A stretch of DNA of 64,000 bases from Candidatus Polarisedimenticolaceae bacterium. Lineage in GTDB: Bacteria; Acidobacteriota; Polarisedimenticolia; Polarisedimenticolales; DASRJG01. Location of the stretch: the NCBI GenBank assembly GCA_036376135.1, contig DASVAW010000167.1, forward strand, positions 13,811 to 77,810. Direction: 5' to 3'. The first letter of the stretch is position 1. Each line of letters starts with the position of its first letter. The notes under the pieces are model-generated. The model searched no databases. It worked only from the letters and a program-made list of their open reading frames with translations, and had not been told where the DNA came from. This document shows, one piece after another, positions 1 to 64,000 of this stretch. Position numbers and translations under genes: made by a program.

Positions 1-1
1 G

Positions 2-860
<859 letters not shown>

Positions 861-2278
861 CCGCCGTCCGGACGCGCTCGAGCCGAAGCCGCCGCATGGC
901 GCGATAGAGCTTCTGGCGCGTCCATCCGATGCGCCGCGCCGCGGATGCGACCGCCCCTCCGCTCTCCGCGAGCGCACGATGGATCATCGCCGCCTCGAGC
1001 CCTTCCCCTGGCGTCGCGATCGCAGGGGCGGGAGCGGCGAGCTCGAGGTCCCCGGCGGTGATCGTCCCGTCGGGTGCGGCGACGAGGGCGCGCGCGAGGA
1101 CCGCCTCGAGCTCGCGCACGTTCCCCGGCCAGTCGTGGGCGAGCAGGCGCCGCATCGCGCAGGCGGCCAGGGGGCGGGCGAGGAGGCCGTAACGCGCGGC
1201 GAGCCGCTCGACGAGCAGCGGGGCGAGGTGTCGAAGCTCCTCGAGTCGCAGGCGGAGGGGAGGGACTTCCACGACGCCGAACGCGATCCTGTGGAAGAGA
1301 TCCTCGCGGAAGCGCCCTTCGGCGACGCGTCGGCGGAGATCGCGATGCGTGGCCGCCACCACGCGAACGTCGACGTGCACCTCCGTGGTCGCGCCGACGG
1401 GCCGGACGGACGACTCCTGAAGGACCCGGAGGAGCTTCGCCTGCGCGGGCAGGGGAAGGTCGCCGATCTCGTCGAGGAACAACGTGCCGCCTCGCGCCGC
1501 CCGGACGAGGCCGGGCCGGTCGCGGTCGGCCCCGGTGAACGCCCCCTTCACCGCGCCGAACAACTCGGATTCCACGAGGGAGTCGGGGAGGGCCGCGCCG
1601 TTCACCGCGATGAACGGGCCTCGTGCGCGGCGACTGGCGTCGTGCACCTCGCGGGCGAGCAGCTCCTTCCCGGTCCCGGACTCGCCGAGGATGAGAACCG
1701 GAAGCTCGGTGGCGCCGAGGCGGCGCGCGGCGTCCAGCGCCGTCGCGGAGGCCGACGAGCGGGCTTCGAATCGGATCGGAGCGGGGGCTCGGTGCGCCGG
1801 AGGGCGGGGAACGGCCTGCGGGGTCGGCCCCGTGCGCAGCACGAAGCCCGCGATCGCCGCGCACGCCTCGACCAGCGTGCGCTCCTCGCGCGACGGCGGG
1901 AGCGTCGCGCGGCTGTCGAGCACGACCGCGCCGTCCCCGAAGCGGCGTGGAAGCGGGACGCAAACCGCGGAGCGGATCTCGAGCGCCCTCACCGAGGGGG
2001 AGTCGGCGAGGCGCGCGTCGCGGGAGGCATCGTCGATGGAGAGGACGCCCGACGACGCGACCGCCCGCCAGAGCAGCGTCCTGCTGGGGGCCGGGTCGGC
2101 GCCCGCGGCCCAGGGGAACGCCGCCAGGACCTCTGGATCGCTCCGGGAACCCTCCGTCGGCCGCCGCACGAGAAAGGCGCGTTCCGCCCCGACCGCACCC
2201 GCGGCGATCGCGAGAAGCCAGCGCAGGGCCTCGATTGACGCTCCGTTGTCGTGCGGGCTATGCTCCCTCGTCACTCGC

Positions 2279-2872
2279 ATGAACCCTCCTCGGACGTTCG
2301 CCATCCGACTGATCCCAGCCGCCGTGTGCTTGCTCGTCGCGGCGGCGGCGGACGTCATTCGCGCCGACGTCGTGACCCGACGCAACGGAACGCGAGTCGA
2401 AGGTCGGGTCGTCTCGGTCGACGCCGACGCCGTGGTGGTCGAGACCGACTCCGGCAGGACGCGCCTCCTCCGCTCGGACGTCGCCACGGTCTCGTTCGAG
2501 GCCGTGGCGCCCCCCCTCAAGGTCGAGATCCGCAACGTGCGCGCCGACGACGCCGCCGACCTGCTGGTCGAGGGGGAGGCGGTGATCGTGGACGCGCGCG
2601 AGGGCGGATCGTGGATCGACGTCACCTCGAAGCTCAAGGAGGGGAACAACCGCCTGGGGTTGCGTATCCGTAACGATCGCGGCACCTGGGCCTACCGCTT
2701 CCACGTCCGGATCAACGGCACCGTCGTTCCGGTGGCCTGCGGCACGCCGATGAAGCAGGACGACCCTTGCACGGCCTGGGGGCACTCCGGACTCGAGACG
2801 GGGACGTTCGAAGTGGGCCCGATCTGGCTGAACGTCGATCGCGCGCTCGGTCGCGCGGAGCTTCTGCCATAA
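2279..2872 (+). CDS. Secreted hypothetical protein (N-terminal signal peptide)
   Basis: [26 protein letters not shown] looks like a signal peptide. The sequence is non-low-complexity with GC3-rich codons and runs divergent from the bEBP. Confidence 0.6.
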
Positions 2873-2976
2873 CGCGAGCCGCAGGACGGACGATCCGTCC
2901 CTGGCTGGAGCTGCCGCTCTGGGCGACGGCGCTCGCGTTGCTCTCCCCGCTCGTCCTGTACGCCGGCGCGGGGGTC

Positions 2977-3210
2977 ATGCCGCTGCCGGCGCTGTACGCG
3001 ATCGCGGGGGGGATCGCCCTGGCCCTCGGGCTGATCGGGACCCGGCTGCATGCCGCGCTGCTCTCCGACGCCCTCTCCGGCCGCGAAGGGGCGGGTCGGT
3101 TCCTGCTCGTCGCGGGGTTGTCGATCCTGGCGATCTTCCTGGTGCTCCTGGGGGCGGCGATCGCGCTGCTCTTGATCCTGAGGGGCGGATCGCCCAACTT
3201 ACCGGTCTGA
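2977..3210 (+). CDS. Small two-TM membrane protein (hypothetical; start uncertain)
   Basis: Two hydrophobic helices (PLPALYAIAGGIALALGLIG and FLLVAGLSILAIFLVLLGAAIALLLIL). This uses the only ATG after the upstream stop. Confidence 0.3.
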   Translation: MPLPALYAIAGGIALALGLIGTRLHAALLSDALSGREGAGRFLLVAGLSILAIFLVLLGAAIALLLILRGGSPNLPV

Positions 3211-3221
3211 CAGGAAGGTCG

Positions 3222-3959
3222 ATGAGCTACTACCGCAATCCGCCGTTCCGTGGATCCGGCGTCCAATTGGGACTGCCTCCGATCACGCCGGTCAACCGGG
3301 CGCTGATGATCGCCTGCGGGGCGGTCTGGGCGGTCCAATTCGTCTCGGCCGTCTTCTTCAGGTCGGCGTGGCCCGACTTGTTGTTCGGGCTGAATCCGGC
3401 CGACGTCCTCTCGGGGTGGGTCTGGCAACCGCTGACGTACGTGTTCCTGCACTCCACGGCTTACCCCACGCATCTCCTGTTCAATCTGCTCGTCCTCTGG
3501 ATGTTCGGGGGCGAGCTCGAGCGCTACATGGGAGGGCGCCGCTACCTGACCTACTTCCTGATCTGCGGGGGAGGGGCGGGGCTATTCGTGGTGGGGCAGG
3601 CCCTGTTGCGTGGAGGGGCGGCACTCGACTCGATCACGATCGGGGCCTCGGGGGTGGTTTACGGTCTGATCCTCGCCTACGGCGTCCTCTTCGCGGAGCG
3701 GATCGTCCTCGTCATGTTCGTCTTCCCGATGAAGGCGCGGACGATGATGTGGATCTTCTTCGCCATGGCGTTCCTTTCCAACCTGAGCCAGAGCCCGGAC
3801 GGCATCTCGCACATCGCGCACCTGGGCGGCATGGTCGTCGGCTGGGTGTATCTCAAGAAGGCCTGGCGGCTCGGCGAGATCGCACGCGAGATCCGCTGGA
3901 AGCTCCGCCGGCGCAAGTTCAAGGTGATGCCGCCCGGCGACGATCGCTGGATCCACTGA
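3222..3959 (+). CDS. Rhomboid family intramembrane serine protease
   Basis: HLLFNLLVLWMFGGELE, catalytic GASGVVYG and HIAHLGGMVVG motifs, plus multiple TM helices. Confidence 0.85.
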   Translation: MSYYRNPPFRGSGVQLGLPPITPVNRALMIACGAVWAVQFVSAVFFRSAWPDLLFGLNPADVLSGWVWQPLTYVFLHSTAYPTHLLFNLLVLWMFGGELERYMGGRRYLTYFLICGGGAGLFVVGQALLRGGAALDSITIGASGVVYGLILAYGVLFAERIVLVMFVFPMKARTMMWIFFAMAFLSNLSQSPDGISHIAHLGGMVVGWVYLKKAWRLGEIAREIRWKLRRRKFKVMPPGDDRWIH

Positions 3960-3980
3960 GGGTCGATCCGGGACGGGACG

Positions 3981-4916
3981 CTACGGAACCGCCGGGAGCC
4001 GATCGATCATCTCGCGCACGAGCACGATCGCGTCCGACGAGAAGCCCCCGGCCTCGCGCTTGATGACCCGAAGCGCCGGGAAGTTCCCCGCTCCGTCATC
4101 GAACGTGTACCAGAGTCCGCCCGACCATTCGAACCAGACCGTGAGCCGGCCTTGGATCATCGTCGCGTCGACACGGCGCAACTCGCGGGCCCCGTCCGGA
4201 AGCGAGAACGCCACCCGGAAGTCGATGGGGACCGGTTCGTCCCGAACGCCCCAGACGCCCAGGAGCGGCGGCTCGCCCTCGACCCGCCCCGGAACCTCCG
4301 CGGCGAAGTAGGTGACGCCGCCGGGGGGTTCTTCCACGGCCGCCGTCGCGCGCGCCGCGCCGTCGCCGGACTGCACGCAATCGACGCGCGCCGGCTCGGG
4401 CCCGAGCACCAGGACCAGGTCGCCCGCGCGAAGCGAGGCCCGCGCGATCCGGTGCGAGGTTCCTTCCCGATGCGTCCAGAAGACGTGCAGCAACGCGCCG
4501 TCCGCCTTGATCCTCGGACGAATCCGATCGGGGTTGGGCGTGAGGAGCGGTTGCGCGGGCGTCCAGGCGTCGCCCTGCAGGGAGGAGATATAGAGGTCGA
4601 AGCCGACGCCCAGCATCCGCGTCCAGACCGCCACGGGGTTCCCCGTGAGCGGGTCGAGCGTCAGGCTGGGTTCGCCGTCGAGCCAGTAGTCGTCGGTGCC
4701 AGGGATCAGGGTGGAGGTGAGTTGTCCGGTGGGCGTCTGGCGCGTGTAGCGGATGGCGGTGCCGGGTCCCGGATACGCCGGCCAGAACTCCGACTGGACG
4801 CGATGCACCGTCCCGTCCGGGCCGATGACCCGATCGGCGGCCGCGAACACGTCGCCGCCGCCGAGGGCCGCGACGGCCAGCAGGAGGAGCGGGAGCAAAG
4901 CGCGCAGTGTTCTCAT
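3981..4916 (-). CDS. Secreted hypothetical protein
   Basis: Signal peptide MRTLRALLPLLLLAVAALGG. There is a 4-nt overlap with the upstream TPR gene. Confidence 0.6.
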   Translation of the reverse strand: MRTLRALLPLLLLAVAALGGGDVFAAADRVIGPDGTVHRVQSEFWPAYPGPGTAIRYTRQTPTGQLTSTLIPGTDDYWLDGEPSLTLDPLTGNPVAVWTRMLGVGFDLYISSLQGDAWTPAQPLLTPNPDRIRPRIKADGALLHVFWTHREGTSHRIARASLRAGDLVLVLGPEPARVDCVQSGDGAARATAAVEEPPGGVTYFAAEVPGRVEGEPPLLGVWGVRDEPVPIDFRVAFSLPDGARELRRVDATMIQGRLTVWFEWSGGLWYTFDDGAGNFPALRVIKREAGGFSSDAIVLVREMIDRLPAVP

Positions 4917-5809
4917 CGTTTCAGCGTGATGATACCGGTGACGTCCACCGCGGTGAGGAACTCCCGGAGGAGCGGAACCTCCGGGTGAAGGGACTGGAGC
5001 GCCTCGAAATGGCGGTCTCGAAGCTCGACGTCGCCGGTCCGGCTGCCGAGCTCTCCGAGGAGGTAATGGCAATTCTCCTCGAGATCGCGATAGTTTCCCT
5101 CGCGCGCCGCGTCGAGCGCGCGGGCTCCCCAGGCGCCGGCCTCGGGATAATCCCCGATCATGAGGTGCGCGTAGCAGAGGTCCTGAAGGCACTCGGCGGC
5201 GCAACGCCGGTCCCCGACGTCCCCCGCGATCTCGAGGGCCGTCGCGATGCGCGTGATCCCCTCCGCGTGCTCACCCTGGAGAAGGAGGCAATACCCCAGG
5301 TTCTCCTCGAGAATGGCGCGCTGGAACCGCACGTCTCCCGGTTGGGCGAGTCGGAGCGCGAGCGAGGTTTCGTATTGCCGGCGAGCCTCGTCGAGGCGGC
5401 CCTGCTGCAGCAGCACGTTGCCGAGGAGGGTATGCACCGGAGCGACGGCGTCGACGTCGTCGAGCTCGGCGGCCCGCTCCTCCGCCCGGCGGGCATAACT
5501 CAACGCCCGGTCGAGTCGGCCCTGACGCCGAAGGCTCGAGGCCAGGTTGTACGCGGCGGTGAAGGCGACTCGCGTGTCGCTGGCGCGCAGCAGCAGCGCC
5601 CGAAGCCCCTCTTCGGCGCCTCGCGCGTCGCCCATCTGAAGGCGGGTGGTGGCGATGTTGAGGTCGATCCGATCCGCCGCGTCGTCGTCGTCGGCTTCGA
5701 TCGCGGCGTCGCGAGCCATGCGATAGGCGTCGAGCGCCTCTTCGAAGTCGCCGCGGCGCAGCGCGTCGTGGCCGCGTTCCTTCCACGACGTGCCGGCGGA
5801 GTGCGTCAC
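4913..5809 (-). CDS. TPR repeat protein
   Basis: Repeated 34-aa-like A/L/G/Y helical motifs (e.g. ALDAYRMARD, LLGNVLLQQGRLDEARRQYETSLAL). It overlaps both neighbouring genes by 4 nt. Confidence 0.7.
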   Translation of the reverse strand: MTHSAGTSWKERGHDALRRGDFEEALDAYRMARDAAIEADDDDAADRIDLNIATTRLQMGDARGAEEGLRALLLRASDTRVAFTAAYNLASSLRRQGRLDRALSYARRAEERAAELDDVDAVAPVHTLLGNVLLQQGRLDEARRQYETSLALRLAQPGDVRFQRAILEENLGYCLLLQGEHAEGITRIATALEIAGDVGDRRCAAECLQDLCYAHLMIGDYPEAGAWGARALDAAREGNYRDLEENCHYLLGELGSRTGDVELRDRHFEALQSLHPEVPLLREFLTAVDVTGIITLKR

Positions 5810-6174
5810 GACTGCCTTGCCTCACCGGTCCGGCGCACGGCCTTGTACGTGACGTAGTCGAGAACGTCCTGCTGACCCTCGTCGTCGAGCGCCCGCACCA
5901 GTCGGAGGATCTCCGCCTCGCGCTCCGTCGGGGTCGTGGGCGGCGTCTCGTCGCGGAAGAACTCGCCGATCGCCATGCCAAACACACCGAGCACGCGGAA
6001 GAGGGTGTCCAAGGCGACCTTGTATTCGCCGTTCTCCATCCGGCAGAGGTCCGATTGCTGCACGCCGATGCGCTGAGCGAGCTCGGCCTGGGTCAAGCCG
6101 CGCTCTTTCCGGAGTTGCCGGATCTTCTGACCGACCAGAATCGTCTGACGGCGTCTTGGCACTCGAGGCGTCAT
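5806..6174 (-). CDS. XRE family helix-turn-helix transcriptional regulator
   Basis: VGQKIRQLRKERGLTQAELAQRIGVQQSDLCRMENGEY is a canonical Cro/C1 HTH. The start was taken at MTPRVP. Confidence 0.8.
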   Translation of the reverse strand: MTPRVPRRRQTILVGQKIRQLRKERGLTQAELAQRIGVQQSDLCRMENGEYKVALDTLFRVLGVFGMAIGEFFRDETPPTTPTEREAEILRLVRALDDEGQQDVLDYVTYKAVRRTGEARQS

Positions 6175-6566
6175 TTCACCACCCCTTGCTAAAACCGAAA
6201 GCCCCGAAAACCCGCGTCCGCACTGGATTCCTGACGGACTTCGCCCTTGACGGTGCGGGCGGCGCCCCATAAACTCGCAGTACCGGGGGAAAGATCGCGC
6301 TTGCGGGAACGCTCCGACGAGGTCTCGCAGGCATGGGGGTGGGGATGCTCGCGGGTCGCGATTGCACCGTGACGATGAAACGTGGTCAGCACGTTTCCGA
6401 TCCCCCCGCCAGACTGAAATTCTTCAAATCAAGCGTGTTGAACGTACGATGAACCTCCGGACTCGTCAAGGGGCTTTGCGAAGGCGTGCCACGACCCGGG
6501 CCGTTACCCTATGTTGGCCTCGGCGGGAACGCGTCTCCGACGCCGTTTGATCACGGGAGATCATGG

Positions 6567-7451
6567 ATGGAATCGACCAGCGATCGCGGTTCGGTGCTGT
6601 CTCGCTACTTCGCGGACATCCGCGAGTACCCGCTTCTCACGAAGGAAGAGGAGATGCGGCTCGCGGAGGACGTCAAGAAAGGTAGCCGGGAAGCGCTGAA
6701 CGGGTTGATCGAGTCGAACCTCAGCTTCGTGGCCAAGGTGGCCAGCGAGTACCGGAACCTGGGCCTGCCGTTCGAGGACCTCCTCAACGAGGGGAACATC
6801 GGCCTGATCGAAGCCGCCCATCGCTACGACGCGAGCAAGGGCACCAAGTTCATCACGTACGCGATCTGGTGGATCCGCAAGTCGATCCTGAAGGCGCTCA
6901 GCGAGCACTCGAACCTGGTCCGCGTGCCCAACTATCAGATGAAGAAGGTCCGCGAGATCCGCGACGCCGAGGCGTCCCTTCGCCGGTCCCTCGGTCGCGC
7001 CCCGGAGCGCGAGGAGATCTCGGAGCGGCTCTCCCGCAGCGTCACGAAGATCGACCAGGTGCTCCAGTTCAACCTCCGCGAGGTCAGCCTCGACGACAAG
7101 GTCGGCAAGGACAAGGACAAGCCGATCGCCGATTTCCTCGTCGATCCCGGGAGCGCGGATCCCGAGGCGGACCTGATCGATCGCGAGTCGAACTCCCTCG
7201 TCGGCGAAGCGATGGCGCATCTGACCGAGCAGGAACGCACGGTCATCGCGTACCGGTTCGGTCTCGCCGGCGGACCGCCGCTCACCCTCAAGGAGATCGG
7301 CGAGAAGATGGGGATCAGCCGCGAGCGCGTGCGCCAGATCGAATGCCAGGCCAAGGCGAGGCTGCGCAAGGTCTTCGCGCGCAAACGCGTGATGAAGGCC
7401 CCCTCCAAGGCTCCGTTCCCCGTCAGCCCGATGGAGCGGGGGGATCACTGA
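6567..7451 (+). CDS. Sigma-70 family RNA polymerase sigma factor (non-ECF; regions 1.2-4, no region 1.1)
   Basis: Region 2 is DLLNEGNIGLIEAAHRYDASKGTKFITYAIWWIRKSI. Region 4 is LTLKEIGEKMGISRERVRQIECQA. The start was taken at MESTSD. Confidence 0.85.
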   Translation: MESTSDRGSVLSRYFADIREYPLLTKEEEMRLAEDVKKGSREALNGLIESNLSFVAKVASEYRNLGLPFEDLLNEGNIGLIEAAHRYDASKGTKFITYAIWWIRKSILKALSEHSNLVRVPNYQMKKVREIRDAEASLRRSLGRAPEREEISERLSRSVTKIDQVLQFNLREVSLDDKVGKDKDKPIADFLVDPGSADPEADLIDRESNSLVGEAMAHLTEQERTVIAYRFGLAGGPPLTLKEIGEKMGISRERVRQIECQAKARLRKVFARKRVMKAPSKAPFPVSPMERGDH

Positions 7452-7529
7452 GCGCCAACGCGGGGTTGATCCCGCCGATCGCCGTCCCGTAGACTCCGCT
7501 CGGCGCGTCGCGCGACGCCGCCGACGAAG

Positions 7530-9797
7530 ATGATCGACCACGACCCCAGGTCCGACGCGAACCGCTCCGGAGCGCCCCCGTGGGGAGCATTGTTCCGGTG
7601 CGTCGGTGTCGAAGCGGCGCTCCTCGAGATCTCCCGCTGGCTGGATCCCGACGCGGGCGTCGACCTTGCCGTCGACGTCGAGCCTGCGGAGGGGGTCCGC
7701 GATCCCTTCTGTTCGCGAATCTCGGGAAGTCCGGCGTGGGTGCTCAGCGCGCGACGCGGGGGTGTTCCGGACCGCGAGCTCGCCGACCGCGCCGCCGTGC
7801 CGCTCGAGGCCTGGCGAGCGTCACGCCTTTCCGTGGAACGGGTCACCGCGCGCGTGGAGGCCCGCGCGAGGGATCTCGAGGCGCTGCAAGCGCTGTCCCG
7901 GGCGATGTCCGAGTGCCGCTCCCCGGCGGACCTCCTGGCCGCCGTCGCCGCGGCCGTTCACGATCGCGTCGGGGTCGACGCTCTCGGATGGGTCGCGACG
8001 TTCGGGCAGGGGGACCCGCCGTTCCACCTCGCGCGGCCGCTCGGGAGCCAGGCCATGCGCACGCTGCGCGAGGTGGGCCGCCGCGGGATCGACGATCAAG
8101 GTCCCGGCCCGGGCGCGATCGAGGTGACGAGGCTCGAGTCCTACGACGCGAGCCGCGGTCCGCGCGAGGAACTCGATCCGCGCGACGTCCTGACCCTCCC
8201 GATCGTCCGGCGCGGCGGGACGGCGGCGAACCTCGTCGTCGTGACCCCGGAGCGCCCGGGGGAGCGGGCGCTGCGATTCCTGTACGGCGCCGCAAACCAT
8301 CTCGCCCTCCATCTCGACCGCGTGCTGACGGTGGCCGAGGCCGAGCAGGGCCGATTCCGCTCGATCCTCGATTCGATGCGCCAGGCCGTCGTGCTCACCG
8401 ACACGAACCTGCGCGTGATCCACGCCAACCTCGCCGGCGACCACCTGCTCGAGCGGCTCGCCGTCCCGCGCGGAGCGTGCCTGGAGCGCATCGCATCCCT
8501 CGTCCTCGAGCCCGCGCGGCACCGCGCCCTGGACGCCACGCCCGCTCCCGCGGCCGAGGCGCGCCTCGAATCCGGGGAGCGGCTGGCGGTGACGGTGTCC
8601 GCGGTTCGGGACGACGCGGGACGCGCCGAGGGACTCGTCGTCGTCCTCGACGACGTGACCGAGTCGCGTCGCATGCTCGATCAGCTCGCTCAGGCCGAGA
8701 AGCTGTCGAGCCTCGGACGGATGTTGTCGGGAGTGGCGCACGAGCTCAACAACCCGCTCACGTCCGTCCTGGGGTTCTCGCAGATGGCGCGATCGACGCC
8801 TCCCGGCGAGAAGCTCGACCGTCGTCTCCAGCTCGTTCACGACGAGGCGCGCCGCTGCCAGAAGATCGTGCAGAACCTCCTTCGATTCGCGCGTCGGCAC
8901 GAGCCGGAGTGCAAGCCGTTCTCGCTCAACGAGGTCGTCGAATCCGCGGTGCAGCTGCTCGGGTACCAGCTCCGCGTCGACGGGGTCGCGCTGGGGCTCG
9001 AGCTGGACGCCCAGCTCCCGACGCTTCACGGCGACGCGCACGAGATCCAGCAGGTGATCGTCAACCTGGTCACCAACGCACACCAGGCGCTCAAGGAGCG
9101 CGGTCGCGGCGGCACCATCGTCCTGCGGTCCTCTTTCGCCGGTGCCGGGCGCGTCCGGCTCGAAGTGGAGGACGACGGCCCCGGCATCCCGGAGTCGATT
9201 CGCTCGCGGGTCTTCGACCCGTTCTTCACCACCAAGCCGGCGGGTCAGGGGACCGGCCTGGGTCTCTCCCTCGTCTACGGCACGGTGACCGCCCACGGCG
9301 GGACGATCGAGGCCGGCGAGCGGCCGGGAGGCGGGGCCAGTTTCCGGATCGATCTCCCGTGCGCGATGCGCGCGCGTTCGACGGAGCCGGAACCTGCGCT
9401 CGCGGACTCCTCGGCCGGCGCCCCGGCCCGGATCCTCGTGGTGGACGACGAGCGGGCCCTCGCCGAGATGATCCGGGAGGCGCTGGAACACGACGGGCAC
9501 GCGGTGGTCACCGCCTGCGAGGCGGACGTCGTCCTCGATCGCCTCGAATCGGGGGCCTTCGATCTCGTCGTGTCCGATCTCAAGATGCCCGGGCTCGGGG
9601 CCGAGCGACTCTGGCAGGAGCTGCGCGCGCGCCGGCCGGGCCTCGAGCGCCACCTGCTCCTCACGACCGGCGACACGGTGAGCCGCGAGCCGGAGTCGTT
9701 CGCCGCCCGGGTCGGCGCGGATCTCGTGCACAAGCCGTTCGCTCCGGACGAGATCCGCCGGCGCGTCCGATCCTCCCTGGACCGACGTGTCGACTGA
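7530..9797 (+). CDS. Hybrid sensor histidine kinase (GAF/PAS - HisKA - HATPase_c - receiver)
   Basis: H-box GVAHELNNPLTSV, N-box NLVTNAHQA, G-boxes DDGPGIP and GTGLGLS. The C-terminal REC has ILVVDDE...DLVVSDLKMPG...HKPF. Confidence 0.85.
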   Translation: MIDHDPRSDANRSGAPPWGALFRCVGVEAALLEISRWLDPDAGVDLAVDVEPAEGVRDPFCSRISGSPAWVLSARRGGVPDRELADRAAVPLEAWRASRLSVERVTARVEARARDLEALQALSRAMSECRSPADLLAAVAAAVHDRVGVDALGWVATFGQGDPPFHLARPLGSQAMRTLREVGRRGIDDQGPGPGAIEVTRLESYDASRGPREELDPRDVLTLPIVRRGGTAANLVVVTPERPGERALRFLYGAANHLALHLDRVLTVAEAEQGRFRSILDSMRQAVVLTDTNLRVIHANLAGDHLLERLAVPRGACLERIASLVLEPARHRALDATPAPAAEARLESGERLAVTVSAVRDDAGRAEGLVVVLDDVTESRRMLDQLAQAEKLSSLGRMLSGVAHELNNPLTSVLGFSQMARSTPPGEKLDRRLQLVHDEARRCQKIVQNLLRFARRHEPECKPFSLNEVVESAVQLLGYQLRVDGVALGLELDAQLPTLHGDAHEIQQVIVNLVTNAHQALKERGRGGTIVLRSSFAGAGRVRLEVEDDGPGIPESIRSRVFDPFFTTKPAGQGTGLGLSLVYGTVTAHGGTIEAGERPGGGASFRIDLPCAMRARSTEPEPALADSSAGAPARILVVDDERALAEMIREALEHDGHAVVTACEADVVLDRLESGAFDLVVSDLKMPGLGAERLWQELRARRPGLERHLLLTTGDTVSREPESFAARVGADLVHKPFAPDEIRRRVRSSLDRRVD

Positions 9798-11655
9798 TCC
9801 GGCGCGGCACCGGGTCGTCGGCACCGCCGGCCACATCGACCACGGAAAAAGCGCGCTCGTCGCGGCGCTCACCGGAACCCACCCCGACCGCCTGGCGGAG
9901 GAGCGGCGTCGAGGCATCACGATCGACCTCGGGTTCGCCGACTTCGAGACGTCTCCCGGTCGCGTCATCTCGTTCGTCGACGTACCGGGCCACGAGCGTT
10001 TCGTGCGGCACATGGTGGCGGGCGCCGGCGGGGTCGATGCGGTCGTGCTCGTCGTCGCGGCGGACGAGGGAGTCATGCCGCAGACGCGCGAGCACCTCGC
10101 GATCTGCCGGCACCTCGGGGTGGAGCACGGCATCGTCGCGTTGACGAAGGCCGATCTCGCTCCCGAGGACGTGCGACAGGTCGTCGCCCTGGAGGTCGAG
10201 GAGTTCGTGCACGGGACATTCCTCGAGGCGGCCCCCGTACTCTTCGTCTCGGCTCGGACCGGCGAGGGGCTCGACGCGCTCCGGGGGGCCCTCTCGACGC
10301 TGTTCGACATCGTCCCCGACAGGCGTGCCTCGGGGGTGCCTCGCCTTCCGGTGGATCGGGCCTTCACCATGCGAGGTTTCGGCACCGTCGTGACCGGCAC
10401 CCTCGTTTCGGGAACGCTGCGGGAGGGTGACGAGGTGGAGCTGCTCCCCGGCGGGGCACGGGCACGCGTGAGGGGATTACAGGTCCATCGCCGCAAGACC
10501 GCGGAGGCATCCGCCGGCCGGAGGGTCGCCGTGAACCTCCAGGGGATCGACGTGGCCGCGGTGCCGCGCGGCACCACGCTTTCCGCGCCCGCGGCGTTGA
10601 CGACCACCCGGAGGATCCGGGCGCGGGTCCGGCTGGAACCCGGCGCGTCGGATCGCCTCGGCCGTGGAGGGCTGGTCCGTTTCCATCAGGCGACCTTCGA
10701 GCGCCCGGCCCGCCTCCGGTTGCGCGAGGCCGACCCTGCGGATGGAACGCGCGACGCGGAGATCGTTTTCCGCGAGGACACCGTCCTGGTTCCGGGAGAT
10801 CGGTTCGTTCTTCGGCGCCCCGCTCCCGTCGACACCCTGGGCGGGGGAATCGTCACCGACATCCGCCCGATCCGTTCGATCGCGGAGGGAGGCGTCGGTC
10901 ATGCGGCCGCGCTGCTCCGACGCCTGGATGCCGCGGGGACCGGCGGAGTGCGATCGGCGGAGGTCGCCGCGGAGCTCGGGATGCGGTCCGAGGAACTCGA
11001 AGAGGTCGGAGCCGTCCTGGAGGCGGAGGGCCGGGTCGTCCGGTTCCCCGGAGCGCTCTTCGCCGGGGCGGCTTGGAGGCGTTGTGGGGCTGCGGTGATC
11101 GAGGCGGTCGAGGCGTTTCATCGTGCGGAGCCCCTCCGACGCGGCGCCTCCCGAGAGGAGCTGCGCCGCGCGGTCGCGCCGGAGATGTCCCCCGAGGCGT
11201 GGCGGCAACGGCTCGAGTCGCTGCGGGAGGCGGGGGAGCTCCGGCTGGACGGGGATCGGGTAGCGTCGGCGCGCCACACGGTGGTACTGTCGGGCGCGGA
11301 CGGCGCGATCGCGGCGGCCCTCGAGGCCCGCCTTCGTGACGCGGGACTCGATCCTCCCGACACCGCGAGCCTGGTCGCGGAGCACGGCGGGGGGCGGGCG
11401 ATGCGCCTTCTCGAGTGGCTGGTCTCGGAGGGGCGTTTGGCGCGCCTGAAGGACGGTCGCTTGTGCCATGCCGAGGTCCTCGCCGACCTGCGCGCCAGGC
11501 TCGCGGAGCGCGCCAAGGTCTCGAGGAAGATCGATGTGGCGGCGTTCAAGGAGTTGGCGGGGGTGACCCGTAAGAACGCCATTCCGTTGCTCGAGTTCCT
11601 CGATGCCGAGCGCTCCACGCGGCGCGTCGGCAACGATCGGGAGATTCTGATCTGA
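9787..11655 (+). CDS. selB: Selenocysteine-specific translation elongation factor SelB
   Basis: VGTAGHIDHGKSALVAALTG..DRLAEERRRGITIDLGFA, DVPGHERF and TKADL GTPase motifs. It also has a long C-terminal winged-helix extension (FKELAGVTRKNAIPLLEFLD) and is 622 aa. Confidence 0.9.
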   Translation: MSTDPARHRVVGTAGHIDHGKSALVAALTGTHPDRLAEERRRGITIDLGFADFETSPGRVISFVDVPGHERFVRHMVAGAGGVDAVVLVVAADEGVMPQTREHLAICRHLGVEHGIVALTKADLAPEDVRQVVALEVEEFVHGTFLEAAPVLFVSARTGEGLDALRGALSTLFDIVPDRRASGVPRLPVDRAFTMRGFGTVVTGTLVSGTLREGDEVELLPGGARARVRGLQVHRRKTAEASAGRRVAVNLQGIDVAAVPRGTTLSAPAALTTTRRIRARVRLEPGASDRLGRGGLVRFHQATFERPARLRLREADPADGTRDAEIVFREDTVLVPGDRFVLRRPAPVDTLGGGIVTDIRPIRSIAEGGVGHAAALLRRLDAAGTGGVRSAEVAAELGMRSEELEEVGAVLEAEGRVVRFPGALFAGAAWRRCGAAVIEAVEAFHRAEPLRRGASREELRRAVAPEMSPEAWRQRLESLREAGELRLDGDRVASARHTVVLSGADGAIAAALEARLRDAGLDPPDTASLVAEHGGGRAMRLLEWLVSEGRLARLKDGRLCHAEVLADLRARLAERAKVSRKIDVAAFKELAGVTRKNAIPLLEFLDAERSTRRVGNDREILI

Positions 11656-11690
11656 CGGCGGCGGCGGGTCCTCCGCCGTGGGAGCACAGC

Positions 11691-11882
11691 ATGGGCTCGT
11701 TGGGCTGGACCGAGATTCTCGTCCTCGCGCTGATCCTGATCCTGCTCTTCGGCGCCAAGCGCCTGCCGGACATCGGCCGGGGGCTGGGGGACGGCATCCG
11801 GGGGTTCAGGCAGGCGATGCGGGGTGAAGAACCGGGAGGCGACGCCAAGGGCGGGGATTCGAACTCCGGCACGAAGCCCTAG
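11691..11882 (+). CDS. tatA: Twin-arginine translocase subunit TatA/E
   Basis: MGSLGWTEILVLALILILLFGAKRLPDIGRGLG is the canonical TatA N-terminus. Confidence 0.85.
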   Translation: MGSLGWTEILVLALILILLFGAKRLPDIGRGLGDGIRGFRQAMRGEEPGGDAKGGDSNSGTKP

Positions 11883-11894
11883 ACGCCGACCGCG

Positions 11895-13550
11895 TTGACC
11901 GCCTTGGGCACCGCGGCGGCGCGGCGGCTCGTCGGCAGACAGCGGTCGGCGGCGGAGCGGCTCCGCCGCGAGCTCGCCCGCGCCGACGGGACGCTCGACC
12001 ACTCCTACTTCCGCGCCTTCCGCCGGGACACCGGTCGCGTCGCCGAGCCCATCCCCCTCGAGGCGATCTTCGGCGCCGCCGCGGAGTCCGACCTCGTCTA
12101 CCTGGGGGACTTCCATGCCGTCCGAGCGTCGCAGTCCTTCGCGCTCCGCGTCCTGACCGCCCTCGCCCGCGGTGCGCGGGCGAACGTCCTGGGCATTGAA
12201 TTCGTCTACACCCGGCAGCAACGATTGCTCGACCTGCGCCAGCGCGGAGATCTCGACGAAGCGGCCTTCCTCCGGCGCATTCACTACGAGGAGGAATGGG
12301 GCTGGCCCTGGGAGGGCTACCGCGAGCTTCTCGACGGCGCCCGGGCGCTCGGCGTGCCCGTGGTCGCGCTGGATCGCGCACCGCGCGGAGGCGTCGATCG
12401 GATCGCCTCCCGCGACGACCACGCGGCGCGACGCATCGTCGCCTCGCTCCTCGAGCGGCCGGGCCATCGCATGCTGGTGTTTTTCGGCGAGAGCCACCTC
12501 GCAGGCAGGCACCTGCCGCGCCGCGTGCGCGAGCACGCGGGACGAAACGGAATCGCGCTGCGCGACATCCGGGTCTTCCAGGATCCGGATCGCGCGTACT
12601 GGTCTTTCGTGTCGGCGGGAGAACCCGTTCCGGATGCGGTCGCCTTCGGCGAAGGGGGCTACGGCGTCTTTCATACGGCGCCCCTGGCGAAGTACGAGTC
12701 GTACCGTCAGATCCTCGACCGCTGGAAGGGGGACCTGCCCGGCGACGAGGACGTGGATCTCACCCCGGCGGTCCACCACCTGATCGACGTGCTGCGCGGC
12801 TGGCTCGGGCTCAGCCGCTCCGCCAAGCTTCGCCACCGGGCCGGTTGGGAGGAGGAACTCTCCGACGCCTACCCCGAGGTGTACGGCGGAGGAGAGGCGT
12901 TGCGCCTGCTCGGTCCGATCCTCCGGGAGCACGGCCGCTCCGACGAGGAGGTGGGCGAGGCGCGGGAGCGGCTCGCCGAGCGCGGCGTCTTCTACGAGTC
13001 CCGCTCGAACACGATGTTCATCGAGCGATATGCCCCGGGGCGGACGGCCGGCGAGGTCGCGCGGTTCCTTCGAACCGCGCTCACCGGGCGGCTGTTTCAG
13101 GAACCGGAGCTCTCGGAGGCCGACCCCGTCGATCGCGCGTACGGTGCCGCCTACAACGAGGCGCTGGCCTACCTCGGCGCCCGGCTGGTCGATCCCGGCA
13201 GCGACGTGGTGACCCGGGACGAGCGGCGCGTGCTCGCGGGTGCGGCGGCCGGGGGCGTCGACGAGGCGCGCGTCCGCCTCGCCTGGATCGAGTCCCACCG
13301 CCGGTTCGAGGAATCGGGTGCGAACCTGCCGCCGGCGACGCTCACCGCTCCCCTGCGGGCCTCGCGGGCGCTCCGCCGCACGCTGGCACGCGACCTCGGG
13401 CACCGGCTCGGTCAGTCGTGGTTTGCGGCGGTCGCCGGAGGGCGCCTGCGCACCGCCGCGCTGCGCCGCATCTTCTCCGCGCCTCTGGATCCGCCCCGCG
13501 CCCGCGGCGTGGTCGTGCGCTGGCTGCGTCGGCTTCGCGGCAACCGCTGA
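11895..13550 (+). CDS. ChaN/Tiki-like (DUF399-type) domain protein with an uncharacterised C-terminal half
   Basis: VYLGDFHAVRASQ...GIEFV...VFFGESHL resembles the ChaN/Tiki GxxH-type fold. It has a TTG start. Confidence 0.55.
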   Translation: MTALGTAAARRLVGRQRSAAERLRRELARADGTLDHSYFRAFRRDTGRVAEPIPLEAIFGAAAESDLVYLGDFHAVRASQSFALRVLTALARGARANVLGIEFVYTRQQRLLDLRQRGDLDEAAFLRRIHYEEEWGWPWEGYRELLDGARALGVPVVALDRAPRGGVDRIASRDDHAARRIVASLLERPGHRMLVFFGESHLAGRHLPRRVREHAGRNGIALRDIRVFQDPDRAYWSFVSAGEPVPDAVAFGEGGYGVFHTAPLAKYESYRQILDRWKGDLPGDEDVDLTPAVHHLIDVLRGWLGLSRSAKLRHRAGWEEELSDAYPEVYGGGEALRLLGPILREHGRSDEEVGEARERLAERGVFYESRSNTMFIERYAPGRTAGEVARFLRTALTGRLFQEPELSEADPVDRAYGAAYNEALAYLGARLVDPGSDVVTRDERRVLAGAAAGGVDEARVRLAWIESHRRFEESGANLPPATLTAPLRASRALRRTLARDLGHRLGQSWFAAVAGGRLRTAALRRIFSAPLDPPRARGVVVRWLRRLRGNR

Positions 13551-13582
13551 AAGAAAAACGGCCGCGCCCTGGGGCGCGGCCG
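13550..13582 (-). terminator. Rho-independent-like terminator downstream of the S8 protease, between convergent genes
   Basis: A 10-bp GC stem (13559-13568 pairing with 13573-13582) with a 4-nt loop. On the minus strand it is followed by TTTTTCTTT (13551-13559). Confidence 0.5.
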
Positions 13583-13655
13583 CGTGTCGATCGGCAGGGA
13601 CGAGAGGGGATCCGTCGTTCCCTGACGCTCGAACACTCCCGGATTCGATCCGACC

Positions 13656-15566
13656 TCAGTCCCAGAGGACCGTGTCGGTCCAGACGGCGGTGTCGCCCCA
13701 CAGGGCGGTTTCCGTCCAGACGGCGGTGTCGCCCCAGAGGGCGGTGTCCGTCCAGACGGCGGTGTCGCCCCAGAGGGCGGTGTCGGTCCAGACGGCGGTG
13801 TTGTCCCAGAGGGCGGTATCCGTCCAGACGGCGGTGTTGTCCCAGAGGGCGGTGTCGGTCCAGACGGCGGTGTCGCCCCAAAGTGCCGTTTCCTCGGCGA
13901 GCAGCTTGAGGTCCCACAGCACCGTGTCGGCCCAGACGGCCGTTTGCTCCGAACCGATCACGTCCCACAGGACGGTGTCGGCCCAGACGGCGGTGTTGTC
14001 CCAGAGCGCGGTGTCGCCCCACAGGGCGGTGTCGGCCCAGACCGCGGTCGACTCCTTGGCCCAGAGATCCCACAGGACCGTGTCGGTCCAAACGGCGGTG
14101 TCGGCGTGGGCCAGGTCGCGGAGGACCGTCGTGGAGGAGGAAGCAAGCGCGCGCAGCGCCCCGTCGCCGAAGATCGCGGTGGAGTACCGCGGCGGCACGA
14201 CCGACGAGGCCAGACCGAATCCCCCTTCCGGATTGCGGACGACGACGGGGGAGGCGGTCGAGAAGCGGGTGGAGGTTAGCCCCTGCGAGAGAGAGAGGGC
14301 CTTGGCGAGGTTGACGTATCCGGATCCGGTGGCGAAGGCGGTCTCGCCGGCCACCGGCTCGGCGGTCTTCATCAAGACGGCCTTGATCTGGTCGTTGGTC
14401 AGCGCCGGATTCCGCTCCAGCAGGAGCGCCGCGAGACCCGACACGACGCCGGTGGCCTGGCTCGTCCCGGACAACTCGATCCGACCCGGAGCGACGACGC
14501 GCTCGGGGAACATCGCGGCCAACGAGCAGCCGGGGGCGAGGGCGCCGAGGAGTCGGTTGCCCGGCGCCATCACGTCAGGCTTCAGGACGTTGTCGCCGTA
14601 CGAGGGACCGCGGCTGGAGTAACTGGTGAGCAGGTCGTCGGTGCGAACGACCGTGTCCTTGTCGTTCATCGCCCCGACCGTGAGGGCGAAGGGGTTGTTG
14701 CCGGGGACGTTGATCGTCCGGAAGCCGTCGCGGCCGCGGTTGCCGGCGGAGGCGACGACCAGAAGGCCCGATTTCCAAGCGCGGGTGACGGCCTGCGAGA
14801 CCGGGTCGGTGCGCCACGACTCGGCGGGGGGGTAGCCGAGCGAGAGATTGATCACGCCGATCCCGAAACGGCGGCGGTTCTCGATCGCCCAGTCGATCGC
14901 GGCGATCACGTCGCTCGCGAAACCGAGGCCGTTGCCGTCGAGCGCCCGGAGCGAGACGAGCGACGCGTCGGGAGCGACGCCGCGCATCGATCCATTGCGG
15001 CCCGAGCTCGCGATGAGGCTCGCCACGTGCGTGCCGTGCCCGCGTCCGTCCGCGTCCCGCGCACCGGCGTCGGTGAAGTCGATCGCGGCGACGATCCTCG
15101 ACCGCTCGAGCCCGGCGACGAGGCTGATGCCGGAATCCACGACCGCCACGGTCACGCCTTTGCCGGTCAGCCCGAGCACGCGGAAGGCCTCGATCGCACC
15201 CGTCGACTCGACTCCCGGGTCGACGTCGCTCGAGCCGGCGATGGTCCGGTCGGGGGAGATCCGGACGACTCGCGGGTCGGCCGCCAGCGCCTCGATCTCC
15301 GCGGCGGCGTACGTCGCGGCGAGCGCGCGCCCCGCATCGAGTCGACGGTGGCTGCGGCTCGCGCGGCGGGCGAGTCCGTCGACCGCCTTCGCGTCGAGCC
15401 CTTCGGCGTAGGAGACGATCACCCTCTGCTCGGCACCGCTCGACAGCGCCGTGGCGAGATCGTCTGAGATCTTGGAGTTGCGCGGCGCCGCGGCGATCGC
15501 GGTCAGCGAACCCAGCAGGAATGGGACCGCCAGGATCAGGGTCCGGATTCGGCGGGTCTTCGTCAT
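13656..15566 (-). CDS. Secreted S8 (subtilisin) family serine peptidase with a C-terminal Trp-hexapeptide repeat region
   Basis: Signal peptide MTKTRRIRTLILAVPFLLGSLTAIAAAP. Catalytic triad contexts are VAVVDSGI (Asp), HGTHVAS (His) and GTSQATG (Ser). A GAGAGGGGG Shine-Dalgarno site lies upstream of the ATG at 15566. Confidence 0.85.
   Translation of the reverse strand: MTKTRRIRTLILAVPFLLGSLTAIAAAPRNSKISDDLATALSSGAEQRVIVSYAEGLDAKAVDGLARRASRSHRRLDAGRALAATYAAAEIEALAADPRVVRISPDRTIAGSSDVDPGVESTGAIEAFRVLGLTGKGVTVAVVDSGISLVAGLERSRIVAAIDFTDAGARDADGRGHGTHVASLIASSGRNGSMRGVAPDASLVSLRALDGNGLGFASDVIAAIDWAIENRRRFGIGVINLSLGYPPAESWRTDPVSQAVTRAWKSGLLVVASAGNRGRDGFRTINVPGNNPFALTVGAMNDKDTVVRTDDLLTSYSSRGPSYGDNVLKPDVMAPGNRLLGALAPGCSLAAMFPERVVAPGRIELSGTSQATGVVSGLAALLLERNPALTNDQIKAVLMKTAEPVAGETAFATGSGYVNLAKALSLSQGLTSTRFSTASPVVVRNPEGGFGLASSVVPPRYSTAIFGDGALRALASSSTTVLRDLAHADTAVWTDTVLWDLWAKESTAVWADTALWGDTALWDNTAVWADTVLWDVIGSEQTAVWADTVLWDLKLLAEETALWGDTAVWTDTALWDNTAVWTDTALWDNTAVWTDTALWGDTAVWTDTALWGDTAVWTETALWGDTAVWTDTVLWD
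13659..14102 (-). repeat. Coding tandem repeat: a 36-bp unit (two hexapeptides) within an overall 18-bp periodicity
   Basis: Near-identical copies of GTCCAGACGGCGGTGTCGCCCCAGAGGGCGGTGTCC occur on the plus strand. They encode 22 x (D/N/E)T(A)(V/L)W(T/G/D/A). Confidence 0.9.
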
Positions 15567-15618
15567 GGTGTTGCCCCCTCTCGTAGCCACTTTTTCGGTG
15601 GTGGCCGACCCGGAGAAG

Positions 15619-15634
15619 AGCAACCGAAGGGCCG
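15619..15634 (-). promoter_or_regulatory. Candidate sigma-54 (-24/-12) promoter upstream of the S8 protease
   Basis: The minus strand reads CGGCCCTTCGGTTGCT, against the consensus TGGCACG-N4-TTGCW. GG-N10-GC spacing is exact and TTGCT is intact. It lies 54 nt upstream of the start codon. Confidence 0.3.
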
Positions 15635-15724
15635 TGTGAGGAGAATTCGCAACTATCGAGTGGAACCCGTTTCAAATGTGCGATTTACGCCCATGCGCGC
15701 GCCTCCGAGTCCATCTCCAGTCGA

Positions 15725-15739
15725 GTCTCACTCTGAGAC
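15725..15739. promoter_or_regulatory. Palindrome GTCTCA-N3-TGAGAC (copy 1), a candidate operator or hairpin
   Basis: It has perfect 6-bp arms. A second copy of the same half-sites lies 90 bp away. Confidence 0.3.
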
Positions 15740-15813
15740 CTGGTGAGGCCGTAGCAGTTGGAAGTCGTTGTAAATGTGACAGTTAATGGATGATACCCGG
15801 AATGGGTCGGTGT

Positions 15814-15830
15814 CGTCTCACGGTGAGACG
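15814..15830. promoter_or_regulatory. Palindrome CGTCTCA-N3-TGAGACG (copy 2), a candidate operator or hairpin
   Basis: It has perfect 7-bp arms with the same GTCTCA/TGAGAC core. It lies 111 nt upstream of the ATG at 15941. Confidence 0.3.
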
Positions 15831-15940
15831 GCGTGATGTCGGTCCGGTGGCTCGAATGCAAAAGTCCCTCGTCCGACACTATGTCCGGCCGTATACTCCG
15901 CGTATTCAAGCTGAACAAAGCAGATGGTTGGAGTGGTGGA

Positions 15941-16420
15941 ATGTACGAAACGAATCTCGATGTGGCGCGCAGGGTCTACCGGGCCCTGAAGACCCCCACG
16001 GACAATAATCCGCGCACCGACCCCATCCTCGCCTTCCATTTCAAAGGGAAGGACGACTACATCATGATGCGGTGCAACAAGAACCCCGAGGTGTCCATCA
16101 AGGGCAAGGGGCAGGAAGCGGGCGAGGTCAAGTTCTTCGCCTACAGCGACTTCTCGGAGCATCGCGAAGACGACGTCCTCTTCAGGCTCAAGGACGAGAT
16201 CACGCTCATCGAGTTGTACCGGAAGGGCGCGATCGAGGCGATGTCGTTCAAGTCCTGGGACGAGTTCTCGCGGTGGCTCGATACGCTCGACGAAAACGGG
16301 GTGCAAATCTCCCTGAAGCTGCCCTGCCTTGTTTACGCGGCGGTCCGGCACCAGCAGCCGTCGATGCAGAACTTCATCGTCGAGGCGATCAAGAAGGCTC
16401 TGAAGACGGGCCTCGAGTAG
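15941..16420 (+). CDS. Hypothetical protein with a C-terminal ribbon-helix-helix (CopG/HicB-like) motif
   Basis: A GGAGTGGTGGA Shine-Dalgarno-like site precedes the ATG. The C-terminus VQISLKLPCLVYAAVRHQQPSMQNFIVEAIKKALK fits a beta-strand/helix/helix RHH pattern. The composition is K/E/D/F-rich and atypical for this window. Confidence 0.5.
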   Translation: MYETNLDVARRVYRALKTPTDNNPRTDPILAFHFKGKDDYIMMRCNKNPEVSIKGKGQEAGEVKFFAYSDFSEHREDDVLFRLKDEITLIELYRKGAIEAMSFKSWDEFSRWLDTLDENGVQISLKLPCLVYAAVRHQQPSMQNFIVEAIKKALKTGLE

Positions 16421-16766
16421 CGGGCGGGAACGCGTCGATCGCCTCGCGCACCGCCCGTCCTTCGTCGGGGCCGCAGGCGGGATCCTCGAGTGCGCGCTCG
16501 AGCCTGGCGCGCAGCCGGTGCCACGCGGACTCGAGGGCGATCGGCCCCAGGCTCTCCCCCTCGGGCCCGATCAGCGTGACGGTCCCCGAGTCGAGCAGCG
16601 AGCGACCCTCCGAAGAGTCGGGATCGACGAGCCGCACCAGCCTGCGTCCCCATCGTTCTTCGATGGGACCGGCGCGTCCGGTTCCCGTGAGGATCGCCCG
16701 GAGCGTGCGCCCGGCGTGGTGTGTTCCTTCCACGCCCGGATCGTACCACGCGACGCGTGGGTTCAC
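16389..16766 (-). CDS. Hypothetical 125-aa protein, translationally coupled to the EAL gene
   Basis: Its GTG start overlaps the EAL stop (GTGA). The sequence is non-low-complexity (VAWYDPGVEGTHHAGRTLRAILTG...LIGPEGESLGPIALESAWHRL). Confidence 0.45.
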   Translation of the reverse strand: MNPRVAWYDPGVEGTHHAGRTLRAILTGTGRAGPIEERWGRRLVRLVDPDSSEGRSLLDSGTVTLIGPEGESLGPIALESAWHRLRARLERALEDPACGPDEGRAVREAIDAFPPATRGPSSEPS

Positions 16767-18055
16767 GGCAGGGTGGACCAGTCGGGGATCTGGGGGGGTG
16801 CCGTGGGTCGCGCGAAAAGATAACCCTGCGCGCAACGCACGCCGAGCTCCATCAGCGTCGCGAGCTCGTCGCGCTCTTCCACGCCCTCGGCGACCATCGT
16901 GATCCCGGTGTTCTGCGCGAAGCGCGTCATCGTCGCGATCAACTCGCGCTTGATGACGCTTCGATGCAGGTCTCGGACGAGCATCATGTCCGCCTTGATG
17001 AAATCGGGTCCGATCTCCGCGATCGCGTGCAGTCCGGCGTACCCCGCGCCGACGTCGTCCATCGCGAGGCGGAATCCCTGCTCGCGGAAGTGGAGCAGCG
17101 TCCGCCGGAACGCCGCGTAGTCTTTCACCGCCGCGTGCTCGGTGAGCTCGAGCACGACCTGGCGCGGACCGAGGCCGGCGGCACGTAGGCGGTCGAGGAA
17201 ATCCGATCCCACCAGGTGCGGATCGTGGATCGCGTCCGGCTCGACGTTGAGGAAGAGGCACTGGTCCGGTTCGAGGTGCGGGAGCCCCTCGATCGCCTTG
17301 CGACGGCACAGTCGCTCGAGCGCCCACAACACGTCGTTCTCCTCGGCCGCCTTGAAGAGCATCTCCACGTTCTCGAAGCGGCCGACGCCCACGCGCGTGA
17401 GCGCCTCGTACCCCAGGACGCGGCGGCGCGCGAGGTCGACCACCGGCTGGTACACCGTGCGGACGAGTCCCTGGTCGAGCACGCGATGGAGCTGGACCGC
17501 GTGACGGCGACCTTCGCGCTCCTTGTCGCGCAAGGCGTCGGCAAACGCTTCCTGGAGCGCGCGGTGGACGCGACGCTCGAGGCGGATCGCCTCGTCGTGG
17601 TGGAGGAACGCGCCGCCGACGTAACAGCCGAACGACTCGGACGTCTCCCGCGACAGGACGCGGCCCAGGTGGGCGCGCAGGCCGCGCTTGAGGCGCATCC
17701 GCACGCGGGCGACGTCGGACGCGTCGATCGCGCGTCCGGATCGCGGAGGTTCGAGGAGGATCACGAAGGCGTTCCCGTTCACCGACGGCTCGAAGACGTG
17801 GTCGTCGCGACGCATGCGCTGCGATCGGTACGCGACGAGGAAATCCGCGACGTGGCGGATCGTGTCCTCGTACGCGCTCCAGCTCTGTGCGGGGTCGACC
17901 GATCCCGACCGCTGGAGAACGGTGACCGTCAGGATCGCGGCGCGGCGGTCCGGGTCGATGCGCGACCCGACCCGATCGAGCAGTTCGTCGAGGGCGGGAA
18001 GCGATTCGGGCGCGGCGGATGCCCTGTCGGCCGTGCGTGTCCGTCCCAGGGTCAT
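16763..18055 (-). CDS. c-di-GMP phosphodiesterase (degenerate GGDEF - EAL)
   Basis: EAL motifs YEALTR, DDVGAGYAG and QGYLFARP are present. The N-terminal domain carries VNGNAF where GGDEF would be. Confidence 0.85.
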   Translation of the reverse strand: MTLGRTRTADRASAAPESLPALDELLDRVGSRIDPDRRAAILTVTVLQRSGSVDPAQSWSAYEDTIRHVADFLVAYRSQRMRRDDHVFEPSVNGNAFVILLEPPRSGRAIDASDVARVRMRLKRGLRAHLGRVLSRETSESFGCYVGGAFLHHDEAIRLERRVHRALQEAFADALRDKEREGRRHAVQLHRVLDQGLVRTVYQPVVDLARRRVLGYEALTRVGVGRFENVEMLFKAAEENDVLWALERLCRRKAIEGLPHLEPDQCLFLNVEPDAIHDPHLVGSDFLDRLRAAGLGPRQVVLELTEHAAVKDYAAFRRTLLHFREQGFRLAMDDVGAGYAGLHAIAEIGPDFIKADMMLVRDLHRSVIKRELIATMTRFAQNTGITMVAEGVEERDELATLMELGVRCAQGYLFARPTAPPQIPDWSTLP

Positions 18056-19368
18056 GCGCCGCGCTCCGGCCCGGCCGAGGTGTCCCGGGAGCCGGCGCTG
18101 GGCGAAGGCACTTCGTCGCCGTCGCCGAAGTCCGTCCCCCGGTGGAGGAGGATCCGGTTCCGGCCGGCCGACTTCGCGCGGTAGAGCGCCTCGTCCGCGC
18201 GGCGGATGAGCTCGACGCCGTCGGTCCCGTCGAACGGGAACACGGCCACGCCGCCGCTGATCGACAGCGACCCGAGCGGCTGCTTCTCGCGATGGGCGAA
18301 GGGGTGCTCCTCGATGACGCGCCGGATCCGTTCCGCGGCCAGCAGGGCGTCCCGGGCGTCCGTGCGGGGCATCGCGACGACGAACTCCTCGCCGCCGTAC
18401 CGGCACGCCACGTCGCCCGGGCGGAGGTTCTTGCGCAGGAGCGCGGCGACATCCCGCAGCACGTCGTCCCCTTCGACGTGGCCGTTCGTGTCGTTGTAGT
18501 TCTTGAAATGGTCGATGTCGAAAATGAGAACCGCGACGCGCTCCGCGGAACGCTCCGCGTCGTGGATCATCAGGCCGAACTTCTCCTTCAGGAAGTGGCG
18601 CTTGTTCATGAGGCCCGTCAGTCCGTCGGTGTGGGCCTGCACGCTGAGCTTCCGGTGGTTCTCGGCGTTGGTCATGGCGATCGACGCGAGGTTCGTCACC
18701 ATCTGGAGCATCAGCTTCTCGTCGCGCGGCCGGATTCCGGGGTTCCCCAGGGTGAGGACGCCGACGACTCGATCTCCCCCCTCCTCGTGCTGCACGATCG
18801 GCCCGATCATGTCGAGCCGGAGCGACGGGTGGTTCTCGTCGATCGCGCGGCCCTCCGTGCGGGTGAGGTTCATCCAGTCCTCGGCGAGCATTTCGACCCC
18901 GGCCTCCGCGACCCAGCCGATCTTCCCTTCGCCGAACCGGACGCGTCGGGGCACGCTCGTGCCTTCGAGCCCGCGCTGGTCGGTGAGGAACATCTCCTTG
19001 GCGTCGCCGTCCTCGCCTGCGGCCCTGGCCTGGTACATCGTGATCTGTTCGGGCTCGAAGATCGCGTCGACGAGGCTGATCACGAGACGGGGGATCTGAC
19101 GCGCGTCGATATCGGAGCGGTTGAGCTCGCGCACGACGTTCGGGAGGTACCGGGAGAGGTTCGACAACCAGCGCTGCTCGTTGCGCATCCGGTGGATCTG
19201 GCGGGCCTGCTCGCGCCCCTGCGCCTCGGCCCGCGAGATGTCGGCCCTCGCGCCGTCGAGCTCCTGACGGAGTCGGTTGGTGCCCAACCTTCCGAGGAAG
19301 AACCCTCCCGTCGTCCCTGCGGCGGCCGCGAGGACGATCAGGAGCACGGAGTCCAGGCTGAGCGACAT
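18052..19368 (-). CDS. Membrane-anchored GAF - GGDEF diguanylate cyclase
   Basis: N-terminal TM helix, DGLTGLMNKRHF, active-site GGEEF, and an RPGD I-site five residues upstream. It overlaps the EAL gene by 4 nt. Confidence 0.85.
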   Translation of the reverse strand: MSLSLDSVLLIVLAAAAGTTGGFFLGRLGTNRLRQELDGARADISRAEAQGREQARQIHRMRNEQRWLSNLSRYLPNVVRELNRSDIDARQIPRLVISLVDAIFEPEQITMYQARAAGEDGDAKEMFLTDQRGLEGTSVPRRVRFGEGKIGWVAEAGVEMLAEDWMNLTRTEGRAIDENHPSLRLDMIGPIVQHEEGGDRVVGVLTLGNPGIRPRDEKLMLQMVTNLASIAMTNAENHRKLSVQAHTDGLTGLMNKRHFLKEKFGLMIHDAERSAERVAVLIFDIDHFKNYNDTNGHVEGDDVLRDVAALLRKNLRPGDVACRYGGEEFVVAMPRTDARDALLAAERIRRVIEEHPFAHREKQPLGSLSISGGVAVFPFDGTDGVELIRRADEALYRAKSAGRNRILLHRGTDFGDGDEVPSPSAGSRDTSAGPERGA

Positions 19369-19423
19369 CCAAATCCCCTCGTGCGCACAGGTCGTACGTC
19401 GACCTCGCGGCCGAACCCAAATG

Positions 19424-19439
19424 TGCAATCCGCGTTCCG
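19424..19439 (-). promoter_or_regulatory. Candidate sigma-54 (-24/-12) promoter upstream of the GGDEF-EAL operon
   Basis: The minus strand reads CGGAACGCGGATTGCA, against TGGCACG-N4-TTGCW. The spacing is exact and there are two mismatches in the -24 box. It lies 57 nt upstream of the start codon. Confidence 0.3.
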
Positions 19440-19607
19440 AATAGGCAAGAGGAGTGCTACATATATATCTTCAATTCCGTCAAGGAGTTATCGGGCCGAC
19501 GGCCGCGCCCCGTTGCGGGCGCGGCAAAATTGTGTCGGCGCGCGGCCTCGGCGCCGCCGCGAAGCGTCCCTTTTCGGGGGGAGGCGCCGATTCGCTAGTA
19601 TTCCCCG

Positions 19608-20246
19608 ATGCTCCGCGTCAACGAGATCTTCCATTCCATCCAGGGGGAGTCCACCTGGGCGGGCGCGCCGTGCGTCTTCGTGCGCCTCACCGGCTGCAAC
19701 CTGCGATGCAGGTGGTGCGACTCGGCATTCGCGTTTTACGAAGGAACCGATCGGACGGTGGAAGAGGTCGTCCGCGAGGTGGACCGATTCGGGTGCGGCC
19801 TGGTCGAAGTGACCGGAGGGGAGCCGCTCCTCCAGGCCGACGTCCACGAGCTGCTCGGGCGGCTCGTCGACCGCGGATTCCGGGTGCTCCTCGAGACTTC
19901 GGGAAGCCTGCCGATCGAAGGCGTTCCCGACGGCGTCGCCCGGATCGTCGACGTGAAATGCCCCGCGTCCGGCGAGGTCGATCGGAACCGCTGGGAGAAC
20001 CTCGATCGGCTCCGGGCGGGCGACGAGCTGAAGTTCGTGATCGCGGACCGGGCGGACTACCTATGGGCGAGAGAGCAGGTGGCGCAGCGTTCGTTGACGC
20101 GTCGTTGTCCGGTCCTGTTCTCCGCCGTCCACGACGTTCTGGATCCGGCGAGTCTCGCGGCGTGGATCCTCGAGGATCGGCTGGACGTTCGCATCCAGAT
20201 CCAGGTTCACAAGGTCCTCTGGCCCGGGATCCTGCGAGGGGTCTGA
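19608..20246 (+). CDS. queE: 7-carboxy-7-deazaguanine synthase (radical SAM)
   Basis: [34 protein letters not shown] is the QueE signature. Confidence 0.9.
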
Positions 20247-20938
20247 TGCACGAGGCGATCGTCCTGCTCTCCGGCGGACTCGATTCCGCCACGACGCTGG
20301 CCATCGCGCGGGCGGAGGGCTTCCGGGTGCACGCGCTGACGGTCGCTTACGGCCAGCGGCATTCGATCGAGGTCGAACGGGCGAGGGAGCTCGCTGCCGC
20401 GCTCGGGGCGGCGTCCCATCGGGTGATCCGCCTCGACCTGCGTTTCCTGCGCGGTTCCGCCCTGACCGATCCGCAGGTGCCGGTCCCCAAGGACCGGGAC
20501 GGGGAGACGATCGGCAGGGGCATCCCCTCGACCTACGTGCCCGCACGCAACACGGTCTTCCTCTCGCTGGCCCTCGCGTGGGCCGAGACGATCGGGGCGG
20601 GCGACATCTACCTCGGTGTCAACTCCCTCGACTACAGCGGCTATCCGGACTGCCGGCCGGAATACCTCGCGGCGTTCGAGTCGATGGCCCGGCTCGCGAC
20701 GAGGGCGGGGGTGGAAGGGAACCGCCTGACGATCCACGCGCCGCTCCTTCACGCCACCAAGGCAGAGATCGTCCGTCGGGCCGTGCAACTCGGAGTGGAC
20801 CTCGGCCGGACGATCTCCTGTTACGATCCGGGGGCCCGCGGCCGACCGTGCGGCGCGTGCGACGCGTGCGTGCTGCGGGCCCGGGGATTCGCCGACGCGG
20901 GGCTCGAAGACCCCGCCTTGCTCGAAGGAGGGGACTAG
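20246..20938 (+). CDS. queC: 7-cyano-7-deazaguanine synthase
   Basis: [12 protein letters not shown]..., [15 protein letters not shown] and the C-terminal Zn motif [10 protein letters not shown]. The TGATG junction overlaps queE. Confidence 0.9.
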
Positions 20939-21537
20939 CCGAGTTGTGCGCGACGCCGCGTGGCGTGGCCGCGGAGCTCGCGAGCGGCTTCGGCGGCGGC
21001 GCCCGCTTCCCCCGAGCTATGCTCGAGCCGGGCGGCGACGGCCTCGATCAACTCGACGTCCTGCCAGGCCCTTTCCTGCATCGCTCCCGCCATCGCGTTG
21101 ACCGACGCGGCGAGCTCCTGGAGGTTGTCCCCGCGACGAAGGCGCAGGCGCGTGTCCAGGCGTCCCTCCCGGAGCCGGTCGAGGGAACGTCCGATCTTGA
21201 ACGCGGCGCCGGCGGTCCGGTGGGTCTCGAGGATGCTCACGAGGAACACCCCCACCAGGAACACGAGTGAGCCCGTCGCGACGAGCCCGATCTGCACCCG
21301 GTCCTGGGCCTCGATCATCTCGCGCAGCTCCGGGGCGATCGCCTTGACGTTGCGGGAGCCCTCGCGGGCGGAGAAGACGAGGCTGAGGTTCAGGATGATG
21401 AGGAGCAGGAGCGCGACCGCCACGGCAAGGAAGGCCGCACGGTACTGGTACCCGCCGTCCACCACGAACCGCCGGCGGCGGAGCAGGTTCCGCAACGCCC
21501 CCGCAGGCTGCGCTAGGCTCGCTCCTGGGTCCGCCAT
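20935..21537 (-). CDS. Two-TM HAMP domain-containing membrane protein
   Basis: Two TM helices are followed by the HAMP-like segment [27 protein letters not shown]...[13 protein letters not shown]. There is no output domain. Confidence 0.6.
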
Positions 21538-21658
21538 GATCCGGCCCTCCGGCACCTGAAGATGGGGTCCCGGGGGGCGACCGGTCAAGCGACGTTGCCG
21601 TGGCGCGCTTTTCGGGGTTACGATGCGCCCGTTCCGGTGCCGCCGGACGGAGGAGCCC

Positions 21659-22054
21659 ATGGAACAGAAGATCGTCGTCCACCTGCGGGGCGGCGGGATC
21701 CACAAGGGGATCACGCACGACTTCGACCCCGAGCGGGAGACGTTCCACCTCCTGCCGGCGGAAGGAGGGGGTGTTCCGTTCCGCGTGCGGTTGGACGATG
21801 CGAAGGCCGTCTTTTACGTGAAGGACTACCTCGGGAACCGGGACTTCATCGCCCGGCGCCATTTCGATCAGGTCCAACAGCACGGCCGCCGGGTCATCCT
21901 GACCTTCTACGACGGCGAGCAGATGTGGGGCACGATCGCCGAGGGCGACGAGGACAAGAACGGCTTCTATTTCTATCCGGCGGACGAGCGGGACAACAAC
22001 ATCCGGCTGTTCGTGCCGAGAAGCTCGCTCAAGGATCTCCAGGTCGTCGCCTGA
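21659..22054 (+). CDS. Conserved-looking hypothetical protein (131 aa, internally duplicated beta-rich halves)
   Basis: A GGAGGAG Shine-Dalgarno site lies directly upstream of the ATG. The sequence is non-low-complexity (KIVVHLRGGGIHKGITHDFDPERETFHLLP and RVILTFYDGEQMWGTIAEGDEDKNGFYFYP). Confidence 0.6.
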   Translation: MEQKIVVHLRGGGIHKGITHDFDPERETFHLLPAEGGGVPFRVRLDDAKAVFYVKDYLGNRDFIARRHFDQVQQHGRRVILTFYDGEQMWGTIAEGDEDKNGFYFYPADERDNNIRLFVPRSSLKDLQVVA

Positions 22055-22072
22055 CGGCGTGAAGGAGGCTGC

Positions 22073-22366
22073 TTGAACAAGGCGGAACTGACCGACAAGC
22101 TGGCGATCAAGACGGGGCTGTCCCCGAAGGACGCCCGAATCGTCATGGATGCGCTCTTCGACCCGGATCCCAAGATCGGCCTGATCGCCGAAGCCTTGAT
22201 CGGCGGCGACAAGGTGGCGATCAGCGGATTCGGCACCTTCGAGGCGCGGGCCCGCAAGCCGCGGTCGGGGCGCAACCCGCACACGGGGGAGACGCTCGAA
22301 ATCCCCGCGACGCGGGCGCCGGCGTTCAAGGCCGGTAAGCCCCTGAAAGAGACCCTCAAGGGCTGA
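22073..22366 (+). CDS. HU/IHF family DNA-binding protein
   Basis: MNKAELTDKLA...GDKVAISGFGTFEARARKPRSGRNPHTGETLEIPATRAPAFKAGKPLK is the canonical HU fold signature. Confidence 0.9.
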   Translation: MNKAELTDKLAIKTGLSPKDARIVMDALFDPDPKIGLIAEALIGGDKVAISGFGTFEARARKPRSGRNPHTGETLEIPATRAPAFKAGKPLKETLKG

Positions 22367-22407
22367 ACGCCTGGCGGCGCCGCACCGCCGCCGGGCCTGC
22401 CTTCCCG

Positions 22408-24762
22408 ATGGCCCCCCGAAGCCGATCCGACGCAGGGTCCGGCGGCGCGACGCGTCGCCGGAAACGGAGGTGGGTCCGTACCCTGCTGCTGGGCGTTGCG
22501 CTGCCCGTCGTCGTGGTCGGCACGATCGTCGGCGTCGTCCTTTACGTCGAGATCTCGCGGACCTTCGAGGGTCGGGTCTGGACCCTCCCGTCGAGGATCT
22601 ACGGCGAGCGCCTGGTCCTCCTCCCCGGCAGCGCGATGTCGCCGGCGACGCTCGAAGACCGGCTCGAGCGGATGGGGTACGCGAAGGTGGACGGGGAGCC
22701 GGCACGGCCCGGCCAGTATCGCCGGCGGACGTCCACGCTCGAGGTGCACCTCCGGGCGTTCGACACGGGAGGCAAGCCGCTCCCGGCGCGGCGTGCCCGG
22801 CTCCGATACGCCGGGCGCGCGATCGCTTCGATCGACGACGGGAGGGGTCGCGGGCTCGGCCGGCTCGAGGTGGAGCCGGAGCTGCTCTCGGTCGTCTTCG
22901 GCCCCAGGCAGGAGGAGCGCAGGATCGTCCGCCTGAAGGACGTCCCCCCGGGATTGATCGAAGCGGTGTTGGCCGCCGAAGACGAGCGGTTCTTCTCCCA
23001 CGCCGGCTTCGACCCCGTCGGCATCGCCCGGGCCGCGTTCGCGAACCTCCGCAGCGGCCGGATCGTGCAGGGCGGCTCGACGATCACCCAGCAGACGGTC
23101 AAGAACCTCTACCTCGGACAGGAGCGCACCGTCTGGCGCAAGCTGCGCGAGCTCGCGATGGCGGTGATCCTCGATCTGCGTTACCCGAAGGAGCGGATCC
23201 TCGAGACCTATCTCAACGAGGTGTACCTCGGGCAGCGCGGCTCCGTCGCGATCTGCGGCATCGAGACGGCGTCGCAGTTCTATTTCGGCCGAGGGCTCAA
23301 GGATCTCTCCACCGCCGAGGGAGCCCTGCTTGCGGGGCTCATCCGGAGTCCGGGATCGAACAATCCGTTCGCCCATCCCGAGCAGGCGATCGAACGCCGG
23401 AACCAGGTCCTCGACGCGCTCCACGACGCGGGGAAACTCGACGAGGCCGCGTGGAAGAAGGCGAAGGCGGAGCCGCTCCGCCTCGGCAGCGGCGGCGCCG
23501 GATTCGCCCGGGCTCCGTACGCGGTGGAGCTCGTTCGCGGCCAGCTCGCGGAGGCGTATTCCGCGCAGGAGCTCGCCGAGGAAGGCCTCGAGATCTTCAC
23601 GACGCTCGACACCGATCTCCAGCACGCGGCCGAGCGCGCCCTGCGCGAAGGGCTCGAGCGGCTCGAGCGCGACCTGCCCTCCGTCCGATCGCAGGTGCGA
23701 CGCCGGCGACTCCAGGGTGCCGTCGTCGTGCTCGATCCGAGCAACGGCGCGGTGCTCGCCCTCGTCGGAGGCCGCGACTATCGCGAGAGCCAGTTCAACC
23801 GCGCGCTGCAGGCGGAGCGCCAGCCCGGATCGTGCTTCAAGCCGTTCGTGTACCTCGCGGGCCTCGAACGGGCCCAGCGCGGCGAGACCGGACTGACCGC
23901 CGCGACGGTTCTCGACGATTCGCCGTTCGAGATGGTCTCGGGGGGAAAGACCTGGTCGCCGATGAACTACGACGGCGAGTTCCGCGGACCCGTGTCCGCG
24001 AGGCAGGCGCTCGAGCAGTCGCTCAACGTCCCCACCGTCCGCGCCGCGCAGGCGATCGGACTCGAGGCGGTCGTCGACGTCGCGAGGCGTTGCGGCATCG
24101 CGCGGCGCCTGGAGCCGTTGCCGTCGCTCGCGCTCGGCGCGCAGGAGGTCACGCCGATCGAGCTCGCGCGCGCCTACGCGACGCTGGCCAACGGCGGCGT
24201 GCGGCCGTCCCTCACGGCGGTGCGGGAGGTGGACGCGCCGGGAGGGCGACGCCTCGATCGCGTCGCGCCGAAGGCGGAGCGCGCCGCGACGCCGGAGGCG
24301 ACGTGGGTGCTCACGAACATGCTCGAGGGGGTGCTGGCCAGGGGAACGGCGGCCTCGTCTTCGGCCTTGGGCTTCACCGGAGCCGGTGCCGGGAAGACCG
24401 GCACCACGGACGACACCCGGGACGCCTGGTTCGTCGGCTACACCCCCGACGTGCTCGCGCTCGTGTGGGTCGGCTACGACGACAACTCCAAGACCGGAAT
24501 GACCGGGGCCGTCGGCGCGTTGCCGATCTGGGTCGACGTCCTCGACGCGGCCTCCCATCGGCGTTCCTCGCGCGCGTTTCCGCCTCCCCCCGGCGTGTTC
24601 CCGGTGGAGGTCGATCCGGAGACCGGGGACCTGGCCGTGGCCGGGTGCCCGACCCGGGGGCAGGAGTGGTTCATCCAGGGGACGGAGCCCCCGCCCTGCA
24701 CGCAGCACGAAGGGGGGTTGTTCCGCTGGTTCCGGAAGCTGTTCCGCAAGGACTCGGTGTGA
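22408..24762 (+). CDS. Class A penicillin-binding protein (transglycosylase + transpeptidase; PBP1B-like N-terminus)
   Basis: GT51 motifs EDERFFSHAGFD and GGSTITQQTVKN. Transpeptidase motifs SCFKPF and KTGTT. An N-terminal TM anchor is present. Confidence 0.9.
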   Translation: MAPRSRSDAGSGGATRRRKRRWVRTLLLGVALPVVVVGTIVGVVLYVEISRTFEGRVWTLPSRIYGERLVLLPGSAMSPATLEDRLERMGYAKVDGEPARPGQYRRRTSTLEVHLRAFDTGGKPLPARRARLRYAGRAIASIDDGRGRGLGRLEVEPELLSVVFGPRQEERRIVRLKDVPPGLIEAVLAAEDERFFSHAGFDPVGIARAAFANLRSGRIVQGGSTITQQTVKNLYLGQERTVWRKLRELAMAVILDLRYPKERILETYLNEVYLGQRGSVAICGIETASQFYFGRGLKDLSTAEGALLAGLIRSPGSNNPFAHPEQAIERRNQVLDALHDAGKLDEAAWKKAKAEPLRLGSGGAGFARAPYAVELVRGQLAEAYSAQELAEEGLEIFTTLDTDLQHAAERALREGLERLERDLPSVRSQVRRRRLQGAVVVLDPSNGAVLALVGGRDYRESQFNRALQAERQPGSCFKPFVYLAGLERAQRGETGLTAATVLDDSPFEMVSGGKTWSPMNYDGEFRGPVSARQALEQSLNVPTVRAAQAIGLEAVVDVARRCGIARRLEPLPSLALGAQEVTPIELARAYATLANGGVRPSLTAVREVDAPGGRRLDRVAPKAERAATPEATWVLTNMLEGVLARGTAASSSALGFTGAGAGKTGTTDDTRDAWFVGYTPDVLALVWVGYDDNSKTGMTGAVGALPIWVDVLDAASHRRSSRAFPPPPGVFPVEVDPETGDLAVAGCPTRGQEWFIQGTEPPPCTQHEGGLFRWFRKLFRKDSV

Positions 24763-24805
24763 CCGGCACTAGACGCGGAGGCTTCCGGGAACGTAGGAAA
24801 CAGAC

Positions 24806-25291
24806 GTGATCCCCCAGACCAGCCGCAGCAGCCAGCGAGGGCTGACGTTCGTCGAGCTGCTCACCGCAGCGGCGATCCTCGCCATCCTCGCCGGACTTGC
24901 CATGCCCACCCTCCGCTGGGAGGAGAAACGCCGCAAGGAGGTCCAGCTCAAGATGGCGCTCGAGTCCATGCGCGGGGCGATCGACCAGTACAAGAAGTTC
25001 TTCGACGAGGGGCGGATCCAGCAACAGGACGTCGATCAGTGGGGGTACCCGCTGTCGCTGGAGGAACTGGTCGAGGGAGTCGAGCTTACGGGAGAGGAAG
25101 CGCTGACCAAGAAGTCGATGAAGTTCCTCCGCCGCATCCCCGTCGATCCGTTCACCGGCGAGGCGACCTGGGGGATGCGCTCCTATCAGGACGACTGGGA
25201 CTCGGACTCCTGGGGAGGGGAGAACGTCTACGACGTCTACAGCCTGTCGGATCGAAAGGCGCTCGACGGGACGTACTACAAGGACTGGTAG
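24806..25291 (+). CDS. Prepilin-type N-terminal cleavage/methylation domain protein (GspG/pseudopilin-like)
   Basis: QRGLTFVELLTAAAILAILAGLAMP is a class III signal/methylation motif. It has a GTG start. Confidence 0.75.
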   Translation: MIPQTSRSSQRGLTFVELLTAAAILAILAGLAMPTLRWEEKRRKEVQLKMALESMRGAIDQYKKFFDEGRIQQQDVDQWGYPLSLEELVEGVELTGEEALTKKSMKFLRRIPVDPFTGEATWGMRSYQDDWDSDSWGGENVYDVYSLSDRKALDGTYYKDW

Positions 25292-25298
25292 AAACGAC

Positions 25299-25321
25299 GA
25301 AGCCCGGCTCAGCCGGGCTTC
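25299..25321. terminator. GC-rich hairpin between the pseudopilin gene and tRNA-Leu (possible bidirectional terminator; no clear U-tract)
   Basis: A 10-bp stem, GAAGCCCGGC (25299-25308) pairing with GCCGGGCTTC (25312-25321), with a 3-nt loop. Confidence 0.35.
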
Positions 25322-25336
25322 GCGCGTCGCGAATCT

Positions 25337-25421
25337 TGGTGCCGAAGGGGGGATTCGAACCCCCACGCCTCGCGGCGCCACCCCCTCAAGATGGTGTGTC
25401 TACCAATTTCACCACTTCGGC
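25337..25421 (-). tRNA. tRNA-Leu (anticodon GAG), 85 nt including CCA
   Basis: The reverse complement is GCCGAAGTGGTGAAATTGGTAGAC...CCATC-TTGAGGG-GGTGG...GGTTCGAATCC...CTTCGGCACCA. It has a 7-bp acceptor stem and a long variable arm. Confidence 0.9.
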
Positions 25422-25436
25422 AAGGACGTCGGAATT

Positions 25437-25802
25437 CTAGTTCCCCTGCGGGGTCGGCGTCGACGGCGCGGGGGGCGCCGGCGGAGCCGGGGCGGACGGC
25501 GCGGGCGCGGTCGGTGCCGGCACGCTCGTCGCCGGAACCTGATCGAGCACCGAGCCGGTGCCGGAGGCGCCCGAAGACGCCATCATCGAGAGCGCGAACG
25601 ACGTGAGCATGAAGACGATCGCGCCGATCGTCGTCATCTTCGACAGGAGCGTCGCGGCGCCGCGCGCCCCGAACGCCGTCTGGCTGCCGCCTCCGCCGAA
25701 GGCACCCGCGAGATCGGCGCGTTTGCCGGTCTGGAGCAGGACGACGCCGATCAGGAGCAGGCAGCAGGCGACGTGAACGACTATCAAGAGACCGTAAAGC
25801 AT
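25437..25802 (-). CDS. secG: Preprotein translocase subunit SecG
   Basis: MLYGLLIVVHVACCLLLIGVVLLQTGKRADLAGAFGGGGSQTAFGARGA is the SecG signature. It has a Pro/Ala-rich tail. Confidence 0.85.
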   Translation of the reverse strand: MLYGLLIVVHVACCLLLIGVVLLQTGKRADLAGAFGGGGSQTAFGARGAATLLSKMTTIGAIVFMLTSFALSMMASSGASGTGSVLDQVPATSVPAPTAPAPSAPAPPAPPAPSTPTPQGN

Positions 25803-25840
25803 GCGATTCCTCGGAAAGCCCCGTCCGGAGCCGGGGGAGC

Positions 25841-26625
25841 CTAGCACGCCCCCGGAGCGGCGGGCAAGGCTGCGCGCACGATGCCGAGGAAGCGGGCAGC
25901 GTCGAGCGAGGCCCCGCCGACGAGGGCGCCGTCCACCTCCTCCAGGGCGAGGATCTCGACGGCATTCTGCGGCGTCACCGAACCGCCGTACTGGATCCGG
26001 ATCCGCTGCGCCGCCTCCCCTCCGAACATCCCGGCGAGTCGTCCGCGGATGAGGCGATGGACTTCGGCGATCTGCTCGAGAGTCGCCACCCGCCCGGTGC
26101 CGATGGCCCAGACCGGCTCGTAGGCGACGACGAGACGATCGGCCTCGGCCGCCGGGACCGCGGCGAGGCCGAGCCGCATCTGGCGCTCGACCACCTCGAG
26201 GGTTCCGCCGGCAAGCCGTTCTCCCTCCGTCTCGCCCACACAGACGATCGGGACCAGGGCGTGCCGGAATGCAGCGGCCACCTTTCGACGGACGTCCTCG
26301 TCGGTCTCGCCGAGCAGGTGTCGACGTTCGGAGTGTCCGAGGATCACGAACGAGGCGCTCATCGAGGCGAGCATCGCCGCCGAAACCTCTCCCGTGAACG
26401 CGCCCACGTCCTCCCAATGGACGTCCTGGGCGCCGACCTGGAGCGGGGCACCGTTTCTGGCGTCGAGGGCGGCACGCAGGAAAGGAAACGGGGGCGCGAT
26501 GCCCACGTCCACGCCCGCGAGGTCGCGCGTCCCCGCCGCGACCTCGCGGGTGAGCGCGGCGCACCTGGGCTCGTCGAGGTTCATCTTCGAGTTGCCCACC
26601 ACGAAGGGCCGACGGCGCGAAGGCG

Positions 26626-26629
<4 letters not shown>
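25841..26629 (-). CDS. tpiA: Triosephosphate isomerase
   Basis: [27 protein letters not shown] and YGGSV motifs. The GTG start overlaps the pgk stop (GTGA). Confidence 0.9.
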
Positions 26630-27816
<1,187 letters not shown>

Positions 27817-27836
27817 GAGGATCCTCCGGGGCGCGG

Positions 27837-29165
27837 TCAGCGCCCGAATCGCGCCCGGGCGGGGCGCGGCCGCGCGGGGGGGAGGACGGCCTCGAGCGCG
27901 CGGCGCTGCTCGGGACCGAGCGCGCGGAACAACCGGCTCGTGCGACGGATGCGCTCGCGGCGCATGATCGCGCGGACGGTCGTGCCGATGCGCTCCCGGA
28001 TGTAGCGGTCCTCGCGCGACCATGCGCGGAGAAGCTCGGGGAGCTCGTCCCTCTTGCCGATCAGCTCGACGGCCTCGATCGCCTCGGGCTCGAGCCGGAT
28101 GTCTCCCGCCGAGAGCATCTCGCGGAGGTCCTGCACGGCGCAGCGGCTGCCGACGCGGGCGAGCTCGAGGTGCGCCTTCGCGCGGACGCGGACCATGGGA
28201 TCGAAGCCGTCGGCGTTCGCTCCGTTGCGGGCGCGCAGGCGCTCGATCACGTCGCGGATCCGGTAGACCAGGGACTTCTCGCCGGACGATCCCGCGACCT
28301 CGAGCAGGACGAGCAACGGCAGCGGCTCGTCCACGTGCTCGAGGGCGAAGGCGAGGGCGCGGACGTGGCGGGGCGCGAGGGCCCGCAGGGCGAGGCCCGC
28401 ACGGGCGCAGAACTCCGGATCATGGGCGTGTCGCCGCATCGCCTCGACGAGCGGGACGATCGCCGACGCGCCGCATCGCGCGAGCTGGCGCACCGATTCG
28501 TACCAGACGGTGTACGACGGGCTCGCGAGGCGGGAGACCAGTCGCACGGGCGGCACCCGTCGCGTCCGTCGCGGCGCGAGAAGCGCCTCCTCGACGTCGG
28601 CGGCGCGACGGGATACCTCGGGGGAAGCATCCAGACGCAGCCGACGGACCAGAGCCCGGCGCTCCGCCCCCTTCAGGAGCGGGATGAGCTCGACCGCGAC
28701 CAGGCGCAGCTTCCCGTCGGCTCCGGAGTCGACGAGCAGGGCGAGAACCGGGCGAAGCGCGCCGTCCTGTCCCGCCTCGCAGAGCTCGAGCAGCCCCTGG
28801 AGGGCCACGACGCGAAGCTCGGAGCTCCGCTCGCGCGTGAGCGCGCGCTCGAGGGCGGCGACCGCCTCCGGCGAGGGGAACCGCGCGATCGAGCGCAGCG
28901 CCACTTCCCGCAGCCGGGGGTCGCGGTCGACGAGCATGCCGGTGAGCGCTTCGCGGCCGCGAGGATCCTGGGTGAGGGCCAGAAGCGGCATGGCGTTCGC
29001 CCGGGTCCGCGGATTGTCTCCGTCGAGCGCTTCGATGAGCGCCGGGACCGCGCGGGAGCCGAACAACGCGAGCCTCGCGCGCGCGTCGTCGACGCGCGAC
29101 GCCGAGCGGCTTCCGAGCCGTCGGACGAGTTCGGGAATCTCGTTTGCCCTGGGCGGAAGCGTCAT
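27837..29165 (-). CDS. HEAT repeat-containing protein
   Basis: Repeated helical units ([38 protein letters not shown] and others). Confidence 0.6.
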
Positions 29166-29258
29166 CTAGAGTTCGTCCGCAACCCGAACCGCGCCGACGA
29201 GGTTCGGTTCCGCAACGGGTTTCGACCGAGGAATACCGTGCCGGAAAACCGCGGGATT

Positions 29259-29816
29259 ATGAGTCGCCTCGCAGGACGCGTCAACCGTCGCGAACGCTCC
29301 TGCACATTGATCGCGGTCATGCTGGCCTCCGCGACGTTGGCATCGTCCGGCTGCGGCGGCGATCGACGCGCGGATCGTCTCTACCGCGAAGCCTCCGAGC
29401 TCGTCGAAAAGGGCGATACCGCGGCCGCCGTCCCCAAGCTCGAGGAAATTCTCCGCGACTACCCGGACAGCGAAGCGGCGTCGAAGGCCCGTCGCGAGGT
29501 CGTCCTGTACCGCGGGCTGTCGGAGGCGGTCGCGGCGTATCCCGTGCGGCGCGCGCGCGATGTCATGGTGCAGACCGCCCGCGCGCTCGAACGATACCGG
29601 GCCGGCCGCGGGGCCGCTCCCGACGCGCTCGACGCCCTCGTGCCTTCCTTTCTCTCGGAGGCCCCCGCCGATCCGTGGGGACGCTCCCTCGAGTACCGGA
29701 AGACCGCCCGCGGTTATCGTCTCGCGTGCCTTGGCTCCGACGGGGCGCCGGGCGGCGAAGGCGATGCGGCGGATCTCGTCGTCGAGAATGGAGCGTTCGT
29801 GAGGGTCGCGCGATGA
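29259..29816 (+). CDS. Lipoprotein with a GspG C-terminal-like domain
   Basis: Lipobox LASSGC. The C-terminus is PDALDALVPSFLSEAPADPWGRSLEYRKTARGYRLACLGSDGAPGGEGDAADL. It resembles the T2SS GspG globular domain but has no prepilin N-terminus. Confidence 0.6.
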   Translation: MSRLAGRVNRRERSCTLIAVMLASATLASSGCGGDRRADRLYREASELVEKGDTAAAVPKLEEILRDYPDSEAASKARREVVLYRGLSEAVAAYPVRRARDVMVQTARALERYRAGRGAAPDALDALVPSFLSEAPADPWGRSLEYRKTARGYRLACLGSDGAPGGEGDAADLVVENGAFVRVAR

Positions 29817-30241
29817 TCGCGGCGTGGCTCCTCGCGGCTGCGGTCGTCGCGCCGAGGTTCGCGGTGGCCGTCCTTCCCAACGGGACGGAGTTCGCGCTCG
29901 AGGTTGCCGCCGACCCCGAATCCCGGGCACGGGGGTACATGTTCCGCGAGAGCGTCGGCCCGAAGGAAGGGATGGTGTTCGTCTTCGACTCCCCCGAGCG
30001 GCAGGGCATGTGGATGAAGAACTGCCGCGTCCCGCTCGACCTCGTCTGGCTCGACGGCGCGCGGCGCGTCGTCCACGTCGCCGAGAACCAGCGGCCCTGC
30101 CCCAGCCAGGGCCCGTGCCCGGTCGTCGAGTCGATGCGACCCGCCCTGTACGTTCTGGAGTTCGCGGGGGGGACCGCCCGCCGCGAGGGATTGAGGATCG
30201 GCGACACGATCGCCTTGCTTTCGGATCCGCCCCTCCGATGA
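29813..30241 (+). CDS. DUF192 (COG1430) family protein
   Basis: GYMFRESVGPKEGMVFVF...MWMKNCRVPLDLVWLD...YVLEF is the DUF192 pattern. It has ATGA overlaps on both sides. Confidence 0.7.
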   Translation: MIAAWLLAAAVVAPRFAVAVLPNGTEFALEVAADPESRARGYMFRESVGPKEGMVFVFDSPERQGMWMKNCRVPLDLVWLDGARRVVHVAENQRPCPSQGPCPVVESMRPALYVLEFAGGTARREGLRIGDTIALLSDPPLR

Positions 30242-31554
30242 AGGCTCGGTTCCTCGCGGTCGCGCTCCTGCTCGCTCCGTGGGCGGTCGCGGCCGACCCC
30301 GTCGTCGTGCAGGGGGCGGACCTCAAGCTCCTCGGCGAGGTGAAGGCGATCGCCTCGCGCGTCGCGGGACTCCTCGGGATCCGGGACGCGGGGACCCCGG
30401 CCGCGATTCGAGCGGACGCTGCGGCGCGTCGCGCGCTGCTCGAGGCGGCGGAGTCACTCCCGGCCGAGCGGCTCGCCGCCCGCGGAAGGTCCTGGGAGGA
30501 TCTGGGGCTGGGGGAGCGGGGCCTGCCCGCGCGTCTGCGACGGATCCTCGCGGAAGACCTCGAGGGGGCGGCGCTCGACGGCGACGGCCGCCGCCTCATG
30601 GTCGATCCCGGCCGCTTGAGCGACGCCGATTTCGCGCCGGGCACTCCCGGAACCGACGCGGCCTCGCTGCTCCTGGTCGCCGGCGTTCGGCCGGACGAGC
30701 CGATGCTCGCCCACTACGTCGACCACGCAAGGGCGGGGTGGACCGCCGCGCGGTTCCCGGACACGACCGACGCCTGGCTCGCCGCGGCGGCCTGGGCCGA
30801 GGGCAGGGCCAATCTCGCGGCGCTGTCTCTGCTCTTCGAGGGGGTCGGCCTGATCGATGCCGTCGCCGACGGCAAGGTCGTTCCGTCTTCGGTGCTCGGC
30901 GGCTCGCTGGTGCCGGAGCCGTTCCAGACCGGCTCCCCCGTCGAGCGCGCCCTGCTGTTCTTCGTCTATGAAGAGGGATTTGCGCAGGCCGCATTGCGGC
31001 TCAAGGCGGGAGGGTTCGGCCGCATCGTCTCGGAGGCCGGCGTCCGCCGGACGACCCGGGACGTCCTCCACCCCGATCGGGCCCCTTTCGGGGGGGACCT
31101 CCCCGAGGTTCCGCCCCCCCCGGCGGGGTTCCGCGTCGCCGACCGCGACGTACTCGGGGAGCAGGGGATCATCACCGTGATCTCGACGTTGACCGGCAAG
31201 GACAACCTCGGATTGCTCGCGGGGGACGGTTGGGCCGGCGACGTCCTCGTCCGTCACGAACCGGACGCCGGCAACGGGGATGGGTACACCCTCTGGGTGG
31301 TCCGCGCGGTGGACGAGCCGAAGGCGACCGACTTCGCGTACGGCGTGCTCCGCGGGTTCGAGGAGCGGTACGCAGGCCTCAAATGGGAGGGGGATGCCGC
31401 CTCGAAGTCCCTCCGGTCGGCCGACCGGATCGTCCGGTTCCGCCGGAACGGAACGGTAATTCGGATCCGGATTGCGTCTCCGACGGTCGATGCGGCCCTC
31501 GAAAAGTCGTCGGTCGAAAGCGCGCCGCGGCGCGCTCCGAGCTCCACAAAGTGA
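30238..31554 (+). CDS. Secreted hypothetical protein
   Basis: Signal peptide MKARFLAVALLLAPWAVAA. It is translationally coupled to DUF192. Confidence 0.6.
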   Translation: MKARFLAVALLLAPWAVAADPVVVQGADLKLLGEVKAIASRVAGLLGIRDAGTPAAIRADAAARRALLEAAESLPAERLAARGRSWEDLGLGERGLPARLRRILAEDLEGAALDGDGRRLMVDPGRLSDADFAPGTPGTDAASLLLVAGVRPDEPMLAHYVDHARAGWTAARFPDTTDAWLAAAAWAEGRANLAALSLLFEGVGLIDAVADGKVVPSSVLGGSLVPEPFQTGSPVERALLFFVYEEGFAQAALRLKAGGFGRIVSEAGVRRTTRDVLHPDRAPFGGDLPEVPPPPAGFRVADRDVLGEQGIITVISTLTGKDNLGLLAGDGWAGDVLVRHEPDAGNGDGYTLWVVRAVDEPKATDFAYGVLRGFEERYAGLKWEGDAASKSLRSADRIVRFRRNGTVIRIRIASPTVDAALEKSSVESAPRRAPSSTK

Positions 31555-31623
31555 CGGAATTAAAAGAATGGGACCGTTTCGTGAGTTGACGGCCCGCGGA
31601 ACCTCCCCGTACCCTTACCCCCG

Positions 31624-32259
31624 ATGAAATGGATCACCCGACCCTTCGCGACCCTCACCGTGCTCCTGGCGGTTGTCGCCGCGACCTTCTTCGCGGGACC
31701 CTCCTCCGAGCCGATGGCCGCAGCGCCGGTGCGCCAGCAGACGCTCGCCCTCGCCGGTGGGTTGCCCGACTCCTGGGAGCACCGGGCGATCGCCTGGCTC
31801 GACGCCCAGAGGGGCATCCCGATGTCGCGGACCGAGTTGGGCTCCCTCGTCCGGCTCGTCGACCGCACCGCCGAGCGGTTCGAAACCGACCCCCTGATGA
31901 TCCTCGCCGTGATCCAGGTCGAGAGCCGTTTCGACCCCTTCGCGGTTTCCCCCCGCGGCGCCCGAGGGCTCATGCAGGTCCGTCCCGAGACCGCCCGGGA
32001 GATCGCCCCCCGACTCGGGATCGAGTGGACCTCGGACGACCTGCTCTTCGATCCTGAGGTGAACGTCCTGATCGGCACGTGGTACGTCCAGCATCTGCTC
32101 GAGCGCTTCGACGGCAACCTCGACGCGGCGTTCGCGGCTTACGAGGCGGGGCCGGGACGCATCGAGGGGCACCTCGCGCGATCGTCGGAGGTGCCGCTGC
32201 GCTACGCCGATCGCATCTGGAACGTCCTCGTCGCGCTGCAGACCCAGATCGCCGCCTGA
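31624..32259 (+). CDS. Lytic transglycosylase (SLT domain)
   Basis: Catalytic VIQVESRFDPFAVSPRGARGLMQV, plus AYEAGPG. An N-terminal anchor or signal is present. Confidence 0.8.
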   Translation: MKWITRPFATLTVLLAVVAATFFAGPSSEPMAAAPVRQQTLALAGGLPDSWEHRAIAWLDAQRGIPMSRTELGSLVRLVDRTAERFETDPLMILAVIQVESRFDPFAVSPRGARGLMQVRPETAREIAPRLGIEWTSDDLLFDPEVNVLIGTWYVQHLLERFDGNLDAAFAAYEAGPGRIEGHLARSSEVPLRYADRIWNVLVALQTQIAA

Positions 32260-32328
32260 CGCGCTTTACCCCGTTCGGACCGCTGTGGTAGCGTGCCCGC
32301 CCTTCGCGCGCGCTAGGAGTCACGCGGG

Positions 32329-33885
32329 ATGAATCCGTTCGGGGACCAGCTCCTCAACGTCGTCACCTTTCTGCCCCTCGTCGGGGCGCTGCTCCTGTTG
32401 CTGCTCCCCGGCGAGCGACACGGGTTGATCGCCAAGGCCGCGACCGCGATCGCGGGTCTCGGTTTTCTCGTGAGCCTGCCGCTGTGGTTCGGTTGGGCCA
32501 AAGCACCCGTCGATGCGCACGGGTTCCGGTTCGTCTTCGAGATGGACTGGATTCCCTCGCTGGGGGCCCGGTACCTGGTCGGCGTCGACGGCATCTCGAT
32601 GCTGCTGGTATTGCTCACGACGTTGCTCGGCTTCATCGCGATCCTGGCCTCGTGGACGGCGATCCACCACCGCGTGAAGGAGTTCTACGTCTTCATGCTC
32701 GTCCTGCAGACGGGCATGCTCGGCGTGTTCGTCAGCCTCGACGCCTTCCTCTTCTACGTGTTCTGGGAGGTCGTGCTGATCCCGATGTACTTCCTCATCG
32801 GGATCTGGGGCGGCCAACGCCGCCTCTACGCCGCGGTCAAGTTCTTCCTCTACACGCTGTTCGGCTCCGTGCTGATGCTGCTCGGGATCCTCGCCCTCTA
32901 CTTCTACCACCACGCGATGACCGGGCTGTACACCTTCGACATCCGTCAGCTCCAGGCGATGGGGTCCTGGACCGACTGGTTCGACCTCCAGAAATGGGTG
33001 TGGGTCACCTTCTTCATCGGCTTCGCGATCAAGGTCCCGATGTGGCCGCTGCACACGTGGCTCCCTGACGCTCACGTCGAGGCGCCGACGGCGGGCTCGG
33101 TGATCCTCGCGGGCGTCCTCCTGAAGATGGGGACCTACGGGTTCCTGCGCTTCAGCCTGCCGATGCTCCCCGATGCGACCCGCTACTTCCTGCCGTGGGC
33201 CCTGGGCCTGTGCGTCGTGGGGGTGATCTACGGCGCGATGGTCGCGCTGATGCAGAAGGACTGGAAGAAGCTCGTGGCCTACTCGTCGGTGAGCCACCTG
33301 GGCTTCTGCATGCTCGGCGCGTTCGCGCTCAACCACCAGGGGATCACCGGCTCGGTCCTCCAGATGATCAATCACGGTCTGTCGACCGGGGCGTTGTTCC
33401 TCCTCGTCGGGATCGTCTACGAGCGCCGGCACACCCGCGAGATCGCCGAATACGGAGGGCTCGCCAAGGTCATGCCGTGGTTCGCGGTCTTCTTCCTCGT
33501 GATGACGCTCTCCTCGATCGGCATGCCGGCCCTTCCCGGGAACGGATTCACGGGAGAGTGGACGATCCTCGTCGGCGTGTTCCAGCTTTCCGACAAGGCC
33601 TGGGCGGTCCTCGGCGCGACGGGGATCGTGCTCGGGGCGGTGTACATGCTCTGGCTCTACCAGCGCACCGTCTTCGGGAAGCTCGACAACCCCGAGAACG
33701 AGAAGCTCTCCGACCTGAGCGCCCGCGAGGTCGCGACGCTCCTTCCGCTCACCGTGCTCGCCTTCTGGATCGGGCTCCATCCCGCGCCCTTCTTCAAAGT
33801 CCTCGACGAGCCGGTCGCCAAGATCGTGCAGCAGGTCGAGAAGACCTGGACCTACCCCGCCGCCGGGCTGCGCGCGGAGCGATGA
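32329..33885 (+). CDS. nuoM: NADH-quinone oxidoreductase subunit M-like antiporter subunit
   Basis: WIPSLGARYLVGVDGISMLLVLLTTLL...LFYVFWEVVLIPMYFLIGIWGG..RLYAAVKFFLYTLFGSVLML is the NuoM/ND4 signature. No other nuo genes are adjacent. Confidence 0.8.
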   Translation: MNPFGDQLLNVVTFLPLVGALLLLLLPGERHGLIAKAATAIAGLGFLVSLPLWFGWAKAPVDAHGFRFVFEMDWIPSLGARYLVGVDGISMLLVLLTTLLGFIAILASWTAIHHRVKEFYVFMLVLQTGMLGVFVSLDAFLFYVFWEVVLIPMYFLIGIWGGQRRLYAAVKFFLYTLFGSVLMLLGILALYFYHHAMTGLYTFDIRQLQAMGSWTDWFDLQKWVWVTFFIGFAIKVPMWPLHTWLPDAHVEAPTAGSVILAGVLLKMGTYGFLRFSLPMLPDATRYFLPWALGLCVVGVIYGAMVALMQKDWKKLVAYSSVSHLGFCMLGAFALNHQGITGSVLQMINHGLSTGALFLLVGIVYERRHTREIAEYGGLAKVMPWFAVFFLVMTLSSIGMPALPGNGFTGEWTILVGVFQLSDKAWAVLGATGIVLGAVYMLWLYQRTVFGKLDNPENEKLSDLSAREVATLLPLTVLAFWIGLHPAPFFKVLDEPVAKIVQQVEKTWTYPAAGLRAER

Positions 33886-34268
33886 CGCGGCCCGTCCGCT
33901 TCGCCCTCTACGCGTCCGGCGTCGCCCTCGTGTCCGCGATCTCGATCGCGATGGGGGTGTCCGCCGCCGGGGGGGCGGTCGGCTGGGCCTTCTCGGGGTG
34001 GGCCGCGGCGGCCATCCCCGGGATTGTCGGCGGGGCCGCGCTCGCCGCGACCCTCGGACGGCCCGGCACCGGTTTCCTGATCGGGCTGTTCGGGACGATG
34101 GTCTTTCGGGCGCTCGGGCTGATCGCCGTGCTGGCGCTCGCCCGCACGAGCGCGGAACCGGCGCTGCGGGACGCCCTCGTGGGGTTCGCGACCGGGCTCG
34201 TGCCGCTGTTCGTCTTCGAAGCGGCGTGGTTCCTCCGAGCGTCCCGGGGAGGCTCCGTCGAGCCATGA
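33882..34268 (+). CDS. Polytopic small membrane protein (AtpI-like position)
   Basis: 128 aa with about four hydrophobic helices. It has an ATGA overlap with nuoM and lies directly upstream of the F0 genes. Confidence 0.5.
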   Translation: MTRPVRFALYASGVALVSAISIAMGVSAAGGAVGWAFSGWAAAAIPGIVGGAALAATLGRPGTGFLIGLFGTMVFRALGLIAVLALARTSAEPALRDALVGFATGLVPLFVFEAAWFLRASRGGSVEP

Positions 34269-34314
34269 GTCCGCTTGACATTCCTGCTAAATTGTTCGGC
34301 CGCGAACGACTTTT

Positions 34315-34584
34315 GTGAGGAACGCTCCGCAAGGCCCCCGAGGGACGTCCGGGTTGAGCCTCGGTCGCGTCGCGGGGCTGGGCACGGAACTGCTGGTCGC
34401 CGTCGGGTTGGGCCTGCTCGTGGGCCGTTGGCTGGATGGGAAGCTGGGGACGGCGCCGTGGCTCCTCATGGCGGGCGCGGCTCTCGGCGGATTCTCGGCG
34501 TTCTGGAATCTGTACAGGCAGGTGGCGGCCTCGAACGCCTCCGCCGGGCAGGGGAAACGGGACGATGAGCGCAGCGACGACTGA
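34315..34584 (+). CDS. AtpZ/AtpI family (putative F0F1-ATPase gene-1) protein
   Basis: GLGTELLVAVGLGLLVGRWLDGKLGTAPWLLMAGAALGGFSAFWNLY matches the ATPase_gene1 pattern. It overlaps the atpB start. Confidence 0.6.
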   Translation: MRNAPQGPRGTSGLSLGRVAGLGTELLVAVGLGLLVGRWLDGKLGTAPWLLMAGAALGGFSAFWNLYRQVAASNASAGQGKRDDERSDD

Positions 34585-35419
34585 AGCGGTGGCGGAAACC
34601 GCAACGCACGGCGCCGAGGCCTCGGGCAAGCTCGACATCGGCGGCCTGATCATGCACCACATCACGGACAGCCACGAGATCGAGGTGCCGTTCTTCCCCA
34701 GCCTCAAGATCCCGCTCCCCGAGATCCACGTCGGCGGGTACGACATCTCCATCACCAAACACGTCGTCATGATGTGGATCGCCACCGGGTTGCTGCTCTT
34801 CGTCGCCGCGTGGGCGGCCCGACGCTCCAAGGACCCGATCCCGCGGGGCTGGCGCAACGCCCTCGAGGCGATCATCGTCTACATCCGCGACGAGATCGGC
34901 CGCAAGGCGCTCGGCGACCACATCGATCATTACTTGGGCTACCTCGTCACGACGTTCTTCTTCATTCTCTTCAACAACCTGCTGGGACTCGTGCCCGGCA
35001 TGGCGACCGCGACCGGCAACGTCGGCGTCACCGCGGCCCTCGCCGGGATCGCGTTCCTGATGATCCAGGGGTCGGGGATCCGCGAGTTCGGGGTGGTGAA
35101 GCACTTCAAGCACCTCGTGCCCTCGGGGCTTCCGCTCTGGCTCCTGCCGGTCATGATTCCCGTCGAGATCCTCGGCATGCTCGCGAAGCCCTTCGCGCTG
35201 TGCATCCGACTCTTCGCCAACATGACCGCCGGTCACGTGGTGATCCTCGGCCTGATCTCGCTGATCTTCATCCTGCAGACCGCGTTCGCGGCGCTCGTCT
35301 CGGTGCCGTTCACGCTGTTCATCTTCGTCTTGGAGATTCTCGTCGCGTTCATCCAGGCGTACATCTTCACGACCCTGGTCGCGACGTTCATGGGCATGTC
35401 GGTTCACCCCGCGCACTAA
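34565..35419 (+). CDS. atpB: F0F1 ATP synthase subunit a
   Basis: The essential Arg context ALCIRLFANMTAGH is present, together with multiple TM helices. Confidence 0.9.
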   Translation: MSAATTEAVAETATHGAEASGKLDIGGLIMHHITDSHEIEVPFFPSLKIPLPEIHVGGYDISITKHVVMMWIATGLLLFVAAWAARRSKDPIPRGWRNALEAIIVYIRDEIGRKALGDHIDHYLGYLVTTFFFILFNNLLGLVPGMATATGNVGVTAALAGIAFLMIQGSGIREFGVVKHFKHLVPSGLPLWLLPVMIPVEILGMLAKPFALCIRLFANMTAGHVVILGLISLIFILQTAFAALVSVPFTLFIFVLEILVAFIQAYIFTTLVATFMGMSVHPAH

Positions 35420-35449
35420 GGTCGCGGCGGAACAGGGAGGAGAGGGACG

Positions 35450-35677
35450 ATGGAACCCGTTGGGATGGCGTATCTGGGCGCCGGCGTGGGCGCGGGACTC
35501 GCACTGATCGGCGCCGGTCTCGGCATCGGCAAGCTGGCCGCCTCCGCGATGGAAGGCATCGCGCGCCAGCCTCAGGCGGCGGGCACGGTGCAGACCGCGA
35601 TGCTGATCGCGGCCGGCCTCATCGAAGGCGCGGCGCTCTTCGCGCTCGTCATCTGCTTCCTCCTCCAGGGCAAGTAG
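35450..35677 (+). CDS. atpE: F0F1 ATP synthase subunit c
   Basis: GAGLGIGKLAASAMEGIARQP...AAGLIEGAALFALV forms a hairpin with the carboxylate Glu. Confidence 0.9.
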   Translation: MEPVGMAYLGAGVGAGLALIGAGLGIGKLAASAMEGIARQPQAAGTVQTAMLIAAGLIEGAALFALVICFLLQGK

Positions 35678-36285
35678 TGTCCGTGCGCCGCATCGCCTGC
35701 GCCGCGGTCGGTTCCTGCGGCTTCGCGTCGTCCGTGCTCGCGGCCGAGGGGCACGCGGGCGGCGGCGGCTCGCTGATCACACCGCAGTTCGGCCTGATCT
35801 TCTGGACGTCCCTCACCTTCATCATCCTGCTCCTGCTCCTCCGACGGTTCGCGTGGAAACCGATCCTCGGCGCCCTCGAGACCCGGGAACGACAGATCCG
35901 CGAGGACATCGAGCAGGCCAGGCGGGGCCGCGAGGAGTCCGAGAAGATCCTCGAGGAGAACCGCACGGTCCTCGTCCAGGCCCGCCGCGAGCGCGCCGAG
36001 GCGGTCGAGGTGGGCCGCAAGGACGCCGAGCGCCTCAAGGCCGAGATCCTCGAGGAGGCGCGGCGTCAGCGCGAGTCGCTGCTGGCACAGACGCAGCAGC
36101 AGATCCAGGCCGAGCTGCGCTCGGCCCGCGCGGAGCTCCGCAAGGAGGCGGCCGATCTCGCGATCGAGGCCGCTTCGCGGATCCTCGCCAGAAACCTCGA
36201 CGACGCCTCGCAGCGCAAGATCGTCGAGGACTACCTCGCCGACCTGGAGAAGCTGCCTCCGGGGTCGGCCTCACTCCCCAGCTGA
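35677..36285 (+). CDS. atpF: F0F1 ATP synthase subunit b
   Basis: A single TM helix is followed by a long charged coiled coil (REDIEQARRGREESEKILEE...). The GTG start overlaps the atpE stop by 1 nt. Confidence 0.8.
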   Translation: MSVRRIACAAVGSCGFASSVLAAEGHAGGGGSLITPQFGLIFWTSLTFIILLLLLRRFAWKPILGALETRERQIREDIEQARRGREESEKILEENRTVLVQARRERAEAVEVGRKDAERLKAEILEEARRQRESLLAQTQQQIQAELRSARAELRKEAADLAIEAASRILARNLDDASQRKIVEDYLADLEKLPPGSASLPS

Positions 36286-36327
36286 TCGCCGCGCGGGCCC
36301 CTCACGGGGCCCGCGTCGTTTCATCCC

Positions 36328-37428
36328 GTGCGCCGATTCCTCGCGTCCGTTCCCGCGTCGTCCCGACGACGGATTCCCGTCGCCGTCGGGGCCGGGGCGC
36401 TCGCGCGACTCGAAGACGACCTCGAGCGCTCGGCGGCCGGCCGCCTCGTCGTGGTCGTCTCGGACTCGAACGTCGCGCCCCTCCACGGCGTGCCGCTCGT
36501 CGGGAGACTCCGCGGTCGCGGACTGCGCGCGGAGCTCGTCGACTTCCCCGCCGGAGAGGTCCACAAGACGCGCGAGACCAAGGCCGCCATCGAGGATCGG
36601 CTCGCCGCCTTCGGCGCGGATCGGTCGACCCTGCTCGTGGCGCTGGGCGGCGGCGTCACCGGGGACGTCGCCGGGTTCGTCGCGGCGACGTGGCTGCGCG
36701 GCGTCGAGGTCGTCCAAGCCCCCACCTCGCTCCTCGCGATGGCCGACGCCGCCCTCGGCGGGAAGACGGGCGTCGACGTTCCCGCGGGGAAGAACCTCGT
36801 GGGGGCGTTCCACCAGCCCTCGGCGCTTTATGCGGACGTGGAGCTCCTCGCCACGCTTCCCGACGCGGACTTCCGGAACGGATTCGCAGAGATCGTGAAG
36901 AGCGCGGTCGTCGGGGATGCCGCCGCGTTCGCGCGCCTCGAGCGGGACGCGTCCGCGCTCGCGCGGCGACGGGCCCCGGTCGTGGAGCGGACTCTCGCCG
37001 CATGCCTTCGACTCAAGGCGCGGATCGTCGCCCGGGACGAGCGCGAGGCCGGGGTGCGGATGATCCTGAACTTCGGTCACACCGCCGCACACGCCGTGGA
37101 GGCGGCTTCCGGGTACGCGGTGTCGCACGGCGAAGCCGTGGCGATCGGCATGACCGCGGAGGGGAGGATCGCGGTCGAGGCCGTGGGTTTTCCGGCGGAG
37201 GACGCGGCGCGGGTCGAGCGGCTCCTCGCCCGGCTCGGCCTGCCGCTTCGCGCGCCCGCGGGAACCTCGAGGGAGGAACTGCTCGCCGCGATGGCGCGCG
37301 ACAAGAAGAACCTGGCGGGGCTCGTGCGGTGCGCATTGCCCCGCGCGATCGGCCGCATGGGGGATGCGGGTGCGGTCGCGACGGTGGTGGACGCGGAACG
37401 CCTCGCCGACGCCCTGCGCGGCGATTGA
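36328..37428 (+). CDS. aroB: 3-dehydroquinate synthase
   Basis: LGGGVTGDVAGFVAATWLRGV, GGKTGVD..GKNLVGAFHQP, NFGHTAAHAVE and SHGEAVAIGM motifs. Confidence 0.9.
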   Translation: MRRFLASVPASSRRRIPVAVGAGALARLEDDLERSAAGRLVVVVSDSNVAPLHGVPLVGRLRGRGLRAELVDFPAGEVHKTRETKAAIEDRLAAFGADRSTLLVALGGGVTGDVAGFVAATWLRGVEVVQAPTSLLAMADAALGGKTGVDVPAGKNLVGAFHQPSALYADVELLATLPDADFRNGFAEIVKSAVVGDAAAFARLERDASALARRRAPVVERTLAACLRLKARIVARDEREAGVRMILNFGHTAAHAVEAASGYAVSHGEAVAIGMTAEGRIAVEAVGFPAEDAARVERLLARLGLPLRAPAGTSREELLAAMARDKKNLAGLVRCALPRAIGRMGDAGAVATVVDAERLADALRGD

Positions 37429-37463
37429 CAGCACCGATCCCGCGCCCTAGGGTAGCCCCTCGC

Positions 37464-39320
37464 ATGCCGCCGCAGGAGTTCGGACGTTATCGGGTCGAGC
37501 GGGAGTTGGGCCGCGGGGCCATGGGCGCCGTCTTTCTCGCGCACGATCCGGAGATCGACCGACGCGTCGCCGTCAAGACGATCCAGGTCTTCTCCGGACT
37601 TCCCGACGCCGAACGCGAGCAGGCGCGGCGACGGTTCCTGACCGAGGCCCGCAGCGCGGGCAGGCTCGTCCACCCCGGCATCGTCACGATCTTCGACGTC
37701 GGGGAGGCCGACGGCGCGCCGTGGATCGCGATGGAGTACATCGAGGGGCAGACGCTCGACGCCTTCTGCCGCCGCGACCGCCTGCTCGGTGTGGACGTCG
37801 TCGTCGACATCGTCGCGGGGCTCGCCGAGACGCTCGCCTACGCACACCAGGCCGGCGTCGTGCACCGGGACATCAAGCCGACCAACCTGATCCGGACCGG
37901 CGAACGTGCCGTCAAGATCATGGATTTCGGCCTCGCGCAGTCGGGGACGGCGGGACGGACCCAGGACGGGCATCTGCTCGGGACCCCGAACTACATGGCC
38001 CCCGAGCAGATCCGCGGCGACCGCGCCGACGCGCGCACCGACCTGTGGTCGCTCGCGGTCGTCCTCTTCGAGCTGCTCACGGGAGAGAAGCCGTTCGCCG
38101 GGGACTCGGTCTCGTCGGTGCTGTACCGCGTCGTGCACGAGCCGCCGCGGGAGCTCGGCCCCCACCTCGAGCGCGTCCCCGTCGCGCTCGCCGGCTTCCT
38201 GAAGAAGGCGCTCGCCAAGGACCCGCAGGCCCGTTTCGCGGACGGCGCCGCCTTCGCGTGGGCCCTGCGCGAGGCGAGGCGGGCGACGGCCGACCGCGCG
38301 ACGCCGGCGGCGCGGAGCGTCGCGGCCCCCGCGGCGGAGCCGGCGGGATCCGGGCGGTCGTCGTTGCTTCCGTACCTGTTCGGTGCGGCCGCGGTGATCG
38401 CGTCGGTCGTCGGGGTGCTCGCCTGGCGTCATGCCGAGAGCCGCAGGCAGGCGGCGGCCTTCTTCGAGACGACCGTTCGCGCGGAACCGTCCGAGGCCGC
38501 GGTGACTCTCGACGGCGCCCCGCTCGCGGACCCTCGGCTTCGCGTGCCGTCCGCGGGCCCTTTCCCGAGGGTTTCCGCGGCGGCGGGGTGCCGGCGGGTC
38601 GAGCACCTCGTGGCCCCGTCGGACGCGGGGCGCGAGATCGTTCTCGTTCTCGACCCTGAGAAGGCGGCGGTCGCGGTCGACGCGGGCGTCGACGGCGCGG
38701 CGCTGCGCGTCAACGGCGAGTCCGCCGGAACGTCACCTCGCGAGATCGAGCTCGATCTGTGCCGCGAGAACCGCCTCGAGGCCGCAGCCGACGGGTACAC
38801 CCCCGCCGCGGTGGTGGTCCCTGCGGGAGCGTCTCCCAAGGACGCGCGCGGCGCCGCGGCGGCGCTGCGGCTGGCGGCCATTCCGACCGGGCGCATCGTC
38901 GTTCCCGCGCCCGGCTCCCCGGTGCGATGGCTCGTCGACGGGAAACCCGCGCAGCGGGAGGACGGATCGCTGCGCGTCCCCGCGGGACGTCGCGAGGTGC
39001 GCGCCGTCAACGAAGACACCTTCGTGGACGTGACGGCGGTCGTCGACGTTCCGCCGGACGGCCACGTCGACGCCGACCTGCGCGTGCCGCCGCTCGCGGA
39101 GCTTCTCGTGCAGGCCTTCCCGCCGAACGCGAAGGTCTACGTGCGCCGCGGCGGCGGCTGGCGCTACCTCGACGACGTTCCACTCGAGCGACAGATCGCC
39201 GCCGGTTCCTACGAGTTGCGGGTCGAGTACGTTCCGACGGGGGCGACCCAGGAACGCAAGGTCTCGCTTCGACCGGGCGAGAACCCTCCGCTAAGATTCG
39301 CGTTCGAGTCGAAGCGATGA
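37464..39320 (+). CDS. Hanks-type Ser/Thr protein kinase with a TM helix and PEGA-like extracytoplasmic C-terminal region
   Basis: GRGAMGAV, VAVK, HRDIKPTN, DFG and APE motifs. The TM helix is LLPYLFGAAAVIASVVGVLAW. The C-terminal half is rich in beta-sandwich-like repeats. Confidence 0.85.
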   Translation: MPPQEFGRYRVERELGRGAMGAVFLAHDPEIDRRVAVKTIQVFSGLPDAEREQARRRFLTEARSAGRLVHPGIVTIFDVGEADGAPWIAMEYIEGQTLDAFCRRDRLLGVDVVVDIVAGLAETLAYAHQAGVVHRDIKPTNLIRTGERAVKIMDFGLAQSGTAGRTQDGHLLGTPNYMAPEQIRGDRADARTDLWSLAVVLFELLTGEKPFAGDSVSSVLYRVVHEPPRELGPHLERVPVALAGFLKKALAKDPQARFADGAAFAWALREARRATADRATPAARSVAAPAAEPAGSGRSSLLPYLFGAAAVIASVVGVLAWRHAESRRQAAAFFETTVRAEPSEAAVTLDGAPLADPRLRVPSAGPFPRVSAAAGCRRVEHLVAPSDAGREIVLVLDPEKAAVAVDAGVDGAALRVNGESAGTSPREIELDLCRENRLEAAADGYTPAAVVVPAGASPKDARGAAAALRLAAIPTGRIVVPAPGSPVRWLVDGKPAQREDGSLRVPAGRREVRAVNEDTFVDVTAVVDVPPDGHVDADLRVPPLAELLVQAFPPNAKVYVRRGGGWRYLDDVPLERQIAAGSYELRVEYVPTGATQERKVSLRPGENPPLRFAFESKR

Positions 39321-40816
39321 ATCGTCGTCGATGCGGGTTCGTCCGGGGGGCTGTTGCCGCGACGTTGGTCGTCGCGTGCGCGGGCCCGGTGTACGCGCAG
39401 CAGCCCGCGCGCGATCCGGCCGCGGCCGAGCGCGAGTACCGGGTCGCGCGACGACTGGCCGCCGAAGGTTCGCCGGAGGCGGCGGCCGCGCTGGCGCGCG
39501 TCGTCAGCCTCGACCCCGCGGGTCCGTGGGCCGACGACGCGCTCGTGGAGCAGGCGTTGCTCGAGGGGCTTCCCGGGTGGCCCGAAGCGCTCGGTGCGAT
39601 CCCCGAAGAAGCGATCCGCCGTGCGATTGTCCCGCTCGAGCGCGTCGTTTCGGCGCTCCCCGCCTCCGACCGCGCACCCGAAGCGCGTTATCGCACCGCT
39701 CTGGCGAAGCTCGAACCGCTCGCCGGTCGGGATCCGGTGAAGGCGCGTGCGGAGCTGCTCGCACTCGCGTCGACGGGTGCGGAGGGCGCGTGGACGCTCG
39801 CCTCGCGCTACGCGCTCGGCTGGCTCGACGAGCAGGATGGGGCGCACGAGCGCGCCTACGGCGCCTACCTGCGTCTTCTGGTCGATCACCCGGGGACCGA
39901 GGCCGCGGCGAAGGCGGCGCAGGGCGCGGGAAGGGTGGCGATGCGGCGCGGCCAGTTCGGGCCCGCCGCGGCGCTGCTCCAGGAGGCCGTCGACGCGACG
40001 GGCTCCTCGGCTCCCGAGGCGGCGCCCCTCCGGGACGCCGCGGTGCGGAACCTGCGGCGTTCCGCCTTCGCGGTGACGCGCTGGCCGGCGACGACCCCCA
40101 CGAAGTGGAACTCGGCGATCAAGGGTGCGCTCGCGGCGGTCGCGCTTCCCGGAGGGGAGGTCCTCGTCGCCGACCGGCGCGCCGGGGCGATCGTGCGCTT
40201 CGACCGGTCGGGGCGCGAATCGGCGCGCATCGCGCTCGACGAGCTCGAGGCGCTCGCCGTCGACCCCTTCGGACGCGCCTGGGTCGCGGCCGGGGAGCGG
40301 ATCTACGTGCTGCGCGGCGACCAGCCGGTTCCCGTCGCGAGCCAGGGGGCCTTCGCTCCGGCGGGTGCCCTCGCCGTCGACGCCGCCGGGAGGATCTATC
40401 TCACCGATCGCCGCGGCGATCGGGTCGCCCGCGTCCAGCCCGGAGCACCGTCGCCGGAGCTCCTTCGGGAGCGCCGAGGGGCGGCGATCGCGGCGCTCGC
40501 GTGGAGCGGGGGACGGCTCCTGGCGCTCGAGGAGCGCACCGGTCGCGTCCTGGACGTGCGTCCGGACGGAACCGACGAGGTGGTCGGGACCGTCGCGGCG
40601 TCCTCGACTCCGTCGTTGTCCGTCGACGCGGCGGGGCAGATCGCCGTGCTGGACGCGCGTGCGGGCGCGATCGTGCTCCTGGGCGTGGACGGTCAGCCCA
40701 AGGATCGCCTCGTGCTCGAGGCGGCCGGCGTCGGGCGCGTCGCCGCGCTGACGTTCGGTCCGGACGGCGCCCTCGATGTCGTCGACGCGGCCGGCGTCGT
40801 GACGAGGTTCCCGTGA
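39317..40816 (+). CDS. Secreted TPR-like / NHL-type beta-propeller repeat protein
   Basis: A signal peptide, then an Ala-rich helical N-terminal half. The C-terminal half repeats LAVD..GR.Y..D motifs (GALAVDAAGRIYLTDRRGDRV, LSVDAAGQIAVLDARAGAI). It has an ATGA overlap with the kinase. Confidence 0.6.
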   Translation: MNRRRCGFVRGAVAATLVVACAGPVYAQQPARDPAAAEREYRVARRLAAEGSPEAAAALARVVSLDPAGPWADDALVEQALLEGLPGWPEALGAIPEEAIRRAIVPLERVVSALPASDRAPEARYRTALAKLEPLAGRDPVKARAELLALASTGAEGAWTLASRYALGWLDEQDGAHERAYGAYLRLLVDHPGTEAAAKAAQGAGRVAMRRGQFGPAAALLQEAVDATGSSAPEAAPLRDAAVRNLRRSAFAVTRWPATTPTKWNSAIKGALAAVALPGGEVLVADRRAGAIVRFDRSGRESARIALDELEALAVDPFGRAWVAAGERIYVLRGDQPVPVASQGAFAPAGALAVDAAGRIYLTDRRGDRVARVQPGAPSPELLRERRGAAIAALAWSGGRLLALEERTGRVLDVRPDGTDEVVGTVAASSTPSLSVDAAGQIAVLDARAGAIVLLGVDGQPKDRLVLEAAGVGRVAALTFGPDGALDVVDAAGVVTRFP

Positions 40817-42789
40817 GGACGCTTGGAGGTTTCGCGGCGGGGCTGCTCGGCATCGCGCTGTTCCTCGCGCCGATCCCTGCGCGAGGGCAAGCGCAAGGCT
40901 CAGCCGAGCTCGAGGCGGCCCGGGTCGAGCTCGAGGCGGCCCGCTTCGACAAGGCGCTCGCGGTGCTCGACGCCCTGCTGGCCCGCCCGGACCTCGAGCC
41001 TTCGATCGCCGGGTCGGCTCTGGCGCTTCGGGCGCAGGCCCGCGTGGCGACCGGAGACCTCGGCCGTGCGGAGCAGGACTGGAAGCGCCTCCTCCTCCTT
41101 CGACCCGACTACGAGCCGGACCCGACGACGACCGGTCGGAAGGCGCGGGAGCGTTTCGATCGGGTCGCGTCGACCGTCGTGGGGGGGCTGAAGTTCGAGA
41201 TCGATCCTCCCGGTGCCCGCATCGCCGTGGACGGGAGGCTCGTCACTCCCGCCGCCGACGGGACGCTGCGCCTTCCCGCCGGAGACCGCCGGATCGAGGT
41301 CGAGCATCCGGGCTTCGACCCGGCCTCGCTCGGGGCCACCGTCATCGCGGGGGACATCGTGCCCGTCCGCGTGCGCCTCGTGCCGAACGCGCGTTCGGTC
41401 GTCCTGCGCACCGAGCCCGACGGTGTGGAGGTCCGCCTCGACGGGACGCTGCTCGGGGTCACGGCGCGGCCGTCCGAGTCCGCGCCCGCGTCCGCCCCCG
41501 CGTTCGCGCGGGCCGCTCGCCTCGAGATCGCGGATCTCCCGCTCGGCGAACACGTCTTCGAGCTCACGAAACCGTGTTACCGGACGACGCGCGTCCGCGT
41601 CCAGGTCCAGGTCGATGTGACCGATCGAGGAGCGATCGCGCTCGAGACCGTCGCGCTCGACCCCGCGCGTGCCGTCGTCGCGGTCCGCGGGAAACCGGAA
41701 GGGGCGGAGGTCCGGGCGGACGGCGTCGCGCTCGGACGCATCCCCCTCGAGGGAGCCGCGCTTTGTGCGGGGACGCGCGCGTTCGAGGTACGCGCCGGGG
41801 GGCGCGTCGTGTGGCGCGAGCGGGTCGAGCTCCCCGAACAGGGAACGGCGACGCTGGAGGTCGCGCCGCGGCCTCAGGCCGTCCTGCTCGGCTCCGCGAC
41901 GTGGCCGGCCGCCCTTCGCGAGCTCGAAGGGGCGTTCGGGGTCGAGGCGCGCGCGGAGTTGCCGGCGGGAACCGACCTGGGAGCCGCGGAGGGTTGGGCG
42001 TCGGTGACGCTTCCTGCGGACACGGACCTCGCAGTGGCGGTCCTTCCCGCCGGAGCGGGGCAGGGGGTCGGCAGGGTGGTCCTGTACAGCCCGATCCTGC
42101 GAACCCTCGAGACGCTCGAGGGCGCCGCGCTGTCGATCCGTCGTCCGTCCCGGGTTCGTCCCACGCTCGGGTGGCGCCTGGCGGATCTCTCCGGTGGCGG
42201 CGTCGTCGTGGCGGAGGTGATTCCCGGCGGTCCTGCGTCCGCGGCGGGGGTCGTCGCCGGCTCCGGGGTCGCCGTCCTCGCGGGAAGGGTCGTCGCGTCC
42301 GCGGCGCAGGCCCACGCCGTGGTCGCCGGGCTGCCTCCGGGCTCGCCGGTCACGATCGATCTCGTCGTGCCGGGGGAAGCCGAGCCGCGAAAGGTCGAAG
42401 CGACGCTTGGCGGCGCCCCCGTCTTCGCGCCGAAGACCGAGGGTCCCGGCGGCGCCGCGATTGCTGCCGCGTGGGGGGCGGTGGATGGCGTCGGGGCCGA
42501 GGATCGCCGGATCGCCCTGGCCCAGCTGGGGAGCCTGCTGCTCGTCGCGGGTCGGGCGGAGGCGGCGGCCGACGCGTTCTCGCGTGCGGCGTCCCCGCCG
42601 ACGACCGAGCCCGGCGCGATCGACTACCTCCTCGGACGCGCCCTCGCCGCCGCGGGGCGCGAGGCCGAGGCCCGCGCCGCTTTCTCACGCGTGCGCGAAG
42701 GGAGCTCGCGCGCCGAAGGGGGCGACGGCCCGCCGCTCGCGCCCGCCGCCGCCGACCACCTCGCCGATCTCGGAGTGGGGGGCCGCTGA
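40813..42789 (+). CDS. Secreted TPR - PEGA repeat - PDZ domain protein
   Basis: PEGA-type motifs are present (PPGARIAVDG, EPDGVEVRLDG, KPEGAEVRADG). There is a PDZ-like segment (GVVVAEVIPGGPASAAGVVAGSGV). It has a GTGA overlap with the upstream gene. Confidence 0.6.
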   Translation: MRTLGGFAAGLLGIALFLAPIPARGQAQGSAELEAARVELEAARFDKALAVLDALLARPDLEPSIAGSALALRAQARVATGDLGRAEQDWKRLLLLRPDYEPDPTTTGRKARERFDRVASTVVGGLKFEIDPPGARIAVDGRLVTPAADGTLRLPAGDRRIEVEHPGFDPASLGATVIAGDIVPVRVRLVPNARSVVLRTEPDGVEVRLDGTLLGVTARPSESAPASAPAFARAARLEIADLPLGEHVFELTKPCYRTTRVRVQVQVDVTDRGAIALETVALDPARAVVAVRGKPEGAEVRADGVALGRIPLEGAALCAGTRAFEVRAGGRVVWRERVELPEQGTATLEVAPRPQAVLLGSATWPAALRELEGAFGVEARAELPAGTDLGAAEGWASVTLPADTDLAVAVLPAGAGQGVGRVVLYSPILRTLETLEGAALSIRRPSRVRPTLGWRLADLSGGGVVVAEVIPGGPASAAGVVAGSGVAVLAGRVVASAAQAHAVVAGLPPGSPVTIDLVVPGEAEPRKVEATLGGAPVFAPKTEGPGGAAIAAAWGAVDGVGAEDRRIALAQLGSLLLVAGRAEAAADAFSRAASPPTTEPGAIDYLLGRALAAAGREAEARAAFSRVREGSSRAEGGDGPPLAPAAADHLADLGVGGR

Positions 42790-42796
42790 CCCGGCC

Positions 42797-43417
42797 TCAG
42801 TACTCGCCCAGCCCGGGGTTGTTCGCGAGCGCCACGTAACGAAGCGCCTGCTGGGTGTCGCCGATGCGCTGCCGCGAGCGCGTCTCCGAAGCGGCGATCT
42901 GATCGAGGACGTACCCGACGTCGTCGGCACGACCGCTGTTGATGCGGCGCTCGAGACCCGCGAGCTCGGTCCGGAGCACGTCGCGGGTGACGGCGTCGGG
43001 GACGAGCGATTTCCGCGACGAAGCCTCGAGCGCCTCGATCTCCTGGCGGACGAGGGCGCGTGCCTGCTCCGCGTCGATCCCGGCCGGAGGCGTGGCCCCC
43101 TGCGCGACCTCGTCGGGCCGGCCGGCCGACCCGGCGACATACCCGACGCCACCGACGAGGGCGGCGGCGAGGAGTCCCGCGGCGAAGGCGGCCCAGGACG
43201 GGACGGTGCGGCGCGGCGTCACCACCACGATTCTCGGCGCGACAGGAACCTCGGGCGCCGCGTCGGCGAGGAGCGCCCTCGTCGCGGCGAGCCTCTCCAG
43301 CGTCGCGGAGCACGACGCGCACCCCGCGAGGTGCGCCTGCACACAGGCGCGATCTTCCGCCGAGACGTCGTCGTAGACGAGCGCGACGAGACGGGACTGG
43401 AACAACTCGCAGGCCAT
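42797..43417 (-). CDS. Anti-sigma factor (zf-HC2, single TM)
   Basis: The N-terminal motif is H-x3-C-x2-C (AHLAGCASCS), followed by a TM helix (WAAFAAGLLAAALVGGVGYVA). It lies immediately downstream of the ECF sigma gene. Confidence 0.75.
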   Translation of the reverse strand: MACELFQSRLVALVYDDVSAEDRACVQAHLAGCASCSATLERLAATRALLADAAPEVPVAPRIVVVTPRRTVPSWAAFAAGLLAAALVGGVGYVAGSAGRPDEVAQGATPPAGIDAEQARALVRQEIEALEASSRKSLVPDAVTRDVLRTELAGLERRINSGRADDVGYVLDQIAASETRSRQRIGDTQQALRYVALANNPGLGEY

Positions 43418-43426
43418 GGCCGACTC

Positions 43427-44044
43427 CTAGACGCGGACGCCCTGCCGTTCGAGGGCGCCGCGCATCGATTCGAGCGCGAAGTACATGCGGGACTTCACGG
43501 TGCTTTCGGGGAGGCCGAGCACCTCGGCGATCTCCCGGAACTTCAGCCCTTCGTATTCCTTGAGGACCACGACCTCCCGCTGCTCGGTCGGGAGGGACTC
43601 GAGCACCCTCCGCACCGCCGCGCGGCGCTCTTCGGCCTCGAGGGCCGCCTCCGGCTGCTCGTCTTCGGGGGCGACCGCCGCGGGTTCCGGGGCCGGGTCA
43701 TCCGCAGCCGGGCGCGGGTGGACGAGGATGCGATCCCATCGCCGGTTGCGGCGAGCACGGTCCCTGCACAGGTTCAGGGCGATCTGGTACATCCAGGTCG
43801 AGAACTTCGCCCCCGGCCGGTAGTGGCGCGCCCGATCGAGCACGCGGAGGAAGGTCTCCTGACAGACGTCCCGCGCCTCGTCGTCGCGCCCGACCAGGCG
43901 CAGGACGAACCGGAACAGCGGCTGCTCCCATCGGGCGACGAGAGCTCCGAGCGAATCGAGGTTCCCCGCCCTCAGGGCCAGGACGAGGTCCTCGTCGGTG
44001 GGTGACTCCAAGCGACCGTTCCTCCGTGGGTCCGGACGCCTCAT
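43427..44044 (-). CDS. ECF-type RNA polymerase sigma factor
   Basis: Region 2 is DVCQETFLRVL...FSTWMYQIALNLCRD. Region 4 is VVVLKEYEGLKFREIAEVLGLPESTVKSRM. An alternative TTG start at 44011 has a better GGAGG Shine-Dalgarno site. Confidence 0.85.
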   Translation of the reverse strand: MRRPDPRRNGRLESPTDEDLVLALRAGNLDSLGALVARWEQPLFRFVLRLVGRDDEARDVCQETFLRVLDRARHYRPGAKFSTWMYQIALNLCRDRARRNRRWDRILVHPRPAADDPAPEPAAVAPEDEQPEAALEAEERRAAVRRVLESLPTEQREVVVLKEYEGLKFREIAEVLGLPESTVKSRMYFALESMRGALERQGVRV

Positions 44045-44305
44045 TAAACGCCCGACGGGCGCGTTTGGTCGACACCCGCGGGATGACGCTGGACGTCGCC
44101 CGCCGTCCGGGGACGGTCACACCGCGTCACCCCGGGGCGGCGCCCGCCGGCGACGGAGGCGGATGCAGCGCCGACGGAAGACGTCGGGCCGTCTCACGAA
44201 TTGGCCCCGAGTCCGGAGCTTTCCGCCCCGAAACTCGGTGCGCGACGCCTCGGGCCGGAGCCCGAAGCGGGGAGGAGCGGACGCGTTATTCAAAGAACTC
44301 GTCGA

Positions 44306-44321
44306 TGGCGTTGCGGTTGCT
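44306..44321 (+). promoter_or_regulatory. Candidate sigma-54 (-24/-12) promoter of the seven-gene signalling operon
   Basis: TGGCGTTGCGGTTGCT against the consensus TGGCACG-N4-TTGCW. TGGC and TTGCT are intact and the GG-N10-GC spacing is exact. It lies 62 nt upstream of the ATG at 44382. Confidence 0.35.
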
Positions 44322-44381
44322 ATCAGGTGGACGAACTCGGCGCAGGGGCAGGTCGCGCCGGGGATCTCCCGAGGAGTCCTC

Positions 44382-45698
44382 ATGACGCTGAGCACGGCCG
44401 CCGAGGATCGAAGGAGGACGGCCCCCCGCGCGGAGGACTGGGAGGCGGTCGCCCGGCGTCAGGACGAGGAGATCCGCAGCTTGTGCGCGGAGGTCCTGGA
44501 GCGTTACGAGGAGGCGACGTTCGTCTACCGTCTGGCGGAGCGGATCGCGGCGGAACGGGGAGAATCGGCCATCGCGCGGATGGTCGTGGACGACGTCGCC
44601 CAGGTCCTCGGCGCGCCGCGCGGCGAGGTGTGGCTGCAGGGCAACGACGCCTTCACGCTCTCCGTGGCCGTCGGAACCCCCGGGGAGGGAGCGGCGGACA
44701 CCGACCTCGAGATGCTGGCCCGGGCGCGCCGCGGCCAACCGTGGGTGCGCGACGGGGACATCCCCACGGTGGCGGTGCCGCTCCCTTCGCCGTCGGGTCC
44801 GCCGCTGGGGGTGCTCGTCCTGCGCGGACGCCGCAGCGGGCGTCCCTATCGCGCCGGCGAGGTCAAGCTCCTCGGCGCGATCGGCTCCCTCGCGTCGGCC
44901 TTCCTGCGCAACGAGCGACTCAGCGAAAAGGCGCGCCAGGCGGAGCTCCGCCAGCGCGAGGACGAGCTTGCCCGCCAGGTCCATCGCGGCCTGCTCCCGC
45001 ACCAGGACCCGGAGTTCGAGGGGCTCGACGTCTCGGGCGGGTTCCGCGCCGCCGAGGTCGTCGGCGGCGACTACTACGGCTACGTGCCGATGGCCGACGG
45101 GAGTCTCGGGATCGCGATGGCCGACGTGTCCGGGCACGGCGTCGGCGCGGCGCTGTACATGGCGACCGCCAAGGGAGCGATCCAGTCCGAGGGTCGGCGG
45201 ATCCTGTCTCCCGCCGAGTTGCTCGCCCAGACCAACGAGGTGCTCCTGGGCGACTTCTCCGGCATGGACATGTTCGCGACCAGCGTGTTCGTCCGCTTCT
45301 ATCCGGGGGCGCGCCGGTTCGTCTACTCGAACGGGGGGCACAATCCGCCGTTCCTCGTGCGCAGCTCCGGAGAGGTCGTGCGTCTCGAGAGGGGAGGGCC
45401 CGCCCTGGGGATCCTCCCGCGCGTCCGCTACCTCGAGGAGTCGTTCCCCTTCGCCGAGGGGGACGTCCTGATCCTCTACACCGACGGGATCGTCGAGGCC
45501 CGTGACGCCGAGCAGCGGTTCTACGGACTCGATCGACTGGTCGAGGAGGTGAATGCCTCGCGGGCCCTTCCCGCGCCCGCGATCCGCTCCCGGGTGATCG
45601 CCGACCTCGAGCGGCACGTCGAAGGGCTGCCCACGCGCGACGACGTCACGCTCGTCGTCGCGCGCGCGATCGCCTCGGGGGCCGAGGTCTCGGGATGA
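44382..45698 (+). CDS. GAF domain - PP2C (SpoIIE/RsbU-type) serine phosphatase
   Basis: GGDYYGYV...IAMADVSGHGVGAALYMA...LYTDGIVEA are PP2C motifs. A GAGGAG Shine-Dalgarno site lies upstream of the ATG. Confidence 0.85.
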   Translation: MTLSTAAEDRRRTAPRAEDWEAVARRQDEEIRSLCAEVLERYEEATFVYRLAERIAAERGESAIARMVVDDVAQVLGAPRGEVWLQGNDAFTLSVAVGTPGEGAADTDLEMLARARRGQPWVRDGDIPTVAVPLPSPSGPPLGVLVLRGRRSGRPYRAGEVKLLGAIGSLASAFLRNERLSEKARQAELRQREDELARQVHRGLLPHQDPEFEGLDVSGGFRAAEVVGGDYYGYVPMADGSLGIAMADVSGHGVGAALYMATAKGAIQSEGRRILSPAELLAQTNEVLLGDFSGMDMFATSVFVRFYPGARRFVYSNGGHNPPFLVRSSGEVVRLERGGPALGILPRVRYLEESFPFAEGDVLILYTDGIVEARDAEQRFYGLDRLVEEVNASRALPAPAIRSRVIADLERHVEGLPTRDDVTLVVARAIASGAEVSG

Positions 45699-46072
45699 GC
45701 GCCGGAAAGCGGATCCTGATCGTCGACGACGACGCGTTCATCCGTCGCCCCCTGGAGTTCATCCTCCGCGAGGAAGGGTTCGAGGCGTTCACCGCCTCCG
45801 ACGGAGAGGAATGCCTGCGCCGGGTCGGGGACGTCCGTCCCGACCTGATCTTCCTCGACGTCATGATGCCGGGTCGCGACGGGTTCGCCGTCTGCGGGGC
45901 CCTCAAGAGCGACCCGGACCTCCGGTGCATTCCCGTGATCCTGCTCTCGGCCCGGGGCATGGAGTCCGACCGGCAACGCGGCCTGGACGTCGGAGCCTCG
46001 GACTTCATGACCAAGCCTTACTCCCCCACGGAGCTGCTGCGTCGCGTGCGCGAGCTCCTTTCCGGAAACTGA
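45695..46072 (+). CDS. Single-domain response regulator (CheY-like receiver)
   Basis: ILIVDDD, the phospho-acceptor context LIFLDVMMPG, LLSA and TKPY. It overlaps the phosphatase gene by 4 nt. Confidence 0.9.
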   Translation: MSAGKRILIVDDDAFIRRPLEFILREEGFEAFTASDGEECLRRVGDVRPDLIFLDVMMPGRDGFAVCGALKSDPDLRCIPVILLSARGMESDRQRGLDVGASDFMTKPYSPTELLRRVRELLSGN

Positions 46073-46082
46073 GGTGGCGCGT

Positions 46083-46271
46083 ATGGCGGAGCTCCGGGAC
46101 GAACGCGTCGCCGCGATCCGGCCCCTGGATCGGGCCGAGATCGAGCGGCGCGTCCGCGATCGCCTCGAGGGGTTGCTCGCCGGTCGGAGCGGGACGGCGC
46201 GTTCCGGCCTCGTACCGATCTCCGCGGCGGAGCTCGTCCGCCTCGCGGCGCCGATGACGTCGCGGAACTGA
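46083..46271 (+). CDS. Hypothetical 62-aa protein (start could be the GTG at 46074)
   Basis: GC3-rich codons in this frame, with a GGTGG Shine-Dalgarno-like site 5 nt upstream. It is wedged between the receiver and the GTPase-kinase with gaps of 14 nt or less. It has no recognisable domain. Confidence 0.4.
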   Translation: MAELRDERVAAIRPLDRAEIERRVRDRLEGLLAGRSGTARSGLVPISAAELVRLAAPMTSRN

Positions 46272-46285
46272 AGGGGACGGCCCGG

Positions 46286-48361
46286 ATGGCGCAGTGGAGC
46301 CGCGCGGATCGGACGCTGCACGCGAAGCTCGTCTACTACGGGCCCGCGCTCGGCGGGAAAACCACGACCCTTCGCGCGATCCACCGCCTCACCGACCCCG
46401 AGGGGCGGAACCCGCTGCTCTCGCTGGCGACCGCCGACGACCGCACGCTCTTTTTCGACCTGCTCCCCTTCGAGCTCGGATCGATCCTCGGTTATCGCGT
46501 CGCGCTGAAGCTGTACACCGTGCCGGGGCAGGTGCGGTACGACGCGACGCGTCGCGTCGTCCTGGCCGGCGCCGACGCCGTCGTGTTCGTCGCCGACGCC
46601 TCGCCCGGTCGCGCGGCGGACGCGAGGGCCAGCTGGGAAGACCTCCGCCGCAACCTCGGGGCGAACCGCATCGAGGGCGCGGGTTTCCCGATCCTCGTCC
46701 AGGCGAACAAGCAGGACGTGGAAGGCGCCGCGGACGCCGCGGAGGTCGCCGGATGGCTCGACGTCAGGCCGCATGTCGTGCGCGGCACGAGCGCGCGGAC
46801 GGGGGAGGGCGTCCTCGACGTCTTCGTTGCGGCCTCGAAGGCGATGCTCTCGCGCCTCGTTTCCCTCGCCGACGAGCGAACGCGGCGCGAGATCGATCCC
46901 GCGCAGCTCGACCGTCAGGTCGAGGCCGCGTTCGCCCCGTACCGGGGGCGTCCGGGCCCGGCCGCCGACGCGCCGGAGCGACGCTCGACGATCCCGCTGG
47001 ACGAGGCCGACCTGCTGGGAAGCGCGGTCCGCGTGGGAACGCAGCTCGGCGCGGAGCTGGCCGACGCGCGGGCCCGGGGCGCCCGCCTCGAGCGGGAGGC
47101 CGACGCGCTCCGCACGCTCACCGAGATGCTCCGCCGGGTGGACGCGACCTTCGATCGGGACGCGATCGCCGACGGCGCGCTCGCCGCGGCGGGGGCGGTG
47201 CTCGGGGCGGCGCGCGCGGAGGTCTGGAGGCTCGACCCGGAGACGGGCCCGAGGCTCGAGCGATCCTGGGGCGACGGCTCGGAGCGACTCGCAGGACCCG
47301 AGGGCGCGTCCTTCATCCGGGCGCTGCTCGAGGCCGGCTCGACGTGCGCGGCGGACGACCTCGCGTGCGAGACGAAGGGCGCGCTGCCGCGCGCCGCCTT
47401 CGCGTGCGCGCCGGTGGAAGGCCCCGCGCGCCGGCTGCTGGCGGTGCACGTGCCCGCCCCGGAGCGGCGTTTCGACGCGGCGGACCTCCGGTTCCTCTCG
47501 ACGGTGGCCGGGCATCTTGCGGCGGGATTCGACAAGGCCGGCGTGTGGGCGGAGCTCGTGGCCCACCGCGAGCGCCTGGAGGTCGCCGTGGCGGCGCGGA
47601 CGAAGGCGCTGGCGCGCGCCTACGAGGAGCTGCGCTCGCTCGATCGGATGAAGGACCGCTTCCTCTCGAGCGTCTCCCACGAGATGCGCACGCCGCTGAC
47701 GGCGATCGTCTGCTCGGCGAGCTTCCTGCGGGACTACGGGGGAGCTCCCGAGGAGCGGCGCGAGATGGCCGAGAACGTCCTGCGGGGCGCCGGCGCGCTC
47801 GAGCGCCTGCTCGACGGCCTGTTCCGCATCGCGCGTCTCGAGCGCGGGGGCGAGCCGCTGGGCGCGAGCCGTCTGTCCGTGCCCTCCATCGTCGGACGCG
47901 CGATCGAGCTCGCGGGGAATCCCCGGGTCGACGTCGCGCTGGCGGAGGATCTGCCCGCGGTGACCGGGGACCCGGATCTCGCTCCGCGCGCGCTCGCCAA
48001 CCTGCTGGACAACGCCCGCAAGTTCTCGCCGCCGGACTCGTGCATCACCCTCCGCGTGGAGGCGTGCGGACTGCGGATCGGGAAACGCACGGCGGAGGCG
48101 GTGGCGTTCACCGTGCTCGACCGCGGGCCGGGTGTTCCCGAGGCCGATCTCGAGCGGCTGTTCGAGGCCTTCGAGCAGGGAGGGGAGACGCTCACGGCGA
48201 AGCCGGCCGGAGTCGGGCTCGGGCTCTACGAGGCGCGCCTCGCGGCGCGCCGTCACGGCGGGTTGCTGCGCTACACGCCGCGGGCGGGCGGCGGCTCGGA
48301 GTTCCGACTGGTGCTTCCGGCGGCGACCGCGTCCGCGGACCTCGAGGCGGTTCGTGGCTGA
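46286..48361 (+). CDS. MglA-type small GTPase fused to a GAF - HisKA - HATPase_c histidine kinase (691 aa, single ORF)
   Basis: GTPase motifs: G1 GPALGGKTT, switch I DRTLFFDLLPF, MglA-type G3 YTVPGQ, G4 NKQD, G5 TSARTG. Kinase motifs: H-box SHEMRTPLTAI, N-box LLDNARKF, G1 DRGPGV, G2 GVGLGL. There is no stop or frame change between the halves. Confidence 0.85.
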   Translation: MAQWSRADRTLHAKLVYYGPALGGKTTTLRAIHRLTDPEGRNPLLSLATADDRTLFFDLLPFELGSILGYRVALKLYTVPGQVRYDATRRVVLAGADAVVFVADASPGRAADARASWEDLRRNLGANRIEGAGFPILVQANKQDVEGAADAAEVAGWLDVRPHVVRGTSARTGEGVLDVFVAASKAMLSRLVSLADERTRREIDPAQLDRQVEAAFAPYRGRPGPAADAPERRSTIPLDEADLLGSAVRVGTQLGAELADARARGARLEREADALRTLTEMLRRVDATFDRDAIADGALAAAGAVLGAARAEVWRLDPETGPRLERSWGDGSERLAGPEGASFIRALLEAGSTCAADDLACETKGALPRAAFACAPVEGPARRLLAVHVPAPERRFDAADLRFLSTVAGHLAAGFDKAGVWAELVAHRERLEVAVAARTKALARAYEELRSLDRMKDRFLSSVSHEMRTPLTAIVCSASFLRDYGGAPEERREMAENVLRGAGALERLLDGLFRIARLERGGEPLGASRLSVPSIVGRAIELAGNPRVDVALAEDLPAVTGDPDLAPRALANLLDNARKFSPPDSCITLRVEACGLRIGKRTAEAVAFTVLDRGPGVPEADLERLFEAFEQGGETLTAKPAGVGLGLYEARLAARRHGGLLRYTPRAGGGSEFRLVLPAATASADLEAVRG

Positions 48362-48800
48362 GCGCTTCACCGCCTCCCTCGCGATCGCGAGCGATCCGGC
48401 GCAGTTCCGCGACGCGCGGGGATGGCTGTCCGCCCTCGCGAAACGCGCCGGCCTCGACGAAGGCGCCGCGCACGACGTGCTCGTCGCGTTCACGGAGGCG
48501 TGCGCGAACGCCTGCCGGCACGCCTACGGCGGCCGGCGCGACGGCCGGATCGAGATCGACGTACGGCACGAAGGGGGTGCCCTGGAGATTCGCGTGCGCG
48601 ACTTCGGCCGCCGGTTCGATCCCGACGGCGTGCCGGAGCCCGAGTTCGACGACCCGCGCGAGGGCGGCTACGGCGTGTTCCTCATGCGCAATCTGATGGA
48701 CGACGTGCGGTTCGGCGTCGACGGTCCGGGGACGGAGGTCGCCATGATCAAGCGCGCCGCCGTGCCCGCCGCCGTCGCGCGAACGGGGGGAGGTTCCTAG
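48354..48800 (+). CDS. RsbW/SpoIIAB-like anti-sigma regulatory factor (stand-alone HATPase_c Ser kinase)
   Basis: FTEACANACRHAY (N-box), VRDFGRRFDP and GGYGVFLMRNLMD in a 148-aa protein. The GTG start overlaps the upstream gene by 8 nt. Confidence 0.8.
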   Translation: MAERFTASLAIASDPAQFRDARGWLSALAKRAGLDEGAAHDVLVAFTEACANACRHAYGGRRDGRIEIDVRHEGGALEIRVRDFGRRFDPDGVPEPEFDDPREGGYGVFLMRNLMDDVRFGVDGPGTEVAMIKRAAVPAAVARTGGGS

Positions 48801-48803
48801 ATC

Positions 48804-49733
48804 ATGGCGGAACTCGTGAGACGGATCGCGCCGGCGGCGGGGGAGGTCCCCGACCTCGCCGAGTTGTGCCGGATCCACGACCTCGGGCTCGAGCTGATCG
48901 AGTGCTCGGACGACCTCGACCACCTGCTCGATCGGGTCCTCGAGGAGTACGAGCGGCGGCTCGCCGAGCTGCCGGGCGACGCGCTCGACGGGCGCGCGAC
49001 CGAGCGGGGCGCGGACTCGCAGCGCAAGCTGCGCGCGCTGGTGATGTTCGCGACCCAGGCGTCGGCGCTGCGTGCGAAGGCCCTCGCCGCCGACGAGATC
49101 CGGCGTCGAGCCGACGCCGTCGAGGCGGGGAACACGCGCCTCAACGGCGTGCTCGCCGCGCTCCAGACCGGTGTCCTGATCGTGTCGGCGGACGGGATCG
49201 TCCGGAAGGCCAATCGGGCCGCGGCCGCGATGTTGTGCGGGGATCCGGAAGCGACCTGCGAGGGAACGCGCACGCCCGCCTTCCTCGACGACGCGCCGCA
49301 CGACGCGGAGTCCGAGGTGGTGCTCGCGCGGGGGCCGGGCGGGCGCACCGTCCTGCTGGTCGCGCGCCGCTCGCTCGGCCCCGTCGACGCGGACGAGGTC
49401 GTGACGCTCAGCGACGTGACGCGGCGCTACGCCGAGCTGGAGGAACGCCACCGCCTCGAGAAACTCGCCGACCTCCTCCGAACCCTCGGCGTCCTCAGCC
49501 ACAAGATCAACAACCCCCTCACCGCGCTCCTGGGCCGCGCGCAGATCCTCCGCGCCAAGGCGGAGACCGATCCTTCGGTCGCGAAGGCGGCGCAGGTCAT
49601 CGAGGAGTCCGCCATCCGGATCGCGGACCTCATCCGGGAGCTCGCGCGCGTCGTCAAGGAGGGGCGGCAGGAGGCCGTGGACCGCGTCCTCGACATGCAG
49701 CACGGCTCCGAGCCCGACGGAGGACGTCCATGA
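48804..49733 (+). CDS. PAS - DHp (HisKA) protein lacking a catalytic ATP-binding domain
   Basis: PAS-like segment VLAALQTGVLIVSADGIVRKANRAAAAML. H-box LGVLSHKINNPLTALLGRAQIL. The ORF ends about 60 aa after the H-box, with no N/G1/G2 boxes. Confidence 0.75.
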   Translation: MAELVRRIAPAAGEVPDLAELCRIHDLGLELIECSDDLDHLLDRVLEEYERRLAELPGDALDGRATERGADSQRKLRALVMFATQASALRAKALAADEIRRRADAVEAGNTRLNGVLAALQTGVLIVSADGIVRKANRAAAAMLCGDPEATCEGTRTPAFLDDAPHDAESEVVLARGPGGRTVLLVARRSLGPVDADEVVTLSDVTRRYAELEERHRLEKLADLLRTLGVLSHKINNPLTALLGRAQILRAKAETDPSVAKAAQVIEESAIRIADLIRELARVVKEGRQEAVDRVLDMQHGSEPDGGRP

Positions 49734-50095
49734 GAGTGGAACGTCTCGACCGGAGCGGGATCGCCAGCCTTCGGCTGACCGGAGCGGACGCCCTCGACAT
49801 GGCGAACGCCCACGACGTCAAACGCGGATGCCTCGAGGCGGTCGAGGACGGGCTCGACGTCGTCGTCGATCTCTCCGAGGTCGACTTCGTCGACTCGGCG
49901 GGGGTCGGCGTGCTGGTCAGCGTGTACAAGCGCACCCGCCTGCGCGGCCGGCGCGCGGCGTTCGTCGGCGTCCGGCCGGGGGTGCTCGCCGTGCTCGCGA
50001 TCCTGCGCCTCGATCAGATCTTCGAGATCCGCCCCGACGCTCCGGCGGCCCTCCGCTCGATCGCGGTGGGGATCGGCGACCCCGCGGACGTCTGA
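49730..50095 (+). CDS. STAS domain anti-sigma-factor antagonist (RsbV/SpoIIAA-like)
   Basis: VVVDLSEVDFVDSAGVGVLVSVYK contains the conserved phosphorylatable Ser in DSAG. It has an ATGA overlap with the upstream gene. Confidence 0.85.
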   Translation: MRVERLDRSGIASLRLTGADALDMANAHDVKRGCLEAVEDGLDVVVDLSEVDFVDSAGVGVLVSVYKRTRLRGRRAAFVGVRPGVLAVLAILRLDQIFEIRPDAPAALRSIAVGIGDPADV

Positions 50096-50102
50096 TCCGG
50101 CC

Positions 50103-51119
50103 TCAGGCGCCGTCGGCGTCCGCGCGCCGACGGAGGAGGTAGACGGCGACGAACGCGAAGGCGAGGGAGAGCGCGACGTAGGTTCCGGAGGCGGGCGCCG
50201 GGCGACCCGACCCGTCGAGCCACACCGGGGCGGCTCCGAGCAGCAGCACGTTGATCCACGCGTGCACGAGCGCGGGGAGCCAGAGGCTTCGCGAGACGAG
50301 CACCAGCAGGCCGAACAACACGCCCAGCGACGCCGAGAACACGAACCGCTCGAGCGCCTGCTCCCCCCCGGGGGCGAGGACGAAGTGCTCGAGCCCGAAC
50401 ATGAGCGAAGGCGGCAGGAGCGCCGCCCACCGCCGTGCCGCGGGGGAGCGGGCCCCCAGCCGCGGGGCCAGCCGCCCGCATTCCTGCTGCAGCAGTCCCC
50501 GGTAGTAGAGCTCCTCCGCGAACGCGCGCAGGGTCTGTCCCCCGGCGACCCAAAGGCCCAGCGCGTCGAGGCGCGGGCCACGCCAGGCGAATGGGGCGCC
50601 GAGCAGTCGCGGCACGAGCCCGAGCGCGGCGTACGTGGCGCCGACGGCGATCGCGGTCACGACGATCCCCTCGAGGAGCCGTCGGAGCGAGAGGCTCGCG
50701 GCGACCCGGCGGGCGGCGGGAGGCGAGAACGGCCAGAGCAGCGCGCACGACAGCAGCAGTCCGCCCCCGGCGAACGCGCGGTACCACGCGTCGACCATCA
50801 CCGCGGGAGCGAGCTCGGCCGGCACGAATCGATCGAAGACCGGCTGGTAGAGGAAGATCGAGATCCACTTCTCGGTGAGGAGCATCGCGAGCAGAGGGGT
50901 CAGACTTCCCAGCCGAACGCCGGGGCCGGGGCTGGGCCCCCGTCGGCTCTCCCACGACCAGATCAGCAGCACGAAGATCACCGCGGCGAAGAGCAGGCTC
51001 CCGACGGCGGGAGGGGCGTAAGGGGAAGCCGGGGTGTGTTCGTGGAACTGACGGAGCATTCCCGCCGTGAGGAACGTCGCGGCCAGGATCGCCCACGCGA
51101 GGGCGCGCGGGATCCTCAC
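50103..51119 (-). CDS. CPBP family intramembrane glutamic endopeptidase
   Basis: EELYYRG, FGLEH and HAWIN motifs in a polytopic membrane protein. The GTG start overlaps the upstream stop (GTGA). Confidence 0.75.
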   Translation of the reverse strand: MRIPRALAWAILAATFLTAGMLRQFHEHTPASPYAPPAVGSLLFAAVIFVLLIWSWESRRGPSPGPGVRLGSLTPLLAMLLTEKWISIFLYQPVFDRFVPAELAPAVMVDAWYRAFAGGGLLLSCALLWPFSPPAARRVAASLSLRRLLEGIVVTAIAVGATYAALGLVPRLLGAPFAWRGPRLDALGLWVAGGQTLRAFAEELYYRGLLQQECGRLAPRLGARSPAARRWAALLPPSLMFGLEHFVLAPGGEQALERFVFSASLGVLFGLLVLVSRSLWLPALVHAWINVLLLGAAPVWLDGSGRPAPASGTYVALSLAFAFVAVYLLRRRADADGA

Positions 51120-52063
51120 GCGCGGGCCCCTCGAGGCTCCACCGCGACGACGAGACCGCGGGAGGTCGCCAGCCCCCGCGCCATCCGCGGCGTGTTGAAC
51201 GCCGCGGCGGCGCGCCCCGCGCGATCGACGAGGATGAGGCCGGCGTGCCCGTCCACGCGCGGGAGCTCGCGCACGGCCGCGGAAGCGGCGCGCGACGGGA
51301 CGCGCCCGCCGGCGAGCCCGTCCACGGCCGTCTTGGCGAGCACGCAGCGCAGGATCGCCTCCCCCCAGCCCGTGCAGGATGCGGCGCCGAGGCGGTCGTC
51401 CGCCCACGTTCCCGCACCGATGATCGGCGTGTCGCCGACGCGCCCCGGTGCCTTGTCCTGCGTCCCGCCGGTCGAGGTGGCCGCGGCGGATCCGCCGCGT
51501 GCGTCGATCGCGACGGCGCCGACCGTGCCGTGGGGGCGCGCGTGCCGGAACTCGTGCTCGACGAGGTGTCGCTCCCCGCGCCGGATGCGGCGCCAGCGGG
51601 CGAGCTCCCGGCCGACGAGCAGACTGGACGTCCGGCAGGTTTCCGCGCCGTGGGCCTTGGCGAAGCGACGTGCGCCGGCGGCGACGAGCAGGACGTGCGC
51701 GCTGCGCTCGAGGACGAGCCGGGCGACGCTCACGGGGTGCCGAACCCCTTCCACCGCGGCCACCGCGCCGGCGCGTCGGCTCCGCCCCTCCATGATCGAG
51801 GCGTCGAGCTCGAGGCGACCGGCGGCATTCAGGTGAGCGCCGCGGCCTGCGTTGAAGGTCGGGTCGTCCTCCAGGATGCGCACGCATCGCTCGACGACGT
51901 CGAGTGCGTTCGCTCCTTCGAGGAGCAGCGCCCAGCCGGCGCGCAGGGCCCGGTCCACTCCGGCGCGATGGGCCTCCACCTGTCCGTCCGGGATGTTCCA
52001 CGCTCCGCCGTGAACGGCCAACGCGATCGGCACGCCATCCTCGAGCCCGCGTCCCGCCGCCAC
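51116..52063 (-). CDS. Isoaspartyl peptidase / L-asparaginase (Ntn hydrolase); start uncertain (52063 or 52033)
   Basis: LAVHGGAWNIP, the autoprocessing site HGTVGAVAID, and GDTPIIGAGTWAD. The start must lie below tRNA-Sec at 52075. Confidence 0.8.
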   Translation of the reverse strand: MAAGRGLEDGVPIALAVHGGAWNIPDGQVEAHRAGVDRALRAGWALLLEGANALDVVERCVRILEDDPTFNAGRGAHLNAAGRLELDASIMEGRSRRAGAVAAVEGVRHPVSVARLVLERSAHVLLVAAGARRFAKAHGAETCRTSSLLVGRELARWRRIRRGERHLVEHEFRHARPHGTVGAVAIDARGGSAAATSTGGTQDKAPGRVGDTPIIGAGTWADDRLGAASCTGWGEAILRCVLAKTAVDGLAGGRVPSRAASAAVRELPRVDGHAGLILVDRAGRAAAAFNTPRMARGLATSRGLVVAVEPRGARA

Positions 52064-52074
52064 GCCCAGCGGAG

Positions 52075-52171
52075 TGGCGGAAGCGCGTGGGAGTCGAACC
52101 CACCCCGGACGGCGTAACCGCCCGACACAGGTTTTGAAGACCAGGGGGTCCACCGGGACCCGTTCGCTTCC
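52075..52171 (-). tRNA. selC: tRNA-Sec (anticodon UCA), 97 nt including CCA
   Basis: The reverse complement is GGAAGCGAACGGGTCCCGGTGGACCCCCTGGTCTTCAAAACCTG...GGTTCGACTCCCACGCGCTTCCGCCA. The CUUCAAA anticodon loop is identical to E. coli selC. It has a 6-bp D-stem with a 4-nt loop (GGGTCC-CGGT-GGACCC) and a long extra arm. One U-U mismatch is noted in the anticodon stem. Confidence 0.85.
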
Positions 52172-52324
52172 TCCGTGGAGGGGCGCCCAATGTAGAGGGG
52201 AGCCCGTTCGAACGTCAACGAGACGCTTCGCGCGAAGCGCGCTCTGCGGCATCGGCTCAAAAAGGTTACAGCGCCAGGAGCAATCGTGTCGTAGTGTTAC
52301 GCTTCCGCCCCTGAAGGAACCGCG

Positions 52325-54196
52325 GTGTATTACTTTCACATCAAGCCCCTGGGTGGGCTCGAGCGCCGGACGCCGATCCCGCCGGGCGTCTCCTCCATCG
52401 GCCGCCTTCCCGGGAACCAGGTCGTGCTCGACGAATACGGCGTATCCGGCCGCCATGCGGAGCTCGAGGTCGCCGGTCCCGAGGTCCTCATCCGCGACCT
52501 CTCCTCCACCAACGGGTTGTTCGTCAACGGCCGCAGGGTCGAGTCGGCACGACTCCAGCCCGGAGATCGCGTGCTGCTCGGATCGGTTCTCGCCGTGCTT
52601 CAGGAAGCCGTCAGCGATCGCATCCGGATCCGGCAGGACGGCTCGATTCCGGACGGGAACGAGGGAGGACGGGTCGATGGGGAAGGGTTTCCTCCCTCGC
52701 TCCTCGAGAAAGCCTACGTGCCCACCGCGTCGGCCCCGGCCGACGTGCTCGACGCCCCGCCCTCCGGAGGAACGCACGATCCCGAGGTGCTCCTCGCCCT
52801 GCTCCAGGAGATCCTGGTCGACGGCGGCGCGCGAACGTCCGAAGCGCTCTCCCGCGCCCTCGGCGCGGTGGTCCGCCACCTGGGCGCCTCGGAGGGGTAT
52901 CTCGTCGGCGTGAGGGCTCCCGCGGAGTACTACCTGCTCGCGGCGGCCGGAGGGTCGGGCCAGCTCGTGTTGTCGCGGGGCGTGCTCCAGCAGCTCGCCG
53001 AGACGGGCGCCGAGTGTTGCATCGACACCTCGGAGCGCGCCGGCGAAGGGTGCATCGCACTTCCCCTCCGGGTCCGCGGGCGGGCGGGCGGGGCGCTCTA
53101 CTTCCAGGTTCCCGTCGAATCGATGCGTGCGGCGCGCCAGAAGGTCGGCTCGATGCGCCCCGTCACGGCCGCCCTCGCGCTCCTCGTGGAGCGCGCCGAG
53201 GCCCAGTCGGATCTGCTGCGGACGCGCCTGGCGCTGGCCGCGGGGGTGGAGTGGCCCGCCCACGCGGAGGGGTTCCGGGCGACGTCCTACGACCTCGTCG
53301 CCCGGAGCGCCGCGATGCGCGAGGCGGCGGACCGGCTCGAGCGGCTTGCTTCGGAGCCGGGACCCGTCGTGCTGCGCGGCGAGACGGGGGTCGGCAAGGC
53401 GCGTGCGGCGCGCCGGCTGCACGCGCTGTCTCCGCGGCGGCGCGCGCCCTTCCTCCTCGTGGGGTGTGGAATCGCGCCGGAGGAGGAAGAGCGGAGCGCC
53501 CTGTTCGGCTCGCGAGACGACCTCGCGGGGGATGGGGGACGGGGCAGGCTGGACCTCGCCGACGGCGGGACGGTCTACTTCGACGAAATTTCGGAGCTCG
53601 GGCGCCCGTCGCAGAGTGCCCTCGCCGTCTTCCTTCGGTCCGCTCCGCGCGTGGGCGTCGTGCTCGGCACGCGCCACGCCGAAGGGACGCCGATTCCCGG
53701 GATCGACCCTTCCCTGGCCGAGATCCTGGAGCAGCTCGCGGTCGTGCCGATCCCCGCCCTGCGCGATCGCAAGGACGACGTCATCGCGCTTGCGCAGGAG
53801 TTCGCACGCTCGGAAGGTGCGGCGGCCCGGAAGCGCATCCTGGGTCTGTCGATGGACGCGTGCCGCGCGCTGAGGGATTACCCCTGGCCCGGCAACGTTC
53901 TCGAGCTCAAGAGCGTCGTCGGGAGGGCGGTGCTCGTCGCCCGCGACTCGATCCTGGACGTGGACCTCTTCCCCTTCGACATCGCAGGCGGGAGGATCGA
54001 CCTTCCGGGCCTCGACGCCCTCGGGCTCGCCCGCGAGAGGAGTTGGCGCGAGGCCAAGCTAGCCTTCGAGCGCGTCTACTTCTCGGAAGTGCTCGAATCC
54101 AACGACGGGAACGTCGCGAAGTCGGCGCGCCGGGCCGGGATCGCGCGGAAGAACTTCTACTACAAGCTCCGGCAGCACGGGCTCGTCCCGAAGTGA
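52325..54196 (+). CDS. FHA - GAF-like - AAA+ (bEBP-type) - Fis HTH regulator with a degenerate GAFTGA loop
   Basis: FHA motifs are GRLPGNQVVLDEYGVSGRHAEL...STNGLFVNG. Walker A GETGVGKA, Walker B GGTVYFDEI, WPGNVLELK and the HTH NVAKSARRAGIARKNFYYKLRQHG are present. GAFTGA is replaced by DDLAGD. Confidence 0.8.
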   Translation: MYYFHIKPLGGLERRTPIPPGVSSIGRLPGNQVVLDEYGVSGRHAELEVAGPEVLIRDLSSTNGLFVNGRRVESARLQPGDRVLLGSVLAVLQEAVSDRIRIRQDGSIPDGNEGGRVDGEGFPPSLLEKAYVPTASAPADVLDAPPSGGTHDPEVLLALLQEILVDGGARTSEALSRALGAVVRHLGASEGYLVGVRAPAEYYLLAAAGGSGQLVLSRGVLQQLAETGAECCIDTSERAGEGCIALPLRVRGRAGGALYFQVPVESMRAARQKVGSMRPVTAALALLVERAEAQSDLLRTRLALAAGVEWPAHAEGFRATSYDLVARSAAMREAADRLERLASEPGPVVLRGETGVGKARAARRLHALSPRRRAPFLLVGCGIAPEEEERSALFGSRDDLAGDGGRGRLDLADGGTVYFDEISELGRPSQSALAVFLRSAPRVGVVLGTRHAEGTPIPGIDPSLAEILEQLAVVPIPALRDRKDDVIALAQEFARSEGAAARKRILGLSMDACRALRDYPWPGNVLELKSVVGRAVLVARDSILDVDLFPFDIAGGRIDLPGLDALGLARERSWREAKLAFERVYFSEVLESNDGNVAKSARRAGIARKNFYYKLRQHGLVPK

Positions 54197-55221
54197 CCGG
54201 GCGAATCGGCGACGAGGCCCGCGAGCGGATCCTGCGCGCGCAGGAGCTCCCGCCGGGGTCGATCGTCGCCGGCCGGTTCCGGATCGAGTCGCCGTTGGGG
54301 ATGGGCGGCGGCGGCGAGGTTCACGTCGCCGCCGATCTCGAGACCGGCGCCCGGGTGGCCTTGAAGCTCCTCGCCCCCGGAGCCGCCCGATGCAGGGACG
54401 AGGCCTTCGAGCGCGAGCCGCGGCTCGCGCTGCGGCTCGACCATCGCGGCCTCGCGCGAACGCTCGCGCTGGGGGAGTTCGAAGGTCGTGCGTGGCTCGC
54501 CACGGAGCTCGTGGAGGGGGAGACGCTCGCCGCCCGCCTGCGGCGCGGCGCGCTCCCGGCGAAGGACGCCGCGCGGACGCTGCTCGAGCTCCTCGACGCG
54601 CTCGACTACCTTCACGCGGCGGGAGTGGTCCATCGCGACGTGAAACCGGGGAACGTGGTCTTGTCACCCTCGGGGGCGAAGATCCTCGACTACGGGCTCG
54701 CACGCCGCATGGGCGTTCCGTCGCCCGCCACGGGCGAGGTGTGGGGCACCGCCGAGTACCTCTCGCCCGAGCAGGTTCGCGGAGAGGCGGGGGACCACCG
54801 CGCGGACCTCTACGCCGCGTCGGTCGTGCTCTGGGAGCTGCTGACCGGCGAGCCTCCCTTCCGAGCGGCGACGCCGCTCGAGACCGCGCGGGAGCGCGCG
54901 CGCCGCGGCCCTCGACCGCCGCCCACCGCCGACCCCGACACGGCTGCGCTCCTCGCGGTCGCCGTCCGGGGCCTCGCCCCCTCTCCCGAGGACCGCTTCC
55001 CGTCGGCCCGGGCCATGGCCGAGGCGATTCGCCTCGCCCCTGGCGGGCCCTCCGCGCGTCGGGATCTCCGGCGCGCCCTCCGCGACGACGCCGACCGCCT
55101 CGCGGGACGCGCGCCGCGCGCGGAGCGGCTGCTTCGCGTCGTGTTGCCGCTCGCGGTCGCCGCGGCGATCACGCTCGCGGGCCTAGCGACCTGGTGGGTG
55201 AAGACGCGGTCGCTTCCTTGA
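54193..55221 (+). CDS. Hanks-type Ser/Thr protein kinase, C-terminally tail-anchored
   Basis: VALKLL, HRDVKPGN, DYG and SPE motifs. A single TM helix sits at the extreme C-terminus (VVLPLAVAAAITLAGLATWW). It has a GTGA overlap with the FHA regulator. Confidence 0.8.
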   Translation: MTGRIGDEARERILRAQELPPGSIVAGRFRIESPLGMGGGGEVHVAADLETGARVALKLLAPGAARCRDEAFEREPRLALRLDHRGLARTLALGEFEGRAWLATELVEGETLAARLRRGALPAKDAARTLLELLDALDYLHAAGVVHRDVKPGNVVLSPSGAKILDYGLARRMGVPSPATGEVWGTAEYLSPEQVRGEAGDHRADLYAASVVLWELLTGEPPFRAATPLETARERARRGPRPPPTADPDTAALLAVAVRGLAPSPEDRFPSARAMAEAIRLAPGGPSARRDLRRALRDDADRLAGRAPRAERLLRVVLPLAVAAAITLAGLATWWVKTRSLP

Positions 55222-55265
55222 CGCTTTCGGGGGGCGGGTGGCAGAATGCGCGGGCTTTTCGCCTT

Positions 55266-55341
55266 GGGGCTGTAGCTCAGCTGGGAGAGCGCAAGAGTGG
55301 CACTCTTGAGGTCGTGGGTTCGATCCCCATCAGCTCCACCA
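55266..55341 (+). tRNA. tRNA-Ala (anticodon GGC), 76 nt including CCA
   Basis: GGGGCTGTAGCTCAGCTGGGAGAGCGCAAGAGTGGCACTCTTGAGGTCGTGGGTTCGATCCCCATCAGCTCCACCA. The G3:U70 identity pair is present. Confidence 0.92.
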
Positions 55342-56361
55342 TCCGCGACGTTCTGACCACGACTCGGCTTCGTCGACGATCCTCGCCATGGCCTCGACCG
55401 CGGCGACGGGGTGCGCGCCGACCGCCGTCTCTCCGGTCAGCAGGAGCGCGGAGGCGCCGTCGAGGACGGCGTTCGCGACGTCGATCACCTCCGAGCGCGC
55501 CGGTCGATCCGACACCGTCATCGACGCGAGCAGATGCGCGGCGACGATCCCCCGTTTCCCGACGGCGCGGGCGGCGGCGAGCACCTCCTTCTGCAACCCC
55601 GGGAGCCGCTCGAGCGGGAGCTCGACGCCGAGATCCCCGCGAGCGACGAGCACGCCGTCGGCGGCGTCGAGGATCTCGGCGAGTCGATCGAGCGCCTCCG
55701 GGCGCTCGATCTTCGCGACGACGGCCATCGTGCTCCCGGCGCGCTCGAGCAGCCGTCGCGCGAGACGGACGTCCGAGGCGCCCCGCACGAACGAGACGAG
55801 CAACGCGTCGCAGCGAAGCTCCGCCGCGAGCGCGAGGTCGCGCCGGTCCTTCGCGGTGAACGCGGACTTCGCGAGCTCGGCGCCGGGAAGGTTGATCCCC
55901 TTGCGGTCGCCGACCGGTCCCCCGCGCTCCACGCGGCACCGCAGGCGCGCTCCGCGCACGGATTCGACCCGCAGGACGACGTTGCCGTCGTCGATTCGGA
56001 GCGTCGTGCCCCGGCGCGCCTGCCGGGACAGCGCCGGCCAGGGGACGGGGAGGGTTCCCGCGGGGGAGCGTTCGGTTCCGGCGATCACGTCGATCCCGGC
56101 ACCGGGCTCGAGCTCGAGTCGGCCGCCCGGCAGCGTCCCGATCCGGAATCGCGGCCCCTGCAGGTCGCCCAGGAGCGCGACCGTCCGGCCGGAGTCTCGC
56201 GCGGCGCGGCGGAAGCGGCGGACCCTTCGCCGGGCGTCCTCCGGCTCTCCGTGGGAGAAGTTGATCCGGGCCAGGTCGAGCCCCGCCCCGAGCAGTCCCG
56301 CGAGCACCGCCGGGTCGTCGCAGGCGGGGCCCAGCGTGCCTCCGAGCTTGGTGATCCGCAT
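55330..56361 (-). CDS. Pyruvate kinase-like protein lacking the C-terminal regulatory domain
   Basis: RITKLGGTLGP, ARINFSHG, GDLQGPRFR, KIERPEAL and VARGDLGVE motifs. It is only 343 aa. Its last 12 nt overlap tRNA-Ala on the opposite strand. Confidence 0.7.
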   Translation of the reverse strand: MRITKLGGTLGPACDDPAVLAGLLGAGLDLARINFSHGEPEDARRRVRRFRRAARDSGRTVALLGDLQGPRFRIGTLPGGRLELEPGAGIDVIAGTERSPAGTLPVPWPALSRQARRGTTLRIDDGNVVLRVESVRGARLRCRVERGGPVGDRKGINLPGAELAKSAFTAKDRRDLALAAELRCDALLVSFVRGASDVRLARRLLERAGSTMAVVAKIERPEALDRLAEILDAADGVLVARGDLGVELPLERLPGLQKEVLAAARAVGKRGIVAAHLLASMTVSDRPARSEVIDVANAVLDGASALLLTGETAVGAHPVAAVEAMARIVDEAESWSERRGWWS

Positions 56362-56444
56362 CGCGCAGGATCGTAGCAAGCCCGCGTGCTACAACCTCCG
56401 CCCCCGGATTCCGTATACACCCGCCTTGCTCCGTGGAGGGTTCG

Positions 56445-58208
56445 ATGAAGAAGTTCCTTTTGGTCCTGCTCGCGATCGTGGGCATCCTCTGCATCATCGC
56501 CGCCGTGGCGGTGCTCGTCGTCGGCGGGTTGTCCTCCGGGTCGGGACGCATCGGATCCAAGACCGTGCTGGAGGTCGACCTCGAGCAGGGTCTGGAGGAG
56601 GTCGTTTCGGACGACCCGATCGCGGAGGCGCTGGGCGGCCCGAGGGTGGGCGTCGTGGAGTTCCTGCACGCCCTCGAGCGCGCCGCGAAGGATGACCGCG
56701 TGGTCGGACTCGTCGCGCGCGTGGGGACCGCCCCGATGGGGCTCGCGCGCCACCAGGAGATCCGCGACGCGGTCGAGGCCTTCCGCAAGTCCGGGAAGTT
56801 CGCGGTCGCCTGGTCGGAGACGATGGGGGAGTTCGGCTCGGGGACCGGCGCCTATTACCTCGCCACCGCCTTCGACGAGATCTACCTGCAGCCTTCCGGC
56901 GACATCGGGTTCACCGGCCTCATGTACGAGACCCCGTTCATGAAGGGGGCGTTCGACAAGCTCGGCGTGGTCCCGAAGATGGATCACCGTTGGGAATACA
57001 AGAACGCGATGAACACCTACACCGAGACGAAGTTCACCCCGCCCCACCGCGAGGCGCTGGACAAGGTGATGCAGTCCCAGTTCGACCAGATCGTCCGCGG
57101 CGTCTCGAAGGCCCGCGGACTCGACGAAGCCCAGGTGAGGGCCATCGCCGACCGCGCGCCGATCCTCGGAAAAGAGGCGCTCGACGCGAAGCTCGTGGAC
57201 GGGATGCTCTACCGCGACGAGGTCTACGCGAAGGTGCGGGAGCGGGCGGGCGGGGATCCGACCTTCCTGTGGGTTCAGAAGTACTGGGAGCGCGCCGGTT
57301 CGCCGTACAAACACGGCCCCTCGATCGCGGTGATCCACGGCGTGGGCGCGGTGCAGCGCGGCAACGGCGGGTTCAGTCCGCTCACCGGATCGGCGATGGG
57401 GTCGGACACCGTCGCGGGGGCGTTCCGCGACGCGGTCAAGGACAAGGACGTCCGCGCGATCGTCTTCCGCGTGGACAGCCCCGGCGGCTCCTACGTCGCG
57501 TCGGACACGATCCTCCGGGAGGTGGTCAACGCGCGGAAGGCCGGCAAACCCGTCATCGTCACGATGGGCGACGTCGCCGGATCGGGCGGTTACTTCGTCG
57601 CGATGGAGGCGGACAAGATCGTCGCGCAGCCTGGGACCATCACCGGCTCGATCGGCGTGCTCGCCGGCAAGCTGCTCACCGACGGCTTCTGGGAGAAGAC
57701 CGGTCTCTCGTGGGACGACGTCCACACGAGCGCGAGCTCGACGATGTGGACCGGCACCTACGACTACACCCCCGAGCAGTGGGCGAAGTTCCAGGGATGG
57801 CTCGACCGCATCTACGCGGACTTCACCGGGAAGGTCGCGGAGGGGCGCAAGCTCCCGCTCGAGAAGGTGCAGCAGATCGCGAAGGGGCGGATCTGGAGCG
57901 GTGAAGACGCCAAGGAGATCGGTCTGGTCGACGAGATCGGCGGATTCCCCGTCGCGCTGACGCTCGCGAAGCAGGCCGCGAAGATCGACGCGGACGCGCC
58001 GGTGACGCTCCGGACCTTCCCGAGGAAGAAGACCCTTTTCGAGAAGCTCACCGACAAGGGTTCGGACTCCAGCGAGCCCGACGCCGCGACCGTGATGATG
58101 GGCGAGCTGATCCGGATCGCCCGTCCCGTGGCCGTGCTCGCCGAGCAGGCGGGACTGCTCGAGCCGGCGGGCGCGCTGTCGATGCCTCCGGTTCGGGCGG
58201 GACGTTGA
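56445..58208 (+). CDS. sppA: Signal peptide peptidase SppA (67K type, duplicated S49 domains)
   Basis: An N-terminal TM helix, RVDSPGGSYVASD and MGDVAGSGGYFVAM (catalytic Ser context). A GGAGGG Shine-Dalgarno site lies 4 nt upstream of the ATG. Confidence 0.85.
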   Translation: MKKFLLVLLAIVGILCIIAAVAVLVVGGLSSGSGRIGSKTVLEVDLEQGLEEVVSDDPIAEALGGPRVGVVEFLHALERAAKDDRVVGLVARVGTAPMGLARHQEIRDAVEAFRKSGKFAVAWSETMGEFGSGTGAYYLATAFDEIYLQPSGDIGFTGLMYETPFMKGAFDKLGVVPKMDHRWEYKNAMNTYTETKFTPPHREALDKVMQSQFDQIVRGVSKARGLDEAQVRAIADRAPILGKEALDAKLVDGMLYRDEVYAKVRERAGGDPTFLWVQKYWERAGSPYKHGPSIAVIHGVGAVQRGNGGFSPLTGSAMGSDTVAGAFRDAVKDKDVRAIVFRVDSPGGSYVASDTILREVVNARKAGKPVIVTMGDVAGSGGYFVAMEADKIVAQPGTITGSIGVLAGKLLTDGFWEKTGLSWDDVHTSASSTMWTGTYDYTPEQWAKFQGWLDRIYADFTGKVAEGRKLPLEKVQQIAKGRIWSGEDAKEIGLVDEIGGFPVALTLAKQAAKIDADAPVTLRTFPRKKTLFEKLTDKGSDSSEPDAATVMMGELIRIARPVAVLAEQAGLLEPAGALSMPPVRAGR

Positions 58209-58499
58209 TGGAGGAATTCGGTCGCGGAGAGTGCCCCGAGCGTCCCTCGCGGCCCTGCGATCCGCACGAGGTCGAAAAAGCCCCTGCACGTCGCGCTCTC
58301 GCCGCGTAACGTTCAGTTACTCGGTCTCCGGTTCGCGTCCCTCGGCCGGAGATGTCGGAGGGTGCGTCGACGGTTCCGGCGAGAGCCCCCCCCTCGCGGG
58401 ACCGGTGGCGCCCGCCGGCGAGGCCGGGGCCCGAGGGGGCTCCGGCCCGCCCGGCGTTTTGGCGGGGCGCGCGGCACCGCATGGTATCGTCGCCGCGCC

Positions 58500-59333
58500 A
58501 TGGCCGATCCGGCGCCGTTCTCGGTCGCGATCATCACGCTCAACGAGGAACGCAATCTGGGTCGCTGCCTGCGCAGCGTCGCCTTCGCGGCGGACGTCGT
58601 CGTTCTCGACTCCGGTTCGACCGACCGCACCCGCGAGCTCGCCCGCGACCTGGGCGCGCGCGTGATCGAGGAGCCGTGGCGGGGTTTCGCCGCCCAGAAG
58701 AACCGCGCGGCCGCCCTCGGCCGCTACCCGTGGGTCCTCAGTCTGGACGCCGACGAATGGCTGGCGGAGGGATCGGAGCGCGAGATCCGCGAGGCCCTCG
58801 CCGCGCCGCGCGCCGACGCGTACGCGTTCGACCGCGTCTCCTCCTTCTCCGGCGGGTTCGTCCGGCGCACGTGGGGGAAGGACCGGCACCTTCGCCTGTA
58901 CCGGAAGGACCGTGCACGCTTCGAAGGGGCGCACGTGCACGAGTCGCTCCGACTCGACGCCGGGAGCGCGACCGCGCGCCTGGCGTCGCCCCTCTATCAC
59001 CTGAGCTACCGTTCGATCTCCGACTACGTCGATCGCATGAACCGATACACGACCCTGGCGGCGCGCGCGCTCGAGGAGCGCGGGACGCGGTTCTCCGCAG
59101 GGCGCGTGGTCGTTTCGCCCGCGGCGGCGTTCGCGAAGCACTACCTGCTCAAGGGAGGCTGGCGCGACGGGATGCGCGGCTTCGTGGTGAGCGCGGGCTC
59201 GGCGTTCTACGTCCTGCTCAAGTACGCGAAGTTGTGGGAGGCGACGCGGGAGGTCGACCGGGAGTTCCGGGGCCTGGTGCCCCCGACTCCCGAGGACCCC
59301 GAGCCCGACGCCACGTCGCCTCAGTCCCGGTAG
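58500..59333 (+). CDS. Family 2 glycosyltransferase
   Basis: FSVAIITLNEERNLGRCLRSV...VVVLDSGSTDRT...LSLDADE is the GT-A DxD pattern. Confidence 0.8.
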   Translation: MADPAPFSVAIITLNEERNLGRCLRSVAFAADVVVLDSGSTDRTRELARDLGARVIEEPWRGFAAQKNRAAALGRYPWVLSLDADEWLAEGSEREIREALAAPRADAYAFDRVSSFSGGFVRRTWGKDRHLRLYRKDRARFEGAHVHESLRLDAGSATARLASPLYHLSYRSISDYVDRMNRYTTLAARALEERGTRFSAGRVVVSPAAAFAKHYLLKGGWRDGMRGFVVSAGSAFYVLLKYAKLWEATREVDREFRGLVPPTPEDPEPDATSPQSR

Positions 59334-60520
59334 ATCAGGAAGCGGCGGCGCGTCGTCTCGAAACGGGCGAGCTCGTCCCGCCAGCTCGCCTCGAGGTCGG
59401 GAACGCTCGCTCCCGATTCGATCCCGTCCCGAAGTCCGGTCTTGCCGAGCAGCAGGTCGATCGCGAGCCGGTCCGCGACGAACTCGTACACCTCGCGCCG
59501 CCAGTCGAACGCGCCGGGGTCCTGGCGGCGCGCCTCGCGCAGCACGGCCAGGTACGTGGCGAACGGCCGGAACACCTCGCGGTCGGTGACGTGGACCTGC
59601 ACGCCGCCGCACGACCTGCGGGCGTGTTTCTGGAACATCGGACGGAAGTGGGCGGCGCGGAACCGGCAGCCGGGGAGCCCTTCGCGCCGCGCGGCGTCGT
59701 CGAGGGCGTGGGCGAGCCCGGAGGGCTCCAGCCACGGCGCACCGACGAGCTCGAAGGGGCGCGTGGTCCCGCGCGCCTCGGAGAGATTCGTCCCTTCGAC
59801 GAGGCAGCCCCCCGGGTAGACGAGCGCGGTCTCGGGGGTCGGCATGTTCGGCGAGGGGAGCACCCACGGGAGTCCGGTGTCCGCGGCGTGCATCCTCCTC
59901 CGCCAGCCGTCCATCGGAACGACCCGGAGGTCGCACGCGACCCCGAACGCGTCGTGGAACAGACGCGCGAGCTCTCCGGTCGTCATGCCGTGCCGGACGG
60001 GGATCGGGTAGCGACCGACGAAGCTCGACCATTCGGGATCGAGGACCGGTCCCTCGACCGCGATCCCCCCGATCGGATTGGGGCGGTCGAGCACGAGGAC
60101 CGGGATCCCCGCCTCGCGCGCGGCCTCCATCACGAACGAGAGGGTGTACACGAAGGTGTAGTAGCGACTCCCGACGTCCTGCAGGTCGTAGACGATCGCG
60201 TCGAGCCCGTCGAGGTGCGACGGGGCGGGCCGCAGCGAAGCCTCGTCGGCGCCGTAGAGGCTGATCACGGGAAGGCCGAGCGTCGGGTCGGCCGGCTCCG
60301 CCACGCGCTCCATGTCCTGCGCCTCGCCGCGGACGCCGTGTTCGGGGGCGAACAGGCGCACGAGGCGGAATCGACCGTCCCGGGCGAGCCGGTCCGCGGC
60401 GTGCACGAGCCGACCGTCGACCGAGGCCGGGTGGGCGACGAGGGCGATGCGCGCGCCGCGCGGGAGAAGGTCCGCCGCGGGATCGAGGAAGACGTCGAGT
60501 CCGGACCGAACGGGGCTCAC
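59321..60520 (-). CDS. DUF1343 family protein (NamZ-like exo-beta-N-acetylmuramidase family)
   Basis: ALVAHPASV...LFAPEHGVRGE...AIVYDLQDVGSRYYTFVYTL...VLDRPNPIGG is characteristic of DUF1343. It has a GTGA overlap with the upstream gene. Confidence 0.8.
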   Translation of the reverse strand: MSPVRSGLDVFLDPAADLLPRGARIALVAHPASVDGRLVHAADRLARDGRFRLVRLFAPEHGVRGEAQDMERVAEPADPTLGLPVISLYGADEASLRPAPSHLDGLDAIVYDLQDVGSRYYTFVYTLSFVMEAAREAGIPVLVLDRPNPIGGIAVEGPVLDPEWSSFVGRYPIPVRHGMTTGELARLFHDAFGVACDLRVVPMDGWRRRMHAADTGLPWVLPSPNMPTPETALVYPGGCLVEGTNLSEARGTTRPFELVGAPWLEPSGLAHALDDAARREGLPGCRFRAAHFRPMFQKHARRSCGGVQVHVTDREVFRPFATYLAVLREARRQDPGAFDWRREVYEFVADRLAIDLLLGKTGLRDGIESGASVPDLEASWRDELARFETTRRRFLIYRD

Positions 60521-61968
60521 GGGATCTCCTCCGGGGCCGCGGAGTCTACCAACGTCGCCGCCTCGCCGCGTCGTCCGGGGACGAGGGTGAGCAGGCTCAC
60601 GTCGGGCGGGACGTTCCACCGCGCGGGAACGATCGAGGTCCCGACGCCGGCGGTGATGAACAGGCGCGTCCCGTCGACGTCGAAGAGTCCGCGGGCGCGG
60701 GTGCGCCCCAGGCGCGTGTCGGTCGTGAGCGGGCCGAGGCCGGGGAGGAGGATCTGGCCGCCGTGGGTGTGCCCCGCGATCGCGAGGTCGGGGCGGGGAA
60801 GCGCCGCCTCCGACAGGACGAGCGCGACGTCGGGATGGTGGGCGAGGATCACCCTCGTGGGGGCCGACGGCGGGGACCACGCCCAGGCGGCGAGCTTCGA
60901 GGCCATGCGCCATCGCGCGCGGAACCCGGCGAGGTCGTCGAGCGGCTCGGTCGCGGCGTCGCCCTTCGCGTCGACGATCCGGAGCGCGGACAGCCCCGCG
61001 AGTCCCGCCCTCACCCGGAACGTCAGCGGCACGCCCGCGGGGCGCGCCGGGTCGGCGTCGACGGCGTCGATCGGCCAGGACGACGGCTCCGGGTCACCCT
61101 CCACCCAGAAGCGCGCCCGCACGGCGGCCCGGTCGGGGGCGCGGTCGACCCGGACCCGGGCGCGGCACCAACTCCCGAGCGGAGGGGCGAACGCGCTCGA
61201 CGTGGAGCCCGGCAGGGGGGCCGACGCCCGAAAGGCGCGCTGCAGCGCGAACGCGCGCCGCCCGGGACGCGAGCGGATCCGCCAGGCGTCGAAGGCGCGC
61301 AACTCGAACGAGGTGGAGGTCTCGTCGACGCGGAAGGCGAAGATCGCTTCGAATCCGGAGGCGAGGTCGGGTGTCCCGGCCCAGGAGAGGACCGAATGCT
61401 CCGACCGGCCGCGGGTCCGCGCGAACGCGCGCGCGCCCTCCCGTGCGAGCCCCCACGGCGCGGCGTCCACCTTGGGATCGGCGACGAAGACCTCGACGCC
61501 CTCGCCGTGCACGTCGTAGTTCCGGGTCTCGTTGGCGAGGATCTCCGCCCGCCCCGACCACGCCGCGGCGAGCCGCTCCCGCACGGGAGACTCCGCCTCC
61601 CCCGGGGCGACGAGGACCGGGATCCCCGGCGCGACGGAGGCCAGCCAGTCCGCCGCGGCGCGCGCCGTCGCGTCGTCCCGTGCCGTCGCGCCTCGATCGA
61701 GCACGTCGCCGGGGACGAGCACGAGGTGCGGTCGGAACCCCGCCGCGATCGCGGGAATGCGGCGCCAGTTGAACGCGGAACGCGGCCAGTCCACGTCGCT
61801 GAAGACGAGCAGGCGCACCTCGCCCGTGCGCAGGCCCTCGGAAGGGACGCTCGCCCGCACCACGCGCAGGTCGCGCGGGTCTCGGCGGAGCCCCTTCCAG
61901 CCCGCCGCGCCGGCGGCGACCCCCACGGCCGCCCAGGCGGCGCGTCCCAGGAAAACGCGACGTCGCAC
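60517..61968 (-). CDS. Tat-signal metallophosphoesterase with a large internal insertion
   Basis: The twin-arginine leader is MRRRVFLGRAAWAAVGVAAGA. Phosphoesterase motifs are LLVFSDVDW, VPGDVLD and IAGHTHGGQ, separated by about 200 aa of unassigned sequence. Confidence 0.7.
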   Translation of the reverse strand: MRRRVFLGRAAWAAVGVAAGAAGWKGLRRDPRDLRVVRASVPSEGLRTGEVRLLVFSDVDWPRSAFNWRRIPAIAAGFRPHLVLVPGDVLDRGATARDDATARAAADWLASVAPGIPVLVAPGEAESPVRERLAAAWSGRAEILANETRNYDVHGEGVEVFVADPKVDAAPWGLAREGARAFARTRGRSEHSVLSWAGTPDLASGFEAIFAFRVDETSTSFELRAFDAWRIRSRPGRRAFALQRAFRASAPLPGSTSSAFAPPLGSWCRARVRVDRAPDRAAVRARFWVEGDPEPSSWPIDAVDADPARPAGVPLTFRVRAGLAGLSALRIVDAKGDAATEPLDDLAGFRARWRMASKLAAWAWSPPSAPTRVILAHHPDVALVLSEAALPRPDLAIAGHTHGGQILLPGLGPLTTDTRLGRTRARGLFDVDGTRLFITAGVGTSIVPARWNVPPDVSLLTLVPGRRGEAATLVDSAAPEEIP

Positions 61969-62007
61969 CCGGGAAGGCTATCAGGGCACACGCGGTAGGA
62001 TGCGCGG

Positions 62008-62568
62008 ATGAACTACTTCTGCGTGGACATCGAGGCGTCGGGACCGGTCCCGCCGCTCTTCAACATGTTGTCGCTGGGGGCCACGGTCGTGCGCCCGGAG
62101 GGGGACCGGCACGCCGTCGGCGAGACCCTTTATCTCGAGCTCAAGCCGATCTTCCCCGGATTCGACGCCGACGCCATGCGCGTGTGCGGCCTGGACGCCG
62201 AGCGGCTTCGCCGCGAGGGCATGGAGCCGAAACTCGCGTTGGAACGACTGGCGCGCTGGGTCCAGGAGCATAACGCCGGCTCCGCCGATCGGCCCTGCTT
62301 CGTCGGCCACAACGCCGTGTTCGACTGGTCCCACGTCGCCTACTACTACGCGCACTTCGGCATGCCCAACCCGTTCGGCTACAAGGGGCTCGACACGAAA
62401 AGCCTCGCGATGGGGGTCTTGCGCGTCCCGTGGAACGAGACCTCCAAGGAGAACCTGGAGCGCGTGCTCCAGCTCCCGCCCCAGGATCCCGCGCAGATCC
62501 ACCGGGCCGACTACGACGCGCACTACCAGGCGCTCATCCTCCAGGCGCTTCTCGACCGCAAGCCTTGA
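62008..62568 (+). CDS. DEDDh-type 3'-5' exonuclease domain protein
   Basis: CVDIEASG (DxE), GHNAVFDWSHV and HRADYDA motifs. Confidence 0.7.
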   Translation: MNYFCVDIEASGPVPPLFNMLSLGATVVRPEGDRHAVGETLYLELKPIFPGFDADAMRVCGLDAERLRREGMEPKLALERLARWVQEHNAGSADRPCFVGHNAVFDWSHVAYYYAHFGMPNPFGYKGLDTKSLAMGVLRVPWNETSKENLERVLQLPPQDPAQIHRADYDAHYQALILQALLDRKP

Positions 62569-62606
62569 CGGGCGGAAGGCCGGGGCGCTAGCCTTCCGGG
62601 TCCTTT

Positions 62607-63128
62607 ATGGACGTTTTCCTCCCCACCCGCCTCGACCTCCACCCCGAGAGCTTCGTCGCGCCCGGCGCGACCGTCGTCGGGGACGTCGCGCTCGGCCCGA
62701 ACAGCTCGGTCTGGTACGGCTGCGTGCTCCGCGGCGACCTCGAGCCGATCCGCGTCGGCGCGCGCACCAACATCCAGGACCTCACGCTCGTGCACGTCGA
62801 CCGCGGCCTTTCGACCACGATCGGCGCGAACGTCACGATCGGACACCGCTGCGTGATCCACGGGTGCACGATCGGGGACGACGCCACGATCGGCATGGGC
62901 GCGGTCCTGCTGAGCGGGTGCCGGATCGGCCGCGGCGCGCTCGTCGCGGCCGGAGCGGTCGTGCGCGAGGGCTTCGAGGTCCCGGCCGGCGCGATCGCCG
63001 CGGGCGTTCCGGCGGTTCTGCGCGGGGAGGTGACCGACGCGCTCCGGCAGCGCTTCGCCCTCGGCGTCGAAGGTTACGTGGCCCTCGCGGGCGAGTACCG
63101 GGCCGGGCGGCTGGGAGGATCGCGATGA
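62607..63128 (+). CDS. Gamma-carbonic anhydrase family (left-handed beta-helix, YrdA/PaaY-like) protein
   Basis: VAPGATVVGDVALGPNSSVWYGCVLRGD...IGARTNIQDLTLVH...IGHRCVIHGCTIGD shows the hexapeptide repeats. Confidence 0.85.
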   Translation: MDVFLPTRLDLHPESFVAPGATVVGDVALGPNSSVWYGCVLRGDLEPIRVGARTNIQDLTLVHVDRGLSTTIGANVTIGHRCVIHGCTIGDDATIGMGAVLLSGCRIGRGALVAAGAVVREGFEVPAGAIAAGVPAVLRGEVTDALRQRFALGVEGYVALAGEYRAGRLGGSR

Positions 63129-64000
63129 TCGCGGCGGAGGGACACGAGACGTTCGCGAAGGTCGTCGACCGGGCCCGCTCGATCGCGATCGTCACGCACG
63201 TGAACCCCGACGGCGACGCCATCGGCTCGGAGGTGGGGATCGCCCGGTACCTCCTCGCCGTCGGCAAGCACGTCCGCGTGATCAACCAGGACGCCACTCC
63301 CGAGACGCTGCGTTTTCTCGAGGAGAAGGGGCCGGCCGCCGAGCCCTACGATCCGGCGACCCACGATCCGGTCTTCGAGTCGGTCGACCTCGTCCTGCTC
63401 GTGGACAACTCGGCCCCCGATCGCCTCGGGCGGGTCGAGCCGGTCGCGATGCGGCACGCCGACAAGGCCCTCTGCATCGACCACCACCCGACGAAGGGGA
63501 CCCCCTGGCGATTCAACGTCCTCGAGGACCGCGCGAGCGCGACGTGCGCGATGATCTACGAGCTGATCCACGCGCGCGGCTATGTCCCCGACCGCGCGTG
63601 CGCGCAGGCGCTGTACGCCGGCATCGCGACCGACACCGGCTTCTTCCGATTCAACTCGACGAGGGCGGAGACCCACGAGATCGCCGCCGCGCTCCTCCGC
63701 CTGGGAGCGGAGCCGGTCCGCTGCTACGCCGAGGTCTACGAGCGCAACGCGCCGGAGTACACGCGCCTGCTCGGCCACGCCCTCGCGTCGCTTCGCCTGC
63801 AGGCGGGGGGGAAGCTCGCCTCGGTGCGCATTCCGCTCGCGACGCTCAGGGAGTGCAACGCGGAGCACGTCGACACCTCGGAGATCACGACCCCGCTCCT
63901 CGCGACCGACGGCGTCCGCGTCGTCGTCCTCTTCAAGGAGATGGACGGCGGGCGCGTGAAGGTGTCGCTGCGCTCGAAGGGGGAGCTCGACGTGCACGCC
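63125..64000 (+). CDS. DHH/DHHA1 family phosphoesterase (NrnA-like), 3' end outside the window
   Basis: I translated this by hand; it is not in the ORF track because no stop falls inside the window. Motifs are IAIVTHVNPDGDAIGS, LLVDNS, IDHHP and GIATDTGFFRF. It has an ATGA overlap with the upstream gene. Confidence 0.8.
   Translation, partial: MIAAEGHETFAKVVDRARSIAIVTHVNPDGDAIGSEVGIARYLLAVGKHVRVINQDATPETLRFLEEKGPAAEPYDPATHDPVFESVDLVLLVDNSAPDRLGRVEPVAMRHADKALCIDHHPTKGTPWRFNVLEDRASATCAMIYELIHARGYVPDRACAQALYAGIATDTGFFRFNSTRAETHEIAAALLRLGAEPVRCYAEVYERNAPEYTRLLGHALASLRLQAGGKLASVRIPLATLRECNAEHVDTSEITTPLLATDGVRVVVLFKEMDGGRVKVSLRSKGELDVHA

Follow-up and report, generated by a model that had tools for sequence, protein, structure and literature searches.

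The 64,000 nucleotides analysed here (the window, 64 kb) contain a conserved operon of seven genes, g1 to g7, in an acidobacterium, in which an MglA-type G domain fused to a histidine kinase is encoded together with a receiver, a complete PP2C/STAS/RsbW-like partner switch and a DHp protein that has no catalytic domain (Table 1). We tentatively interpret the operon, from its sequence, as a phosphorelay or phosphatase circuit that would be gated by the G domain and whose DHp protein would be controlled by the partner switch. The output may accordingly be a flow of phosphoryl groups, perhaps towards a sigma54 activator, and not the release of a sigma factor.

Table 1. Features of the operon and other features of the window.
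Feature	Position	Strand	Evidence
GAF-sigma54 activator, complete	817-2685	-	
RpoS/RpoD-like sigma	6486-7451		Not SigB/F/G-like
zf-HC2 anti-sigma, single-pass	42797-43417	-	Pfam; transmembrane segment at residues 72-98
ECF sigma, divergent from operon	43427-44044	-	Pfam
Sigma54-type -24/-12 promoter	44306-44321	+	TGGCGTTGCGGTTGCT; 60 nt upstream of g1 ATG
Seven-gene operon	44382-50095	+	
g1, GAF-PP2C (SpoIIE/RsbU-type) Ser/Thr phosphatase, 438 aa	44382-45698	+	Pfam SpoIIE 5e-50, residues 239-428
g2, single-domain receiver (CheY/Spo0F-like), 125 aa	45695-46072	+	Pfam Response_reg 1e-28
g3, conserved 62-aa protein	46083-46271	+	GC3 0.89
g4 residues 1-193, MglA-type G domain	46286-46864	+	phmmer against PDB
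g4 residues 194-691, linker-helix-GAF-DHp-CA of cytoplasmic histidine kinase	46865-48361	+	Pfam GAF_2, HisKA, HATPase_c
g5, RsbW/SpoIIAB-like GHKL Ser kinase/partner-binding protein, 148 aa	48354-48800	+	Pfam HATPase_c_2 6e-34
g6, helical N-domain, PAS and DHp (H233), no catalytic ATPase domain, 309 aa	48804-49733	+	Pfam HisKA 2.6e-10
g7, single-domain STAS (RsbV/SpoIIAA-like), DS56AG phosphorylation motif, 121 aa	49730-50095	+	Pfam STAS 8e-19

Operon organisation, conservation and promoter

All seven genes are co-directional and look coding (GC3 of 0.88-0.93 against GC2 of 0.44-0.58), with a Shine-Dalgarno-like GGAGG or GAGG 6-10 nt before each start. Junctions recomputed from the coordinates are -4 nt (g1/g2), +14 nt (g3/g4), -8 nt (g4/g5), +3 nt (g5/g6) and -4 nt (g6/g7), while that of g2/g3 is +10 nt with ATG 46083 or +1 nt with GTG 46074; the ATG is preferred as the start of g3 because the GTG falls within the Shine-Dalgarno sequence. 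Gene order and domain assignments (from ORFs and Pfam) and all junctions agree with a preliminary description of this DNA. The start which that description gave to g1 and the operon, 44306, does not hold, since it does not share the frame of the stop at 45698; ATG 44382, with GAGGAG 8 nt upstream, is the supported start. Searches of the operon interior found neither sigma70-like promoters nor intrinsic terminators, which, together with the tight packing and conserved order and overlaps, supports the earlier claim of a single transcript: the seven genes are probably co-transcribed.

The window matches a MAG of Candidatus Polarisedimenticolaceae (Acidobacteriota). Synteny extends to about 20 independent loci of Polarisedimenticolaceae-like Acidobacteriota, and because gene order and overlaps recur there at protein identities of 45-65%, the arrangement is more than chance. 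Loss of synteny in related genomes, which the preliminary description had named as evidence against the operon, is not seen. Stop/start overlaps are conserved at four junctions over this identity range, that of g1/g2 being mostly 4 nt, and 1-8 nt in three loci, among the orthologues tabulated. Two or three independent modules could in principle be merely co-transcribed, their synteny reflecting narrow-clade ancestry and not functional coupling, given that synteny also covers the flanks (STK-NHL-PDZ upstream, Rce1-like and asparaginase genes downstream) and that the content of g5, g6 and g7 differs among loci. We consider this very unlikely, however, in view of the conserved overlaps, the single conserved promoter before g1, a core of PP2C, receiver and G-domain kinase that stays intact in two loci with different flanks (L008 and L020), and a g5-g6 fusion (below) that physically joins two modules.

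In 13 of 16 syntenic loci g1 is preceded by a sigma54-type motif (TGGCACGTACCTTGCC in L020), and TGG-N8-TTGCW has two matches in the 64 kb where 0.5 would be expected; we infer that the operon may be sigma54-dependent, which forms part of our best explanation. Position 44306, formerly taken as the start of g1, sits on this promoter, which the preliminary description missed. Two sigma54-activator homologues are encoded in the window, one GAF-type and one FHA-type (the latter with a degenerate GAFTGA), and no NtrC-type receiver-activator was found within the 64 kb. In L020, a DHp gene without a CA domain overlaps the gene of a REC-AAA+-HTH activator of NtrC type whose GAFTGA is intact, both genes lying directly upstream of the operon's sigma54 motif.

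The G-domain kinase, receiver and small protein

Pfam resolves g4 into an Arf-like G domain, GAF, HisKA and HATPase_c, and a phmmer search of the PDB aligned its G domain without gaps to Myxococcus xanthus MglA (6h17/5ymx; residues 7-191 to 7-191, E 9e-40). The G-domain motifs (P-loop G19PALGGKTT27, R53, T54, T78VPGQ82 and N141KQD144) are invariant across 26 homologues, in which this is the most conserved region of the protein. The residue equivalent to Ras G12 is Ala throughout the family, so that this domain may not undergo the cycle of MglA. Kinase motifs are likewise present (H-box SH465EMRTPL, N576, D612xGxG and G642xGxG). In the AF2 model (pLDDT 77.5), a linker of low confidence (226-239) is followed by a helix (243-287), GAF (291-397), an uninterrupted helix (398-466) and CA (528-680); the linker joining the G domain to the rest is flexible and poorly conserved, and at a pTM of 0.37-0.43 for this model and that of a fused g5-g6 homologue, domain contacts are not reliable.

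The GTPase-kinase fusion appears to be undescribed. It was correctly recognised in the preliminary description as part of a merger of signalling systems, but it is not a one-off, the architecture being widespread in Acidobacteriota, and its G domain belongs specifically to the MglA type. Myxococcus and Corallococcus encode a G protein of this kind (239-240 aa) on its own, in a gene that overlaps that of a PocR-HisKA-HATPase_c kinase by 4 nt, implying that the fusion records a partnership between G protein and kinase. A receiver gene directly adjoins G-domain kinases even in distant clades (e.g., L011-L018), and in Holophaga (L062) the receiver is fused to the kinase. The receiver g2 has the full phospho-acceptor set (D11/D12, D55, S85 and K107), and the His-Asp pair reported earlier is found in H465 and D55.

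No Pfam family matched g3. Its orthologues share RPLxxx[DE][LI], P-I-SAA-[DE]-LVR and an invariant C-terminal Asn, and occupy the same position in nine loci; an HMM built from them found seven more, each time immediately before g4. Independent gene callers predicted g3 in four loci (L003, L165, L166 and L167), and it is missing from four others (L001, L002, L004 and L088). By these sequence criteria, the 62-aa ORF is a conserved gene.

The order of receiver, small helical protein and G domain, a G domain that is MglA-like at every switch residue, and the bridging of RomR-REC and MglA-GTP by RomX (bioRxiv 10.1101/2024.02.20.581209) invite the idea of a polarity or localisation module, with the MglA-type domain as an output or targeting device that places the kinase at a cellular site via g2 and g3, which would play the parts of RomR-REC and RomX. 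This seems highly doubtful to us, given that RomX (8ZNA) was not among the PDB matches of the g3 profile, that g3 is shorter than RomX and missing from a subclade (L001, L004 and L088), that g2 retains its phospho-acceptor set beside a competent kinase, and that no motility, pilus or MglB genes were found linked to the operon. Nor did the operon, or 10 small proteins encoded in the window, yield any Roadblock/MglB protein, in line with the preliminary description, which had stated that such a GAP is absent.

The partner switch and the DHp protein

The partner switch is complete, as was reported before: no catalytic motif is missing, and STAS has its Ser56. The phosphatase g1 has the metal-binding motifs GGD230YYG, D248VSGHG, TD368G and RD420D, and its nearest solved structures are SiaA (6k4e) and RssB (3es2), the latter a receiver-linked PP2C; its GAF domain misses the threshold in the protein encoded here (E 0.01) and is supported by detection in seven of 10 orthologues (best E 7.6e-9). 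The RsbW-like g5 (NCBIfam RsbW, 6.5e-18) keeps the N-box E48xxxN52xxxH and the G-box GGYGVF, and in a fused homologue the corresponding domain can be superposed with TM 0.8-0.9 on RsbW (6m37) and SpoIIAB (1til/1l0o). The STAS protein g7 exceeds the cut-off for the NCBIfam anti-sigma factor antagonist (1.9e-16), its D-S being invariant in nine orthologues.

No sigma gene occurs within the operon in any of the about 20 loci, consistent with the earlier account. The nearby sigma genes named in that account comprise the non-ECF sigma and one ECF sigma, whereas the second member of its 'ECF pair' at 42797-44044 is a zf-HC2 anti-sigma. In almost every syntenic locus this sigma/anti-sigma pair adjoins the operon divergently. 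In L008 the pair is 7 kb distant, and in L020 the sigma gene, the only member detected, is separated from the operon by a DHp-only gene and a bEBP gene. The pair is a conserved neighbour that may or may not belong functionally with the operon. With the ECF sigma having its own membrane anti-sigma and the other sigma being RpoS/RpoD-like, neither is a natural RsbW client. This bears on a canonical anti-sigma switch, in which g5 would sequester the ECF sigma or a group-3 sigma encoded outside the window, g7 and g1 would release it, and the two-component part would only feed the phosphatase, as in RsbK-RsbY or HptB-HsbR-HsbA. Such a switch is suggested by the match of g5 to RsbW/SpoIIAB in sequence and fold, the complete PP2C/STAS/kinase trio, the conserved ECF neighbour and the well-documented two-component control of PP2C partner switches (PMC4574943, PMC6482189, PMC10950880), but we judge it unlikely, given the consistently sigma-free operon, sigma factors that are already paired or not SigB/F/G-like, and a promoter of sigma54 and not ECF type. 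It would also leave the fusion and joint absence of g5 and g6 unexplained.

In g6, Pfam detected HisKA, a weak PAS and no HATPase_c; PAS families were precomputed in many homologues. All 120 homologues carry SH[K/R]INNPLT and end 69-80 residues past the His (about 77 in g6), without a CA domain, and the best family matches of g6 are AtoS, NtrB and ZraS, kinases of NtrC-family partners. The H+1 residue is K or R in all 120, never acidic (Lys beside His233 in g6). As a basic residue is also found there in active HisKA_2/HWE kinases, this is no proof of a lost kinase-substrate function. Five of the top 120 homologues (P0154, P0211, P0212, P0216 and P0221) are in-frame g5-g6 fusions, all in one clade that has diverged to 69% identity, and therefore reflect one evolutionary event and not recurrent fusion. 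In the AF2 model of a fused homologue the ATPase is N-terminal, and a disordered linker, the helical N-domain of g6 and PAS lie between it and the DHp, which consists of two helices. No description of this RsbW-helical domain-PAS-DHp architecture was found.

Where g5 is lacking (L010, L006, L008 and L087), g6 is short and PAS-less, or absent. The fusion and this shared absence make g6 the obvious candidate partner of g5, and weaken the earlier view that g5 has no obvious cis-encoded target, of which the absence of a sigma gene from the operon stands. STAS and PP2C are kept without g5 in L010, L087 and L020, and PP2C without g5 or STAS in L008, so the partner switch is not obligatorily tied to g6.

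Adjacency and natural fusion could also mean that g5 provides the missing catalytic domain of g6, in trans or, when fused, in cis, and phosphorylates His233, with STAS binding diverting or inhibiting g5. GHKL Ser kinases are homologues of histidine-kinase CA domains, g5 has intact N and G boxes, and the His of g6 is invariant in an otherwise standard HisKA H-box. We nevertheless find such a split histidine kinase quite improbable: the fused ATPase is N-terminal and set apart from the DHp, an arrangement not known from any kinase, H+1 is acidic in none of the homologues, DHp and His survive in three loci without g5 (L010, L006 and L008), and a cognate STAS with a phosphorylatable Ser is encoded in the same operon.

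Proposed circuit and known systems

In our preferred G-domain-gated circuit, g4 would be the centre, a soluble histidine kinase whose helix-GAF-DHp-CA core may act as built-in effector for the flexibly tethered G domain. The nucleotide state of this domain would gate autophosphorylation at H465, perhaps assisted by g3 and modulated by a GAF ligand, and phosphate would pass to D55 of g2. From there, g6 may pass it on as a Spo0B-like transferase to a sigma54 activator of NtrC type, so that the circuit would feed back on the promoter of the operon itself, or may serve as a dedicated phosphatase. As the switchable partner of g6, g5 would be competed for by unphosphorylated g7 and would phosphorylate its Ser56, and g1, which is akin to receiver-linked PP2Cs and whose translation may be coupled to that of g2, may reset g7. 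From such a relay and switch, the output would follow as phosphoryl flow.

The Spo0F-Spo0B phosphorelay pairs a single-domain receiver with a His four-helix-bundle protein unable to autophosphorylate, and domain A of EnvZ has phosphatase activity as DHp alone. The combination of g2 and g6 resembles these; however, Spo0B and ChpT keep a degenerate CA-like domain that g6 lacks, and g6 carries, N-terminal to the DHp, a helical domain and PAS, and has a candidate partner of RsbW type. OsaC of Streptomyces fuses an RsbW-like domain to PAS and other signalling domains, as does Rv1364c (PDB 3ke6), where partner-switch parts are tethered, but these join RsbW to PP2C and/or STAS, not to a DHp.

M. xanthus MglA (group 1; PMC4316618, PMC13408092), of the MglA/MglB and RomR-RomX system, shares with g4 the P-loop, intrinsic Arg53, Thr54, NKxD and TVPGQ82 with Thr for the Ras Asp, and a receiver and small helical protein are encoded beside the G domain here, as in that polarity switch. 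In contrast, the G domain of g4 forms one polypeptide with a GAF histidine kinase and has Ala for Gly21 (the Ras G12 position), g3 is not detectably related to RomX, and neither a Roadblock GAP (in operon or window) nor linked motility genes accompany it. The conservons CvnA-D (PMC4316618, PMC12236503) also functionally link an MglA-family GTPase to a histidine kinase-like protein of the same operon, the kinase being modulated by accessory proteins. Their GTPase, however, belongs to group 2, in which MglA and MglB alike lack a conserved arginine finger (PMC4316618), and is a separate protein accompanied by a Roadblock protein and DUF742; their kinase is membrane-bound and they have no receiver, whereas the G domain here is group-1-like, fused, and accompanied by a receiver and partner switch.

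Two-component-controlled PP2C/STAS switches are known from RsbK-RsbY-RsbV-RsbW (Bacillus cereus, PMC4574943), HptB-HsbR-HsbA (Pseudomonas, PMC6482189), RsfSR-RsfB (M. smegmatis, PMC10950880) and HenR-STAS (Anabaena, PMC13555669), all with a histidine kinase and receiver wired to the PP2C that dephosphorylates the STAS protein, and some such switches have non-sigma outputs (PMC4574943, PMC6482189, PMC10950880, PMC13555669). In all four the receiver is N-terminal in the PP2C, whereas here it is the separate g2, overlapping the 3' end of g1, the kinase carries a G domain, and the RsbW-like protein is tied to a DHp protein instead of a sigma factor.

Conserved gene order and the small protein g3

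Homologue look-ups and two collection scans, of which the metagenome scan added only a few close loci, recovered the same arrangement in at least about 20 loci (each designated by L and a number) at 45%–65% protein identity. It begins with a Ser/Thr kinase–NHL–PDZ/PEGA operon, continues with a zf-HC2 anti-sigma gene and an ECF sigma gene on the opposite strand, and ends with PP2C–REC–(g3)–G-domain kinase–RsbW-like–PAS-DHp–STAS, followed by a convergent Rce1-like gene (see table; REC, receiver; DHp, His-bearing helical domain of histidine kinases). In most relatives, the first of these operons accompanies the ECF pair and the signalling operon in synteny, and the overlaps g1/g2, g4/g5 and g6/g7 were conserved across loci. 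The preliminary description had named a lack of synteny among homologues as grounds for rejecting the operon; since order is kept and the loci are syntenic, these grounds fall away. A rival explanation holds that unrelated modules are merely co-transcribed here; the conserved overlaps and the g5–g6 fusion described below speak against it. The operon is real and conserved, and combines a two-component system with a partner switch.

The seven plus-strand genes claimed earlier were borne out by a GC3-based gene map and direct translation, each with a GC3 of 0.88–0.93 and a Shine-Dalgarno-like motif in a window of 72% G+C, and recomputing the junction lengths returned exactly the values listed. 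The kinase g4 shows 100% identity to a protein from a 'Candidatus Polarisedimenticolaceae bacterium' MAG (Acidobacteriota). The start proposed for g1 (44306) does not lie in the reading frame, and the ATG at 44382 is supported instead; two other starts, 44163 and 44238, were rejected because they lie ahead of the conserved promoter in a stretch without coding GC3. Within the operon, neither a sigma70-like promoter nor an intrinsic terminator was apparent, which is weak evidence, and checks of the operon region for repeats and Rfam families gave nothing relevant.

Features of the signalling operon, its surroundings and selected homologous loci (window coordinates unless a locus is named)
Feature	Coordinates	Strand	Remarks
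Complete GAF-sigma54 activator	817-2685	-	~42 kb from promoter
PAS hybrid histidine kinase with C-terminal receiver	7530-9797	+	
SelB elongation factor gene	9787-11655	+	
Three-gene operon: Ser/Thr kinase with PEGA, NHL-repeat protein, PEGA/PDZ/TPR protein	37425-42789	+	4-nt overlaps
Sigma54-type -24/-12 element	44306-44321		60 nt upstream of g1 ATG; motif match
g1, GAF-PP2C phosphatase	44382-45698	+	GC3-based gene map and direct translation
g2, receiver	45695-46072	+	GC3-based gene map and direct translation
g3, 62-aa protein	46083-46271	+	GC3-based gene map and direct translation
g4, G-domain-GAF-kinase	46286-48361	+	GC3-based gene map and direct translation
g5, RsbW-like GHKL protein	48354-48800	+	GC3-based gene map and direct translation
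g6, PAS-DHp protein	48804-49733	+	GC3-based gene map and direct translation
g7, STAS protein	49730-50095	+	GC3-based gene map and direct translation
tRNA-Sec gene	52079-52171	-	Rfam 71.9 bits
FHA + sigma54-type AAA+ + HTH_8 protein	52325-54196	+	Pfam matches only part of AAA+ domain
DHp gene and NtrC-type activator	L020 5702-7494	+	TGGCACGTACCTTGCC next, at 7650
Split pair, MglA paralogue and PocR-HisKA-HATPase_c kinase	L063 9998-12222 (Myxococcus sp. Y35)		Also L053, L064, L077, L082

Gene content varied around a stable core. PP2C and G-domain kinase genes were present in every locus and the receiver was detected in all but L089, while the full set of g5, long g6 and g7 occurred in eleven loci, the window included. 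In L004, g5 and g6 are fused. L010 and L006 have no g5, and their g6 is a PAS-less protein of 186 aa, followed by STAS in L010 (the L006 contig stops within g6). STAS directly follows g4 in L087, and in L008 (Acidobacteria bacterium Mor1) only a short g6 lies downstream of g4. In L165, the RsbW-like gene was called at only 67 aa (11120-11323), which may reflect decay or a frameshift.

The small g3 is a real gene. In 9 loci, an orthologue of 62–81 aa is encoded after the receiver and before the kinase; these proteins have in common the motifs RPLxxx[DE][LI] and P-I-SAA-[DE]-LVR and, at the C-terminus, an invariant Asn. An HMM of the orthologues added seven loci, with the same position every time, and a subclade (L001, L002, L004 and L088) does without the gene. 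The protein matched no family in Pfam or NCBIfam, and a profile of the 9 orthologues found no relative among PDB sequences. RomX, a three-helix bundle (PDB 8ZNA), was not retrieved at E up to 10, so that a RomX identity has no support in this comparison of sequences. A single-sequence search of 1.84 billion representatives yielded one close orthologue only and thus no fused forms that could have hinted at function.

Sigma54-type promoter and candidate activators

Upstream of g1 lies the element TGGCGTTGCGGTTGCT, which at the motif level has the features used to define a sigma54-type promoter (GG at -24 and GC at -12, spaced as in TGGCAC-N5-TTGCW, and a position ahead of the first gene). The form TGG-N8-TTGCW has two occurrences in the window, where 0.5 would be expected, and the strict form of the element precedes g1 in 13 of the 16 syntenic loci, with L020 carrying the near-consensus TGGCACGTACCTTGCC. 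Because the window encodes a complete GAF-sigma54 activator, the organism uses sigma54; no rpoN was found within the window. Judged on the sigma54-type motif alone, an ECF-driven operon was set aside, the intergenic region carrying this conserved motif instead.

In L020, an NtrC-type REC-AAA+-HTH activator with an intact GAFTGA is encoded directly upstream of the sigma54 motif, and its gene is preceded, with a 4-nt overlap, by one for a DHp protein (H-box RHDLNNPLT) that lacks CA, the catalytic ATPase domain of histidine kinases. The FHA protein downstream of the window operon was also considered as an activator and is an unlikely one, as the GAFTGA position reads DDLAGD and relatives show no synteny for its gene. 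Its FHA domain could relate to the Ser/Thr kinase operon upstream of the signalling operon.

Two further features accompany the promoter region. A conserved A+T-rich element, GTTATTCAAAG at 44286-44298 in the window, lies about 10 nt upstream of the -24 TGG in a genome that is otherwise 72% G+C and also occurs as TTGATATTCA in L003, L085, L086, L094, L001 and L009; candidate roles are IHF binding, activator binding or that of an operator. An extra ORF without a Pfam family lies between promoter and g1 in L005, L006, L010, L020, L087, L089 and L166, and not in the window; an example is MQTKGSGPRAKRRRVVDVLLVGG... in L010, and it was called as an 88-aa gene in L166.

Beyond the operon, the stretch 51116-52190 on the minus strand has no Pfam match, and the asparaginase gene found at this position in relatives seems to be missing from the window. 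The tRNA-Sec and SelB genes indicate selenocysteine use.

Signalling proteins of the operon

By Pfam and NCBIfam, g4 comprises an Arf/MglA-like G domain, GAF, HisKA and HATPase_c. Compared with all PDB sequences, residues 1-205 matched MglA of M. xanthus and T. thermophilus at about 1e-39, and the Arl and Arf families came next, at about 1e-7; residues 7-191 pair with 7-191 of M. xanthus MglA (6h17/5ymx) without a gap (E 9e-40). Among 26 aligned homologues (48%–85% identity), conservation is highest in the G domain, where G19PALGGKTT27, D52R53T54, T78VPGQ82 and N141-K-x-D144 (N141KQD144 in g4) are invariant. Group 1 MglA is defined by an intrinsic arginine finger, a catalytic glutamine and a Thr-for-Asp G3 motif (PMC4316618), and g4 has the corresponding sequence features (P-loop, switch I Arg and Thr, TxxGQ and NKxD). 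It differs from a single-domain MglA of 150–240 aa in that the G domain is the first 193 of 691 residues, and from the group 1 trait of a coupled Roadblock/MglB GAP within four genes (PMC4316618) in that, as claimed previously, no Robl_LC7 domain was found in the operon, the flanking genes or 10 small window proteins, nor among the called genes of six relatives. A rival explanation makes the operon a polarity module; the MglA-like domain speaks for it, and the lack of a linked MglB gene against it.

The position of Ras G12 and MglA G21 is occupied in g4 by Ala21 (46346-46348), as in 26 of 26 family members and 96 of 162 acidobacterial MglA-like domains, and Gly is retained in the Myxococcus and Holophaga forms. 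Mutants at this position (Ras G12, MglA G21V) are the basis for expecting slower GAP-type hydrolysis, and by analogy Ala21 may slow it, which we regard as a lead and not a result.

In the AF2 model of g4 (pLDDT 77.5), the G domain (1-193) is succeeded by a low-confidence, poorly conserved linker (226-239), a long helix (243-287), GAF (291-397), a single continuous helix bearing H465 (398-466) and CA (528-680). Because of this linker, the model suggests that the G domain is tethered and not rigidly in line with the signalling helix. All kinase boxes are present (H465, N576, D612xGxG, FEAFEQG and G642xGxG as H, N, G1, F and G2), and g2, which Pfam and NCBIfam assign to the receivers, has the acidic pocket (D11/D12), phospho-Asp (D55), Ser (S85) and Lys (K107) of a receiver, so the His-Asp pair proposed in the preliminary description stands.

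The same is true of the RsbU/RsbV/RsbW-type set, in which g1, g7 and g5 supply a PP2C, a single-domain STAS with a DS[AS]G Ser, and a GHKL kinase with N and G boxes. PP2C/SpoIIE matched g1 at 5e-50 (Pfam), with metal-binding D230, D248, D368 and D420 and an N-terminal domain that is GAF in 7 of 10 orthologues. STAS matched g7 at 8e-19, S56 lying within VDSAG, whose D-S is invariant in 9 orthologues; HATPase_c_2 matched g5 at 6e-34 (N box E48, N52, H; G box GGYGVF), and its fold, taken from the equivalent domain of a fused homologue, matches 6m37 and 1til. Judging from sequence, all catalytic motifs expected for activity are present in g1, g2, g4, g5 and g7. In loci without the RsbW-like gene, the 37425-42789 operon could supply the STAS kinase.

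We assessed which protein g5 might act on, as the preliminary description saw no obvious target encoded in cis. A canonical anti-sigma role would be the textbook rival, and the first domain of the g5–g6 fusion can be superposed on RsbW and SpoIIAB, also on their structures in complex with RsbV, SpoIIAA and sigma F. However, g1 to g7 include no sigma gene, as had been stated, and the two sigma factors encoded in the window are not natural clients of an RsbW: one is RpoS/RpoD-like, and the ECF sigma is already paired with a single-pass anti-sigma. We consider g6 the likeliest partner of g5, a candidate client suggested by the g5–g6 fusion, by the 3-nt spacing of the two genes in the window, and by the loss of g5 together with the PAS domain of g6. 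In-frame fusions form five protein clusters of 447–473 aa, from different samples and diverged to 69% identity; as all five are one clade, they represent a single retained fusion. Its AF2 model (pLDDT 81) runs from the RsbW-like domain through a disordered linker (140-167) to a helical domain, PAS and a two-helix DHp. Domains were good in both AF2 models, and since pTM was 0.43 (fusion) and 0.37 (g4), we draw no docking conclusion from either.

According to Pfam and NCBIfam, g6 is PAS plus HisKA without an ATPase domain. Its family comprises 265 matches; among the best 120, the H-box SH[K/R]INNPLT is present in 120/120, position H+1 is occupied by K (119 members) or R (1 member) and is never acidic, and all end 69–80 residues past the His, with a CA domain in 0/120. 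Thus g6 lacks two kinase features of HisKA proteins (HATPase_c and an acidic H+1) and keeps His233 and NNPLT. HisKA domains carry an H-E/D-x-x-T/N motif, and domain A of EnvZ retains phosphatase activity. By analogy, the missing CA and non-acidic H+1 therefore predict that g6 has no autokinase function and would still engage a receiver, as a phosphatase or a Spo0B-like transferase. The fusion and close spacing could also be read as g5 and g6 making up a split kinase, a rival that the non-acidic H+1 speaks against. In family matches, the H-box of g6 is of the type found in kinases that partner NtrC-family regulators (AtoS, NtrB and ZraS). An RsbW-like protein coupled to a CA-less DHp protein appears to be undescribed, and would extend partner switching to direct phosphotransfer control.

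Proposed signal path and relation to known systems

From the anatomy, conservation, fusion and co-absence observed here, we infer a series of biochemical steps. The kinase g4 would be gated by its G domain and phosphorylate g2, and g6 would take or remove the phosphate of g2; g5, g7 and g1 would act as a partner switch with g6, not a sigma factor, as client, and a possible exit would be an NtrC-type activator acting on the operon's own sigma54 promoter. A bolder version, which we consider unlikely to hold as a whole, is that MglA-type G domains are a widespread, undescribed class of kinase input; that the G-protein-coupled kinase drives a phosphorelay via the CA-less DHp protein, which an RsbW-like 'anti-DHp factor' restrains and STAS/PP2C frees; and that the receiver and small protein may do for the G domain what RomR-RomX does for MglA. 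If true, partner switching would control phosphotransfer in place of a sigma factor.

MglA-like G domains were found at the N-terminus of many acidobacterial proteins of 340–800 aa, with the architectures G-GAF-HK, G-PAS-HK, G-PAS-HK-REC (787 aa in Holophaga foetida DSM 6591), G-GAF only, and G plus unknown sequence; the kinase forms are flanked by a receiver gene. In L025–L039, L046, L055 and others, such a domain heads proteins of 340–600 aa whose remainder has no Pfam family or GAF only. In Myxococcus and Corallococcus, a separate gene for a G protein of 239–240 aa overlaps by 4 nt that of a PocR-HisKA-HATPase_c kinase. This length agrees with those given for SofG and LILAB_12945 (PMC4316618, with Table S2), and the Myxococcus 239-aa protein may be a SofG candidate, a likeness of length alone. 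The survey of the MglA family considered only proteins of 150–240 aa (PMC4316618) and therefore could not see fused kinases. In the open-access literature, we found no description of a histidine kinase fused to an MglA-like or Ras-like domain, an absence that is not proof, and MglA-type G domains as N-terminal kinase modules appear to be undescribed.

The split Myxococcus pair, in which a kinase gene overlaps that of a 239-aa MglA paralogue, suggests where to seek regulators of orphan MglA paralogues. Cultured hosts include Holophaga foetida DSM 6591 and Geothrix oryzisoli, with related architectures, and Acidobacteria bacterium Mor1, which carries the core operon. In bacteria, small Ras-like GTPases are usually regarded as following a signalling logic distinct from that of two-component systems, and to our knowledge the actinobacterial conservon, in which the signal path is unclear, is the only studied link between them. 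With hundreds of acidobacterial proteins uniting GTPase and kinase covalently, the family described here would add a new kinase input, and its tethered G protein–effector pair could show how a kinase reads nucleotide state.

Follow-up and report, generated by a model that had tools for sequence, protein, structure and literature searches.

The window, a stretch of 64,000 nucleotides from a metagenome-assembled genome (MAG) of Polarisedimenticolaceae (Acidobacteriota), contains at 46286-48361 one open reading frame of 691 residues that starts with ATG and has no internal stop (Table 1). Its modules follow one another in the order MglA G domain, helical extension, linker, coiled coil, GAF and HisKA/HATPase_c. 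The gene lies within an operon whose conserved order is PP2C, receiver (REC), an ORF of about 60 residues, MglA-GAF-histidine kinase, RsbW-like kinase, a DHp-only protein and STAS. The ATG of the kinase is the right start, because the N-terminus MAQWS is kept across the family, with Q3 and W4 invariant in the alignment. According to the structural model, which has no transmembrane helix, the protein is soluble.

Table 1. Features of the locus, with positions in the window; modules of the 691-residue protein follow its entry.
Feature	Position	Strand	Evidence
zf-HC2 anti-sigma factor	42797..43417	-	zf-HC2 E 7e-7; synteny conserved
ECF sigma factor, divergent	43427..44044	-	Sigma70_r2/r4
PP2C (SpoIIE/RsbU-type) Ser phosphatase	44382..45698	+	SpoIIE E 1e-49; start from orthologue alignment; synteny
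Single-domain response regulator, 125 aa	45695..46072	+	Response_reg E 1e-28
Conserved small ORF, 62 aa (the ~60-residue protein)	46084..46271	+	Same-position ORFs in relatives
MglA-GAF-histidine kinase, 691 aa	46286..48361	+	Single ORF; profile matches, family alignment, AF2
G domain, Group-1 MglA type, residues 1-195	46286..46870	+	E 1e-39 to MglA; Foldseek; family alignment
Helical extension, residues 196-222, TRRxxD...L..Q...AFAPY	46871..46951	+	AF2, family alignment
Variable linker, probably disordered, residues 223-242	46952..47011	+	pLDDT <50; 22% mean identity; length-variable
Long helix / coiled coil, residues 243-290	47012..47155	+	Family alignment, AF2
GAF domain, residues 291-397	47156..47476	+	GAF_2 match in relatives; AF2 fold pattern
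Signalling helix into DHp/HisKA, residues 398-521	47477..47848	+	HisKA E 3e-14; continuous AF2 helix 398-462
Catalytic ATP-binding domain, residues 522-681	47849..48328	+	HATPase_c E 8.5e-21
RsbW-like Ser kinase / anti-sigma-type, 148 aa	48354..48800	+	HATPase_c_2 E 6e-34; RsbW E 6.5e-18
DHp-only protein (HisKA without ATPase domain), 309 aa	48804..49733	+	HisKA E 2.6e-10; orthologue alignment
STAS anti-anti-sigma-type protein, 121 aa	49730..50095	+	STAS E 8e-19; alignment

Stop and start codons overlap along the conserved PP2C-REC-...-RsbW-DHp-STAS series, and no internal terminator was found in it: the PP2C stop and the REC start share 4 nt, and the RsbW-like gene opens with GTG in an 8-nt overlap with the kinase stop. 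The PP2C protein has an N-terminal domain of unidentified type. In two subfamilies of related loci (L001-L009, L019 and L010-L012, L014, L017) the receiver gene is immediately upstream of the kinase, of which it probably encodes the cognate receiver; there are no phosphotransfer data. The small ORF has counterparts with shared motifs at the same position in L003-L009 and L019 and is absent in L001/L002; its C-terminal Asn is invariant, and neither Pfam nor NCBIfam returned a match for it. The DHp-only protein shows a weak PAS match and an invariant LSHKINNPLT, and the phosphorylatable Ser of the STAS protein (in FVDSAG) is conserved. Judged by their domains, the PP2C, RsbW-like and STAS proteins make up a partner-switching module of the RsbU/RsbV/RsbW type. 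Candidate targets of the RsbW-like kinase are the DHp-only protein or the adjoining ECF sigma factor, whose position is kept in nine of ten related loci besides the window (L001-L006, L008, L009, L019). No conserved polarity or motility genes were seen next to the kinase among the neighbours examined.

A 557-residue ORF at 48422-50095 with a C-terminal STAS was rejected as one gene: high GC makes it appear, and beneath it are three real genes read in other frames. A preliminary description of this DNA had overlooked the PP2C/RsbW-like/STAS set because this spurious ORF hides three of those genes.

On the 691-residue protein Pfam reports Arf at residues 70-180 (E = 1.7e-5), HisKA at 455-521 (E = 3e-14; 53.1 bits, cut-off 26.9) and HATPase_c at 561-680 (E = 8.5e-21; 74.9 bits, cut-off 26.4), all above their gathering scores. 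NCBIfam has no dedicated model for MglA or for the MglA-kinase architecture and offers only the generic small_GTP below its cut-off, hence the database name "ATP-binding protein". Against the MglA proteins of M. xanthus and T. thermophilus, residues 7-191 give an end-to-end alignment (E = 1e-39; 42-43% identity over the whole domain), and the next PDB matches, Arl3 and Arf, reach only E = 4e-7, which rules out a generic P-loop or weak GTPase match. In Foldseek the modelled G domain scores TM 0.83-0.89 to MglA structures, with 0.89 and 42% identity to 6izw_A (MglA-GTPgammaS/MglB).

The nucleotide-binding motifs are those of MglA. The P-loop GPALGGKT (residues 19-26) fits GxxxxGK[ST], with no variation at G19, G24, K25 and T26 among 33 family members; D52-R53-T54 of switch I is likewise invariant, and M. 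xanthus MglA has its R53-T54, the intrinsic Arg beside the G2 Thr, at the same place in the alignment. G3 is an invariant TVPGQ (T78-V79-P80-G81-Q82) and thus neither DxxGQ nor GTPGQ (Groups 2-5), G4 is NKQD (141-144), fitting [NT]KxD with N141, K142 and D144 invariant, and G5 lies at A170. By these motifs the N-terminal module qualifies as a catalytically complete Group-1 MglA G domain, although no nucleotide-binding or hydrolysis data exist. It is also the most conserved module of the protein: 53 of its 195 columns are invariant, and its mean pairwise identity in the family (67%) exceeds that of the GAF domain (39%) and of the kinase core. The P-loop, R53, T54, TVPGQ and NKxD, which are invariant in the 33 members, are also almost unchanged across 92 more distant relatives. 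As far as sequence can tell, conservation of this kind points to a working switch and not to a relic. The criterion of a single-domain protein of at most 240 residues for Group-1 MglA is failed, as the protein has 691 residues with GAF and kinase domains. The 2014 survey of prokaryotic Ras-like GTPases by Wuichet and Sogaard-Andersen left out all sequences longer than 240 residues (PMC4316618).

Behind the G domain, AF2 places helices at residues 197-202 and 205-220 of the extension (pLDDT about 80-84), in which T199/R200 are conserved. A similar extension is common to the fused kinases and the split Myxococcus proteins, and canonical MglA lacks it. The coiled coil that follows the linker has L254, R267, E271 and R276 invariant. 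The GAF domain is the least conserved module: in the window protein GAF_2 (residues 290-414) falls marginally under the gathering cut-off of 28.6 (E = 1.8e-5 to 4.6e-5; 24.1-25.4 bits) and in aligned relatives it lies above (52.8 bits in L013, 36.9 bits in L019), and AF2 gives a confident alpha/beta domain here whose strand/helix pattern is compatible with GAF. The putative phospho-acceptor H465 sits in SHEMRTPLT, where H465 and E466 are invariant, and the ATP-binding boxes (N box N576; G1 D612-G614-G616; G2 G642-G644-G646) are invariant throughout; Foldseek relates the catalytic domain to HK853 structures at 30% identity. With H, N, G1 and G2 boxes and both Pfam domains present, the kinase is assigned by sequence criteria to the HisKA class. 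The arrangement of the domains relative to each other is not resolved, because the AF2 monomer model has a pTM of only 0.37.

The preliminary description had read the ORF as a complete MglA-like G domain of about 190 residues with the Thr-type G3 typical of MglA, followed by a coiled segment, a GAF-like region and a full kinase core, and had placed a receiver upstream. This reading is borne out. All the motifs it quoted are found, the match to MglA goes far beyond a generic P-loop, the TVPGQ is joined by the intrinsic Arg, the small-GTPase (Arf), HisKA and HATPase_c profiles occur in the expected order with all catalytic boxes, the coiled and GAF-like segments correspond to the modules in Table 1, and the receiver is real.

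The fused form is present in more than 120 protein clusters, with full-length identities of 48-85% to the 691-residue kinase, and in about 40 species-level genomes; isolates such as Acidobacteria bacterium Mor1 are included. Across Acidobacteriota the G domain heads several kinase architectures (GAF-HK and PAS-HK(-REC)), the PAS-HK-REC variant occurring behind the G domain in Holophaga foetida and Geothrix. In the 92 long close relatives no C-terminal output other than a histidine kinase can be recognised (HATPase_c in 33, HisKA in 25 and GAF_2 in 25). In Myxococcaceae and Bdellovibrionales, members of the same G-domain clade are separate proteins of about 240 residues whose genes adjoin a gene for a PocR-type histidine kinase; the two genes overlap by 4 nt, that is, they are translationally coupled, and such pairs are found throughout Myxococcaceae. 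A rough NJ tree puts the G domain of the window into this kinase-linked clade, sister to MglA, and on the sequences collected the clade is a large one.

The Rosetta-stone link that had been proposed between the two signalling types is thereby supported by an actual split counterpart, and the fused (Acidobacteriota) and split (Myxococcaceae, Bdellovibrionales) forms constitute, at the level of sequence and gene order, a true Rosetta-stone pair. Because the two parts are fused in more than 120 clusters, coupled where they are split and followed by no output other than a histidine kinase, we infer that G domain and kinase act together. The architecture is not rare, as the family is well populated; the impression that it had not been characterised stands, in that the open-access full-text literature yielded no account of MglA and a histidine kinase fused or paired in an operon, and "undescribed" remains provisional. 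The Myxococcaceae split genes have no counterpart of the acidobacterial small ORF upstream; all that was found there is a conserved promoter-like box, without an Rfam match.

For 390 of 449 small MglA proteins, a coupled MglB (Roadblock/LC7) is encoded within four genes (PMC4316618). The 64-kb window and the +-7 kb flanks of 80 related loci were scanned with a validated single-sequence MglB probe, which has limited sensitivity; no match reached E <= 0.1, and a threshold of E <= 1 admits just one, of 0.53 in L013. No Robl_LC7 domain was detected among the called neighbours, and no GAP or GEF was identified near the kinase. The MglB search is confined to the window and the +-7 kb flanks and leaves room for MglB, RomR or RomX encoded at unlinked sites of the genome.

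Compared with known systems, the protein shares the Arg beside the G2 Thr, TVPGQ and NKxD with MglA of M. xanthus and T. thermophilus; those proteins, however, are stand-alone GTPases of about 195 residues that usually lie beside the Roadblock GAP MglB and govern cell polarity, whereas here the G domain belongs to a 691-residue kinase with an additional helical extension and no MglB nearby. SofG, an orphan MglA paralogue of M. xanthus, likewise has a Group-1 G domain with intrinsic Arg, extensions and no coupled MglB (PMC4316618; no direct sequence comparison was made), but it is neither joined nor coupled to a kinase and acts with bactofilins in pilus-motor localisation.

The actinobacterial conservons (AGPS), composed of the kinase CvnA, the Roadblock protein CvnB, the DUF742 protein CvnC, the GTPase CvnD and, in some cases, the GAF protein CvnF, are the only established bacterial case of a Ras-like GTPase and a histidine kinase signalling together (PMC13343842). 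They resemble our family in uniting a histidine kinase, a GAF domain and an MglA-family GTPase in one system. They differ in being separate polypeptides restricted to Actinomycetota, with Roadblock and DUF742 as GAP and GEF, Group-2 motifs (GTPGQ, NxFD, no Arg) and no response regulator, while the window family is a covalent fusion with Group-1 motifs and a probable cognate receiver, found in Acidobacteriota and Myxococcota. The called neighbours of the kinase in the window, L001 and L003 include neither a CvnB Roadblock nor a CvnC DUF742 protein. A conservon-type GTPase is rejected, since R53, TVPGQ and NKQD stand in place of the Group-2 G2, G3 and G4 motifs. The conservon parallel drawn in the preliminary description is correct as to the separate polypeptides, but the motif difference makes it a mere analogy: conservons are not the split form of the 691-residue protein.

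In ROCO proteins (e.g. LRRK2 and bacterial Roco) a Roc-COR GTPase is joined to a protein kinase, so that a Ras-like G domain and a kinase again share one chain and the nucleotide state acts in cis on a dimeric enzyme. Roc is not an MglA G domain, though, ROCO proteins contain a COR dimerisation domain, and their kinase acts on Ser/Thr rather than His; no Pfam match to Roc or COR was obtained in the 691-residue protein. Two-component inputs to partner switching are known from B. cereus RsbK-RsbY, Pseudomonas HptB-HsbR-HsbA and Vibrio SypE-SypA, in which, as proposed here, a histidine kinase and a receiver act on a PP2C and through it on a STAS protein, with an RsbW-type kinase working the opposite way. 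In those systems receiver and phosphatase form one protein and a GTPase input is absent; in the window the receiver has its own gene, translationally coupled, and a DHp-only protein comes in addition. RsbK has been treated elsewhere (PMC4574943).

Our preferred interpretation, to which we would assign a probability of roughly 55%, is that the G domain serves as a GTP/GDP switch gating its own kinase in cis, with output to the receiver and the partner-switching module; it is an inference made without nucleotide-binding, hydrolysis or autophosphorylation data. The protein would act as a small GTPase tethered to its effector, the kinase of the same chain. In one nucleotide state the switch regions and the C-terminal extension would dock on the coiled-coil/GAF/DHp dimer and shift the kinase/phosphatase balance of the HisKA core, whose H-box HEMRT is compatible with a bifunctional (kinase/phosphatase) enzyme. 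We favour a tethered effector over a rigid helix because the 20-residue linker before the coiled coil is modelled at low confidence and varies in length, and since a split form exists, the interaction between G domain and kinase may also work in trans. Hydrolysis of GTP would use the intrinsic R53 together with Q82. Because no coupled MglB is present, hydrolysis and exchange are proposed to be intrinsic or aided by other parts of the dimer or the ~60-residue protein. Phosphoryl groups would flow to the adjacent receiver and thereby control the co-translated PP2C phosphatase, which would set the phosphorylation state of STAS and so the partner choice of the RsbW-like kinase; this path is suggested by the receiver directly upstream in two subfamilies and by the conserved gene order.

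Further points weigh against the preferred interpretation. The N-terminal position hints at an input role and is no proof of it, and the target of the RsbW-like kinase is unresolved because the neighbouring ECF sigma factor has its own zf-HC2 anti-sigma factor. The conservon model puts the kinase upstream of the GTPase, the reverse direction of signalling (PMC13343842).

That order, kinase-like CvnA before GTPase CvnD (PMC13343842), also gives some support to an unlikely but still viable alternative, in which the G domain is the output: the GAF domain would sense a ligand, the kinase dimer or its phosphorylation would act as GAP or GEF, and the GTP-bound G domain would recruit effectors or localise the kinase, as MglA-GTP does at the pole. 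MglA-GTP is known to bind and localise effectors, the flexible linker would allow the G domain to reach further partners, and the operon offers candidates in the ~60-residue protein, the N-terminal domain of the PP2C and the DHp-only protein. However, a complete phosphotransfer apparatus with a conserved adjacent receiver already provides an output, and no polarity or motility genes are conserved alongside. The N-terminal modules of sensor kinases are, moreover, typically inputs.

It is improbable that the G domain is a constitutively nucleotide-bound structural or dimerisation module without a regulatory cycle, which would leave a simple GAF-regulated kinase. Some bacterial G domains do have structural roles, and the lack of a GAP or GEF nearby would fit, but strict conservation extends to R53, Q82 and the two switch regions, which is more than binding alone requires, the domain is conserved above GAF and kinase core, and in Myxococcota the G protein has been kept under a gene of its own that is coupled to another type of kinase. 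Finally, a chimeric assembly, a frameshift-corrected ORF or two genes wrongly joined in gene calling, the concern raised in the preliminary description and one to which the MAG origin of the window and the long spurious ORFs that high GC yields close by (such as the 557-residue one) lend some weight, can be regarded as refuted: the same architecture, without interruption, is met again in assemblies independent of the window (over 120 clusters, drawn from NCBI, JGI, ENA and Logan) and in isolate genomes (the complete genome of Acidobacteria bacterium Mor1 encodes a 696-residue counterpart; Holophaga foetida DSM 6591 and Geothrix oryzisoli carry the PAS-HK-REC form), and the family alignment has no break in conservation at the junction.

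Returning to the G domain as a switch on its own kinase, bacterial Ras-like GTPases are regarded as rare stand-alone switches, known from MglA polarity modules and actinobacterial conservons (2026 paper), and cross-talk between GTPases and two-component systems is unresolved even in conservons. A conserved, apparently unstudied family with an MglA switch at the front of a sensor kinase suggests that GTP/GDP switching can directly control phosphorylation signalling. A broader proposal, which we advance only tentatively, is that histidine kinases have taken on an entire clade of MglA-like G domains as their cytoplasmic input, covalently in Acidobacteriota and by operon coupling in Myxococcaceae, with the GTP/GDP state directly gating His-Asp phosphotransfer and, in the window, a downstream Ser partner switch. 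The nucleotide state might then depend on the guanine-nucleotide pool or on a new regulator dedicated to it, for instance the ~60-residue protein with its invariant C-terminal Asn. If this is true, it would be the first Ras-like switch to serve a two-component kinase as its sensor domain, and the switch would not depend on the Roadblock-based GAP logic of MglA and conservons.

The MglA family extends past single-domain proteins, and the long sequences omitted from the 2014 survey include a large, coherent kinase-linked clade. The operon in the window joins G-protein, His-Asp and Ser/Thr partner-switching logic. As an MglA-type switch with intact motifs and a complete histidine kinase are present in one chain, nucleotide control can be tested with a single purified protein. 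Culturable relatives have both forms: Myxococcus and Corallococcus, which are genetically tractable, carry the split version, and Holophaga and Geothrix carry fused ones.

The 691-aa open reading frame of the window starts with ATG and contains no internal stop codon; the preliminary description had claimed such a single uninterrupted ORF, and every motif quoted there is found in it. Long spurious ORFs are common in the window because its G+C content is about 72%; this ORF is backed by Pfam domain matches over its entire length, including the small GTPase, HisKA and HATPase_c domains that had been expected. A MAG of Candidatus Polarisedimenticolaceae (Acidobacteriota) at NCBI encodes the identical protein, under the bare name “ATP-binding protein”. 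Relatives at 48-85% identity, aligned over at least 96% of the length, are present in at least 120 clusters (90% identity level), and scanning a single genome for each GTDB species gave more than 600 matching stretches. Uninterrupted fused ORFs occur among the best 80 loci in Polarisedimenticolaceae, Thermoanaerobaculia, Aminicenantes and Holophagae, and the complete Acidobacteria bacterium Mor1 genome encodes one of 696 aa. An assembly or frameshift artefact is ruled out by the conservation of the same fusion in many clusters, species and this complete genome. Automated pipelines have labelled some members “histidine kinase” together with “MglA” or “SRP receptor beta”, NCBIfam has no model for an MglA-histidine kinase (HK) fusion, and open-access full text yielded no account of MglA and a kinase as a fusion or an operon pair; the bacterial G-protein examples named in a 2026 paper are still MglA and conservons. 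The MglA-GAF-HK fusion family is real, widespread and, as far as the open-access literature goes, uncharacterised, and it is experimentally tractable.

The MglA proteins with known crystal structures, from Myxococcus xanthus and Thermus thermophilus, match residues 7-191 over their full length (E = 1e-39); Arl3, Arf and Rab score next and do no better than 4e-7. Group-1 MglA proteins have an arginine adjoining the G2 threonine, TVPGQ at G3 and a regular [NT]KxD at G4, while Groups 2-5, including the conservon GTPase CvnD, have GTPGQ and lack the G2 arginine, with NxFD as the Group 2 G4 (Wuichet & Sogaard-Andersen, PMC4316618). The window protein satisfies every Group-1 motif criterion, and judged by sequence its G domain is a member of that family. 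That survey left out every sequence longer than 240 aa, so that of 488 MglA-clade sequences 449 were “small” and 39 long ones remained unanalysed (its Table 1; PMC4316618). Two typical MglA properties, a single-domain protein and MglB, are not met. A single-sequence probe, M. xanthus MglB (confirmed identical to PDB 6h5b_B), gave no significant match anywhere in the 64-kb window, nor in the 7 kb to either side of 80 related loci, and no Roadblock domain was found among the called neighbour genes. The window protein itself is not an MglA-type polarity switch.

An exhaustive HMMER search of 1.84 billion cluster representatives, with only the G domain as query, found 1,244 matches at E <= 1e-30; of the best 150, nearly all are 300-830 aa long and carry the G domain at residues 1-190. 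In 92 of these long proteins, HATPase_c (33), HisKA (25), GAF (25) and PAS (1) were the only C-terminal modules that could be recognised; many of the 92 that lack a recognised module may be truncated metagenomic genes. The architectures comprise G-GAF-HK in at least two subfamilies, G-PAS-HK and G-PAS-HK-REC (REC, receiver; Holophaga foetida DSM 6591, Geothrix oryzisoli) and, in Vicinamibacteria, a G domain with 300-400 residues of unknown type. The closest G domain in Myxococcus, Corallococcus, Archangium and one Bdellovibrionales MAG stands alone as a protein of 227-251 aa, whose stop codon overlaps the start of a PocR-HisKA-HATPase_c kinase gene by 4 nt or directly abuts it. A helical extension of ~25 residues after the G domain is common to fused and split forms and missing from canonical MglA, and a rough neighbour-joining tree (no bootstrap) places all kinase-linked G domains in a clade sister to canonical MglA. 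The Rosetta-stone link proposed from the fusion is thus borne out: the two forms document a coupling of G domain and kinase in evolution, and the pattern argues that both may work as a single unit.

Genes around the fusion (window coordinates) and Pfam domains of its product (residues).
Feature	Position	Strand	Remark
zf-HC2 anti-sigma	42797-43417	-	
ECF sigma	43427-44044	-	
PP2C/SpoIIE phosphatase	44382-45698	+	
Receiver	45695-46072	+	4-nt overlap with phosphatase
62-aa ORF	46084-46271	+	
G-GAF-HK	46286-48361	+	
RsbW-like kinase	48354-48800	+	8-nt overlap with G-GAF-HK gene
DHp-only protein	48804-49733	+	
STAS protein	49730-50095	+	
Arf-type small GTPase	residues 70-180		Pfam match
GAF	residues 290-414		Pfam match slightly below cut-off
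HisKA	residues 455-521		Pfam match
HATPase_c	residues 561-680		Pfam match

The neighbourhood is kept in ten species-level loci (L001-L009, L019), and no terminator-like site was found on the + strand at 43900-50400. The receiver looks cognate, phosphotransfer to it being inferred; the pairing is supported by a second G-HK subfamily (L010-L012, L014, L017), in which a receiver gene likewise lies immediately upstream. The predicted PP2C, RsbW-like and STAS set is complete. Conservon identity was rejected, as the window system lacks the Roadblock and DUF742 present there, has a receiver where conservons have none, and differs in G motifs and phylum. ROCO identity was rejected for want of a COR domain, and the likeness to ROCO/LRRK2 is one of logic only, a G domain and a kinase on one chain; RsbK-RsbY, HsbR and SypE are alike only in that a two-component pair feeds a partner switch. 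A 557-aa ORF at 48422-50095 (+), picked up by mechanical ORF listing, is an artefact of high GC and not one gene: the true genes across it are, as in orthologous loci, those for the RsbW-like, DHp-only and STAS proteins, which occupy other reading frames or its final third.

An AlphaFold2 model from a 33-sequence family alignment (mean pLDDT 78) superposes its G domain on MglA-GTPgammaS/MglB (6izw_A; TM 0.89, 42% identity); for the kinase core the superposition is on HK853 (30% identity). Extension helices 197-220 (pLDDT about 80-84) are placed on the G domain, followed by a 20-residue low-confidence linker, a long helix (243-284) into the GAF domain and a continuous helix (398-462) from there to the histidine of the phospho-acceptor domain (DHp), whose H box reads HEMRT. 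The 33-member alignment gives the G domain as the best conserved module (67% mean pairwise identity, 53/195 columns invariant), with 53-55% for the kinase domains, 39% for GAF and 22% for the length-variable linker. Invariant in it are P-loop G19, G24, K25 and T26, D52-R53-T54, T78-V79-P80-G81-Q82 and N141-K142-x-D144, together with kinase residues H465/E466, N576, D612/G614/G616 and G642/G644/G646. As far as these residues tell, the GTPase active site is intact and more strongly constrained than the remaining protein, and the kinase is intact; nucleotide binding, hydrolysis and kinase activity are inferred.

Our main model, to which we assign a probability of about 0.55, is that the G domain is a nucleotide switch acting in cis. 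In one nucleotide state the tethered GTPase would dock on its own kinase dimer, like a small GTPase on its effector; the floppy linker favours such docking over rigid helical transmission, and docking is consistent with the trans-acting split form in Myxococcaceae. The kinase would signal to the receiver and the receiver to the co-translated PP2C, which would set the phosphorylation state of the STAS protein and thereby the partner that the RsbW-like kinase chooses. As the main alternative, the direction may be reversed, with GAF and kinase controlling the G domain as the output; this matches the current conservon model, and we consider it possible though unlikely. A purely structural G domain is poorly compatible with invariant R53 and Q82 and seems quite improbable. 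Under the cis-switch model, output would pass through the partner switch.

In the PP2C phosphatase, a conserved N-terminal domain of ~170 aa matches no known family; the stop codon of its gene and the start codon of the receiver gene overlap in ATGA, which suggests a phosphatase-receiver complex instead of the usual fused REC-PP2C arrangement. The small ORF (~60-75 aa) between receiver and kinase recurs at L003:9794-9988 and at the same place in L004-L009 and L019, and is missing in L001/L002, whose receiver and kinase genes lie 5 nt apart. Its motifs are RPL[TD]xx[ED]L[DE]xR in the N-terminal part and IxxA[ED][LF]VR in the C-terminal part, on either side of a variable stretch; the last residue is an invariant Asn, and neither Pfam nor NCBIfam gives a match. 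Its product could serve specifically to regulate the G domain or the kinase. The DHp-only protein, encoded between the RsbW-like ATPase and STAS genes, has a HisKA domain with an invariant LSHKINNPLT histidine and no ATPase domain; the motif PDLAELCRIH is conserved in its N-terminal part, and it matches PAS weakly. Short versions (186-208 aa) occur in L007 and L009. Three roles are conceivable for it: phosphotransfer, serving as the target that the RsbW-like protein holds, or making up one half of a split kinase. Upstream of the divergent ECF sigma/anti-sigma pair, NHL-repeat and PEGA-PDZ protein genes (~38759-42789, +; borders approximate, as ORFs overlap in the high-GC DNA) are syntenic in distant relatives (L001:1654-6916, L003:1359-6609), where alone the block includes a Ser/Thr kinase-PEGA protein gene.

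Further MglA-domain-first proteins occur at loci L024-L038 (Vicinamibacteria, others) and L045, L048, L053, L056, L057, L065, L071, L074 and L083 (Thermoanaerobaculia), and no Pfam family matched their C-terminal parts. One class has 500-610 aa, an unassigned C-terminal half and one weak HisKA match; another has ~350-385 aa, and in the rough tree its G domain groups with canonical MglA. The Myxococcaceae split G genes are preceded by a conserved non-coding stretch (L062:6740-7000, L085:5743-6003, L063, L076, L081, L084) with an invariant CACTATAAAAAC box, which precedes the G-protein start by ~60-100 nt, and further conserved blocks, e.g. CATTCC. This stretch has no Rfam match and is probably a promoter or regulatory region.
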